64,000 bases of DNA, taken from contig CATNEN010000008.1 in the NCBI GenBank assembly GCA_950097015.1, positions 1,922,001-1,986,000 on the forward strand, given 5' to 3'. Made by a program: the position numbers and the translations under genes. The notes below the pieces were generated by a model. The model had not been told where the DNA came from. It saw only the letters and a program-made list of their open reading frames with translations, and did no database searches. Positions 1 through 64,000 of the stretch are shown here, one piece after another; position 1 is the stretch's first letter, and every line of letters starts with the position of its first letter. Origin of the DNA: Macrostomum hystrix (taxonomy: Eukaryota > Animalia > Platyhelminthes).

Positions 1-1
1 C

Positions 2-850
2 CTTGGTCACGATGGCGTCGTGTGACGAGTTCCTGGACCTCCTGGGTGAGCAAATTGCGCCCGGCTGCTTGGGCTTGTGCCAGCGCTTGTGGCTGGCGAG
101 GTTGGCCGGACAGTTGAAGGACTTGTCGCACTCCTGGCAGCGATAGTCGATGTGCTCGATGCCCGGGCAGCGGTGCTGGGCCAGCTGAAAAGCATCGGCG
201 TACTTCACCCGGCACAGCTGGCAGTCAAAGTCGCCGATTACATTTTTAATCTTGGCCAGCTGGGCTTTGGTCTCGGGTGTGATTGCCACAAACTTGGACG
301 GCTCTGGAATGTCGGCGCACTGTTGATCCGTCAGTTTGCGAATGACCGTCCCGCTGACCGGGCTGATCTCGCTGTCTTCTGTGTTCTTTGGAGCAGTCGA
401 TCTTCGCGTTGTTTTGCGCTGCTGCTTCGTACTGTGCACCTGCTTCGGAGGCGGCGGCAGCGGTGGTGCCAAGGACCGTATTGGTTGCGGAGGCGGCGGT
501 GGCTGCACGGGTGGAGGCGATAGCGGCAGCGGCGGTAGCTTGTAGTTAAAAATGTCGCTTTGCGATGCCGAAGATTGAAACGACGGCAATGGCTGCGGCG
601 GCGGCGGTGGCGGCAGAGTCGGAAGCGACAGCAGCGGCGGCGGCGGCAGCGGCGGTGGAGGATGCGGCTGTGACATCAGTGACTGCATCAGCCACCAGTG
701 GTTGAGTTGGGCCACACTCGGCGGTGGCGGCGGCGCGAACGGATAAGGATAAGGAGAGCAGGCCAGGCCAGCGGGAAAGTGAGCACGAATAAACGGGCTC
801 GGCAGGCCGGGACCTCGGCGACCCATGTTTGCGAAGTTCGGCGTAGTCAT
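2..850 (-). CDS. INSM1: INSM1/nerfin/egl-46-like C2H2 zinc-finger transcription factor (3' partial, runs off window)
   Basis: Manual translation of the minus frame: ...[10 protein letters not shown]...[74 protein letters not shown]. This matches the INSM-family zinc-finger pair. It is preceded by a Pro-rich region. First in-frame ATG is 850-848, with an in-frame stop at 889-887. An upstream exon is possible. Confidence 0.9.
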
Positions 851-2800
851 CACCAAGACTGTGAGCAGCTCTGAGCATTGGGAATTCTAAACTTGATGAA
901 GCGGATTCTTTTAAGTCTAACACGGAGATGGAGGAAGTCTCATGGTTCAGTTTTTTCCTCCGCAGCCTCGCGCATCTGATTGGCTGCGTCCGTCCCCGCG
1001 GACTCAGGGCCCCAGCCAGCCCCGACCGGCTCTGACAGCGCGTGAGAATGCGGGGATGCTCAGAAAGGATTTTCAGTTGTGGGAGAGTAGGGGCGGGACA
1101 GCGATGAGGAATCGTGCTCAACCAATGCCGTTGGATCTCCCATCGTTCCTTTTGCTGAATCCTTGATTCCAAAATAGTTAAATGCGCAGCATAGGCCTAA
1201 TCTATGTTTAAATACGAGGTCGCCACAAAAATAAGAAAGAAGAAACGCAATTTCTTTAAAAATATTATTTCACACAATGACACGTGGCACAAGTTTGAGC
1301 ACACACGATGAGGAAAGTGGCAGACTAGCAGACTAGCTTCTCGTAAGGAAGGTGGCAGAGTTTGAATCGGGAACGCCATTTGATTTATATCAATATGCGC
1401 AGAGCTTTCATGAGAGCTCATTGCAATCAAAATCGGACAAATATTTGCTGATCTCCAGCTTACTGTTGATACTCGCATTAATTGTCATTAGACAAAAAAT
1501 CACTCAATTTTATAGGGACTGCGGAGATGCAGCATTAAGGTGATAAAATCGCACAGAAAGGTGTTATGATTTCTGCTATATTACTCATAAAATCTGGTCC
1601 CTATAATAAAATTCTGCCTGCAGTGCGGCTGGATGGCTGGGGAATCCGGGGGTGACACACAGAAATCTCCTATCTAAATAGATGACAGCACTATTGCGAA
1701 TTAAAATTGGGTGCCCCATGAGTGTTATAGTGTTTTATCTTGCTGTCCTATCGGTCTGTATAGAGTCTTCCTGTTGCTCTCTGGTGTTGCATAGCTAATG
1801 CATGCCTTACTCACATATCCGATGTCGCATGGTTCGGCGCCCCATTAGACAAATTGGTCCGGTTTGGCCATGGCAGCCACGCATATGCCGGACTCGACAA
1901 TCCCTCAGCAATCTCAGGTGAATTAGCACAACACACAAAAACTCACAAAGCGCGCGGAATATAGATGGATAGCATCAATTGCTCCACTAAGGCTGGGTCC
2001 GAGAGACTCCTCCAAATATGGCCGCCATAACTCAGTGGCAACCGGATGATCCCGAGGGGGGAAAATGGGGAGTTTCGGATACGCCCGAATGTGCAGGGGA
2101 TCTGAAAGATTCTGGGGGGGGGGGTAGGATGGGATTTCACTCCAGGTTGCAGGGAATGCGTTCCTAGATGAGTTAATTACAGGTGAGTTATGCCTCTAAA
2201 CAAGGGCGATCCTTCAACACAGCGGAGACTGAATAATTCACTTTCATCTGGCCAGTCAGGCAGGCCGCTTCGACTTTAAGACAAATTAAAGTCATTAAAT
2301 ATTCGCTTTTTCCCAGTCTTTGGCGTGGGATCGGGTGGGTGGCGAGATTGCAGCAGCCAAGGATTAGGATCTATAATGCCGCTATATATTGCGAATCGGG
2401 GGCATTTATGAACAAACTAAATCCGTTAATCTAAGCCTGGCCTATTCATCTATTCAAGTCAGAGCCAGTTTCATATCTTGATTCGTACACAAAATTATTC
2501 CCTCAGATTCAGTCTTAACTGGGAGGCATGCTTTCACGGCTGAGCGACCCCTATCGAGTTTTTATCAGGAAAACTTTATAATAAAAGAAAATTAATATTT
2601 TACTAACTATCTTCATGTTCGATTTAATTACACTTAGATTTAGATTATAATGCGACGACTGATTAAGTCTTTGTTAATGCTTGCAGTCATCGACGATTTA
2701 TATTCCAGGAAACACTGGATTACAATATTTGTCTGTTATTAGTCTCGCATTTCATCCTTATACCAATCTAGTCAGAATCCCTAGCTAGATGAAGTCCCAA

Positions 2801-3230
2801 CATCTATCAGAATCGAAATCCCATGAACACCTATTCGAATCCAAAATCCTGGAACATCTATCAGAATCGAAATCCCAACATCTATCAAGATCGAAATCCC
2901 AACATCTATCAGAATCGAAATCACAAAATCTATCAGAATCGAAATCCCAACATCTATCAGAATCGAAATCCCAAAATCTATCAGAATCGAAATTACAAAA
3001 TCTATCAGAATCGAAATCACAAAATCTATCAGAATCGAAATCACAAAATCTATCAGAATCGAAATCACAAAATCTATCAGAATCGAAATCCCATGAACAA
3101 AACTATCTGAATCGAAATCCCATGAACAACTATCTGAATCGAAATCCCAGTTTCTATCAGAATCGAAATCCCAAAATCTATGACAATCGAAGTCCTAAAA
3201 TCTATCAGAAACGAAATCACAAAATCTATT
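2801..3230. repeat. 24-bp minisatellite (ATCTATCAGAATCGAAATCMCAAM)
   Basis: Direct tandem copies visible in the sequence. Confidence 0.95.
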
Positions 3231-3865
3231 AAAATAAAAATCCCCACACTATTCGAATTTAAATCTGATAATTGAATATCCAAGTTATTAGATAGTGAAA
3301 ATAGAAGGTTCTGTCTGATAAAAAAATTGAAATCACAATAAATCTTAACACCGAATCCCAACAGAGATTCCCAAAAATTCTCTGCTGCAATGGAGCTAGA
3401 TTTTTCCCCGCCATTGCTGCCTTTTCCCCAAAGTATCGGATTAAGAATTTTAAAGAAATCTTCGAGCCTCAAAGCGGGCGAGCACATCCCCACTCCCCTA
3501 TAGAATTTTTCCCCATTTTCCCTAAATTTCGTGCGCGGGCACAATTGGCTACTTGTTTTTTAATCTTTTCGACGTCGCGTGTGTTCGCTGACCAGCAGTG
3601 TGACTTCGCCTTTGTAGAGTATGATTCCACCCCGGCCCCAAACAAAATGATTGGACAATTCGAATTCATCACGGATATTAGTTTGCACAATTCCTTGGCA
3701 TCAAAGCAATTCTGCTACAGGTGGCTTATTCCTCAATGAGCGGCAACAGCCGCTGTCCCAACGGGCTGCGAAACTGATGAGAAAATTTGTTCAATCCTTT
3801 CCCTTTTAAGCAAAAACATATTTAGTCACGCAAAGTAATAAAGCTGAATGTTTTAGTTGTTACAC

Positions 3866-5790
3866 GTCTCGTCTCTCCCGTGTCTCATCTCTCCCGTATC
3901 TCATCTCTCCCGTGTCTCATCTCTGCCGTGTCTCATCTCTGCCGTGTCTCATCTCTGCCGTGTCTCATCTCTCCCGTGTCTCATCTCTCCCGTGTCTCAT
4001 CTCTCCCGTGTCTCATCTCTCCCGTGTCTCATCTCTCCCGTGTCTCATCTCTCCCGTGTCTCATCTCTGCCGTGTCTCATCTCTGCCGTGTCTCATCTCT
4101 CCCGTGTCTCATCTCTCCCGTGTCTCATCTCTCCCGTGTCTCATCTCTCCCGTGTCTCATCTCTCCCGTGTCTCATCTCTGCTGTGTCTCATCTCTCCCG
4201 TGTCTCATCTCTCCCGTGTCTCATCTCTGCCGTGTCTCATCTCTCCCGTGTCTCATCTCTCCCGTATCTCATCTCTGCCGTGTCTTATCTCTGCTGTGTC
4301 TCATCTCTCCCGTGTCTCATCTCTCCCGTATCTCATCTCTGCCGTGTCTCATCTCTGCCGTGTCTCATCTCTGCCGTGTCTCATCTCTGCTGTGTCTCAT
4401 CTCTGCCGTGTCTCATCTCTGCCGTGTCTCATCTCTGCTGTGTCTCATCTCTCCCGTGTCTCATCTCTCCCGTGTCTCATCTCTGCCGTGTCTCATCTCT
4501 CCCGTGTCTCATCTCTGCCGTGTCTCATCTCTCCCGTGTCTCATCTCTCCCGTATCTCATCTCTGCCGTGTCTTATCTCTGCTGTGTCTCATCTCTCCCG
4601 TGTCTCATCTCTCCCGTATCTCATCTCTGCCGTGTCTCATCTCTGCCGTGTCTCATCTCTGCCGTGTCTCATCTCTGCTGTGTCTCATCTCTGCCGTGTC
4701 TCATCTCTGCCGTGTCTCATCTCTCCCGTGTCTCATCTCTCCCGTATCTCATCTCTGCCGTGTCTTATCTCTGCTGTGTCTCATCTCTCCCGTGTCTCAT
4801 CTCTCCCGTATCTCATCTCTGCCGTGTCTCATCTCTGCCGTGTCTCATCTCTGCCGTGTCTCATCTCTGCTGTGTCTCATCTCTGCCGTGTCTCATCTCT
4901 GCTGTGTCTCATCTCTCCCGTGTCTCATCTCTGCTGTGTCTCATCTCTCCCGTGTCTCATCTCTGCCGTGTCTCATCTCTGCCGTGTCTCATCTCTGCCG
5001 TGTCTCATCTCTGCCGTGTCTCATCTCTGCTGTGTCTCATCTCTCCCGTGTCTCATCTCTGCTGTGTCTCATCTCTCCCGTGTCTCATCTCTGCCGTGTC
5101 TCATCTCTGCCGTGTCTCATCTCTGCCGTGTCTCATCTCTGCTGTGTCTCATCTCTGCCGTGTCTCATCTCTGCCGTGTCTCATCTCTGCTGTGTCTCAT
5201 CTCTCCCGTGTCTCATCTCTGCCGTGTCTCATCTCTGCCGTGTCTCATCTCTGCCGTGTCTCATCTCTGCTGTGTCTCATCTCTGCCGTGTCTCATCTCT
5301 GCCGTGTCTCATCTCTGCCGTGTCTCATCTCTGCTGTGTCTCATCTCTCCCGTGTCTCATCTCTGCCGTGTCTCATCTCTGCTGTGTCTCATCTCTCCCG
5401 TGTCTCATCTCTGCCGTGTCTCATCTCTGCCGTGTCTCATCTCTGCCGTGTCTCATCTCTGCTGTGTCTCATCTCTCCCGTGTCTCATCTCTGCTGTGTC
5501 TCATCTCTCCCGTGTCTCATCTCTGCCGTGTCTCATCTCTGCCGTGTCTCATCTCTGCCGTGTCTCATCTCTGCCGTGTCTCATCTCTGCTGTGTCTCAT
5601 CTCTGCCGTGTCTCATCTCTCTTTTATGTCATCTCTCTCCCGTCTCATCTATGTCGTGTCTCATCTCCCCTAGAATAATCTCTCCCGTGTCTCATTTCCC
5701 CCAGAATAATCTCTCCCGTGTCTCATCTCCCCCAGAATAATCTCTCCCGTGTCTTATTTCCCCCAGAATAATCTCTCCCGTGTCTCACCT
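3866..5790. repeat. 16-bp minisatellite (TCTCATCTCTSCCGTG), ~1.9 kb
   Basis: Tandem copies. They explain the three overlapping SSLPCLIS ORFs. Confidence 0.97.
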
Positions 5791-6039
5791 CTCGCAGACT
5801 TATATCTCTCCTGTCAATCCGGCCCAGCGTCCTCTCTTGGGATATTTTACCGCAGTTCAATGGATAGTTTCTGGTTAGTATGCAATAACCTGCCCAGTTT
5901 GTAAATTAGTTAGCAGAGTGAGCCACACTCCATTAAAGTGGTTGGATACAGTTTAATAATACTATGAGTCGAAAAATTTGACTTTAAGGATTTAGGTCAA
6001 ACACTTTAATTTTGCGAATTACCAACCCGTCCGTCTGCA

Positions 6040-6095
6040 GATACGAACCCAGGGACTTTGGCGCGAGAGACGAATGCGGCCCAACCCCGGAAACC
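6040..6095 (-). mobile_element. tRNA-derived SINE head, copy 1
   Basis: Minus strand GCATTCGTCTCTCGCGCCAAAGTCCCTGGGTTCGTATC aligns with 22869-22935. Contains a B-box-like GGTTCG. Confidence 0.6.
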
Positions 6096-6904
6096 CAATA
6101 GGCTATTTGTATGGCTAATTTCTGAGCAAAGAATTATATAATTATTCAAACTAAACGGCTGACTTAGACGCGAGCGACTTGATTATAAAGGCGACTGAAG
6201 TCAAACAGCAGTCATCCATTTTTCCCGTCTCAGCATATTTCACCACGGCGATAATATAGACCCGTATGCGCATGTGCTGGTCTCAGTCTTAAGCTTCAGC
6301 TCATCCGGTTTCGCTAGGAAAACTGGGAGATTAAGAGCTGAGCTCGATGGAAATATGTTCAAAGCTGCTTGGCAAACATAGCAGCCAACAATTTAAGGGC
6401 CTAAGTATTGTCTTATTGTCTTATGAAGGCTTCCGGTAGTGTGATCTCGCCTTGGCCGCATTCTACTCTGATCGTTGAAACTTGGAATTTGTTTGCTCTC
6501 TTCTCCGCATCTCGCCATCAACTGTCGTCGAGGTTCTGCTAGACAAATCTTGAAAAAAAAATTTTTATAGGCTATGTCCTCCTTATCCTACTGGTAATGC
6601 GGAAACTAGTAGTCAAAGGAGTTCTTTTGGGATATTTTGCGAATGCTTACGAACGCCCCCCTCAGCCGCCTTATCAAAATCATCTGCGGCCTCTGTTACA
6701 TTTTGTACTCTGCTATTTAGTTAGGGAGTCGTTTCGACCTTCGAAAACAGAAAATGGTCAGGCGGTGCCTGATCAGGTGAATATGGAGGTCGACTGCTCA
6801 GCTGCAGCTTGAGACAGAGCGGGAGATGAGTGCGAGCTATTTTTAGAATCAAGTGCGAGCTAGGCCAGAGGAAATTACATTAGATTACAACGACGCAAGG
6901 TACA

Positions 6905-8150
6905 TGATGGTCAACGGGGCACTCTTGCGCGCACGCGGTCACGGAAAAGGGGGGCAGGGCAGATCGCAGCAGTGCTCGGGGTCAGACCGATCGCTTCCAG
7001 GTCGGCCACCAATGTAGCGCCTAAAGTCTGGGTCCGACGCTGGCCACGACGCAGTCGCTCGGTTGGCTGGTTGAGGGGGACCTCGGGGTTGTCCTCACCG
7101 CGGGCTGTCCTCCGCAAGCAGTGTCCCAGCAGGGTCTGACGCCGCCGGCGCAGGGTGACGCTCATGGGCGGCACGCGCCAGCTCGCGCTGTCAGCTGGGC
7201 CGTCGAGATGGTCTAGTGGTAGTGCACACCTAAAGCCTGGCGCAGCAGACTTCGGTGCATCCCATCTAGGACCCATCTCGGGTGGAGGTCATCGGGATGG
7301 CCCCCATTCCATAGAATAGGATCGGCTCTACGGCGGCGCGAAACAGTCGAACAGTCGAATCTATGCCAGAGGAAAGCATAGGGCAGAATGTACAGTATGC
7401 AGTGTACAGTGTGGGAGCTTATATGGAGGTTCGCATAAATCCGACACATTCATTGGATTAGTCACGCTCCATCTTTGTTGCAACCCGACCGTGTTCGCCA
7501 GTGTAACGAAATCCATAATTACCAACTGAGTGCTACGCTACGCTCATTTTGACTTTTACTGTGCAAGGATATCCAGCATCAATTAAGGAAGCAGTTGAAG
7601 TCCGCGATCGCAAACAGCTACGCTGATAAATTCTCCCTTGAGGCTGATGGGGGCTCGGATCCCAAACGGAGTGAAGCTCATCTAGCTGGAGATGATGGCG
7701 AATAGATAAAAAAGTCTATTCAGCGTCCAGCTGCCTCTTCAAGGGTCCAGGTCTCGGCGATATACAGCAGATCAGTCTCAACGACTCCCTGTCGAGTTAC
7801 AAGAACCGCTGACTGCGGGTAAGCCTGACTGTATACAGACCATGACTGTATCTCCATGATTTCGGCAGGCAGGTCAGAGGGCACCATGAAGACGACCATC
7901 TTTCGCGAGTTCAGCATAAGGCCAACCCGCAGCCGTCAGGCCGAGAACGGAGAGCCGCTTCTTTCACTCGTGCGTCTTCTCAGCCGTCGTCTGTCGGCCG
8001 GGTTGGGCAGACCGGTCCTCAGCACCCAGTCCAGTGCCAGCACATACAGAAAAGGCACCAGAGAGTCATTCTGCAGCACGCCTGACAATGTACTGAATTG
8101 GTTCGATAGACCATCTGGCGTCATCACCGAAGGGGTCGAGTCCTGGTACG
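6905..8150 (-). mobile_element. Degenerate RTE-type non-LTR retrotransposon, RT C-terminal fragment
   Basis: Motifs SGVLQNDSLVPFLYVLALDWVLR, GLMLNSRK, LLYIAETWTL, LDGMHRSLLRQALG and LLGHCLR...LRRGQRRTQT occur across frameshifts. The YADD segment is missing and an insertion lies at ~7276-7725. Confidence 0.8.
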
Positions 8151-8159
8151 ACCGTTGCT

Positions 8160-8670
8160 CATCATTAGAACCGACTCATGGAGTCATCATCAGAACCGAC
8201 TCATGGAGTCATCATCAGAACCGACTCATGGAGTCATCATCAGAACCGACTCATGGAGTCATCATCAGAACCGACTCATGGAGTCATCATTAGAACCGAC
8301 TCATGGAGTCATCATCAGAACCGACTCATGGAGTCATCATCAGAACCGACTCATGGAGTCATCATCAGAACCGACTCATGGAGTCATCATTAGAACCGAC
8401 TCATGGAGTCATCATCAGAACCGACTCATGGAGTCATCATCAGAACCGACTCATGGAGTCATCATCAGAACCGACTCATGGAGTCATCATAAGAACCGAC
8501 TCATGGAGTCATCATTAGAACCGACTCATGGAGTCATCACCAGAACCGACTCATGGAGTCATTATCAGAACCGACTCATGGAGTCATTATCAGAACCGAC
8601 TCATGGAGTCATCATCAGAACCGACTCATGGAGTCATTATCAGAACCGACTCATGGAGTCATCATCAGAA
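8160..8670. repeat. 25-bp minisatellite (AGAACCGACTCATGGAGTCATCATC) with internal GACTC/GAGTC hairpin
   Basis: About 20 tandem copies with no spacers. Confidence 0.95.
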
Positions 8671-9584
8671 CCAGAAAAAAACTCTGGAGCAACCGTCAGA
8701 AATTGATCCATGCATTTTTCTCTTAGTAACGCATCGCTTTTGACGCAAGATGCTAACCGTTTTCTAACGTTTTTCTTGCAAAAAGAGATCTTACTCGCTG
8801 CCCAGAATGCATTGTTACTGATTAGCTTCCAGCTATTGGATTTGAACAGACAGTCAATCTTTACTGCGGATTAATGCACATTTTTCAGATTTCAGGTTTT
8901 TTGAACGCACATTGAGTTGCCACGCACATACACAGAAAAGCAAGTAAATTCTGCTTTATGTGGATACATCAGAGCTAGGTTACTATGTGCCTTGGTATTC
9001 AGTAGCTGTGCGTGTGTGCACAACTGCTGCCTGCACCTTGTTCAGCCCTTGCCTACTGCGCAAGCAACAGCTGTCGGTCTGTGAGTGCGGAGCACTGCAG
9101 CTCAGGTCAGGGAGACAAATACTAAAGTAAGCATTCAACCATAAATGGAAATCGACTGCTCAAACGCTAAGGGTGGAGGAATTTGAGTTGTATGTAATAA
9201 AAGAAGAAAAAATCTGAAAGAAATAATCGACAAGCATGTCAGGACTGGCTGAGGGCTCCGCTGTAGCTCTACTATCTAGCCGAGATCTGCATCCGAGCTA
9301 CGGCAGCTGCGTGCTGATTGGCATCCGACGGCCGGCCTCTGCTCCGCTCCTGCTGCAGAATCCATCACAGCCACAGCCATCACCACCGTCACCGCCACCG
9401 TCACCGCCACCGCCACCGCCACCGCCACCGCCACCGCCACCGCCACCGCCAAAGAGAACTCTGCTAAGCATTTCCGCCGGAGGTCGTCAAAGTGGGCTGG
9501 CTCTTCCTGCACTGGATGACATTGCACGAATGGGCGTGGACGAGGCGCGGGTTTGACTTGAAAAAATCTCTTGCCAGCTTGCTT

Positions 9585-10335
9585 CAGACTGACAAGGAGT
9601 CTGACAGACTGATAAGGAATCTGACAGACTGATAAGGAATCTGACAGACTGATAAGGAATCCGACAGACTGATAGGGAATCTGACAGACTGATAAGGAAT
9701 CCGACAGACTGACAAGGAATCTGACAGACTGACAAGGAATCTGACAGACTGATAAGGAATCTGACAGACTGACAAGGAAATCTGACAGACTGACAAGGAA
9801 TCTGACAGACTGATAAGGAATCTGACAGACTGACAAGGAATCTGACAGACTGATAAGGAATCTGACAGACTGATAAGGAATCTGACAGACTGACAAGGAA
9901 TCTGACAGACTGACAAGGAATCTGACAGACTGATAAGGAATCTGACAGACTGATAAGGAATCTGACAGACTGATAAGGAATCTGACAGACTGACAAGGAA
10001 TCTGACAGACTGACAAGGAATCTGACAGACTGACAAGGAATCTGACAGACTGATAAGGAATCTGACAGACTGATAAGGAATCTGACAGACTGACAAGGAA
10101 TCTGACAGACTGATAAGGAATCTGACAGACTGATAAGGAATCTGACAGACTGATAAGGAATCTGACAGACTGACAAGGAATCTGACAGACTGACAAGGAA
10201 TCTGACAGACTGACAAGGAATCTGACAGACTGATAAGGAATCTGACAGACTGACAAGGAATCTGACAGACTGATAAGGAATCTGACAGACTGACAAGGAA
10301 TCTGACAGACTGATAAGGAATCTGACAAACTGACA
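9585..10335. repeat. 20-bp minisatellite (AGGAATCTGACAGACTGAYA)
   Basis: Tandem copies. Confidence 0.95.
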
Positions 10336-10656
10336 ATGATTCTAGCTTCATATTTTAGTATTTTTGTTTTGGTCTCACCCTAAAGTGACGAGATTCTTGT
10401 AATAAGTGCATTTAAATTAGTTTTACTTAGACTGACAACCGTAATGAGTTTCATCCTTACTATGGCGAGTGCATTTTAGCCTCTACCATTGAGTATGCAC
10501 ACAATTTAGTGCTGACAGAAAGATAATTGAAAATTACGAATTTGTTTAGTTAGAAAACCTTGTAAATATACTATTCGCGCTGTGAACAACTAATTAGTGC
10601 TATGAAAAATTGAAAATTGTTCAGAAAGATCGCAGCAATAAGAAAGCTAAACACCT

Positions 10657-11361
10657 TCAGGATGGATTATCGTCTTTAAGGGAGCTCGAATCACTGTTGA
10701 ATACCATCTGCTGCTGAATGATGAACCGTCCCTGCTCCTCTCTGTCCTTATCTTCATCACTGCTGAGTGCCCATTGCTGCTGAGTGATGAACCGAGCCTG
10801 CTCCTCTCTGTCCTTATCTTCATCATTGTTGAGTGCCCATTGCTGCTGAGTGATGAACCGAGCCTGCTCCTCTCTGTCCTTATCTTCATCACTGCTGAGT
10901 GCCAATTGCTGCTGAGTGATGAACCGAGCCTGCTCCTCTCTGTCCTTATCTTCATCACTGCTGAGTGCCAATTGCTGCTGAGTGATGAACCGAGCCTGCT
11001 CCCCTCTGTCCTTGTCTTTGTTGCCGACAGCTTGATCCTGTACTGATTGTCCCGAGCTTTGGTGCGAGCTGGTCCCCCCATCGTGTGCCATCCAGTCCAG
11101 CAGTGTCATTTCAATCATTTCCACATTGATGGTCGGCGCTGCTGACTTGACATCCACTGTTTCTGGGGACACGACTGCTTGAACAAACTTGCCGCTGTCA
11201 GCTGACGACCTCCTGGCTGACTGCGTGTCATGAAGCTTTTGGGTGATATTGAACAGGTCAATAATTCGCTGATTCGTCAGCTGCTCAAGCTCTTGCTGTT
11301 GCCGCTGGCAATCTGCCTTCAACGAAAATGTTGCCGAGATGTCGTCACGTGTCAGAGTTTC
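10657..11361 (-). CDS. Probable last coding exon of an unidentified membrane protein; coiled-coil-like segment plus 20-aa tandem repeats
   Basis: Acceptor CAG at 11364-11362 (phase 0). Open frame ETLTRDDISATFSLKADCQRQQQELEQLTNQRIIDLF... ends at TGA 10659-10657. Phase matches the donor at 13211. Confidence 0.55.
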   Translation of the reverse strand, partial: ETLTRDDISATFSLKADCQRQQQELEQLTNQRIIDLFNITQKLHDTQSARRSSADSGKFVQAVVSPETVDVKSAAPTINVEMIEMTLLDWMAHDGGTSSHQSSGQSVQDQAVGNKDKDRGEQARFITQQQLALSSDEDKDREEQARFITQQQLALSSDEDKDREEQARFITQQQWALNNDEDKDREEQARFITQQQWALSSDEDKDREEQGRFIIQQQMVFNSDSSSLKDDNPS

Positions 11362-11459
11362 CTGGCTAATCTAAAATCCGGTTGAGATAAGCATGCTTGG
11401 CTTGAAGGCTGGGAACTCAGAAATAAAAATCAACTAATACCGTGCTGAATTATCCCTGC

Positions 11460-13210
11460 AACCAAACCCTACGCTCACTCTCCAAACCCTTCACTCCCCC
11501 TCCAAACCCTTCACTCCCCCTCCAAACCCTTCACTCCCCCTACAAGCCCTCCACTCACTCTCCAAGCCCTTCACTCCCCCTCCAAACCCTTCACTCCCCC
11601 TCCAAACCCTTCACTCCCCCTACAAGCCCTCCACTCACTCTCCAAGCCCTTCACTCCCCCTCCAAACCCTTCACTCCCCCTCCAAGTCCTCCACTCACTC
11701 TCCAAACCCTTCACTTCCCCTCCAAGTCCTCCACTCACTCTCCAAACCCTTCACTCCCCCTCCAAGTCCTCCACTCACTCTCCAAACCCTTCACTTCCCC
11801 TCCAAGTCCTCCACTCACTCTCCAAACCCTTCACTTCCCCTCCAAGTCCTCCACTCACTCTCCAAACCCTTCACTCCCCCCTCCAAGTCCTCCACTCACT
11901 CTCCAAACCCTTCACTCCCCCCTCCAAGCCTTCCACTCACTCTCCAAACCCTTCACTCCCCCTCCAAGCCCTCCACTCACTCTCCAAACCCTTCACTTCC
12001 CCTCCAAGCCTTCCACTCATTCTCCAAACCCTTCACTCCCCCTCCAAGCCCTCCACTCACGCTCCAAACCCTTTACAATCCACGGCCTCCATTCACACTC
12101 CATGCCCTCCACTCACCCTCCAAGCCCTCTATTGACCTCCAAGCGCTCCACTCACTCTCCAAATCCTTCACTCCCCCTCCAAGCCTTCCACTCACAATCC
12201 AAGCCCTCCAATCACCCCCAAACCCTTCACAATCCAAGCCCTCCACTCACAATCCAAGCCTTCCACTCACAATCCAAGCCTTCCACTCACAATCCAAGCC
12301 TTCCACTCACAATCCAAGCCTTCCACTCACAATCCAAGCCTTCCACTCACAATCCAAGCCTTCCAATCACAATCCAAGCCTTCCAATCACAATCCAAGAC
12401 TTCCACTCACAATCCAAGCCTTCCACTCACAATCCAAGCCTTCCAATCACAATCCAAGCCCTCCACTCACCCTCCATGCCCTCCATTGACCCTCCAAGCC
12501 CTCCATTGACCCTCCAAGCCATCCACTCACTCTCCAAACCATTCACTCACCCTCACGCTCCAAACCCTTTACAATCCACGGCCTCCACTTACCCTTCAAG
12601 CCCTCTATTGACCTCCAAGCGCTCCACTCACTCTCCAAATCCTTCACTCCCCCTCCAAGCCTTCCACTCACAATCCAAGCCCTCCAATCACCCCCAAACC
12701 CTTCACAATCCAAGCCCTCCACTCACAATCCAAGCCTTCCACTCACAATCCAAGCCTTCCAATCACAATCCAAGCCTTCCACTCACAATCCAAGCCCTCC
12801 AATCACCCCCAAACCCTTCACAATCCAAGCCCTCCACTCACAATCCAAGCCTTCCAATCACAATCCAAGCCTTCCAATCACAATCCAAGCCCTCCAATCA
12901 CCCCCAAACCCTTCACAATCCAAGCCCTCCACTCACCCCCAAACCCTTCACAATCCAAGCCTTCCACTCACAATCCAAGCCTTCCAATCACAATCCAAGC
13001 CCTCCACTCACCCTCCATGCCCTCCAGTCACCCTCCATGCCCTCCAGTCACCCTCCATGCCCTCCAGTCACCCTCCATGCCCTCCAGTCACCCTCCATGC
13101 CCTCCAGTCACCCTCCATGCCCTCCAGTCACCCTCCATGCCCTCCAGTCACCCTCCATGCCCTCCAGTCACCCTCCATGCCCTCCAGTCACCCTCCATAC
13201 CCTCCACTCA
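11460..13210. repeat. Composite 19-20-bp C-rich minisatellite (CCTCCACTCAC/TCCAAGCC/TCCATGCC variants), intronic
   Basis: Several related units in tandem. Confidence 0.9.
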
Positions 13211-13211
13211 C

Positions 13212-13568
13212 CCCACTAAGCTCATCGCTACTGTAGCTGTTGCTGTTTCTCTTGAAAATGCAGCTGGGGTCGCTAATATCGGAGGACACACTGCGCTGCT
13301 TATTGTCAATTTCTCTGGGGCCCAGCTTGGCGTCATTCAACAGTCTAGTGAGCTGCTCGCTCACCACGAGAGACATGCAGGAGCCGTCAGACAAAATGTG
13401 CAGCTCAATCAGTCGGTCCAGTTGGGCAATGTAATCGTTAGCGAAATACAACCAGCAGAGGAAGGACAATATATTGTACAGAAACCATGCACTGTAGAGA
13501 GACACGAGTACGATAAATACTATGTAATCGCCTCCTTCAACAGTGCTGTTCGTCATGCAGGAAGTTGG
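13212..13568 (-). CDS. Internal exon of the unidentified membrane protein, with a hydrophobic helix
   Basis: Open frame PTSCMTNSTVEGGDYIVFIVLVSLYSAWFLYNILSFLCWLYF...DELSG with a strong GTGAGT donor (phase 0). The acceptor is weak. Confidence 0.55.
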
Positions 13569-13989
13569 CTCGTGTCAGTTCAGGATTTTCATTGTTAGAA
13601 ACTCATTTGATTAACATATTAGAATACTAACACTATGAGACTAGAAGATGCTTAGGCACACAGCCATAGACAACAGAGTTTATTGCTTCAATCTTAAGTT
13701 TAATTTATCACCCCCCGAAGTTATTTACGTTTCGCGACGAAAAAATTGGCTAAGAAGTTAGAACATTGCTACTGTTAGTAGTGCAAACATTGTTTGCTAA
13801 CTTCCTTGCTTTCATACGCTCGTTCAAGCTTGCATTGTTCTAAAAGCGCAGCCTATTCCCTCTAGTATTCATAGTACAATAGTAACTCTTCTTCGCAACA
13901 TTCAAATTCGCACTTTCTTCCACTTTCTCCTACACAATACCTTCCTCTTCTACTCCTCCTTATAATGTTAAAAAATACCCTTATAAAAC

Positions 13990-14570
13990 ATAATAATACT
14001 CCTCCTTCCTATTCCTCTTCCTCCTCCTTCCTCTTTCTCCTTCCTCTTCCTCCTTCCTCTTCCTCCTCCTTCCTATTCCTCTTCCTCCTCCTTCCTCTTT
14101 CTCCTTCCTCTTCCTCCTTCCTCTTCCTCCTCCTTCCTATTCCTCTTCCTTCCTCCTTCCTCTTTCTCCTTCCTCTTCCTCCTTCCTCTTCCTCCTCCTT
14201 CCTATTCCTCTTCCTCCTCCTTCCTCTTCCTTTTCCTTCCTCTTCCTTTTCCTTCCTCTTCCTCTTCCTTCCTCCTCCTCCTCCTTCCTCTTCCTTTTCC
14301 TTCCTCTTCCTTTCCTTCCTCTTCCTCTTCCTTCCTCTTCCTCCTCCTTCCTCTTCCTTTTCCTTCCTCTTCCTCTTCCTTCGTCTTCCTCCTCCTTCAC
14401 TTTCTTGTTCTTCCTCTTCCTATTCCTCCTCCTTCCTCCTCCTCCTTCCTCCTCCTCCTTCCTCCTCCTCCTTCCTCCTCCTCCTTCCTCCTCCTCCTTC
14501 CTCCTCCTCCTTCCTCCTCCTCCTTCCTCCTCCTTCTCTTTCGTCTTCCTCCCTTCTCCTTACTCTAAAC
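13990..14570. repeat. Polypyrimidine CT-rich simple repeat
   Basis: CTTCCT/CCTCCT runs. Confidence 0.95.
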
Positions 14571-14855
14571 CTCTTCGTATCCTTTATACCTGGTGTTTTC
14601 TAGCTGTTTTCCAGCTTTCCGCTCTCCTCCTCATTCTTTTCTCCTGCCCATCCCATATTCTCCATCACTCAGTTTCTTTATCTGCCGACCTCTTCCCGCA
14701 GGGTGCAGAAAGGTGTGCAGACATGCTAAAACTGCTTTGTTAGGCCACTAGCCACACTTGACTGCAAGCAACTATTTTTTTGCCGCCGCTGTGTTTACTG
14801 AAGAAACCACTTGCCTCGCCTTGCAGCCAGGAAATTTCCACCCACAGCGTTCTAC

Positions 14856-14930
14856 CTGCTGGCATAGAGTTTCAAGACTTGGCCCAAGAAGTTCATGAAG
14901 TGCCTTCACACCTGGTATGGGCAGACAGGT
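14856..14930 (-). CDS. Candidate 75-bp exon (TCLPIPGVKALHELLGPSLETLCQQ)
   Basis: Bounded by AG/GT, open, phase 0-0, compatible with neighbouring exons. Confidence 0.35.
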
Positions 14931-15111
14931 CTTTCAAACTAAACGTGTTCCAGTTCGCTAAGTTTGCAATTGCCCCCCCCCAGCAACGAGTGCTGCGGAT
15001 GGCACAACCAGGTCAGAACTCAATGATTGGCATGACAAGAGTTTTCTGCTAATCTCCTTCAAATTCAGCTTGATTCATCCTGTACTAATTAGCGGGAACA
15101 CCTGTCTGCAC

Positions 15112-15191
15112 CTCACTGAGCAAATAAATTCCGATAAACACTGCCAAGCAGTAGACCTGCCTCTCAATCAGCTTAAGGATGTCAGGCTGGT
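15112..15191 (-). CDS. Candidate 80-bp exon (DQPDILKLIERQVYCLAVFIGIYLLSE), hydrophobic
   Basis: Bounded by AG/GT, phase 1-0, compatible with the next exon. Confidence 0.35.
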
Positions 15192-15202
15192 CTTTAAAGT
15201 CA

Positions 15203-15895
15203 GCATGGTGTGATGACAGACTGAGGGCATGGTGTGATGACAGACTGAGGGCATGGTGTGATGACAGACTGAGGGTATGGTGGGATGACAGACTGAGGGC
15301 ATGGTGTGATGACAGACTGAGGGCATGGTGTGATGACAGACTGAGGGCATGGTGGGATGACAGACTGAGGGCATGGTGTGATGACAGACTGAGGGCATGG
15401 TGTGATGACAGACTGAGGGCATGGTGGGATGACAGACTGAGGGCATGGTGTGATGACAGACTGAGGGCATGGTGTGATGACAGACTGAGGGCATGGTGTG
15501 ATGACAGACTGAGGGCATGGTGTGATGACAGACTAAGGGACTGAGGGCATGGTGTGATGACAGACTGAGGGCATGGTGTGATGACAGACCGAGGGACTGA
15601 GGGCATGGTGTGATGACAGACTGAGGGCATGGTGTGATGACAGACTGAGGGCATGGTGGGATGACAGACTGAGGGCATGGTGGGATGACAGCCTGAGGGC
15701 ATGGTGTGATGACAGACTGAGGGCATGGTGGGATAACAGACTAAGGGACTGAGGGCATGGTGGGATGACAGACTGAGGGCATGGTGGGATGACAGACTGA
15801 GGGCATGGTGTGATGACAGACTGAGGGCATGGTGGGATGACAGACTGAGGGCATGGTGGGATGACAGACTGAGGGCATGGTGGGATGACAGACTG
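15203..15895. repeat. 24-bp minisatellite (GGGCATGGTGKGATGACAGACTGA)
   Basis: Tandem copies. Confidence 0.95.
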
Positions 15896-17020
15896 CGATT
15901 CCACAAAAATTGAGTTCAAGTTTATGTTTAAACAGTCTCTGCGCTGATTGGTTGGTCGAAGTTTTAAATTTATTGGTTACCTTAAATATTCAATTAATTT
16001 TTTAAAATAAAATTTAACATGAAATGACACTTTCTTTGCTAGAAGCAGATTTCGCAATCGGTGTCGCAAAATTCAGAGGTAAAATGACAAACATACTGTA
16101 CCAGTAAGCAGCAATGTCTGAACAAGTCGGGGTTGGGATATTTTTGTTGCAATTTAATTTCACGTAGAGGATTTGGATTTTCGATTGGGCTGCATCACAG
16201 AGTGAAAATTTAAGGTAAAATTTGTTAATACGACTAAGGTAAAATTTTAGTAAGGCCACATCTCGCAAAAAGTGATTAGTACAGTTTTTGTAAGTAAAGT
16301 GTGCTGTCAAATGTTTTAGATTTAGTGTCAGTAAAAGTAAGAATTTTTTGTTCTACAGTTTTATACTAACCTTGATTTATCTAATTTCTGCTAGCAGGAA
16401 TTAAATTTTAGTTCATTCGATTAAATTTACGGTTTTTTCGTAAACAAAAAAACGAGTTCGAGTTTTGTGCTAAGGAGGAAAAACTATTTTGATGAGGAGA
16501 AAATAAAAGGTAATACCGATTCAAGGGCCTAATTCAAGGACACACAGGCTTAGCCATCATTGTTACAATCAGTTCAGTTTGTTATAAATCGCTCCTGTGT
16601 ATAATGTGAATACAATTAATACTCATTAAGATGAAGGTCACGCCAACAATGAACTAATTTAAGAGCTTTGAGAAAACTTCAGCATTTGAGCTGTTGGCGC
16701 GCGAGTTGCAGATGGCGGCATGCTGAAACAGGTAAGGTGCAGGTAGACACAGACACATCAAGGAGACCAGTACAGAAACTGTTGGCAAAGTCGAATTCAA
16801 AGGTTGTTGGGGACGACTGAAATCTGTGCTGCTTTCAGAACTGCCGGATCTGGCAAGATGTGCTTTTTTGCAGCAGTTTCTTCAAGCAGTCATTTGATAA
16901 GCATGCACAGAAATCCATCAGGCAAAAGGTTTCAAAAAGAGAACAATTGAACAAGCCGATCTCTCAAGACAGCCATGTGGAAGCTTTCTGTTCTGGTCGG
17001 GTTAAAAAGCATTGGGCGCC

Positions 17021-18150
17021 TCACGCCTGAAACACCATCTTGGTCTTTCGAGTCTGTCCACCTGAAGGAGGCGTCCTTCGGGTGTTTATCAACTGCTGCT
17101 GCTGCTGCTGCTGCTGCTGATAATGATACTGATTGAATGGGCGCACTTCAAACTGCTGCTGCTGCTGCTGCGGGTGCTGATATTGCTGGGACAGTTGTTG
17201 GAGCTGGTACTCGCCAGCTGAAGGTTGCGACCGCTGCTTAGTCAGCCAGCGCTGCCTCTGCGCAGACGCCGCCGCCGGGTCTTCTTCGGCGAAGTCTCCT
17301 TCCTCAAACTCGCCTCCAACCGTGCCCAGGTGACCTGGAATCGACCGCGATGGTGCCAGACGGTGATCGCTGGCAACGCCGCGTCGACCGCAGCCCGGGG
17401 TCAGCGGCATCGACGGAGGCGGCGGCGGAGGCGGGGGCGGCGGCGGCAGCGGTGGCAGAGTGTGCGCCGAGTGCGGATGATGCTGACCGAAGCTGCTGCT
17501 CCCCGCGCCGCCGGAAGACGATGCGGCGGTGTCCGAGGACTCCTGCTTCGAGAAGCCGCCCATGAGACGCCGGGCTGCCGCCGGGGGAGGCGTTCGGTAA
17601 CCAGCACCGACGCCGCCTCCGCTGATGAAGATGTCGCCGATTGGCGAGTCCTGATCGCAGCTGTCGGCTGTCGGGTCCAGGAACTTGCCGACCCTCACCC
17701 TTGACGGTGTCATCTGTGGCTGCGGCAGCGGCTGCTGATGCTGCAGTGGCTGATGCTGCTGCTGATGCACACTGACAGCTCCGTTCTGCTTTCCGTAGGG
17801 TCCGTAGCCGCCACTGTCGATTTGATGCAGGCTGGTCATGTGGGACAGCATCGGAGAGTCCGGGCCGCCGCCGCCAACGCCGCCGACGCCGCCAGCACGC
17901 ACCGAGGGCTCCCTGGACAGGCCAGTCGCCGCTGCCGTCGCCACAGCCGCATCTGGCTCGCCGGCGCTGGCGCAGTGATTCTCGCGTCGCTCCTTCAGCC
18001 GCTGCTTGAGTGTGACGCAGCAGCAGGCGAAGGTCAGGATGAGGAAGCCCGCGCCGATGGAGCCCAGAATGATTGGGTGGTAGGAGACTTCGTCCGTCTT
18101 CTTGTCGCTTGTGGTCTTCTCCGTGCTCTCTGGCAGTCCGCTGCCGCCGC
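17021..18150 (-). CDS. NETO: NETO-like exon 8: TM helix and long Gln/Pro-rich cytoplasmic tail
   Basis: Phase-1 acceptor CAG at 18153-18151. Reads ...EVSYHPIILGSIGAGFLILTFACCCVTLKQRLK... and is in frame with ORF 17021..17944. Stop TGA at 17023-17021. Confidence 0.85.
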
Positions 18151-18504
18151 CTGCGCCATCGAGAATGACAATGACAATGGTCCGTGCAACATATACTCAA
18201 AGTTTATTTATAGAAAAGCAACAAAACAAGTCGTTTATGAAGAGTGTAGATACTAAAATAATATTTCTTTCTTCCTCTTTCTTCTTTCGTCAGACATTTC
18301 AACTAGCGACAATAAGCCAACAAGACATGAGATCTATTTGCGTTTTTTCGAGGCCGCATGCTTGCGGGTGGAAATAGGTAAAACTTTGCATTATCTTGAT
18401 TGACTCTGACTGCCAGCAAAAAAACTGTTCTACTGCTGCAAAAAGGGGCTCTCCTACCTAACACTGATCCGGGAACTCTAGAGAGACTACAAACTGAAAC
18501 CCAG

Positions 18505-19465
18505 AGAGATTTAGATCAAAGAAACAAAATCCCAGAGAGATTGGGATCAAAGAACCAAAATCCCAGAGAGATTGGGATCAAAGAACCAAAATCCCAGAGA
18601 TATTGGGATCAAAGAACCAAATCCCAGAGAGATTGGGATCAAAGAACCAAAATCCCAGAGATATTGGGATCAAAGAACCAAATCCCACAGAGATCGGGAT
18701 CAAAGAACCAAAATCCCAGAGATATTGGGATCAAAGAACCAAATCCCAGAGAGATTGGGATCAAAGAACCAAATCCCAGAGAGATTGGGATCAACGAAAC
18801 AAAATCCCACAGAGATCGGGATCAAAGAACAAAATCCCAGAGAGATTGGGATCAAAGAACCAAATCCCAGAGAGATTGGGATCAACGAAACAAAATCCCA
18901 CAGAGATCGGGATCAAAGAACAAAATCCCACAGAGATTGGGATCAAAGAACCAAATCCCAGAGAGATTGGGATCAACGAAACAAAATCCCACAGAGATCG
19001 GGATCAAAGAACCAAATCCCAGAGAGATTGGGATCAAATAACCAAAATCCCAGAGAGATTGGGATCAAATAACCAAAATCCCAGAGAGATTGGGATCAAA
19101 TAACCAAAATCCCAGAGAGATTGGGATCAACGAAACAAAATCCCACAGAGATCGGGATCAACGAAACAAAATCCCACAGAGATTGGGATCAACGAAACAA
19201 AATCCCACAGAGATTGGGATCAACGAAACAAAATCCCACAGAGATCGGGATCAACGAAACAAAATCCCACAGAGATTGGGATCAACGAAACAAAATCCCA
19301 CAGAGATCGGGATCAAAGAACCAAATCCCAGAGAGATTGGGATCAAATAACCAAAATCCCAGAGAGATTGGGATCAACGAAACAAAATCCCACAGAGATC
19401 GGGATCAACGAAACAAAATCCCACAGAGATCGGGATCAAAGAACCAAATCCCAGAGAGATTGGGA
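18505..19465. repeat. 30/31-bp minisatellite (AGAGATTGGGATCAAAGAACCAAATCCCAG), NETO intron
   Basis: Tandem copies with an internal TGGGAT/ATCCCA inverted repeat. Confidence 0.95.
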
Positions 19466-19519
19466 TGTGAGAACAAAGAATCGCATGAATGAGTAGCAGA
19501 GGGAAGAATCCCAACTCAC

Positions 19520-19669
19520 CAGTTGCGCCATGTCCGTGTCCGGCCTTCTTATCTGGGCAGTTGGCCTCGTCGCGGCCATCCGGGCAGTTTAGATGCGAGT
19601 TGCAGACGAGGCGGGAGTCGATGCACTGATCAGTGCCGCAGTCGAACTCTGTTTTTGGCTGACATACTC
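19520..19669 (-). CDS. NETO: NETO-like exon 7: LDL-receptor class A domain
   Basis: VCQPKTEFDCGTDQCIDSRLVCNSHLNCPDGRDEANC. CAG acceptor, GTGAGT donor, phase 1-1. Confidence 0.92.
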
Positions 19670-19694
19670 CTGTAATTATTGAGGCAAGTGAAGT

Positions 19695-20100
19695 AGCTTC
19701 AGTTACAGTAGCTTCAGTTACAGTAGCTTCAGTTACAGTAGCTTAAGTTACAGTAGCTTCAGTTACAGTAGCTTCAGTTACAGTAGCTTCAGTTACAGTA
19801 GCTTCAGTTACAGTAGCTTCAGTTACAGTAGCTTCAGTTACAGTAGCTTCAGTTTCAGCAGGTTCAGTTACAGTAGCTTCAGTTTCAGCAGGTTCAGTTA
19901 CAGTAGGTTCAGTTACAGTAGGTTCAGTTACAGTAGGTTCAGTTACAGTAGGTTCAGTTACAGTAGGTTCAGTTACAGTAGCTTCAGTTACAGTAGCTTC
20001 AGTTACAGTAGGTTCAGTTACAGTAGGTTCAGTTACAGTAGCTTCAGTTACAGTAGGTTCAGTTACAGCAGGTTCAGTTACAGCAGGTTTAGTTACAGTA
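19695..20100. repeat. 15-bp minisatellite (AGSTTCAGTTACAGT)
   Basis: Tandem copies. Confidence 0.95.
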
Positions 20101-20359
20101 ACATGCCAGTTCAATATTGCCAGCTTAAAAAAGTGCAAAGGGATTGTAAAGTTTTTCTCGGGATCTGAGAGACAGCTGCTTGACATCGTCTGTCTGTCAT
20201 CGGGAAAGTTTCAGACCGAATCGAGAGAGAAAAAAGCGTAATAAATATTGGGCAGTTTAAAGGGAGAATGTTATTTAATGGTTTTTTAAAACTTGATGTC
20301 TTTGAAGTCAAGTGCATTGCAGTTATTCAGCTAAAGAAGCAATAGTGGAGCTAAAATGG

Positions 20360-22225
20360 AAGCCAACAGGGTAGCTAACAGGGTAGCTAACAGGGTAGCT
20401 AACAGGGTAGCTAACAGGGGAGCTAACAGGGGAGCTAATAGGGGAGCTAGCAGGGTAGCTAGCAGGGGAGCTAACAGGGGAGCTAATAGGGGAGCTAACG
20501 GGGGAGCTAACGGGGGAGCTAATAGGGGAGCTAGCAGGGTAGCTAGCAGGGGAGCTAATAGGGGAGCTAGCAGGGGAGCTAACAGGGGAGCTAACAGGGG
20601 AGCTAATAGGGGAGCTAATAGGGGAGCTAGCAGGGTAGCTAACAGGGGAGCTAACAGGGGAGCTAACAGGGGAGCTAACAGGGGAGCTAACAGGGGAGCT
20701 AACAGGGGAGCTAACAGGGGAGCTAACAGGGGAGCTAACAGGGGAGCTAACAGGGGAGCTAACAGGGGAGCTAGCAGGGTAGCTAACAGGGGAGCTAATA
20801 GGGGAGCTAGCAGGGGAGCTAATAGGGGAGCTAATAGGGGAGCTAGCAGGGTAGCTAACAGGGGAGCTAATAGGGGAGCTAGCAGGGTAGCTAACAGGGG
20901 AGCTAACAGGGGAGCTAACAGGGGAGCTAACAGGGTAGCTAGCAGGGGAGCTAATAGGGGAGCTAGCAGGGGAGCTAATAGGGGAGCTAACAGGGGAGCT
21001 AACAGGGAGCAAATAGGGGAGCTAACAGGGTAGCTAACAGGGGAGCTAATAGGGGAGCTAGCAGGGGAGCTAATAGGGGAGCTAATAGGGGAGCTAGCAG
21101 GGTAGCTAGCAGGGGAGCTAACAGGGGAGCTAACAGGGGAGCTAACAGGTGAGCTAATAGGGGAGCTAACAGGGGAGCTAACAGGGGAGCTAATAGGGGA
21201 GCTAGCAGGGGAGCTAATAGGGGAGCTAGCAGGGGAGCTAATAGGGGAGCTAGCAGGGGAGCTAATAGGGGAGCTAATAGGGGAGCTAGCAAGGGAGCTA
21301 ATAGGGGAGCTAACAGGGAGCAAATAGGGGAGCTAGCAGGGTAGCTAACAGGGGAGCTAATAGGGGAGCTAGCAGGGGAGCTAATAGGGGAGCTAGCAGG
21401 GGAGCTAATAGGGGAGCTAATAGGGGAGCTAGCAGGGTAGCTAGCAGGGGAGCTAACAGGGGAGCTAACAGGGAGCAAATAGGGGAGCTAGCAGGGTAGC
21501 TAACAGGGAGCTAATAGGGGAGCTAGCAGGGGAGCTAATAGGGGAGCTAATAGGGGAGCTAATAGGGGAGCTAGCAGGGTAGCTAATAGGGGAGCTAACA
21601 GGGGAGCTAATAGGGGAGCTAGCAGGGTGGCTAGCAGGGGAGCTAACAGGGGAGCTAACAGGGGAGCTAACAGGGGAGCTAATAGGGGAGCTAATAGGGG
21701 AGCTAGCAGGGGAGCTAACAGGGGAGCTAGCAGGGGAGCTAGCAGGGGAGCTAATAGGGGAGCTAACAGGGGAGCTAATAGGGGAGCTAGCAGGGGAGCT
21801 AGCAGGGGAGCTAACAGGGGAGCTAACAATGGAGCTAACAGGGAGCAAATAGGGGAGCTAGCAGGGTAGCTAACAGGGGAGCTAATAGGGGAGCTAGCAG
21901 GGGAGCTAATAGGGGAGCTGGCAGGGGAGCTAATAGGGGAGCTAACAGGGGAGCTAATAGGGGAGCTAGCAGGGTAGCTAGCAGGGGAGCTAACAGGGGA
22001 GCTAACAGGGGAGCTAACAGGGGAGCTAATAGGGGAGCTAGCAGGGGAGCTAACAGGGGAGCTAGCAGGGGAGCTAACAGGGGAGCTAACAGGGGAGCTA
22101 ACAGGGGAGCTAATAGGGGAGCTAGCAGGGGAGCTAACAGGGGAGCTAACAGGGGAGCTAACAGGGGAGCTAACAGGGGAGCTAACAGGGTAGTCAGCAG
22201 GGTAGCCAGCAGGGTAGCTAACAGG
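20360..22225. repeat. 12-bp minisatellite (GGGGAGCTAAYA), ~1.9 kb
   Basis: Tandem copies. Confidence 0.97.
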
Positions 22226-22868
22226 AGAGTGAAGCAAAGACTGACTCATCATTCGACGCGCCAGTGGCTCAGTGATTCAATTCGCACTTTCTGCTGCAGT
22301 GTGGCGCATTGCACAACAAAATCTTACGGTGTAGTTTTGGGGGGGGGCTGCTTGTGGGATGCGATCCTCAACCTCGTATTCCCAGGCTCTCGATTCGAAG
22401 AAGCTTAATTGTGGCAACCGGTTGGAAAAAACACGGCACTAAAAGATTGGACAAACTGATAAGACAGACTTGGCCAAGGGTTTAACCGGTTGGGCGCCAG
22501 ACATTCCAATCCTCTCCTCTCTCCTTGGCAACCGGTTCGCACTTAACCCCCCACCCCTTTGGCCTTATCAAAGCCAGGTAAAATCAATCACTGCCGACTG
22601 GGCACACGCAATGAGGTCAAATTGCTTTTGCAGCCAATATTATCTACAATACTTATTATACAGCAAATATTCCACCGACCGATCGCAATGGATGAGTTTC
22701 GCGTCTTCGAATGCCAATTAACCTTTTAGAGGACGGAAAAAGGAAAATAGTAGAAGGTGGTAGAATGCTACTAAATTACCCAGAAGATGACTGTAGCTAC
22801 ACTAAAATGGGATATGTTCCAGGAGCAGCAGCAGCAGCAGCAGCAGCAATTACAGCAGCAAAGTAGCA

Positions 22869-22935
22869 GGGGGGTTGGTGGCAGAGCGGTTAACCGCGTT
22901 TGCCTCTCGCGCTAAAGTCCCTAGTTCGATTCCAG
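22869..22935 (+). mobile_element. tRNA-derived SINE head, copy 2
   Basis: A-box-like TGGCAGAGCGG and B-box-like AGTTCGATTCC. Similar to 39405-39465 and 6040-6095. Confidence 0.65.
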
Positions 22936-23039
22936 AATTGCCTCCTCGCTGGCTGCGGGTCTAGTGTCACCAAACGATGCGCCATTGCTAGCAGCCCTCC
23001 TGCAATTAATAATAATAGTAAATAGGCAGTTGCAGCAAC

Positions 23040-23370
23040 AACAGCGTCTACAACACCAATCGTCAACTCCTACAACTCCTCGCCAACCCGGGCCTCTGCT
23101 TCCTCCAGTGGGTGCCTGGCCACTGCGGCCTGTCAAGTAACGTCGCGGCCAGCGATGCCCGCCAGTCGATGACCGGGCCTTTTCCGCTGCATATCACCTT
23201 CCACTGCTCCTGCCAGCGAATTCGCCGCGACCTCTGCGACCCTCCGCGCCCGCAAGCTCGCACCATTACGGCTTACGACGGCCTCTCTGAGGCCCTCGAC
23301 TGTCGTGAAATCTGCAGCGCTGTGACGTTGTCCTCCTCGCCAGGCCTAGGGCGGGCTGCTGAAGTGCCTT
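23040..23370 (+). mobile_element. Fragment of an RNase H-containing non-LTR retrotransposon (I-group/Ingi-like)
   Basis: LLANPGLCFLQWVPGHCGLSSNVAASD matches the RNase H WVPGH.G..GNE.AD motif. It is followed by DPP...RTITAY. Confidence 0.65.
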
Positions 23371-24169
23371 GAACGCCTACGCCAGCGGCAGCAGGAATCG
23401 CTGTGAGCAAAGAAGTTGCAGCATCAGCAGCAGCAATTACAGCAGCAATCCGGTACCGCGTCTACATGGAGAGCTGATGCTGTTGGGGTAGCTGCTGGGA
23501 TTGGTACTCCAGTCTACTGACAACAAAAACAAAAACAGCAGCAGCAGCAGCAGCCGTGCGCCGCAAAGTGAGAACAATAATAAATAACAGAAGGGGTCGG
23601 CCATTGCTCCGAATTCTCTTTACCATTCCCACAACGCGATCTCCCAATATCCCAGCCTAATGGGCTTAGCAGATGGCTGTCAACGCACAACCAGCGACCT
23701 CATTAATAAATAATAAGGGCCAGGGTTACTCGCTAGCAATTATGACGAAACGAGTTGCTGTCACGAGGACTGACTTGTGCATCAATGTTCGATATCGTGC
23801 TTTTCGCACCGTGCCTTACACTGAGCCATGCGATAGGTGAAATAATTCTCTTTTTTAGTTTTTAGTAACCAAATTTTCTGGTGTCATGAATGATGCCAGA
23901 ATTCGGCAGATTCGCGGCGAGAATACACAAAAGTGTGCGCCGCCAGAACTAATGTAAACATGAGAGAATGATGGATCTATGCAATGCGGCTCAGTAAACT
24001 GAGGCATTGGTGCCAAGCACATTCGCTTCTTCATCTGTTTTTGCGCTTTCTAAGGACCATTCGCAACGAATCATGGACCCTTTTCCTTGAAAAGTCAGAT
24101 AAAAAACACATGGCTCTGGGAGGTGAGATGAGGGTTAGACTTCAAAAGCATGAAGAACTGGAGGTAAGA

Positions 24170-24640
24170 GACCTGAAGATCTGAAGGATCGGAGATGAGA
24201 CCTGAAGCCCTGAAGGATACGAGGCGAGACCTGAAGCCCTGAAGGATACGAGGCGAGACCTGAAGCCCTGAAGGATACGAGGCGAGACCTAAAGCCCTGT
24301 AGGACGGAGGTGAGACCTGGAGGATTAGATGAGAGATCTGAAGGCTTGGAGGAGTGACCTTCAGGTCATGTGTTTTTTTCTCAGACTTTTCAGGGCAAAA
24401 GGCCTGAAGAATATGATGTGAGACCTGAGGGATTGGAGGTGAGACCTGAAGCCCTGAAGGATCCAGAGATAAGACCTGGAGGATCGGATGTCAGACCTGA
24501 AGGATAGGATGTGAGACCTGAAGCTCTGAAGGATCCAGAGATAAGACCTGGAGGACCGGATGTGAGACCTGAAGGATTGGATGTGAGACCTGAAGGATTG
24601 GATGTGAGACCTGAAGCCCTGAAGATCTGAGGTCAGACCA
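24170..24640. repeat. Degenerate GAGACCTGAAG-based minisatellite
   Basis: Imperfect tandem copies. Confidence 0.85.
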
Positions 24641-24698
24641 GAAGCTCTTAACATTTGTTTAAAAATGGATAGCTATAATAAGACTTCCAGGGACTTAC

Positions 24699-24954
24699 CC
24701 AGCCGCACCACAGTTAGCACCACCACAAACTTGGGCATCAGGTAAGCGTCGTTGGATGTGACCCGAACGACAACGCGGCGCGTGGTTGACAGGTGACCCT
24801 TGGCATTGGCGCTCTCCAGGGATTTGCAAACCGGCGCGCTGGGGCCGTCTCTAGCCGCCGTGTCGCCCGTGGTGAAGCCGTCATAGAATGTCAGCTGGTG
24901 CTGGTGGCAGGCTTCGTCCATCCTGACCTGCATGCTCTCCAGGGCGAAGTAGAT
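24699..24954 (-). CDS. NETO: NETO-like exon 6: CUB2 C-terminal half
   Basis: IYFALESMQVRMDEACHQHQLTFYDG...VVVRVTSND...FVVVLT. TTTCAG acceptor, GTAAGT donor, phase 0-1. Confidence 0.85.
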
Positions 24955-24984
24955 CTGAAATTATGGAAGGTGTCGTCTGTCTAA

Positions 24985-26670
24985 CACAGCCATCTGACTC
25001 ATCTGTCTGACACAACCATCTGACTCATCTGTCTGACACAGCCATCTGACTCATCTGTCTGACACAGCCATCTGACTCATCTGTCTGACACAAACATCTG
25101 ACTCATCGGTCTGACACAACCATCTGACTCATCTGTCTGACACAAACATCTGACTCATCTGTCTGACACAACCATCTGACTCATCTGTCTGACACAACCA
25201 TCTGACTCATCTGTCTGACACAAACATCTGACTCATCGGTCTGACACAACCATCTGACTCATCTGTCTGACACAAACATCTGACTCATCTGTCTGACACA
25301 ACCATCTGACTCATCTGTCTGACACAAACATCTGACTCATCTGTCTGACACAAACATCTGACTCATCTGTCTGACACAACCATCTGACTCATCTATCTGA
25401 CACAAACATCTGACTCATCTGTCTGACAAAGCCATCCGACTCAACTGTCTGACACAACCATCTGACTCATCTGTCTGACACAGCCATCTGACTCGTCTGT
25501 CTGACACAGCCATCTGACTCGTCTGTCTGACACAACCATCTGACTCATCTGTCTGACACAGCCATCTGACTCATCTGTCTGACACAGCCATCTGACTCAT
25601 CTGTCTGACACAAACATCTGACTCATCGGTCTGACACAACCATCTGACTCATCTGTCTGACACAAACATCTGACTCATCTGTCTGACACAAACATCTGAC
25701 TCATCTGTCTGACACAACCATCTGACTCATCTGTCTGACACAAACATCTGACTCATCTGTCTGACACAACCCTCTGACTCATCTGTCTGACACAACCACC
25801 TGACTCGTCTGTCTGACACAGCCATCTGACTCATCTGTCTGACACAACCATCTGACTCATCTGTCTGACACAGCCATCTGACTCATCTGTCTGACACAAA
25901 CATCTGACTCATCTGTCTGACACAACCATCTGACTCATCTGTCTGACACAGCCATCTGACTCATCTGTCTGACAAAGCCATCCGACTCAACTGTCTGACA
26001 CAGCCATCTGACTCATCTGTCTGACACAACCATCTGACTCATCTGTCTGACATAACCATCTGACTCATCTGTCTGACACAACCATCTGACTCATCTGTCT
26101 GACACAACCATCTGACTCATCTGTCTGACACAAACATCTGACTCATCTGTCTGACACAGCCATCCGACTCAACTGTCTGACACAGCCATCTGACTCGTCT
26201 GTCTGACACAGCCATCTGACTCATCTGTCTGACACAGCCATCTGACTCGTCTGTCTGACACAGCCATCTGACTTGTCTGTCTGACACAACCATCTGACTC
26301 ATCTGTCTGACACAAACATCTGACTCATCTGTCTGACACAACCATCTGACTCATCTGTCTGACACAAACATCTGACTCATCTGTCTGACACAAACATCTG
26401 ACTCATCTGTCTGACACAACCATCTGACTCATCTGTCTGACACAAACATCTGACTCATCTGTCTGACAAAGCCATCTGACTCAACTGTCTGACACAACCA
26501 TCTGACTCATCTGTCTGACACAGCCATCTGACTCGTCTGTCTGACACAGCCATCTGACTCGTCTGTCTGACACAACCATCTGACTCATCTGTCTGACACA
26601 GCCATCTGACTCATCTGTCTGACACAGCCATCTGACTCATCTGTCTGACACAGCCATCTGACTCATCTGT
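24985..26670. repeat. 26-bp minisatellite (ACACAGCCATCTGACTCATCTGTCTG)
   Basis: Tandem copies. Confidence 0.97.
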
Positions 26671-27067
26671 CCATCAAAAAAACAGATTTCCACCTCATGG
26701 ACAAGACACCGAGACAGCCTGGGCTTAGAAATCATACTAAAAGTACTTTACTAATTGGCTAAGCTGGGCCTTGGGACTTGTAAAACTGTAAACTGTGTGT
26801 ACCTCCGGCCCTCTCCCAGATCTACTAAAGTTCCAGTTTGTCGCCTATCTAAATGACCACAAGAAAGAATGTTAATACGAACATTAATAATTGATTTAGA
26901 GCAGTCAAATTCACAAATATTAGTTTTTGAGATTGTCCAAAAACCTATTGAGCACAGCTTGTGTACTCAGCAGTGTTTTGGGGGGAGTGTGGCAGAGGCA
27001 TCAGAGAATACGTTTACAATTATTTTTTAATGCGCCAGCTGCCATCCACACCATTCTATCCCTAATC

Positions 27068-27104
<37 letters not shown>

Positions 27105-27379
27105 TGGATGTTTCCGCTATCAACAGCCTTCATTATATCGGCTTCAACCCCAAACACAAGTGTGTATTATTATCACCACATTTAGCAGCGAATTTGTCGC
27201 TTCGAAAGTACGAGTAAATATTTCAACTAGCTTTGCAAGATAATAGTGGCATTAGTTCAGTTCGCGTCACCTTTGCTGGTTGTGTGAACAATAACATCCT
27301 GATAACTCGAGAGCAAGGAAATTTGCTATCGCTAGTTTATTCGATTAATTTTTCCACTACTGACTACTTCAAGTCTCTT

Positions 27380-27830
27380 TTCCTTCCCCTCTCTCCTCTC
27401 CCTTCCCATCTCCATCATCTACCCTATCCTTCCCCTCTCTCCTCTCCCTTCCCATCTCCATCATCTACCCTATCCTTCCCCTCTCTCCTCTCCCTTCCCA
27501 TCTCCATCATCTACCCTATCCTTCCCTTCTCTCCTCTCCCTTCCCATCTCCATCATCTACCCTATCCTTCCTCTCTCTCCTCTCCCTTCCCATCTCCATC
27601 ATCTACCCTATCCTTCCCCTCTCTCCTCTCCCTTCCCATCTCCATCATCTACCCTATCCTTCCCTTCTCTCCTCTCCCTTCCCATCTCCATCATCTACCC
27701 TATCCTTCCTCTCTCTCCTCTCCCTTCCCATCTCCATCATCTACCCTATCCTTCCCTTCTCTCCTCTCCCTTCCCATCTCCATCATCTACCCTATCTTTC
27801 CCCACTCTCCTCTCCCTTCCCATCTCCTTC
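27380..27830. repeat. 46-bp pyrimidine-rich minisatellite
   Basis: About 9 tandem copies. Confidence 0.9.
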
Positions 27831-28779
27831 CTCTACCCTCTTTCCCCTTTACCCCAGTCATTCCGCTGTCGATGTCTAACTAAAAGCGGATACTTTCTTC
27901 TGAGCCATTTTTGCTTCGGTTCAGTGCACAGCAAAACAGCTTCGGCGCTTGGGGTAGCTGAAATGGACTGAGGGACACACGCACAATGCACACATAAACA
28001 ATGAGTGCCAATGCAAATATTGCCCTTAGCTTGTCAACGAAAGCTTGAAGCACCAGCTATACAGTTGGAAGGAAGGGGTCAGGCTTGGAAAGAAGAGGAA
28101 GAAAGACTAGGGAATCTTTTAGTCCTTCCTACTTTCCAAACAGACCGCCTTGCCTTAGTTTTAAAGACTCAAAGCAGAAAGCAATGGAAGTGTGTGGTGT
28201 ATAACTAAGGAATTGCCTATTGTTCTACAAAATTTTCGCTTATTCAATAGCTAGCTTTGAGCTGAATACTGGAGAACAGTGGTTAGTGACAGCGCCTTAA
28301 AATACAAGCCCCTCCTCCAGTAGATTTTCCAGCACCAGAAAAATTGCTTGGACTAGCAGCAGCAGCAGACCCTGAGTGTTCTCAAAGTTTGAGCAAAGTT
28401 CTTTACTCGCAGTTTGGTATTGCTATCTCTAACCAACTCTGTTAGTTAGTTTTGCTTGGCGTCCGTCAAGAACAGCAATTGGGGAATCGGGTGGAACCAG
28501 CGGACGGTTCCTGGAAACGGATCTGCCGGATCTGGGCGTCAAGGTGCGTCAGTATGAGTAGACGGTTGCCCCTTCAGAGCCGTTCAAGCTCAACCAATAT
28601 AACCCATTCCCAATGTTCAAGAGGGTGTAATAATGGTAGAAGAGCACGATCGGCAAACACTGGCTTCTAGACGCCGCTATTAAGTGCGAAATCTCCGACC
28701 CGGTCTCTGGGAAGAACGCTGTTTCCGCTGTCTACTCATTCTGAGTATATTCATTCTCAAGCCTGGTTGATCAAAGAGG

Positions 28780-29150
28780 AAAGGAATTCGGAAGGAAGGA
28801 AGGAATTCGGAAGGAATTCGGAAGGAAGGAAGGAAGGAAGGAAGGAAGGAAGGAAGGAAGGAAGGAAGGAAGGAAGGAAGGAAGGAAGGAAGGAAGGAAG
28901 GAAGGAAGGAAGGAAGGAAGGAAGGAAGGAAGGAAGGAAGGAAGGAAGGAAGGAAGGAAGGAAGGAAGGAAGGAAGGAAGGAAGGAAGGAAGGAAGGAAG
29001 GAAGGAAGGAAGGAAGGAAGGAAGGAAGGAAGGAAGGAAGGAAGGAAGGAAGGAAGGAAGGAAGGAAGGAAGGAAGGAAGGAAGGAAGGAAGGAAGGAAG
29101 GAAGGAAGGAAGGAAGGAAGGAAGGAAGGAAGGATGGAAGGAAAGGAAGG
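28780..29150. repeat. (GGAA)n microsatellite
   Basis: Near-perfect run. Confidence 0.98.
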
Positions 29151-29167
29151 AAGGCAGAAAGGCTTAC

Positions 29168-29310
29168 TTTCGCATCCTCAGGTGCGGTGGCATCTATGGA
29201 GCAGTCAACAGGCATGGTTGGCGCATTTTCCGCAGGTATTTTGTCGCTGAGCTGTTTAGTAGTCAGCACCTCCTGCCGGTCCACCGGAAGACGTAGTTCC
29301 AATCGGCACT
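29168..29310 (-). CDS. NETO: NETO-like exon 5: CUB2 N-terminal half
   Basis: ECRLELRLP...PVDCSIDATAPEDAK. CCTTCCAG acceptor, GTAAGC donor, phase 1-0. Confidence 0.82.
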
Positions 29311-30180
29311 CTGGAAGGTGCAGACAGAGCGGAGGACTATCTATTTTAAACGGCTCGGTTGGGTAGCCAAAGCTCCTCAGATAAAGAGCGAGCTAACCTT
29401 GTTTGTTCCCAGATCCCAATGTTCGCAGATGCATGAAAACGCAGCACTCGACTGGCCCAAAGAAAACACAGGAAGGAAAAAATAACTGCGGGGCAAGCCC
29501 TCGGAAACATCAGAAAACCCAGCCGCACCTGCCAGTCTGACCTGTCTGTCCGGCAAGCGTCAGTATTCCGGGAATTAAAAGGCTTTTGTCTTGTCTCTCA
29601 AAATCCCAAGCGGCGAGCCAGTTCGGGTAGCGCTTGGCAACATCCACGCAAGCAGTCGCAAATCCCGGCATAGAACAGGGGGATTTTTCTCCCCTCGCAT
29701 TTCCAGCCTAGGTGGGGATTATTGAGTGGCCGCAGCAGCAGGTGCAGCAGATCCCCTTTTCTGTCTCTTCCACTCCTCTTTCACTGACATTCCTTCGAGG
29801 AGAGGAGGGGAGGCGCTGACTCGCAGCCCGCTGACTTCCCATCGTCGAGCCAAAAAAAAAAATAATGCCGGGAAAACTCGGCCAGCCAGAGAGAGAAAAA
29901 CTTTCCCGCGCGAGAAGGAAACGGCGCAGATTTCACCGTCTCCCTGCCCTCCCATTCGGAGTTTCTGGCGCCAGGAGAAAGTGCAACCGAAAAACTTCCC
30001 GAAATGCAAATTGCGCTGCTCAAACTCCCAGCAAAGCCGTTGCTCGCTTTCGTAGAAACTCGAGACTAGAGACAAGGCTAGCGGGGAGTGTTGAAGTGTT
30101 GAGTTGGTCGCTGAGCTGGCGAGAGAAAACGAAGACAACATACCGGCTGATTAGCATTTCAAATTATCATATAATAACAG

Positions 30181-30278
<98 letters not shown>

Positions 30279-30305
30279 GTCTATCTATCTATCTATCTAT
30301 CTATT
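30181..30305. repeat. (CTAT)n microsatellite
   Basis: Near-perfect run. Confidence 0.98.
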
Positions 30306-30789
30306 TTTCGCATCTTATCCGGCAGCCGCAGTGTCTGGGGTCAGGCCTATGCGCATAAAAATGCCAGTTTGCCAGTTGGCATTGGCCCCCTGCACAAGCC
30401 GCCCCAGATTTTATAGTAGTTCCTTTTTTAAAAGGCCGCTCGATCTTCTGCAACAAGAAATGCAGTCGAATGCGCGCATTGTGAAACGGGATCAGCCAGC
30501 CGATTGATCCCATGGCCGCAGTTTGGCGCAGGTAGTCTTAAATATTAGTTTGGTCTTAATAGCGCACGGCCTAGCTGTGGCAGTGCCGGCTGCAGTGGGA
30601 GCCAAGGCTGGGGTAGAGAAACTGATAAGACATCTTCTGCCTCTGTCTGGGCACATGCCTTCTTCCTGGCCCTACGCCTTACCCCTTACTTTTCTAATTG
30701 GTGACTCTACAACCATACCTGTCTGCCTGTTAGACTGTTAGACCATTCCCAACGTAGCAATCAGCTGTCAGCCTGAACAGAGGAAAATC

Positions 30790-31312
30790 ACCTAAGACAG
30801 GTTAGACAGGAACCACCTGTTAGACAGGAACCACCTGTTAGACAGGAACCACCTGTTAGACAGGAACCACGTGTTAGATAAGAACCACCTGTTAGACAGG
30901 AACCACGTGTTAGACAGGAACCACCTGTTAGACAGGAACCACGTGTTAGATAGGAACCACCTGTTAGACAGGAACCACGTGTTAGATAGGAACCACCTGT
31001 TAGACAGGAACCACCTGTTAGACAGGAACCACCTGTTAGACAGGAACCACGTGTTAGACAGGAACCACCTGTTAGACAGGAACCACCTGTTAGACAGGAA
31101 CCACCTGTTAGACAGGAACCACGTGTTAGACAGGAACCACCTGTTAGACAGGAACCACCTGTTAGACAGGAACCACGTGTTAGACAGGAACTACCTGTTA
31201 GACAGGAACCACCTGTTAGACAGGAACCACGTGTTAGATAGGAACCACCTGTTAGACAGGAACCACGTGTTAGATAGGAACCACCTGTTAGAAAGGAACC
31301 ACCTGTTAGATA
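30790..31312. repeat. 18-bp minisatellite (TTAGACAGGAACCACCTG)
   Basis: Tandem copies with a CCTGT/ACAGG hairpin across units. Confidence 0.95.
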
Positions 31313-31335
31313 AACTTGCTGATGAACTTGCTCAC

Positions 31336-31626
31336 CTTGTCTAACACTGCTAGACTGCTCAAAGCTGTACACCGCACGCATTCCAGCGTGCTCAATTGAG
31401 TCGTCGGACCGGAATCGCAGCCACATGTAGCGGCCTGTGGAAACAAGTGGCGGCCGCCTCGGTGGGCCGCGGCCGCAGACGCGACTCCGCGGCAGGCCAG
31501 ATATGGGCGGCGAGTAACCGTAGGGACCGTCGCGGATCTCCAGGTAGTCGGTGGCGCACTGGCTGTTGTCCTCGATGAAGAAGTCGTCGCGAAAGTCCAG
31601 CTTCACCACCTGATGCGGGTACTCAG
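31336..31626 (-). CDS. NETO: NETO-like exon 4: CUB1 C-terminal part
   Basis: VVKLDFRDDFFIEDNSQCATDYLEIRDGPYGYSP...VCG...STGRYMWLRFRSDDSIEHAGMRAVYSF. TAG acceptor, GTGAGC donor, phase 1-1. Confidence 0.93.
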
Positions 31627-31713
31627 CTAGCGGCAGTGTTTGAATTGGGAAAATTTTAGGTTGTTAGACAGACTCGAACCACCAAACGATGAGAGGGTCA
31701 TTTTTAGACTCAC

Positions 31714-31851
31714 CGCGAATAAGTTTGACGCAGTCGGACCTGGCGGGATAATTACCCGGATAATTAGGTGTCGTAAAGGTGAAAAAGCCCGACTGAAAAC
31801 CGGTGCCGCCGGTGAAATTCGCGCAGGCCTCCAGCTGTAGCGGCAGTTGAT
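31714..31851 (-). CDS. NETO: NETO-like exon 3: CUB1 N-terminal part
   Basis: EACANFTGG...FTFTTPNYPGNYPARSDCVKLIR. CAG acceptor, GTGAGT donor, phase 1-1. Confidence 0.92.
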
Positions 31852-31874
31852 CTGTGATTGGGCATCGAGGGGCT

Positions 31875-32423
31875 GCGGTTAATGCACTGATGGATCAGGG
31901 GTCAGCAGTGGTCGATGCACTGATGGATCAGGGGTCAGCAGTGGTTAATGCACTGATGGATCAGGGGTCAGCAGTGGTTAATGCACTGATGGATCAGGGG
32001 TCAGCAGTGGTTAATGCACTGATGGATCAGGGGTCAGCAGTGGTCGATGCACTGATGGATCAGGGGTCAGCAGTGGTTAATGCACTGATGGATCAGGGGT
32101 CAGCAGTGGTTAATGCACTGATGGATCAGGGGTCAGCAGTGGTCGATGCACTGATGGATCAGGGGTCAGCAGTGGTTAATGCACTGATGGATCAGGGGTC
32201 AGCAGTGGTTAATGCACTGATGGATCAGGGGTCAGCAGTGGTTAATGCACTGATGGATCAGGGGTCAGCAGTGGTTAATGCACTGATGGATCAGGGGTCA
32301 GCAGTGGTTAATGCACTGATGGATCAGGGGTCAGCAGTGGTCGATGCACTGATGGATCAGGGGTCAGCAGTGGTTAATGCACTGATGGATCAGGGGTCAG
32401 CAGTGGTCGATGCACTGATGGAT
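31875..32423. repeat. 33-bp minisatellite (ATGCACTGATGGATCAGGGGTCAGCAGTGGTTA)
   Basis: About 17 tandem copies. Confidence 0.95.
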
Positions 32424-32489
32424 TAGGGTTTTGCAGTGCAATTCAAAGTACTCGTCGAACACAGAGTAGATTTGAGTCTAGTTACTCAC

Positions 32490-32624
32490 CGCCAGTGGCT
32501 GCCACCCAACCGAGCAGAAGGTTGAGCACGACAACGAGTTGTAGCAGCAGAGCAGTCAGTGACGATGCTGGAGCATTTGCTAGGCAATCGTGTAGCAGGG
32601 GTGCATGCGTAAAACGGTTGAAAA
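32490..32624 (-). CDS. NETO: NETO-like exon 2: signal peptide
   Basis: ...SSLTALLLQLVVVLNLLLGWVAATG. TTTTCTAG acceptor, GTGAGT donor, phase 1-1. No in-frame ATG. Confidence 0.8.
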
Positions 32625-34114
32625 CTAGAAAAATTTTAAATAATGAAATCGTATTTTCTTAGAGTTCGTGTGCACTAAATATAAAGTACAGTAAACTACG
32701 AGGTAAATAGATAGGTAAATAGTTATTTATTGCATTACGTCATTGTTACGTCATTGTTTCAAGATAGGCCGAGCAACGATCTACATACTCGTTAAACTGC
32801 CAGAGGGTTCCCAGCCTCTTTATTAGTTGTGACGTTGTCAATAAAAATTGAAATGACCGCTTCATCTCTCGGCCCCTCCATTTTTGGGCTAGAAAACTAA
32901 CAAGTTCTCTTCAACGCGCAACAGACAGTAACGGAGTCAGCGAGAGGAGGAAAAGAAAGTAGCAAATTGTACTTTTAAATCCAAAACCGCGAAGTCGGGG
33001 AAGCTGGAGAGGGACGGCTTCGGGCAGCTCAGGGGGCCGCGCTGATTGACATTAGTGAAGCTGGGCGGAAATCTTGATGGGGCTGCCCGACCGACTGGAA
33101 GGAAGGAAGGAGGAATTCGCCTCGTGCGCCACCGCTGCGCATCCCCTTTTTCAGCCCGGTCCCGCTCCGAAAGCTGAGGGCAGAGCTGCCCATCCTCCCG
33201 CATGCCCGCCACCCGGCTCTGAGATTTCTCGCCCTCTGCAGTCCCGTTGGCGAAGCGTTGCCCTCTTTTCCTTCTCTCTCTCTCTCTCTCGCTTTTTTTC
33301 TCTCTCGAATGAGGCGTGAGACATTTTTTCTTTCTTTGTGTGCGCGCGCGCCCCTCACTCACTCCATCTCCCCTCATTCAGATCCCATTCCTTCTAATAT
33401 CCCATAACAACAGCGGCTACTGCAGCAGGCCGGGGATGCTAAGGATTAAAAGGATGCGGGAAGGAATACAAGAAGAGGGGGGGGGCAAATTGTAAATCAG
33501 ATAGGCTCAGCCCCTCCGATCATTCCCTTTGAGAAATCCACCTCGGCTCTCACTGATCCCATGCCATGCAGCGATCCCCACAGCCCTGAGAGCCTAGGCC
33601 ATCCCTGCACTTTAAAGTCTTCAGGCCATGTTCGGTGTTTGAGATTTCTAACCTTTCTAGCCTTCGGCACCTGAGCATCCAACTTTGCTGGCCAGCGAGG
33701 CGTCAAATTTTGAGTGACCCAGATCGATGGACAGGTCTCAGTTTCCACCGTCCAGGCCGCTTAATCAAGGTGGAGAATTATGGATTGTCGATGGTTGAAG
33801 ATTCTCGCAGACACAAGAAAGTAAAAATGGAGGCTGCGCGGAACATGCGACTTGGGAGAATTGGGGAAGCGGCACCCGCACGGCGCGGGAAGGGATCAGG
33901 GAGCGGGGATTACTTCCGTTGGATGGACAGATGAAGTGCCGAGAGTAGGGGAAACAAGCAGTGGGAAATCCCCCCACCCTGCTGATAATATTTGTGCTTC
34001 CCATCAGCTACAGCTCAGATCCTACTCTATTTTATCCCTTCCTGTTCTGCCCCTTGAAGCAATTTTCTGGGCCAGAAGCCTAGGGGTGAGATTCTCTAGG
34101 GGTGAGATCTTTAC

Positions 34115-34130
34115 CTGCAGCTAGTGGCAT
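34115..34130 (-). CDS. NETO: Candidate NETO-like first coding exon part (ATG CCA CTA GCT GCA G)
   Basis: ATG followed by a CAG|GTAAAG phase-1 donor. It completes a 2259-nt, 752-aa reading frame. Confidence 0.55.
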
Positions 34131-34171
34131 AGTAATCCGAGAAGGCGGTCCGCCCAGGGCATTCCGACTAT

Positions 34172-34203
<32 letters not shown>

Positions 34204-35139
34204 AGCTTCGTTCAACACCGCGCCGCAGAAGAATGCCAGACTGGGCTTAGCCGCATCTGCCAGTGCGCTGAAATCGAACTTTGCTCGATCGATAATGACG
34301 AACAGAAATGACGGCAAAATAAACACGGCAGTTTTCTTTTCTTCCACAATAAAGCAAGCGAATTTGCAGAGCGTCTCCTCTAGGAGCAAAACTAGGACGC
34401 AAAATGATAAGGAGGTTGAGAGACGGGCGAGGGGAGAGACAGGGGAGGAGAAATGGAAAGCGCCAATCAGTGACGCGTGTCCCGATATTTCCCCTACTCC
34501 CAAGAGTGCAACCTCCCCGACACAACCGTATCGCCTTCCTCCTACACTCTTGCAGAACCTCGGCTTCTGGCCCAGCTCTGCGTGAGCTGCCAGCTGGGGG
34601 TGGTGGGAGCCCTTCCTCCTCCGCGTCCACCCCCCCTCTAGTCATTTTCACTCTTCCTCATTTTCGCATTGGACGGCGGAGCTGAGGTTGAGAGGAATCT
34701 TGACACCCCGGCTGCTGCTGCCGCTCTCTCTCTCCCTGTCTCTCAGAATGGCAATACAGCGACAGGCAGTGAAGCCGAGTGAGATATAAACTACTATAGC
34801 CGCTATGGCAGCTGTGGGGATTTACGGCTAAATCATTTCGTCCTTGACGGCCTTCCTTCTGCTTCCTCCTCTTCCCAACGCGCCAACCCCATTTAGCCCT
34901 CCTTTCGGCTCCCCCGTGCAAGTTTGCTGGACCTGGGAGTCTCACCTGGGTTTCTCCCTACCTCAACTCCTGCTAACTGTTCCAGACTCACTTTTCCCAG
35001 CCTATTCTCAAGGCGTCTCAATCGCTAATAAGCTAATCGATAAACTGGTAGAGCATCAATGAGAGGTGAGAGCAGTAATGATTGGAATAAAATGCTTGGC
35101 TCAGAAATAAAGAATGCCAAGCTTGATCAGAGCTTCTTT

Positions 35140-36682
35140 AGGGATGGGATTCTCTAGGGGTGAGATTCTCTAGGGGTGAGATTCTCTAGGGATGGGATTC
35201 TCTAAGGGTGAGATTCTCTAGGGGTGAGATTCTCTAGGGGTGAGATTCTTTAGGGATGGGATTCTCTAGGGGTGAGATTCTTTAGGGATGGGATTCTCTA
35301 GGGGTGAGATTCTTTAGGGATGGGATTCTTTAGGGATGGGATTCTCTAGGGGTGAGATTCTCTAGGGGTGAGATTCTAAAGGGACCGGATTCTTTAGGGA
35401 TGAGATTCTCTAATAGTGAGATTCTTTAGGGATGGGATTCTCTAGGGGTGAGATTCTTTAGGGATGGGATTCTCTAGGGGTGAGATTCTTTAGGGATGGG
35501 ATTCTCTAGGGGTGAGATTCTTTAGGGATGGGATTCTTTAGGGATGGGATTCTCTAGGGGTGAGATTCTCTAGGGGTGAGATTCTCTAGGGATGGGATTC
35601 TCTAAGGGTGAGATTCTTTAGGGATGGGATTCTTTAGGGATGGGATTCTCTAGGGGTGAGATTCTCTAGGGGTGAGATTCTTTAGGGATGGGATTCTTTA
35701 GGGATGGGATTCTCTAGGGATGTGATTCTTTAGGGATGGGATTTTCTAGGGGTGAGATTCTTTAGGGATGAGATTCTTTAGGGATGGGATTCTCTAGGGG
35801 TGAGATTCTTTAGGGATGGGATTCTCTAGGGGTGAGATTCTTTACGGATGGGATTCTTTAGGGATGGGATTCTCTAGGGGTGAGATTCTCTAGGGGTGAG
35901 ATTCTTTAGGGATGGGATTCTTTAGGGACGGGATTCTCTAGGGGTGTGATTCTTTAGGGATGGGATTTTCTAGGGGTGAGATTCTTTAGGGATGGGATTC
36001 TCTAGGGGTGAGATTCTTTAGGGATGGGATTCTTTAGGGATGGGATTCTCTAGGGGTGTGATTCTTTAGGGATGGGATTCTCTAGGGGTGAGATTCTTTA
36101 GGGATGGGATTCTTTAGGGATGGGATTCTCTAGGGGTGAGATTCTCTAGGGGTGAGATTCTCTAGGGGTGAGATTCTTTAGGGATGGGATTCTTTAGGGA
36201 CGGGATTCTCTAGGGGTGTGATTCTTTAGGGATGGGATTTTCTAGGGGTGAGATTCTTTAGGGACGGGATTCTCTAGGGGTGAGATTCTTTAGGGATGGG
36301 ATTCTCTAGGGGTGAGATTCTTTAGGGACGGGATTCTCTAGGGGTGAGATTCTCTAGGGATGGGATTCTTTAGGGATGAGATTCTCTAATAGTGAGATTC
36401 TTTAGGGATGGGATTCTCTAGGGGTGAGATTCTTTAGGGATGGGATTCTCTAGGGGTGAGATTCTTTAGGGATGGGATTCTCTAGGGATGGGATTCTCTA
36501 GGGGTGAGATTCTCTAGGGGTGAGATTCTCTAGGGATGGGATTCTCTAAGGGTGAGATTCTCTAGGGATGGGATTCTCTAGGGGTGAGATTCTTTAGGGA
36601 CGGGATTCTCTAGGGGTGAGATTCTTTAGGGATGGGATTCTCTAGGGGTGAGATTCTTTAGGGATGGGATTCTCTAGGGTGA
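35140..36682. repeat. 16-bp minisatellite (ATTCTCTAGGGGTGAG / ATTCTTTAGGGATGGG)
   Basis: Two interspersed unit variants. Two stray copies lie at ~34075-34108. Confidence 0.97.
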
Positions 36683-36838
36683 GTTTGTTTCTGGAAGAGA
36701 TTACCGCTGTGGAATGGGCGATGTTGCTGTTTTGATCTAACAGAGAGCGTGCAGACCATCTATGCACGCAGCAGATAAACTTTTGTTAAGTAAAAATGGC
36801 AGCCAACAGCAAAATTCTTGGCTGTCACACTTATCGTA

Positions 36839-37105
36839 AACAGTGCCAGGATCAGAGGGATGAAACAGTGCCAGGATCAGAGGGATAGAACAGTGCCAGG
36901 ATCAGAGGGATGAAACAGTGCCAGGATCAGAGGGATGAAACAGTGCTAGGATCAGAGGGATAGAACAGTGCCAGGATCAGAGGGATAGAACAGTGCCAGG
37001 ATCAGAGGGATAGAACAGTGCCAGGATCAGAGGGATAGAACAGTGCCAGGATCAGAGGGATAGAACAGTGCCAGGATCAGAGGGATAGAACAGTGCCAGG
37101 ATCAG
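36839..37105. repeat. 25-bp minisatellite (AACAGTGCCAGGATCAGAGGGATAG)
   Basis: About 10 copies. Confidence 0.95.
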
Positions 37106-37853
37106 AGATCAGGATCTCCAAGAATGTTCTATGCCGTGTGGCATTGAAGGGCCGGATGTTCTGCTGGCTCGCGAGTTTCGAATATTGATCAGTTGGGATT
37201 TTTTGCACCTGCCTCATTGGCAAAGACAAGCATAGTACAGACAAATATGAAGAAGGGTTCAGTTCTCATTAGGGGTCTGTTTCCATGCAGGATGTGAACT
37301 GTACAGCTGCTACATCAATTCCCCAAGACATCCATGCAGATGCCTATTTTATCTCAAGGTCAGGCCCAGTTGTAAGCACACTTGTCCTAATTTTATTCTA
37401 CTTTAAGCAAATTTTTGATTCGGTGAAGCCGCACATGACATGGACTTATAAAATTTGAAAATAAAAGTAGAAGTAGAAAATAAAAATAGAATTAAATTAA
37501 ATTAAATAGAAAGGCTAAAAAACAGCAGAGAAGGCAAATTAGAGCGTGAGAGAGAAATTGAGAAAATGGGGGAGAGAGAGAAGGTGAGAGAATGGGGGAG
37601 AGAGAGAAGGTGAGAGAATGGGGGAGAGAGAGAAGGTGAGAGAATGGGGGAGAGAGAGAAGGTGAGAGAATGGGGGAGAGAGAAGGTGAGAGAATGGGCG
37701 AGAGAGAAGGTGAGAGAATGGCGGAGAGAGAAGGTGAGAGCATGGGAGTTGAGAGAGAGGGAGAGAGGGAGAGAGAGAGCGGGAGAGAGGAGAGAGGACA
37801 CTGCCCATTGAATTTCAAAAATCTAATGTTGGAATCGATTCCGATATGTATCG

Positions 37854-37962
37854 AAAAAATTGAAATCAGGATTCGAACCAAGGCAACTCCAGACGCGTTT
37901 CGCTCTTATTGGAGCTCATCAGTAGAGTCTAGCCTAGCGCTCTAGCCATTGGCTATAGGCGC
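37854..37962 (-). ncRNA. tRNA-Ser-like Pol III unit (SINE-like) carrying a hammerhead ribozyme
   Basis: A box TAGCCAATGG (37955-37946), anticodon-arm-like CTAGG-CTAGACT-CTA, B box GGTTCGAATCC (37879-37869) and T6 run (37859-37854). Confidence 0.75.
37885..37929 (-). ncRNA. Minimal type I hammerhead ribozyme
   Basis: GACTCTA-CTGATGA-GCTC(CAATAA)GAGC-GAAA-CGC-GTC-TGGAGTT. The core is intact, stem II has 4 bp and stem I has 7 bp (2 G.U). Stem III is the palindrome ACGCGT and the cleavage triplet is GUC. Confidence 0.88.
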
Positions 37963-39404
37963 TTGTTCAAATCCAGCTTTCAATCTCAACATATCGTAAT
38001 CGATTCGGCAGCGCCCCGCAACTCAATCCATCCTCACTCAACTCCGTGGCACTGACTCGGTCGTACGAGACGCCGGTGCTGGCCTGAGAAAGAGGAAGAG
38101 AGGGAGGGAGAGAGAGGGAGAGAGGGAGAGAGAGCGGGAGAGAGGAGAGAGGACACTGCCCATTGAATTTCAAAAATCTAATGTTGGTGGGATAAGAAGG
38201 TGAAAGATTGGGGGAGAGAGAAGGTGAGAGAATGGAAGAGAGAAGGTGAGAGAATGGGGGAGAGAGAAGGTGAGAGAATGGGGGAGAGAGAAGGTGAGAG
38301 AATGGGGGAGAGAGAAGGTGAGAGAATGGGGGAGAGAGAGGTGAGAGAATGGGGGAGAGAGAAGGTGAGAGAATGGGGGAGAGAGAAGGTGAGAGAATGG
38401 GGGAGAGAGAGGTGAGAGAATGGGGGAGAGAGAAGGTGAGAGAATGGGGGAGAGAGAAGGTGAGAGAATGGGGGAGAGAGAAGGTGAGAGAATGGGGGAG
38501 AGAGAAGGTGAGAGAATGGGGGGAGAGAGAAGGTGAGAGAATGGGGGAGAGAGAAGGTGAGAGAATGGGGGAGAGAGAAGGTGAGAGAATGGGGGAGAGA
38601 GAAGGTGAGAGAATGGGGGAGAGAGAATGTGAGAGAATGGGGGAGAGAGAATGTGAGAGAATGGGGGAGAGAGAAGGTGAGAGAATGGGGGAGAGAGAAG
38701 GTGAGAGAATGGGGGAGAGAGAAGGTGAGAGAATGGGGGAGAGAGAATGTGAGAGAATGGGGGAGAGAGAATGTGAGAGAATGGGGGAGAGAGAAGGTGA
38801 GAGAATGGGGGAGAGAGAAGGTGAGAGAATGGGGAGAGAGAAGGTGAGAGAATGGGGGAGAGAGAAGGTGAGAGAATGGGGGAGAGAGAAGGTGAGAGAA
38901 TGGGGGAGAGAGAAGGTGAGAGAATGGCAGTTTATAAAACAGGCTGCACTATGTGTGAGTGCGGATGCATTTACAAGCCGCCAAGGTTCGTGGCTCATCA
39001 TCAGCATCATCCTAGCGAGGTTTGCACTCTCAAAAAAATTCACTTTGGGCCTGAAATTTTTCCGGTCCTTCGGAGGCAGCCGAAATTCAATTATTTGGTC
39101 GGGACTGGTCGGGGGGCTTCAAGAGACTTCTAACAGGAGAAGTTCAGACAAGTCTGCAGGGTGAAGATGAAAGAGGAGATGGGAGGAATTCACACTGCGC
39201 AGCCCTGCTTAGACGCAGTGGGCTGAGCAAAGTACAAAATGTCACGGCTGGTTTGAAGTGTCGGAAAGCGCTATATTAACCTTACTTATTGAATTTCTTC
39301 TATGGACATTTCACTGTCTTCGAGTCGAAGAATAATGTGAGCTTGAGAGAAACTCTTTGGTAGCGACAGACCTACTTAAGTTTGTTAAGCACTACTAGCA
39401 AGTA

Positions 39405-39465
39405 GGGGGGTGAGTGGCAGAGCGGTCATCGCGTTTGCCTTTCGCACCAAGATCCCTGAATTGAA
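39405..39465 (+). mobile_element. tRNA-derived SINE head, copy 3 (degenerate B box)
   Basis: GTGGCAGAGCGGTCATCGCGTTTGCCTTTCGCACCAAGATCCCTG aligns with 22879-22922. Confidence 0.6.
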
Positions 39466-41039
39466 GGCAGGGGGTCATTCATTTATTTTGTCACTGTCTC
39501 ATTTTAATGTACATCAAATCTTCCATTTAGCTCGCACGCGTACTTAACTTTCTCACCCCTAACCTGTTTGACGTGCAGTGGCATCGTCCACCCCCTCTGC
39601 TTGAGCCTGCTGCTTGTGAAATCTATAATAAATGAGGACAGAAGGCCACTCACGAGGTGTGGGTGTTTTTTGTCGGTTTGTTCTAGCTAACCATCGATCG
39701 ACTCGTTGTTTATAGTACAATCCCTGAGCTCGATTCTGCGGCGAGGCCACATTCCTTTGGGGTGCAGCCGCGGAGAGAAGGCTTGGGGGCTTGTGCAATT
39801 TACGCCCTTCAGGGCCAACCTCAAAGGCACAGTCATAGTGTACAGTGCCTGACGATGAGAAAGTCAGGGCAGATGTACACACCTGTGTGAGCGTATGCTC
39901 AGGAGTCAGTGAAATGGCTCCACTGTCACCAAATGATTTCTATTATTGCTAATACGAATTAATATTTTTTATTACTACTAACCAGTAGCGATTGTTGCAA
40001 TTTTTGTTCAGTGATATCAAGAACGTCAAGTTAACTATTTTATCAACTCTTTTTATTGATCGAATAGATGAAATTGATCAAGGAAGGCGATTCAGGTCCG
40101 GCTAGAACATTCGAGTAGTTGATTATCCAAAGAAAGTTTTTGTTCGATTTTCCTACCTTAGTACATGACAGTCACAGAGTTAAAAAATGAAGTACGATAT
40201 AAAATTCATAACTTTACTGCAAATGACAAATTTACAGACGCAGTGTCTAGCTCCTGATAAAGTAGGCAAGTCATTGGGATAAATTTACGACTTTTGTCTT
40301 CTTACTACTAAAATAAAGTTAAGCTGCATTAGGAGCACATAGGTAGTGCAGTACTTCAGCCCATGCACCGCGGGGGCTGTCCATCCTCAATTTGGCTATC
40401 TACGGTACTCCCCTACCAGTTCCGCACCCTGGGCAGCAGTATTGATCTCGAGACTGCTGGGGGGCAATTAACTTTGAACGTTCGCGCGCTGTGCGTGTGG
40501 GGGTTAAGGCTGCATCAGCGAATGCAGTGCCGCATATCGGCCAGTGGAGATAAAGAGGACCTGGGAAAATAGGGATCTTCCCTCTGCCGCCCCTTCACTC
40601 TCCGCGCATTGGGAAACTTATTTTTCGGTTTGATTATGACATTTTTCTGTGCAACTGTGCCTGACGTACTAGCAAAGTCTGTCTGTTTGTCAAAAGCAGT
40701 TTTCTAAAATTTTGTATAAATAAAGTTGGTCCCTGCTTATTCAAGAGTTTGGCAGCGATTTTTTATAGCAGCACCAAAGCCAGCCATCGCGACAGAGTGG
40801 ACGATAGAAGTGAGCATTCGAAATCGTATTTATTTGTCTGTTCACTAGCTTTGTTTGCTTTAGCAGGTGATGTTTCTGTGCGTGAAGTTTGTCCATGCTG
40901 AGCCGACTCCTGTAGGCCGATTCGACTGCAACTCCGGGTTGGGTTGAACAGATAAGAATCTTGCTGCTGACCTTTTATTTTGTATTACAGTCAGGCCGGA
41001 TATTAGTTCGTGCTATCTAAAGATTAAATTCTCAGTTTA

Positions 41040-41720
41040 TGCTAACAGGTTATCAACTATCTAACAGGTTATTCACCTGTCTAACAGGTTATCAACTATC
41101 TAACAGGTTATTCACCTGTCTAACAGGTTATCAACTATCTAACAGGTTATTCACCTGTCTAACAGGTTATCAACTATCTAACAGGTTATTCACCTGTCTA
41201 ACAGGTTATCAACTATCTAACAGGTTATTCACCTGTCTAACAGGTTATCAACTATCTAACAGGTTATTCACCTGTCTAACAGGTTATCAACTATCTAACA
41301 GGTTATTCACCTGTCTAACAAGTTATTCACCTGTCTAACAGGTTATTCACCTGTCTAACAAGTTATTCACCTGTCTAGCAAGTTATTCACCTGTCTAACA
41401 GGTTATTCACCTGTCTAACAGGTTATCAACTATCTAACAGGTTATTCACCTGTCTAACAGGTTATTCACCTGTCTAACAAGTTATTCACCTGTCTAGCAA
41501 GTTATTCACCTGTCTAACAGGTTATTCACCTGTCTAACAAGTTATTCACCTGTCTAGCAAGTTATTCACCTGTCTAGCAAGTTATTCACCTGTCTAACAG
41601 GTTATTCACCTGTCTAACAAGTTATTCACCTGTCTAGCAAGTTATTCACCTGTCTAGCAAGTTATTCACCTGTCTAACAGGTTATTCACCTGTCTAACAG
41701 GTTATTCACCTGTCTAAAAG
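41040..41720. repeat. 19/20-bp minisatellite (CTAACAGGTTATTCACCTGT), partly a 39-bp dimer
   Basis: Tandem copies with ACAGGT/ACCTGT inverted repeats. Confidence 0.95.
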
Positions 41721-41854
41721 GTTTCCACCGTTATTCACCTGTCTATCAGGTTATTCATTAGTCTAACAGACTAATGAGTCTGTGTAGTGTAGCATATTAT
41801 TTGCCCGTAAAATCAATGATCTACCGTTCTAGCAAGTTAACATCCGCCTTTCAG

Positions 41855-42055
41855 ATGTCGGCAATCTCGCAGCAGAAGAAGATGGTCGAGCAGCTCCGCC
41901 AAGAGGCCGCCCTGGAGCGCAAGCCGGTGTCTGAGTGCGTTAGCGATCTACTTCAATTCGTGGAGAAGGAAAAAGACAACGACTGCCTGGTTAACGGATT
42001 CCAGGCCACGAAGGACAACCCGTTCCAGGAAAATAGCAGCTGCTCACTGCTCTAA
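41855..42055 (+). CDS. GNG: Heterotrimeric G-protein gamma subunit A (66 aa, CaaX CSLL)
   Basis: MSAISQQKKMVEQLRQEAALERKPVSECVSDLLQFVEKEKDNDCLVNGFQATKDNPFQENSSCSLL shows the GGL pattern, NPF and CaaX. The ATG directly follows a CTTTCAG acceptor. Confidence 0.93.
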   Translation: MSAISQQKKMVEQLRQEAALERKPVSECVSDLLQFVEKEKDNDCLVNGFQATKDNPFQENSSCSLL

Positions 42056-42094
42056 CCCAATCAGACCTTATAGGATGCGACTCAAGCTAGGCAG

Positions 42095-42670
42095 TCACTT
42101 GGAAGACTGTCACTTGGAAGACTGTCATTTGGAAGGCTGTCATTTGGAAGGCTGTCATTTAGAAGGCTGTCAGCTGATGTTCTGTCAGTTGGAAGGCTTT
42201 CAATTGGAAGGCTGTCAGTTGGAAGGCTGTCAGTTGGAAGGCTGTCAGTTGGAAGGCTGTCAGTTGGAAGGCTGTCAGTTGGAAGGCTGTCAGTTGGAAG
42301 GCTGTCAGTTGGAAGGCTGTCAGCTGGAAGGCTGTCAGCTGATATTCTGTCAGTTGGAAGGCTGTCAGTTGGAAGGCCGTCATTTGGAAGACTGTCATTT
42401 GGAAGGCTGTCATTTAGAAGGCTGTCAGCTGATGTTCTGTCATTTGGAAGGCTTTCAATTGGAAGGCTGTCAGTTGGAAGGCTGTCAGTTGGAAGGCTGT
42501 CAGTTGTAAGGCTGTCAGTTGGAAGGCTGTCAGTTGGAAGGCTGTCAGTTGGAAGGCTGTCAGTTGGAAGGCTGTCAGTTGGAAGGCTGTCAGTTGTAAG
42601 GCTGTCAGTTGGAAGGCTGTCAGTTGGAAGGCTGTCAGTTGGAAGGCCGTCATTTGGAAGGCTGTCAGCT
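42095..42670. repeat. 15-bp minisatellite (GTCAGTTGGAAGGCT)
   Basis: Tandem copies. Confidence 0.95.
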
Positions 42671-43089
42671 GTATTAGGTGGCTATCATATTGTCCAATAT
42701 TTATTACACACCGCTTCTTAGTGATTTGATTATTGTTGCAATAATTTTGCTCTGTTTATCGCGTAATGCTCGGGTTGCGACAGTACTCGTACGAGCTATA
42801 AAATGTATGTGCGAAAGAATAGCTTGTGTAGTAAACATTTAATGCAATTGATTTGCACATCTGATTCACCTATTCAACTGTGGAAGATATTTTCGAAGTT
42901 TGTCATTCATTTTTTGTGAAACATATGGCGTATAATCTTTTAGTCGAGCCTAATACATGTGGTAGATTGAATTGTAATTGTAGATAGACATTAGGATAAA
43001 TGAGACCCAAATATATATTTGATCATAGATCATAGATCATACCAGCAGATAGGTCATAGATATCTAGCTGGATAATACGCTCGTACATA

Positions 43090-45155
43090 GATCAAAGATC
43101 TCCTAGCTAGATAGCAGATAGATCACAGATCTTTGGCTGGATTGCAGATAGATCATGCATCTCTAGCTGGATAGCAGATAGATCATAGATCTCTGGCTGG
43201 ATAGCAGATAGGTCATAGATATCTAGCTGGATGGCAGATAGATCATATATCCCTGGCTGGATGGCAGACAGATCATAGATCTCTGGTTGGATAGCAGATA
43301 GATCATAGATCTCTGGTTGGATAGCAGACAGATCATAGATCCCTGGTTGGATGATCTCTGGTTGGATAGCAGACAGATCATAGATCTCTGGTTGGATAGC
43401 AGATAGATCATAGATCTCTAGCTGGATGGCAGATAGATCATAGATGTCTAGCTGGATAGCAGATAGATCATAGATCTCTAGCTGGATGGCAGATAGATCA
43501 TAGATATCTAGCTGGATAGCAGATAGATCATAGATCTCTAGCTGGATGGCAGATAGATCATAGATCTCTAGCTGGATGGCAGATAGATCATAGATGTCTA
43601 GCTGGATAGCAGATAGATCATAGATCTCTAGCTGGATGGCAGATAGATCATAGATCTCTAGCTGGATAGCAGATAGATCATAGATCTCTAGCTGGATGGC
43701 AGATAGATCATAGATGTCTAGCTGGATGGCAGATAGATCATAGATCTCTAGCTGGATGGCAGATAGATCATAGATCTCTAGCTGGATGGCAGATAGATCA
43801 TAGATGTCTAGCTGGATAGCAGATAGATCATAGATCTCTAGCTGGATGGCAGATAGATCATAGATCTCTAGCTGGATGGCAGATAGATCATAGATCTCTG
43901 GCTGGATGGCAGATAGATCATAGATCTCTAGCTGGATGGCAGATAGATCATAGATCTCTAGCTGGATGGCAGATAGATCATAGATCTCTAGCTGGATGGC
44001 AGATAGATCATAGATCTCTAGCTGGATGGCAGATAGATCATAGATCTCTAGCTGGATGGCAGATAGATCATAGATCTCTAGCTGGATGGCAGATAGATCA
44101 TAGATCTCTAGCTGGATGGCAGATAGATCATAGATCTCTGGCTGGATAGCAGATAGATCATAGATCTCTGGCTGGATAGCAGATAGGTCATAGATATCTA
44201 GCTGGATGGCAGATAGATCATATATCCCTGGCTGGATGGCAGACAGATCATAGATCTCTGGTTGGATAGCAGATAGATCATAGATCTCTGGTTGGATAGC
44301 AGACAGATCATAGATCCCTGGTTGGATGATCTCTGGTTGGATAGCAGACAGATCATAGATCTCTGGTTGGATAGCAGATAGATCATAGATCTCTAGCTGG
44401 ATGGCAGATAGATCATAGATGTCTAGCTGGATAGCAGATAGATCATAGATCTCTAGCTGGATGGCAGATAGATCATAGATGTCTAGCTGGATGGCAGATA
44501 GATCATAGATCTCTAGCTGGATGGCAGATAGATCATAGATCTCTAGCTGGATGGCAGATAGATCATAGATGTCTAGCTGGATAGCAGATAGATCATAGAT
44601 CTCTAGCTGGATGGCAGATAGATCATAGATCTCTAGCTGGATGGCAGATAGATCATAGATGTCTAGCTGGATAGCAGATAGATCATAGATCTCTAGCTGG
44701 ATGGCAGATAGATCATAGATCTCTAGCTGGATAGCAGATAGATCATAGATCTCTAGCTGGATGGCAGATAGATCATAGATCTCTAGCTGGATGGCAGATA
44801 GATCATAGATGTCTAGCTGGATAGCAGATAGATCATAGATCTCTAGCTGGATGGCAGATAGATCATAGATCTCTAGCTGGATGGCAGATAGATCATAGAT
44901 CTCTGGCTGGATAGCAGATAGATCATAGATCTCTAGCTGGATGGCAGATAGATCATAGATCTCTGGCTGGATGGCAGATAGATCATAGATCTCTAGCTGG
45001 ATGGCAGATAGATCATAGATCTCTAGCTGGATAGCAGATAGATCATAGATCTCTAGCTGGATGGCAGATAGATCATAGATTTCTGGCTGGATGGCAGATA
45101 GATCATAGATCTCTAGCTGGATGGCAGATAGATCATAGATCTCTGGCTGGATGGC
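43090..45155. repeat. 30-bp minisatellite (ATAGATCATAGATCTCTAGCTGGATGGCAG) with a 975-bp higher-order duplication
   Basis: Variant blocks recur at 43208 and 44183. Confidence 0.96.
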
Positions 45156-45719
45156 ATCCTGATGCAAAAGATTCGCTGTGAAAGGAGGCGTCCTAAGTAG
45201 TGGATTGAGAGTTTAATTTGATTGAATTGATTTCCAAGGCGCAGCTCTGATACGAGCAAATTAATTGCCTCGGCTCTTATCTCATTTGTCTTGGTTTAAT
45301 TAAGCTAATAAAACTGAGTCCACCGTTGCAGCAATGCGGTGATTATTGGTCCGACTTTGATACTCCTGTCCAAAATTAAAGGACAAAAAATACAGCGACC
45401 ATAAATTACCAGTTTCATAAAATGATAACAGAATACCCGGAAAGGTGCGTCATCGCACACTACGAGTATAAATATTAATTTTGGCATTACCAATAGAGCA
45501 ACATATCGACTGTACTTGAATGACCGAAGTGAGGGCGTTAATTGCTGAATCATACCACGGCTTTTTTATTCCATGGCTTATAAAAACATTAATGCCTTTA
45601 ACTAATATTATCAACGTCTGATCTTTATTGCTAATCCTACTGGTTCTTTTAGCGAGCCAAATGACACAAACCCCCAGTCATCCCGCCAGCCTATAGCACC
45701 CAGCCAATTCCTTCTGCCG

Positions 45720-48085
45720 GCCTAATAACACCCAGCCAGTCTTTCCACAGGCCTAATAACACCAACCCCAATCTTTCTGTCGGCCTAATAACACCAACCC
45801 CAATCGTTCTGTCGGCCTAATAACACCAACCCCAATCTTTCTGTCGGCCTAATAACACCAACCCCAATCTTTCTGTCGGCCTAATAACACCAACCCCAAT
45901 CTTTCTGTCGGCCTAATAACACCAACCCCAATCTTTCTGTCGGCCTAATAACACCAACCCCAATCTTTCTGTCGGCCTAATAACACCAACCCCAATCTTT
46001 CTGTCGGCCTAATAACACCAACCCCAATCGTTCTGTCGGCCTAATAACACCAACCCCAATCTTTCTGTCGGCCTAATAACACCAACCCCAATCTTTCTGT
46101 CGGCCTAATAACACCAACCCCAATCTTTCTGTCGGCCTAATAACACCAACCCCAATCTTTCTGTCGGCCTAAAACCACCAACCCCAATCTTTCTGTCGGC
46201 CTAATAACACCAACCCCAATCTTTCTGTCGGCCTAATAACACCAACCCCAATCTTTCTGTCGGCCTAATAACACCAACCCCAATCGTTCTGTCGGCCTAA
46301 TAACACCAACCCCAATCTTTCTGTCGGCCTAATAACACCAACCCCAATCTTTCTGTCAGCCTAATAACACCAACCCCAATTTTTCTGTCAGCCTAATAAC
46401 ACCAACCCCAATCTTTCTGTCAGCCTAATAACACCAACACAAATCTTTCTGCCGGCCTAATAACACCAACCCCAATCTTTCTGTCAGCCTAATAACACCA
46501 ACCCCAATCTTTCTGTCAGACTAATAACACCAACCCTAATCTTTCTGTCGGCCTAATAACACCAACCCCAATCTTTCTGTCGGCCTAATAACACCAACCC
46601 CAATCTTTCTGTCGGCCTAATAACACCAACCCCAATCTTTCTGTCAGACTAATAACACCAACCCCAATCTTTCTGTCGGCCTAATAACACCAACCCCAAT
46701 CTTTCTGTCAGACTAATAACACCAACCCCAATCTTTCTGTCGGCCTAATAACACCAACTCCAATCTTTCTGTCGGCCTAATAACACTAACCCCAATCTTT
46801 CTGTCAGCCTAATAATGCCAACCCCAATCTTTCTGTCAGCCTAATAACACCAACCCCAATATTTCTTGTCAGCCTAATAACACCAACCCCAATCTTTCTG
46901 TCGGCCTAATTACACCAACCCCAATCTTTCTGTCAGACTAATAACACCAACCCCAATCTTTCTGTCGGCCTAATAACACCAACCCCAATCTTTCTGTCGG
47001 CCTAATAACACCAACCCCAATCTTTCTGTCAGCCTAATAACACCAACCCCAATCTTTCTGTCAGCCTAATAATGCCAACCCCAATCTTTCTGTCGGCCTA
47101 ATAACACCAACCCCAATCTTTCTTGTCAGCCTAATAACACCAACCCCAATCTTTCTGTCGGCCTAATAACACCAACTCCAATCTTTCTGTCGGCCTAATA
47201 ACACCAACCCCAATCTTTCTGTCGGCCTAATAACACTAACCCCAATCTTTCTGTCAGCCTAATAATGCCAACCCCAATCTTTCTGTCGGCCTAATAACAC
47301 CAACTCCAATCTTTCTGTCGGCCTAATAACACCAACCCCAATCTTTCTGTCGGCCTAATAACACCAACCCCAATCTTTCTTGTCAGCCTAATAACACCAA
47401 CCCCAATCTTTCTGTCGGCCTAATAACACCAACCCCAATCTTTCTGTCGGCCTAATAACACTAACCCCAATCTTTCTGTCAGCCTAATAATGCCAACCCC
47501 AATCTTTCTGTCGGCCTAATAACACCAACTCCAATCTTTCTGTCGGCCTAATAACACCAACCCCAATCTTTCTGTCGGCCTAATAACACCAACTCCAATC
47601 TTTCTGTCGGCCTAATAACACCAAACCCAATCTTTCTGTCGGCCTAATAACACCAACCCCAATCTTTCTGTCGGCCTAATAACACCAACTCCAATCTTTC
47701 TGTCGGCCTAATAACACCAACCCCAATCTTTCTGTCGGCCTAATAACACCAACTCCAATCTTTCTGTCGGCCTAATAACACCAACCCCAATCTTTCTGTC
47801 GGCCTAATAACACCAACCCCAATCTTTCTTGTCAGCCTAATAACACCAACCCCAATCTTTCTGTCGGCCTAATAACACCAACTCCAATCTTTCTGTCGGC
47901 TTAATAACACCAACCCCAATCTTTTTGTCGGCCTAATAACACCAACCCCAATCTTTCTGTCAGCCTAATAACACCAACCCCAATCTTTCTGTCAGCCTAA
48001 TAACACCAACCCCAATCTTTCTGTCGGCCTAATAACACCAACCCCAATCTTTTTGTCGGCCTAATAACACCAACCCCAATCTCGC
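45720..48085. repeat. 32-bp minisatellite (ACACCAACCCCAATCTTTCTGTCGGCCTAATA), ~2.4 kb
   Basis: Tandem copies. Confidence 0.97.
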
Positions 48086-49084
48086 TGGCCTAATTAATAA
48101 CGAACTATACGAGCTGAGTACATTACCAAACCCGTCTTTCCTTCGGCCTAATAATAGCACACTATCTTTCTATTGGGGCGTACGAGAACTGACTCTGAAT
48201 TTTAATGGACTCAATGTACTCATAAGTCGTATTTTTAGTGATCATATATTATTATTATTAGTTTTTAATATCATATTGCTATTATACCTTGCTTTTGATT
48301 ATATTTTTTCAGAACTGTTCCGTACAGGGGAACAGAGAGAAAGAAGAGGACAGGCCAGGCGCGGTCCGGGCGTGCAGTTGACGGGAATATTATCAGATCT
48401 GTTTCCGTTTTTTTTCAGTCCACCCGTCTGTTATAGACGGTCAGGCAGTCACAAGTCGGTTGGTTGTTCATGAAAGAACTAAAGCTGAAGGACTTGAATT
48501 TGAAATAAAAACAGGGACAGAGGGAGGGAAGTGAGAGGCATTGGATGGTCGGCCGGAAGACTGATTGCATTCTGTCCTTTTGCAAAGCATGGCTCTCAGG
48601 ACTGGCGCCGCCCGCTCTCAGCAAAAATTGCAGCTGTTAAAGCAATTTGGCTTTACTTTACTCTGCACCACCCCTACTGGCTCTGTTTGACTTAGCCTCG
48701 CAGGGAAGAATTTAGAAAGGATCTGCATTCAAATGTTTTTTTCACTGCGCGGCAGCAGCAGAGAGATAGCTATAAAGCCTGGCCAATCAGAGCTGGCTTG
48801 AGTATTGGCTGGGGGGATAGTATTTGGGAGGCCAGGAAGAGCAACTGGGCTGAGGAAGAATTGCAGCAATTGTCGCATCCTACAGAGCAGAAGGAAAATT
48901 TGAAAGAAAAGTGCCAAATTTTTCATTGCCGCCAACTGAATTTTTACAAGTAAGTGCGGATTCGATTATTTTAATCTAACTGACACCAGCGCAATAGCAG
49001 ACAAGTGAATATCACGCAATTAATTGGTTTAAAGGGTGACTGAAAAGTTAAGAAAGTCTAATAGAGAAGCTGAAAGAATTTTGA

Positions 49085-50465
49085 GTGGTTGAAAGAAGGC
49101 TGGGAGAGTGACGGAAGGAATACTGAAAGAATGACTGAAAGAATTTTGGAAGAGTGACAAAAAGAACGCTGGGGGAGTGACGGAAGGAATACTGAAAGAA
49201 TGACTGAAAGAATTTTGGAAGAGTGACAAAAAGAACGCTGGGGGAGTGACAAAAAGAAGGCTGGGAGAGTGACTGAAAGAAGGCTGGGGAGTGACAAAAA
49301 AAACGCTGGGGAGTGACAAAAAGAAGGCTGGGGAGTGACAAAAAGAACGCTGGGGAGTGACAAAAAGAAGGCTGGGAGAGTGACTGAAAGAATTTTAGAA
49401 GAGTGACTGAGAGAATGTTGAAAGAGTGACAAAAAGAAGGCTGGGAGAGTGACTGAAAGAAGGCTGGGAGAGTGACGGAAGGAATACTGAAAGAATGACT
49501 GAAAGAATTTTGGAAGAGTGACAAAAAGAACGCTGGGGAGTGACAAAAAGAAGGCTGGGAGAGTGACAAAAAGAAGGCTGGGGAGTGACAAAAAGAAGGC
49601 TGGGAGAGTGACTGAAAGAAAGCTGGGAGAGTGACGGAAGGAATACTGAAAGAATGACTGAAAGAATTTTGGAAGAGTGACAAAAAGAACGCTGGGGAGT
49701 GACAAAAAGAAGGCTGGGAGAGTGACTGAAAGGAGGCTGGGGAGTGACAAAAAGAACCCTGGGGAGTGACAAAAAGAAGGCCGGGGAGTGACAAAAAGAA
49801 CGCTGGGGAGTGACAAAAAGAAGGCTGGGAGAGTGACTGAAAGAAGGCTGGGAGAGTGACAAAAAGAAGGCTGGGATAAGTGACTGAAAGAATTTTAGAA
49901 GAGTGACTGAGAGAATGTTGAAAGAGTGACAAAAAGAAGGCTGGGAGAGTGACTGAAAGAAAGCTGGGAGAGTGACTGAAGGAATACTGAAAGAATGACT
50001 GAAAGAATTTTGGAAGAGTGACAAAAAGAAGTCTGGGAGAGTGACTGAAGGAATACTGAAAGAATGACTGAAAGAATTTTGGAAGAGTGACAAAAAGAAG
50101 GCTGAAAGAGTGGCTGAAAGAAGGCTGGGAGAGTGACTGAAAGAAGGCTGGGAGAGTGACTGAAAGAAGGCTGGGAGAGTGACTGAAAGAAGGCTGGGAG
50201 AGTGACTGAAAGAAGGCTGGGAGAGTGACAAAAAGAAGGCTGGGAGAGTGACTGAAAGAAGGCTGGGATAAGTGACTGAAAGAAGGCTGAAAGAGTGGCT
50301 GAAAGAAGGCTGGGAGAGTGACTGAAAGAAGGCTGAAAGAGTGGCTGAAAGAAGGCTGGGAGAGTGACTGAAAGAAGGCTGGGAGAGTGACAAAAAGAAG
50401 GCTGGGAGAGTGACAAAAAGAAGGCTGGGAGAGTGACTGAAAGAAGGCTGGGATAAGTGACTGAG
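49085..50465. repeat. Composite purine-rich minisatellite (~23-bp GAAAGAAGGCTGGGAGAGTGACT core)
   Basis: Variant tandem units. Confidence 0.92.
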
Positions 50466-50576
50466 TGGAGGTACCTCGATGGAATCCTCCCAAGTGCGCC
50501 AGAGCTGGTTGAAATCGGATTAAAAGTCGTCAGGCGTCAGACTTCAATCGCATGCTGTGTACTCGCGCACCTGATC

Positions 50577-50819
50577 ATGAACCATTGTCGGCACTCCCCG
50601 TTTGAAGTGAGCAAGCTGGCGGATGCCCTGGCAATTCAGCGCTGCATGGTTGAGCAGCTACGTGTTGAAGCTGGCCTCGAACGGCAGCCGGTGTCGCGCA
50701 CTGTGGCCGAGCTCATCAAGTACTGCGAGGAGCGGGCAGCTGACGATCTGCTGATCAACGGCTTCACAAAACAGACGGAGAATCCTTTCAAGGAGAAGGG
50801 CGGCTGCACCGCACTGTGA
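50577..50819 (+). CDS. GNG: Heterotrimeric G-protein gamma subunit B (~80 aa, CaaX CTAL)
   Basis: ...QRCMVEQLRVEAGLERQPVSRTVAELIKYCEERAADDLLINGFTKQTENPFKEKGGCTAL. The start ATG at 50577 is inferred. Confidence 0.9.
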   Translation: MNHCRHSPFEVSKLADALAIQRCMVEQLRVEAGLERQPVSRTVAELIKYCEERAADDLLINGFTKQTENPFKEKGGCTAL

Positions 50820-53013
50820 GATCCAACCAGTCCTATTAGTGCCTAATAGTTCAATGATCGCCAGCTCTCAACGATTTACTCTTTTTCTGCTCCTGTCTTT
50901 TTGCCACTTACGAGCGAATTTATTCTGACTGCACAATGCGCAGTCGTGACTGTAGTAGGACGCGTCCTTAGCGCCACTACATGGGCAAATAATATTAAAG
51001 ATTACTCGATTAGTGAAAAAAGTCTCAAAAGGTATGTTTCATGGATCTTGTTTCTAGGGAGAACATACTCCTGTTTACCAACATTAAGGAAGGCTTGGTC
51101 CCTACGCGGTGCATAATTGGTCCCTTGAGAGGCCTAGATATACATTGAGATGCATCAAACGTAAAGTTTGTTTTTTGCTAGAAATATGATCTGACGGAAT
51201 TTGCTTAGTTAAATAACTGATCCGTCATCAAATGGTAAAGTCGAATGCGCGCGTGCTTGCTGCAGCCTCATTCACAGAGAAAATGTATTTGAGCAGTTGA
51301 TAAACTTGCGATGCGAGCTGCTTAGTAAGACTTATCCTGTTTCATATTTAATGTTCATCAGCTGATCATCATTTTATCCCCGCTTTGCAATTAGTGGCTT
51401 TCTAATTGATTTCTATAATAAATTTGTTACTCAAATACAGTATAGGAGTATTTGCCCGATGCGAGTATAAGCGAAGTGTACTTTAATAATCAAATTCTAT
51501 TTCTAATATTATCCGATAATCTCTAGCTAACCAACGTCTGTCCTTTTTATTTTGTTTTATTTCACGTGCTGAGACGAAACAAATAAAACGAAAGTCGCCT
51601 TGCGTTATACTTTAATATACGCGCCTAAATCTAAATTAAGTTTAATTAAGAATAATGAATTACATCTGACACAAGCGGGCCAGATGTACAGTCGAGAGCT
51701 CAGCCGCAGCTATTGCCTTTTTAATGCGGCTGTTCAGTCCATGGACTGGAGGACGCCACAACGACCCTCAAATATCCCAGCTGATGCTGGTACCCATTCA
51801 ACAGCTGCATGGGTAAACTGAATTAACTGTATAGAACTACCAAGTTCAAGCAGCTCTGTCTAGACTCTAGATAAAGGTAGGTGATCACCGAAGTCTGAGA
51901 TGATGCAGGCACATTCGGGTGACGCGTTGATAAAGTTTGAAGGCCTGGCAAGGCCGCACTGAGGCGCAGTGCGAATTCGTGTATTGGGGTGTATGAAATA
52001 CACTAGCTCTTATTGGAAAAATCTGACCTTCGCCCAGAACTGTTGAATATCTCGACGGTCTGAAGGGCTGGCGACTTGATTACTCGTATTGTTGGCCCGT
52101 GTTTTTTGAGTTTAGTGTGCTTCCGTTGCTCCGTTCAGGTACAGCAAAACTTTTTCCCCAATTGGTACAAACACGGGCGGCAAAAGGGCTTGGTAGTCCT
52201 TCTGTTAGTGCAAAGTCAAGTATATCTTTCTATAGGAGACAAGCTGTTCCAACGAAGACAAGAATCGAACCACTGACCTTTAATTTTCGAGTTTGATTCT
52301 TATAGATTCGTAGTCCACAACCCCTGCTTATAAAATAACTTGATGTATAGTTATTTTTATTAATAACCCGTGCTATCATAGTATAGTTTCAGGTATTTAC
52401 CATGAAATAGCCCAGTTTTGCCTCAGTTGTAAAGGACCCATCGACAGTAAGCTGACTTCCTCAGTAATTACAATAATCCCAGTTCGCTTTTGTGACATCT
52501 AATATTGCGAAATAGCAGTAAGAAGTATGCTGAGACAGAATGGACCTGAGGGGAAGAATTAAAAAGAGTAAAGTGAATAGGCTTTAGAAATTGGTTGCCG
52601 TTCGATCTACTCTTTTAGTAAGGCCTGTCAAAGCGTGCGTAAATATAATTAAATTAACCGTTTCGCTGCATGAGTTCCACATGCTGCCATGGAATTGCAT
52701 AGAGGCAAATTATGGATTGATTATTGTTTATTAACTAAACGAGTGCTTCATGAGAAAAATCGGATGCTTCGTATATACTACACGCTTGTACTTGCTATTT
52801 CAGCTAAAGTGCTCTAATAATTAACACGATTAATATACAGAGGACAGAGACGAAATTAAACACTAAAATGTTGCGTATAGATCTTTGTTTTTCTTTTCTA
52901 TATGAAGTCTTAACTTTTTATTATTAATGGTCCATTCGCCTATAGCGGGCCTCAAAATGAAGTCAATTGTATGAACCCGTTTCTCTCTGATCTCCTGTTT
53001 GTTCCGCATAGAC

Positions 53014-53374
53014 CAGGGGTCGGCAAACTCCGGCCCGCGGGCCAGATCCGGCCCTCGAAGCTCCCAAATCCGGTCCGTTGCCCCTTCCAACACACACAGT
53101 ATCCTGTTTCATCTCTCTGATCTGGAGATGGAGAGTCTCATACTCTCCTCGGTCTCATCTGTAATGTCTTATCTCTCCTGTCTCATGTCTCCCTCTTCTC
53201 TGTCCCATCTCTTCTTTGTCTCATCTCTCCCCTGTCTCGTCTATCCCGTGTCTCATCTCTTCTCTGTCTCATCTGTCTCGATCCCGTTTCTCATATTCGA
53301 ACAGTTAATGCGGCCCGCTGTCGTCTTTTAGTTTCTCTCTGCGGCCCGCACGCTAATAAGTTTGCCGACCCCTG
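53014..53374. mobile_element. hAT (Charlie/Buster-type) MITE, 361 bp
   Basis: Perfect 16-bp TIR CAGGGGTCGGCAAACT/AGTTTGCCGACCCCTG. Perfect 8-bp TSD GCATAGAC at 53006-53013 and 53375-53382. Confidence 0.95.
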
Positions 53375-53401
53375 GCATAGACTGTTTCAAGTGTTGAAGT
53401 T

Positions 53402-53499
53402 TTATAACACCCGCCGAATTCCAGTTATGTGGCCCAAAGCCATCGACCACACATGCAGTCTCGGACCATACGATAACCGGAATTTGGCGGGTGTTATAA
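53402..53499. mobile_element. Small 98-bp MITE-like element
   Basis: 27-bp terminal inverted repeat (25/27 match), TTATAACACCCGCCRAATTCCRGTTAT. Confidence 0.7.
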
Positions 53500-55553
53500 T
53501 ACACGACATAGAATATAGTAGATTCTGTGGCTAACGATGCGTGATTAGCCCAAGAGATGATAGCCAGGCATGATATATAAAATGCCTAAAATTAGTTTTT
53601 TAAAGCGTTAACACCAAAACTCAAACTTACAATAATTAGCTGCCCATTTAAGTTCCGAACCTATTTAAACTGCACTGAAACTGTCTGGCTATGCTGTGCT
53701 GCATTGGGAACGCCATCTGTTTATGTTATGCTAGAATAATCATTTTTCTTCGCTTCGGCACTGCCGGTTAGGATATTGTTACCATTTCGGTTGCTCTAAA
53801 TAAATAAATCAAGCACTAAAATTATCCCGTCTCCACAGCCAAACACTGTAGCATACGCGACAACGTAGATTCACGTGGTATACACTTGAGGTGCCGCCGA
53901 AAATCACTTACGAGCGTATCCCCACAGATCAGACGTTTTTTATCCTCCAAAAGCCAACCCCACAAAAATATCCCATCGTATACCCAAGAGGACAGGCAGC
54001 TGTTACACATACACTTCTTGCACCCGGACGATCAATAAAAATAAGATAGAAAACAAGACGGGGCCTAATGTGGGCAGTATGGGATTTAAATGCCACTTCA
54101 AGCAGAGACAGTTCGGACTGAATGCCAATTGACTATCTAGCGTAGAAGCTTTATGAGACAGACGCTCATTGCGATTCTCTTTCCCAGGAGGCAGCTGCAT
54201 TTTTCATGAGCAAATAATTGCGAACCCCGGGCGAGAAGCGTCGGCAAACTCTTCAGGCGAAACGTTGTCGTAAATTTAGTGGCAAGAAGAAGGGACAGAA
54301 AATTAGCAGCTACGGATCGACGAGTTCTCTAAGGCGATTCAATTGAAAGAGTTTTATTAGCAAAAACTAAAGAGAAATTAATAAAAGTTATCCAGTCTTA
54401 TCGTGCTATTTATTTCTGAATAGTACATCTTCAAGTTATAAAAATGTAACAAAACACACCAAGGTGGGAAAGAACAAACAAAAGCAAGTAGCGATTAGCA
54501 AATACGAAACACTAAAATAATAGGAAACAGAAAAAGCTGAGAACTGAAAACTTCAAGGTGAAAAAGCTTTTGTCAAGATTTTATTCTACTATAAATTTCG
54601 GACGCGAAAATGCTATTTTAAGTAGTAAAATGCAACTTAGAAGAGAAAACGGAATTCTATAAAAAAGGCGACGGAAAAAATCACGATTGTACGAATTATA
54701 AAACGACTATCTATTAATTAAAGAACCATATTTGATTCATGAGCAGTTTATAAATAGAGCAGAGTCTAATATATTGTCTAGGGCAAATGCAACACCATAA
54801 AAGTTGGTATGTAAAAAATTACAACACGGTTCTAATTAGCAGTAGATACGAAGCCATTAGCGGTAGTGCCGACGATAAATAGTTTACGAGTATTTGAGAA
54901 AGTAGCTTTTAAATATTAAAACTAAGTTTTATAATCACTGACCAAATTCAACTAGTATAGGAGTTTATAAAGTTTTAATTCACGGATACGTTTAGTTTAA
55001 TTTAATAAAAGCAAAAAAAATTTAATTTAATTTAATAAATTGCTTTATAGCTTAATTTTGGATATAGCAGGCCTGCACTCATCTTTCTCTAAAAAGCCTA
55101 TTGATATGAATAGCTGCTTTTAAAGATGGTTTTTAAAATCTTAAGATCTACTCAAGCAAACATAAAATTTCTATACGATTTTGCAACACGATTATAACAT
55201 TATTGTGCACAGTTATTATGCTTCTATTTTGAAAATCGAAGTCACCATAGTACCAGCGACAAAAAGAATGTTTCACAAAAACTTAACTAAGAATCGGCAT
55301 GTTTAATTTAGGCTTATTTAGACTGAATCCAAAAATCATAGTCTAGCCAGAAAATCCGAAAGAAAAAAACTAAAAATCTAAACTCCCACTATAATTAATA
55401 ATACCCACATACTTTTGCGCACACTTAGATATTCTTCTAATTAAAAATAATCACGTAAATCTAAAAAGTATGCAAAAAAACACAAAATTGACGTTGAATT
55501 TGTAATTTTGAAGGCAGGTACAGAAGTCGCAAGTCATTGCAAGACATAATTGA

Positions 55554-58500
55554 TCATTCCATGACACGATCATTTTCGGCCGGCAGCAGTCGGCACACGC
55601 TGTTGGCAGGCAGTACTTCAATGCGAGCTGGTCCACAATGCGGTGCCAAGGACTGGTCCCCCGTTGCTAAGCGAAAGACGCAGACAGCAGCGGGCCAATC
55701 TGGACCAGTAAGTTCAGGTGGAAGCTCACGCAGGTTGACACAAGGCACCTTGGCCGAAATAAAGCCATAGTCGACAGCAAGCAGAGAGGCCGTGCGATTA
55801 GCGCCACTGTCGACTGAGAGTACAGAACCGCGATACCAACAGATACCACCTGAAGCCTTGAAGAAGAAAGCGACAAATTTGCCTGGGAATAGATAGCTAA
55901 CTGGCCTAATCAGCACACCGTGATAGTCGTACCAAAGGTGCATACGTGCAGCCAGCCGATGCAGCAGCTGCTGTGACCATGGTAATAGGTGCACTGATAA
56001 ATGTGCACTATCGGAAGCCGGAAGAACAACAACATCGTACAGATCTGGCGGCGGGATGGGTGCTGGCAAAATTTTCTCACAAAAATCTGGCGGCATTGTA
56101 GCAAAAATGTTGCGCATTTGTTCTGGTGTGTAGCGCAGACGAAGCTTAGCACGCTGTTGCGTCTGGTTACTAGAACAACTAGTAGTGGTAGCAGTTAATT
56201 TGCAAGATTTAAGACTACCAGAAGCTACCAGAGCGTTGGAAGTTTGCTCTTTGCTGCTTCTTAGATTACACGAGGTTGACAATGACGCATCCCTGCTTGT
56301 TGTGCTGATGAATTCAGTAAAGAAGTTTTCCATACCAAAAAGGATCTGTTTTGTTGACAACGGCGTTTGACTTTGGTCGCTTTCAAAAGTGACAGGACTG
56401 TCTCGTTTAACATGACGACCCACTGCCAACAGGTTGTTCATTACACACGTAGGAAGCTTGATCTCAGGAATATCAGAGCTGTCATCAGATTTAACACAAA
56501 AGTTTAGGCTTGTGAATGCAGTTAGCATGTTGCAAGCGTCGGATGCAAACTCGTTAGGCGAAGTCAAAATGCATTCGAAAGCGAGAAAATTTTGGTACAA
56601 CTCCTTAAGTTGAGGCAGTACTTTTAACTGCAGCGCATCAAGAGTGCCCTCCTCTTCATTGCCATAGTCTATATACAGCACTCGCACGGATTGAGAACAA
56701 ACAGCCTTAACTTCGGCTCGGAACCAACCGCCTTCAAACAATCCGATGCAGAACTGCCCTACTTTGGGATCAGTCAAGGTTTCAGCAGACGTAGCCACAG
56801 TTTCAAGCTGACTTTGTAGTGCATTTAGTGCGTCAATGTCACTGCTTTTTTGAATCCACAAATGCAGTCTCTTTTTATTGTCACCGATAATGGTCGCCGT
56901 TGTAACAACACCTTCAAAACTCCCGCTAAGGACATTCATTTTGACGGCCCACTTAGCATGTTCTTCGGTTTGCTGAGAAACGAATGAGGCTGAGCCAGAA
57001 TCGGGTGCGGTGACATGCTCGGTGTCGGCGGTAGTTAGAGACTGGAGGTCTGCATCAATTTGCACAACTGGAAGTTTAGACAAATTTGAATAAAAAGAAA
57101 ACTGCAATTCTGAATACTCAGTGATTTTTTCAGAGGCGTCAGTTTTAAAACAACAATGTTCCGGCGAATTAAGTATGCACTCCAAGGCGAAAGCGTCTCG
57201 AAACAGCTCCTCACGATGAGGCAGTGCTCTCAGCTGCAACTCTTCCATAGTGCCTTCCTCTTCATTACCATAGTCGAGGAATAATACTCGCACGGAAGTA
57301 GAGTCCACAGCTTTTATTTCGGCACGGTACCAGCCACCTTCGAATAAACCAATGCACAACTGTCCGATCTTCGGATCGGTAAGGTTCTCGGTAGAATCGG
57401 CCAAATTTTCAAGCTGGCACTGTAAATTAATCAACTCATCGAAATCGCAGATTCTTTGGACCCACAATCGCATCGCCTTTCCGTCTTTCATTAAAGCAGC
57501 AACAGATACGAGACCTGCAAACGAGCCGTTAAGACTGCTCTTGCGTATCGACTGTTTACCATTTACTCTTAAATCATCGTGGGCGATTGAGCACTTTGCT
57601 GGATTCATGTAAAAAGGATTTTGATTTATTCCTGAATCTGACTTTACTGTGAGCTCGTTTGATTCGTTTAGACATTTTCGGTTTTGGTCAACGAAATTGG
57701 AAGTAACATCCCTTCCGGGACAGGCCAGGATGCACTCAAAAGCAAAAGAGTCACAATATAGCCTCTCCTTGAAAGGCAACATTTTTAGATGCAATTCATT
57801 CGTTGAGCCTAGAACTTCGATGCCATAGTCCAACAAAAAAACTCCATGGACACCCAAAGATGTAGCTTGTACTTCAACGCGGCACCACTTGTCTTTATGC
57901 TTAGCGATACAAGTCTGCCCTATGAAGGGATCATGTATGTCTTGCGCGTAAGTGGCTTCAACGCCAAGCAAATCATGCAGAGCAGCCAGGTCTTCAATAT
58001 CGCAAGCACGGTGAATCCACAGGCGGAGATGTTTAGCGTCACCGACAATCGGTACAGCTGCAGCAACCATACCAGAGAACGTGCCGGTTAGCTGCCGCCG
58101 TTTTACGCGCCAATTATTTAGGCAATTTAATTTGCTCTCTGGACGCAAGTTAGTATCGAAGTTAGATACTGTTTCTTCGATTTCGTGTTTGCTAATAGAA
58201 ACAGCTGGTACATCATTCGGATTTTCACCAGAACTTTTTTGCTCACAGCTGCAAATTTCAAGTTCCAGAGATGAAAGAATATTACGATCGATGTTAACAG
58301 TTGGCAATCCAGCGAATAAATCTGGCGCCAGTTGGATGTCAACTTGGCCGAGAGCAGAGACAAAATTAATTGCGTCCGCTGCAAATTGGCAGCCCGTGGA
58401 GGAAGGTAGAATGCATTCGAAAGCGAGCGCCTCTCGATACAAATCATCAATAAATGGCAGTGCTTTTAACTGCAGTTCAGGCAGAATGCCTTCTTCATTT

Positions 58501-59029
58501 CTGCCACAGTCAATGAATAGCAACTTTACTTTGTTGGAACAAACAGCTCTTACTTTTGCTCTGAACCAGCAACCGTCAAAGAGTACAGCACAAATCTGTC
58601 CAACTTCTGGTTCAGTCAAATTCCGCTCACCAGCAACTACTTTGAGCTTTCTTTGCAAGGTAGTGAGGTCATCTAAATTGCTAGTCTTTTGAATCCACAA
58701 GTGCAAGTGCTGGGGATCCTCTACAGTAGCAGCTGTTATGAGGCCATTGAATGATCCAGTCCAAATAGGCTTTCCGATTTGCCATCCTATTGAGTCGATA
58801 ACAGGCTGTAGTGATTTGTCCTTAGTTTCAAAATCAACATTTTGATCATTATCGTCGCCAGTTGCATCCATCTGTTTTTCTTCAACAAGCGTCATCAAAA
58901 TATTTTCGTCGATAGTGACAATAGGCAAGCCAAGTATCTGTTGATCTTGCACAGTGAACTCAATTTGGCCAAGCTGCATAATCCGATCACACGCGTTGCG
59001 GATAAAATCCATATTGCCGGATGACTTGG
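55554..59029 (-). CDS. Multi-Tudor-domain protein, large 3' exon with five Tudor domains
   Basis: 1152-aa ORF with repeated G..C...F..GWYRA.V...V.F.DYGNEE motifs. A candidate phase-1 acceptor lies at 59031-59030. Confidence 0.88.
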
Positions 59030-61127
59030 CTTACAGATGAAGATTATGTTGTTCGCTTTCTTGGACTTGGCTGCGTAGAGTATACTGAAAAATTAAATCT
59101 ATATTTGCCTTTTTAAGTAGTAAGGATACGAAGCTACGCTGACAGTTTTTAATTAAAGCAATAAGAAACCGCGCTTAAGAAAGCGTAAAAAACGCTTGAA
59201 AATTATATCGAAGCTATTAAAAACATGCGAAATCTGCACTTGTTGCTGGATTGTTCAAATCTATCGACAAATAATACCTGCTTAAGTTTGGATTACTATT
59301 TTACTCTGCTTAAGAATTTTATACTTAAGTTTCTTAATGTGCCACTAACTGGTATTGACTACTAGTAGGTTTTGCTTTGTTAAAGCTGTAAAAACTACAA
59401 GCAAAATCGTGATCGAACCATACCACGGAACGCCCATGACCTGGAGTTTGGGGAGCACTATTTGACGATAAAGGGCTAACTGTCCAATAGCTGTAAAAAG
59501 TATAGTAGCTCTTAGTGACCAATTTTCCGGGAAACAATTAACGAACTTAATGATTGAAGCTGTTAAAACGGAGTCAAGTATAATTGTTATTCGATTGTTA
59601 TACATTCGGCAGTAAATAACCGAATAAATTTTTGTAATAAATCACAAAGACCACGTTGTTATTGTTATACATTTTTAAAAATGTAAAAATATTTATCACT
59701 ATCTATAGTGGCTGTACTAGAACAAAATCCAACCCGAAATATTTTTATTTTAATTTTGTGGGAAAGGGCGGATAGGGCCAGAGGCTGTAAAAGTAACTGA
59801 GACTTTTGGTTCTGTATGGCGTATCTCGTTAGACTTTTTGTGTCTAACGTGACTATCTAATGTCTCAACCTGCCTATACTACTATAACGAAAAGAAAATT
59901 CTTTCGGATCTTATAGAAGAAAAGCAAAAATGTAACGCAAAACGCTGTTTCGATTGTCACAACCGACGATAATTTTTGCTTATTTGTATTATATTTGTAT
60001 TACTTATTGTATAAGTACTTATTGTATTGTATAACTTATACTTTGTATTATAAGTTATTATTATGAAGAACAGTAAGAGAAGAGAATAAGTGACATGGTG
60101 AAAGAAACAGGGAAACAGCAATTAAGCAAACTAGAAAAGATAACAAGGGCTTTCAAAAAAATAAGCTAATTATTTCTTAGATAGACCACTAAATGCCGCA
60201 CCAAGGTGAGAAATTAGATTCCTGGAAGCGCAAAAATGTTTAAGTTGAGATGGGTAGATTAGAAAGAAACATAAATAACTGGCGCACTTCAAACATAAAC
60301 TGAAAGCTTTTTTAAAACGTTTATTATGCAACACTAAATTAAAACTTTAGTGTTGACAGTACTTGAAAGGAACAAAAGTACTAGCCACGTTTGCCACAAT
60401 TTAAGTAAATCGAGCAAATTACTGATATTACTAGACTGCAACTTAAACAGGATAAATAAAAAGCAACTGAACCAAATGCATTGCGTAAATGTGCAATAAA
60501 ACTGTGTAAAGGGGTTTTTAAACTGCGTTCTGAAAGGGATATATATTGCGACAAACAAAAGAGGCCATAAAAAAGTAAACAGACCGAAAGCCAACTACGT
60601 TTCAGCGTTTACACAACAACCACTGGATTACAAATTTGGCCTTAAAACAGTATTAAACTCTTCCTGATTAATAGGACGCCAGTAAACATAATTTACTATG
60701 AATTTAGAATTCATAATCGAATTTCTATCCCAGAAGTACCGACTGCTTTATCAATGCTAATCGCCCATCTAAAAAATGCTTGAACCCATATAATTAAATA
60801 GCGTTTGAGCTTAACCTTTATTGCAGAAATGCGCAGAAGCACTATTGTCTACAAAAGCAGTAGAAAGCAAAAGCCTATTATTGAGCGAAAAGAGACACCC
60901 AGAACAACGAACTGAATAGCATTCGGGAGAGAATATAAAAAATACTATGAATAAACCGAGACATAGCAGAAAGTATTAGAATGTAAAACAATTAAAATAA
61001 AGTTTTGCTGGCAAAGTGAAGATAAAGCCTAACCTATTTCAGAAAAATTGTGCAACAATTTTTTTTGCATACGAATTTTTGAAAAAGCACTACAACAGCT
61101 TGCGTGCCGAATATACAGAAAACATAC

Positions 61128-64000
61128 CTAGATCCTCTGCAGAGCTAACCAATGGCAAATGAAAGAGTGAGGATACTTGAATAACAAAATTAATCTCGAT
61201 GAATTCGACAAGCTTGTCACAGGCCTCTGCAGAAAAGCAACAACCGTCTGGCGAAACGATGATGCACTCAAAAGCAAAGGCGTCGCGATACAGATCGGCA
61301 CATTGCGGAAGTGCTTTCAGTTGCAACTCGTCTAGAGTGCCTTCCTCCTCATTGCCGTAGTCGATAAACAGCACTCGCACAGAATCAGAATAAACAGCCT
61401 TCACTTCAGCTCGGTACCAGCCGCCTTCGAACAATCCGATGCAAAACTGTCCGACCATCGGCTCGATCAGCAAGTCGGCTGATGTAGCCACAGCATCAAT
61501 TTGACTTTGCAAGCCATTGAGGGCATCTAGGTCACTGCACGACTGGATCCACAAGTGTAGCCTAGAGTTGTCATCAGCCATAGGCAGTGCAATGCTCACA
61601 ACTCCCGATACGGTATTGCCGGGTTTACACTTCTGAATCGTTGGAATCTTTGATTTGTTGGCTTCTGATTCATCAATGGTTTCAACTAGCGTAGCTGTGG
61701 AGTCTACAATGCTTACGGCGGAAGTCGTTATTGATTCTAAAACACTCATTTCGGCCGAAACAGTTGGCAAATCACAAGGCGTAGAAAACTCAATGATGAA
61801 GTCAATCTCTCCGAGTTCGACAAGCTTGTCACAGGCCTCTGCAGAAAAGCAACAACCGTCTGGCGAAACGATGATGCACTCAAAAGCAAAGGCGTCGCGA
61901 TACAGATCGGCACATTGCGGAAGTGCTTTCAGTTGCAACTCGTCTAGAGTGCCTTCCTCCTCATTGCCGTAGTCGATAAACAGCACTCGCACAGAATCAG
62001 AATAAACAGCCTTCACTTCAGCTCGGTACCAGCCGCCTTCGAACAATCCGATGCAAAACTGTCCGACCATCGGCTCGATCAGCAAGTCGGCTGATGTAGC
62101 CACAGCATCAATTTGACTTTGCAAGCTATTGAGCGCATCTAGGTCACTGCACGACTGGATCCACAAGTGTAGCCTAGAGTTGTCATCAGCCATAGGCAGT
62201 GCAATGCTCACAACTCCCGATATGGTATTGCCGGGTTTACACTTCTGAATCGTTGGAATCTTTGATTTGTTGGCTTCTGATTCATCAATGGTTTCAACTA
62301 GCGTAGCTGTGGAGTCTACAATGCTTACGGCGGAAGTCGTTATTGATTCTAAAACACTCATTTCGGCCGAAACAGTTGGCAAATCACAAGGCGTAGAAAA
62401 CTCAATGATGAAGTCAATCTCTCCGAGTTCGACAAGCTTGTCACAGGCCTCTGCAGAAAAGCAACAACCGTCTGGCGAAACGATGATGCACTCAAAAGCA
62501 AAGGCGTCGCGATACAGATCGGCACATTGCGGAAGTGCTTTCAGTTGCAACTCGTCTAGAGTGCCTTCCTCCTCATTGCCGTAGTCGATAAACAGCACTC
62601 GCACAGAATCAGAATAAACAGCCTTCACTTCAGCTCGGTACCAGCCGCCTTCGAACAATCCGATGCAAAACTGTCCGACCATCGGCTCGATCAGCAAGTC
62701 GGCTGATGTAGCCACAGCATCAATTTGACTTTGCAAGCCATTGAGGGCATCTAGGTCACTGCACGACTGGATCCACAAGTGTAGCCTAGAGTTGTCATCA
62801 GCCATAGGCAGTGCAATGCTCACAACTCCCGATACGGTATTGCCGGGTTTACACTTCTGAATCGTTGGAATCTTTGATTTGTTGGCTTCTGATTCATCAA
62901 TGGTTTCAACTAGCGTAGCTGTGGAGTCTACAATGCTTACGGCGGAAGTCGTTATTGATTCTAAAACACTCATTTCGGCCGAAACAGTTGGCAAATCACA
63001 AGGCGTAGAAAACTCAATGATGAAGTCAATCTCTCCGAGTTCGACAAGCTTGTCACAGGCCTCTGCAGAAAAGCAACAACCGTCTGGCGAAACGATGATG
63101 CACTCAAAAGCAAAGGCGTCGCGATACAGATCGGCACATTGCGGAAGTGCTTTCAGTTGCAACTCGTCTAGAGTGCCTTCCTCCTCATTGCCGTAGTCGA
63201 TAAACAGCACTCGCACAGAATCAGAATAAACAGCCTTCACTTCAGCTCGGTACCAGCCGCCTTCGAACAATCCGATGCAAAACTGTCCGACCATCGGCTC
63301 GATCAGCAAGTCGGCTGATGTAGCCACAGCATCAATTTGACTTTGCAAGCTATTGAGCGCATCTAGGTCACTGCACGACTGGATCCACAAGTGTAGCCTA
63401 GAGTTGTCATCAGCCATAGGCAGTGCAATGCTCACAACTCCCGATATGGTATTGCCGGGTTTACACTTCTGAATCGTTGGAATCTTTGATTTGTTGGCTT
63501 CTGATTCATCAATGGTTTCAACTAGCGTAGCTGTGGAGTCTACAATGCTTACGGCGGAAGTCGTTATTGATTCTAAAACACTCATTTCGGCCGAAACAGT
63601 TGGCAAATCACAAGGCGTAGAAAACTCAATGATGAAGTCAATCTCTCCGAGTTCGACAAGCTTGTCACAGGCCTCTGCAGAAAAGCAACAACCGTCTGGC
63701 GAAACGATGATGCACTCAAAAGCAAAGGCGTCGCGATACAGATCGGCACATTGCGGAAGTGCTTTCAGTTGCAACTCGTCTAGAGTGCCTTCCTCCTCAT
63801 TGCCGTAGTCGATAAACAGCACTCGCACAGAATCAGAATAAACAGCCTTCACTTCAGCTCGGTACCAGCCGCCTTCGAACAATCCGATGCAAAACTGTCC
63901 GACCATCGGCTCGATCAGCAAGTCGGCTGATGTAGCCACAGCATCAATTTGACTTTGCAAGCTATTGAGCGCATCTAGGTCACTGCACGACTGGATCCAC
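61128..64000 (-). CDS. Multi-Tudor-domain protein, upstream exon of near-identical 204-aa extended Tudor units (5' partial)
   Basis: The frame is open to the window edge. The period is 612 bp, with five FEGGWYRAEV...LFIDYGNEE domains. A phase-1 donor G|GTATGT follows 61128. Confidence 0.9.

Follow-up and report, generated by a model that had tools for sequence, protein, structure and literature searches.

Repeats that carry hammerhead ribozymes, such as retrozymes, Sm-alpha and the repeats of Penelope-like elements, are widespread, and their transcription is an open point. The schistosome elements Sm-alpha and Sj-alpha were reportedly described as SINE-like elements by Ferbeyre et al. in 1998 and Laha et al. 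in 2000, and minimal hammerheads of the terminal repeats of Penelope-like elements are said to have been treated by Lunse et al. in 2017. In engineered tRNA-embedded hammerheads, e.g. the tRNA-Val-ribozyme vectors, the ribozyme is placed after an intact tRNA and is expressed by Pol III. The head of Sm-alpha is an intact cloverleaf, and 1,098 of its copies were classed by tRNAscan-SE as a functional tRNA-Gln-TTG (PMC2770079). Metazoan non-LTR retrozymes occur as small repeats, either in tandem or dispersed, that give rise to circular RNAs, in platyhelminths as well as in other animals, with ligation by RtcB after hammerhead cleavage (PMC7229834). Penelope-like elements have been proposed as likely helpers of the retrozymes reported in platyhelminths (PMC7229834; PMC7761336). 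With a circular template for the reverse transcriptase, cDNAs longer than one unit are expected, and plant and animal retrozymes 'do not seem to harbour transcriptional promoters' (PMC7761336). Metazoan type I hammerheads with a palindromic helix III of 1-2 bp cleave poorly alone, are thought to act as dimers and occur in the repeats of Penelope-like elements (PMC4209133).

The element described here was found in a 64-kb window, i.e. the whole stretch of DNA that was analysed. Its core is a cassette of 109 nt on the minus strand (37854-37962), in which a hammerhead ribozyme is flanked by motifs of Pol III type. These 109 nt are probably the core module of a near-consensus copy of a young, high-copy, non-coding retroelement of the retrozyme/Sm-alpha-like kind, and on the best reading the element is non-autonomous.

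When 37600-38200 was scanned permissively against Rfam with cmscan, the minus strand of the cassette proved to contain a type I hammerhead that is complete. The sequence 37869-37940 (minus strand) aligned end to end with the Hammerhead_HH9 model at 38.7 bits (E 2.7e-8), a score that falls under the gathering score of 52 because the helix III hairpin is missing (5 nt of helix III loop); in the Rfam scan of the whole window at the gathering threshold no hammerhead was listed. The HH9 model itself represents a conserved intronic ribozyme of amniotes and not a repeat. According to the alignment and to the checked base pairs, the ribozyme extends over 37878..37937 on the minus strand, with the core segments CUGAUGA at 37916-37922 and GAAAC at 37897-37901 on either side of helix II (GCUC-CAAUAA-GAGC, 4 bp with a loop of 6 nt, 37902-37915). 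Helix III is reduced to the minimal palindrome ACGCGU, which is followed by C17 at 37892. Helix I is open-ended and consists of Ia (ACUCUA/UGGAGU, 6 bp), an internal loop and Ib (CUAGG/CUUGG, 5 bp). All core nucleotides are in place (C3 U4 G5 A6 N7 G8 A9, G12 A13 A14, the A15.1-U16.1 pair and C17), and helices I and II are retained in the unconstrained minimum-free-energy fold. Self-cleavage is predicted 3' of C17, between 37892 and 37891, from the GUC triplet in the cmscan alignment. The 26-nt hammerhead core matched the window once, against 0 matches expected from shuffles, and no further copies of it were found in the 64 kb when up to 3 mismatches were allowed. A stretch reading CTGATGA...GAAAC at 51339-51361 was considered as a second hammerhead and rejected as a chance-level match.

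An earlier sequence-only reading of the minus strand of 37854-37962 agreed with the sequence exactly. It had stated that all hammerhead core nucleotides are present, which was confirmed by the HH9 alignment and the base-pair check, and it had placed the cut at 37892/37891, the site also obtained from the GUC triplet. Its view that the palindromic stem III is the minimal type of Penelope-like elements, thought to act in dimers, is in agreement with PMC4209133.

The hammerhead core alone was also encountered under another organism label. In run X9 (organism C), a 232-nt contig matched 37887-37927 only, with 5 differences in 41 nt and wholly different flanks, which indicates that related species carry this ribozyme type in other elements.

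The ribozyme is surrounded by sequence motifs of Pol III type. A perfect B box, GGTTCGAATCC (37869-37879, minus strand), is the sole match to the consensus GGTTCGANNCC on both strands of the 64 kb (mean of 0.34 matches in shuffles), and its initial bases are shared with the 3' strand of hammerhead helix Ib. On the other side of the ribozyme, fold and sequence revealed a 5' hairpin (37937..37962, minus strand) with the A-box-like motif TAGCCAATGGC (37945-37955). The B box is followed after 9 nt, a distance equal to tRNA-gene spacing, by a run of six T resembling a Pol III terminator (T6, 37854..37859, minus strand). The compound pattern of an A-box-like motif, 25-95 nt, a B box, at most 25 nt and T4 occurred once in the window and in 0 of 200 shuffles; the arrangement proposed in the sequence-only reading, with the hammerhead between A-box-like and B-box motifs and T6 after them, was thus recovered as a unique pattern. 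The starts of the two boxes are 77 nt apart, and the likeness to a type 2 Pol III promoter holds at the level of motifs only. In a major variant of the family, an extra T between 37951 and 37950 gives TAGCCTAATGG, an exact fit to TRGCNNANNGG. This variant made up 3007 of a depth of 7500 (about 40%) in the DNA run X1 and was the sole form in runs X3 and X12, and the copy in the window belongs to the variant with the 1-nt deletion, which made up about 60% of the X1 depth. The abundance of the deletion variant suggests that amplification does not depend on an exact A box.

The 109-nt sequence is no detectable tRNA. ARAGORN reported no tRNA at the locus, either at default settings or with introns and the standard lowered threshold. 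A tRNA-Ser(aga) with a 26-nt intron was called only with -ps80 -i, a setting that gave 96 'tRNAs' in the window and therefore operates at noise level. Of the stems of a cloverleaf, the anticodon stem cannot form in the cassette, the T stem reaches 3 of 5 pairs and the acceptor strands remain unpaired. The promoter-type signals, in contrast to the tRNA body, have good support. The cassette joins the hammerhead to what is left of a tRNA gene, whose Pol III signals, i.e. A box, perfect B box and T6, alone have survived. Several claims of the sequence-only reading did not withstand these results. The likeness of the flanks to tRNA-Ser(AGA) was reflected only in the noise-level ARAGORN call, and the Rfam tRNA model had no match in 37600-38200; the placement of the hammerhead 'in place of the variable arm' holds in no testable sense. 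A conformational switch between stem I and the anticodon-like arm was rejected, since no anticodon stem forms, there is no cloverleaf to compete with the ribozyme, and helices I and II persist in the minimum-free-energy fold; the idea of two competing folds is therefore unsupported. The Infernal comparison which that reading had proposed came out divided, positive for the hammerhead, below the gathering score, and negative for the tRNA at E up to 10. Elsewhere in the window, ARAGORN called a tRNA-Glu(CTC) at 22873-22945 (plus strand), with no T run within 45 nt. As no Rfam tRNA was found at the gathering threshold anywhere in the window, this is probably a pseudo-tRNA or a false call.

The cassette is part of an insertion of about 438 bp (37750..38187, minus strand), which was delimited by a direct repeat, BLAST and its junctions and corresponds to about 1.23 units of a 355-bp non-coding repeat; its left border is approximate, because it blends into GA-rich sequence. 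The insertion is composed of the 3'-terminal 80 nt of one unit, followed by a full unit. The upstream copy of this 80-nt direct repeat (38108..38187, minus strand) is 95% identical to 37753-37832 and contains a 37-nt unique part, CCAACATT...GTGTCC (38151-38187), and a CT-rich tract. The downstream copy (37753..37832, minus strand) lies 355 nt away, forms the 3' end of the full unit and runs into the minisatellite. A repeat pair search and the folds revealed an 18-nt inverted repeat that brackets the cassette, with the 5' arm at 37989..38006 and the 3' arm at 37832..37849 (minus strand; 17/18 or 94% complementary). A single GA-rich minisatellite with units of 24/26 bp, the presumed target, is split by the insertion, with the 26-bp array on the left (37548..37779) and the 24-bp array of matching unit on the right (38195..38927). 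A CT-rich tail is present, and the locus lies in minisatellite DNA, where target-site duplications are unreadable.

No ORF was found in the unit, and no ORF for a reverse transcriptase or a GIY-YIG endonuclease within 5 kb of the element, where the ORFs, including those at 37967-39164, are minisatellite artefacts. A Pfam scan of some larger ORFs of the window likewise yielded no reverse transcriptase. BLAST of the 435-bp element detected no other copies in the 64-kb window; the BLASTN census suggested in the sequence-only reading, run within this window, thus returned the element itself only.

Several other features were observed in the window. Five minisatellite arrays with units of 20, 24/26, 25 and 32/80 bp are situated in the 7 kb around the element (35130-36683, 36839-37107, 37548-37779, 38195-38927 and 41042-41723), and the 24/26-bp array or look-alikes of it reached a depth of 750-3,200 in two runs whose kind was guessed as RNA. 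The ORFs near the element are mostly low-complexity artefacts. Two ORFs on the minus strand, at 55554-59012 (1152 aa) and 61090-63960 (956 aa), encode about five Tudor domains each (Pfam E 5e-53 and 3e-66, respectively). A 481-aa ORF at 49048-50493 (minus strand) contains BspA-type leucine-rich repeats (Pfam LRR_5, E 5.5e-15), a domain met less often in animals than in bacteria and protists. No homologues were found for a 686-aa ORF at 43107-45167, and the 1152-aa Tudor ORF was absent from the records.

Assembled contigs of four public runs were compared with 37400-38200, with the unique flank masked. In the DNA run X1 the element was covered by unitigs of 65-130 nt at a depth of about 2,000-4,264 and a summed depth of 3,000-33,000, values which do not represent copy number. 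Variation of 5% was reached only at three substitutions (37843, 37868 and 38032) and one indel. Within 37869-37940 there was no variant of at least 5%, though summed depths were in the tens of thousands. A 332-nt contig of run X3 corresponded to 37798-38085 with CT-rich ends. The unitigs and the X3 contig continued unbroken across both borders of the cassette, the arms of the inverted repeat, the 37833/37832 junction and the cleavage site. The contigs of the family terminated in CT-rich tracts, and two X1 contigs represented copies truncated at 37906 and fused to CT-rich simple repeats. In the contigs of the four runs no joints were reported, and neither RNA ends nor circular junctions nor cleavage products were seen. 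Judged by the very deep, short unitigs with few variants, the family appears to be a young, homogeneous, high-copy repeat with a unit of about 330-355 bp that ends in a CT-rich tract; its contigs were too uniform for a covariation test. That the sequence belongs to a repeat family, as the sequence-only reading had supposed, is thus supported by the high-depth unitigs in public DNA runs. Its description as a stand-alone small RNA unit of 109 nt, in contrast, had to be given up, because the contigs cross both borders into a unit of about 330-355 bp.

No copies were detected in scans of public genome contigs and viral contigs, and a scan of public metagenomes yielded no copy of the family and only an unrelated hammerhead element (L001). 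L001 is the eukaryote-like metagenome contig Ga0157379_10272740 of 1539 bp, with a type I hammerhead at 267-297 (ACACAG-CTGATGA-GACC-CAATAA-GGTC-GAAACGCGTC-CTGTGT). Its first ~125 nt recur at the end of the contig (from ~1416), so that the unit measures about 1.4 kb and is tandem or circular; L001 is a candidate retrozyme or Penelope-like element.

Folding of the 355-nt unit in the polarity of the hammerhead gave -123.7 kcal/mol (z -4.68), and 0 of 100 dinucleotide shuffles were as good, while the opposite strand gave a z of -1.0. For a circular form of the unit, linearised at the cleavage site, folding gave a z of -5.5 with mononucleotide shuffles. Two domains make up the predicted fold. One is formed by pairing of the CT-rich tract with an internal purine-rich tract. 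The other is a junction with the 5' hairpin and the hammerhead, closed by an imperfect inverted repeat of ~45 nt; to this repeat belong the 18-nt arms as its outer part, the pair ATTGAAA/TTTCAAT and a pairing of GGATTTGAAC (37965..37974, minus strand) with the B-box sequence. The predicted compact, strand-specific fold is as expected for retrozyme or viroid-like RNAs.

For a retroelement of the retrozyme/Sm-alpha-like kind we infer transcription, cleavage, circularisation and mobility as follows. Since Pol III would be halted by the internal T6 after about 115 nt, RNA of the element would derive from external transcription or from read-through. The cut by the hammerhead would fall after the C at 37892 and would probably be made by a dimer, in which two hammerheads pair via ACGCGU. 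A reverse transcriptase acting in trans, most likely that of a Penelope-like element, would then copy the circle, and copying would start from the CT-rich tract at GA/CT-rich simple-repeat targets. The resulting copies would have a CT tract at both ends, would be read through the cleavage site and might exceed one unit in length (1.23 units here). In addition, a short Pol III transcript with the ribozyme may arise from the A and B boxes, and of all steps this one is the least certain. Several features match this circle-template model, i.e. the 1.23 units, the CT-tract ends and the GA/CT-rich setting of the locus, together with the 5'-truncated copies, and the ends of the family's copies lie in the CT tract, neither at Pol III start or stop sites nor at the cleavage site. 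The 1.23 units could equally have arisen if a full copy was inserted into an older one, heavily 5'-truncated, at its CT tail. As the locus has a single copy with a single hammerhead, its own transcript could not be cut twice.

A further possibility, which we hold to be unlikely, assigns the cassette a larger part within a retrozyme-type element. The cassette would be an active Pol III gene, and its short, abundant transcript with a dimer-type hammerhead would pair via ACGCGU with the single hammerhead that each long transcript of a dispersed copy contains, thereby licensing cleavage of these transcripts in trans. A cut at the position of a tRNA intron, within a tRNA-derived frame, would give ends that resemble those of spliced tRNA halves and would hand them to the tRNA ligase for circularisation. 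If true, this would be the first retrozyme-type element with its own promoter wrapped around the ribozyme.

It is rather improbable that the cassette is instead a self-contained Pol III gene or SINE head and is itself the functional or mobile unit. TFIIIC would bind to the A and B boxes, transcription would start ~10-15 nt upstream of the A box and stop at T6, and the ~115-nt RNA would cut itself into products of ~75 nt and 38 nt. The perfect B box, the consensus A box of the major variant and the T6 at tRNA-gene spacing are consistent with such a gene, and the survival of canonical boxes after loss of the tRNA stems suggests that DNA motifs and not RNA pairings were kept, but the A box of the copy in the window has the 1-nt deletion and, without a cloverleaf, the supposed competition of two folds does not arise. 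Run X12, labelled as another organism and guessed to be RNA, contained a single contig of the element, a 157-nt sequence reaching from 38009 to 37854 with 1 substitution and 1 indel. This contig stopped exactly at the last T of T6, with zero depth over the remaining element, as might be expected of a Pol III transcript; however, ends of contigs are not ends of RNAs, and its start at 38009, ~54 nt upstream of the A box, is more distant than a type 2 promoter would allow. The contigs of the family argue against this explanation. Beyond the cassette the repeat continued, unbroken and at similar depth, over at least 120 nt on the upstream side and at least 55 nt on the downstream side, so that the 5' end of the unit does not lie at the tRNA-like head and the mobile unit is not the Pol III unit. 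Moreover, T6 and T5 runs are both present on the sense strand inside the repeat unit, whereas the unit of a tRNA-derived SINE is free of internal terminators, and Pol III is unlikely to make the full unit, because T6, and then T5, would stop it after about 115 nt.

We also doubt that the element is an inert relic, in which hammerhead and boxes are fossils and the sequence spread as satellite-like DNA or by passive mobilisation with neither motif needed. This view agrees with a solitary locus whose single hammerhead has a helix III too short for good function as a monomer (PMC4209133), with the embedding of the copy in minisatellite DNA and with the abundance of the variant with the damaged A box. 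Fossil motifs would, however, be difficult to reconcile with the lack of variants of at least 5% across 37869-37940, with the intact state of each core nucleotide and both helices, with the strand specificity of the fold and with a 157-nt core that is near-identical in a run labelled as another organism. A MITE of 175 bp (37832-38006) carrying the cassette and bounded by the 18-bp inverted repeats is very improbable and was rejected, for although its termini are complementary at 17 of 18 positions and the start of the X12 contig lies 3 nt beyond one arm, no target-site duplication is found beside the arms (GTTG vs GGCA), the contigs of the family pass through both arms unbroken and the arms form the outer portion of an RNA helix that is longer and strand-specific.

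A non-autonomous retroelement of the retrozyme/Sm-alpha-like kind thus remains the preferred reading, and as such the element can be compared with described systems. With Sm-alpha and Sj-alpha it has in common that it is a flatworm repeat of about 330 bp and high copy number, with tRNA-derived Pol III boxes, a type I hammerhead with a short helix III and a helix II loop of the CAAAUA/CAAUAA type. Helix II of Sm-alpha, which we take to be the GUCC/GGAC of the crystallised ribozyme, differs from that of the present element. Sm-alpha also has an intact tRNA cloverleaf, whereas no tRNA is detectable here. In our own reading of the W36.2/Sm-alpha fragment, the B-box-like sequence TTCGAGTC stands about 60-75 nt upstream of the ribozyme; together with the cloverleaf head, this provides indirect evidence that the Sm-alpha ribozyme is situated outside the tRNA part, in contrast to the present ribozyme between the boxes.

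Like the metazoan non-LTR retrozymes, the element is a small non-coding repeat that bears a type I hammerhead and is present in many copies; its unit RNA is structured, its copy is of over-unit length, and its unit of 355 bp lies within their range of about 150-400 bp. Described retrozymes are typically tandem arrays expressed as circular RNAs and have no apparent promoters, whereas the present locus comprises 1.23 units, is known from DNA sequence and has A and B boxes and T6 around the ribozyme. As in the hammerheads of Penelope-like-element terminal repeats (PMC4209133), helix III is cut down to the palindromic ACGCGU, which suits dimers. Unlike Penelope-like elements, the present element has no attached reverse transcriptase ORF, and its helices I and II, which have their full size and an internal loop, belong to the canonical tertiary-contact type and not to the 'min-HHR' type. 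The best-scoring Rfam model, Hammerhead_HH9 (RF02275), has a helix II and loop nearly identical in consensus to those of the element, but possesses a helix III hairpin that the present ribozyme lacks. The CAAUAA loop and an identical GAAACGCGUC also occur in the otherwise unrelated L001, indicating that this ribozyme type is common among animal repeats.

While ribozyme repeats of the retrozyme/Sm-alpha-like kind are known, a canonical hammerhead nested between tRNA-type Pol III boxes appears to be new. The sequence-only reading did not recall such a placement, and the literature searched, to which the original Sm-alpha paper did not belong, yielded no account of a hammerhead placed between A and B boxes. 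If the boxes prove to be fossils, the element would represent one more retrozyme-like family. As it stands, it provides a concrete, testable case of a high-copy ribozyme repeat with built-in transcription signals. As in the engineered tRNA-ribozyme vectors, A and B boxes and a T-run terminator, which in the vectors drive and frame the ribozyme, are found together with a hammerhead. The vectors are artificial and bear the ribozyme after an intact tRNA, whereas the present arrangement is natural and has it between the boxes, so that the element may be regarded as a natural counterpart of these cassettes.
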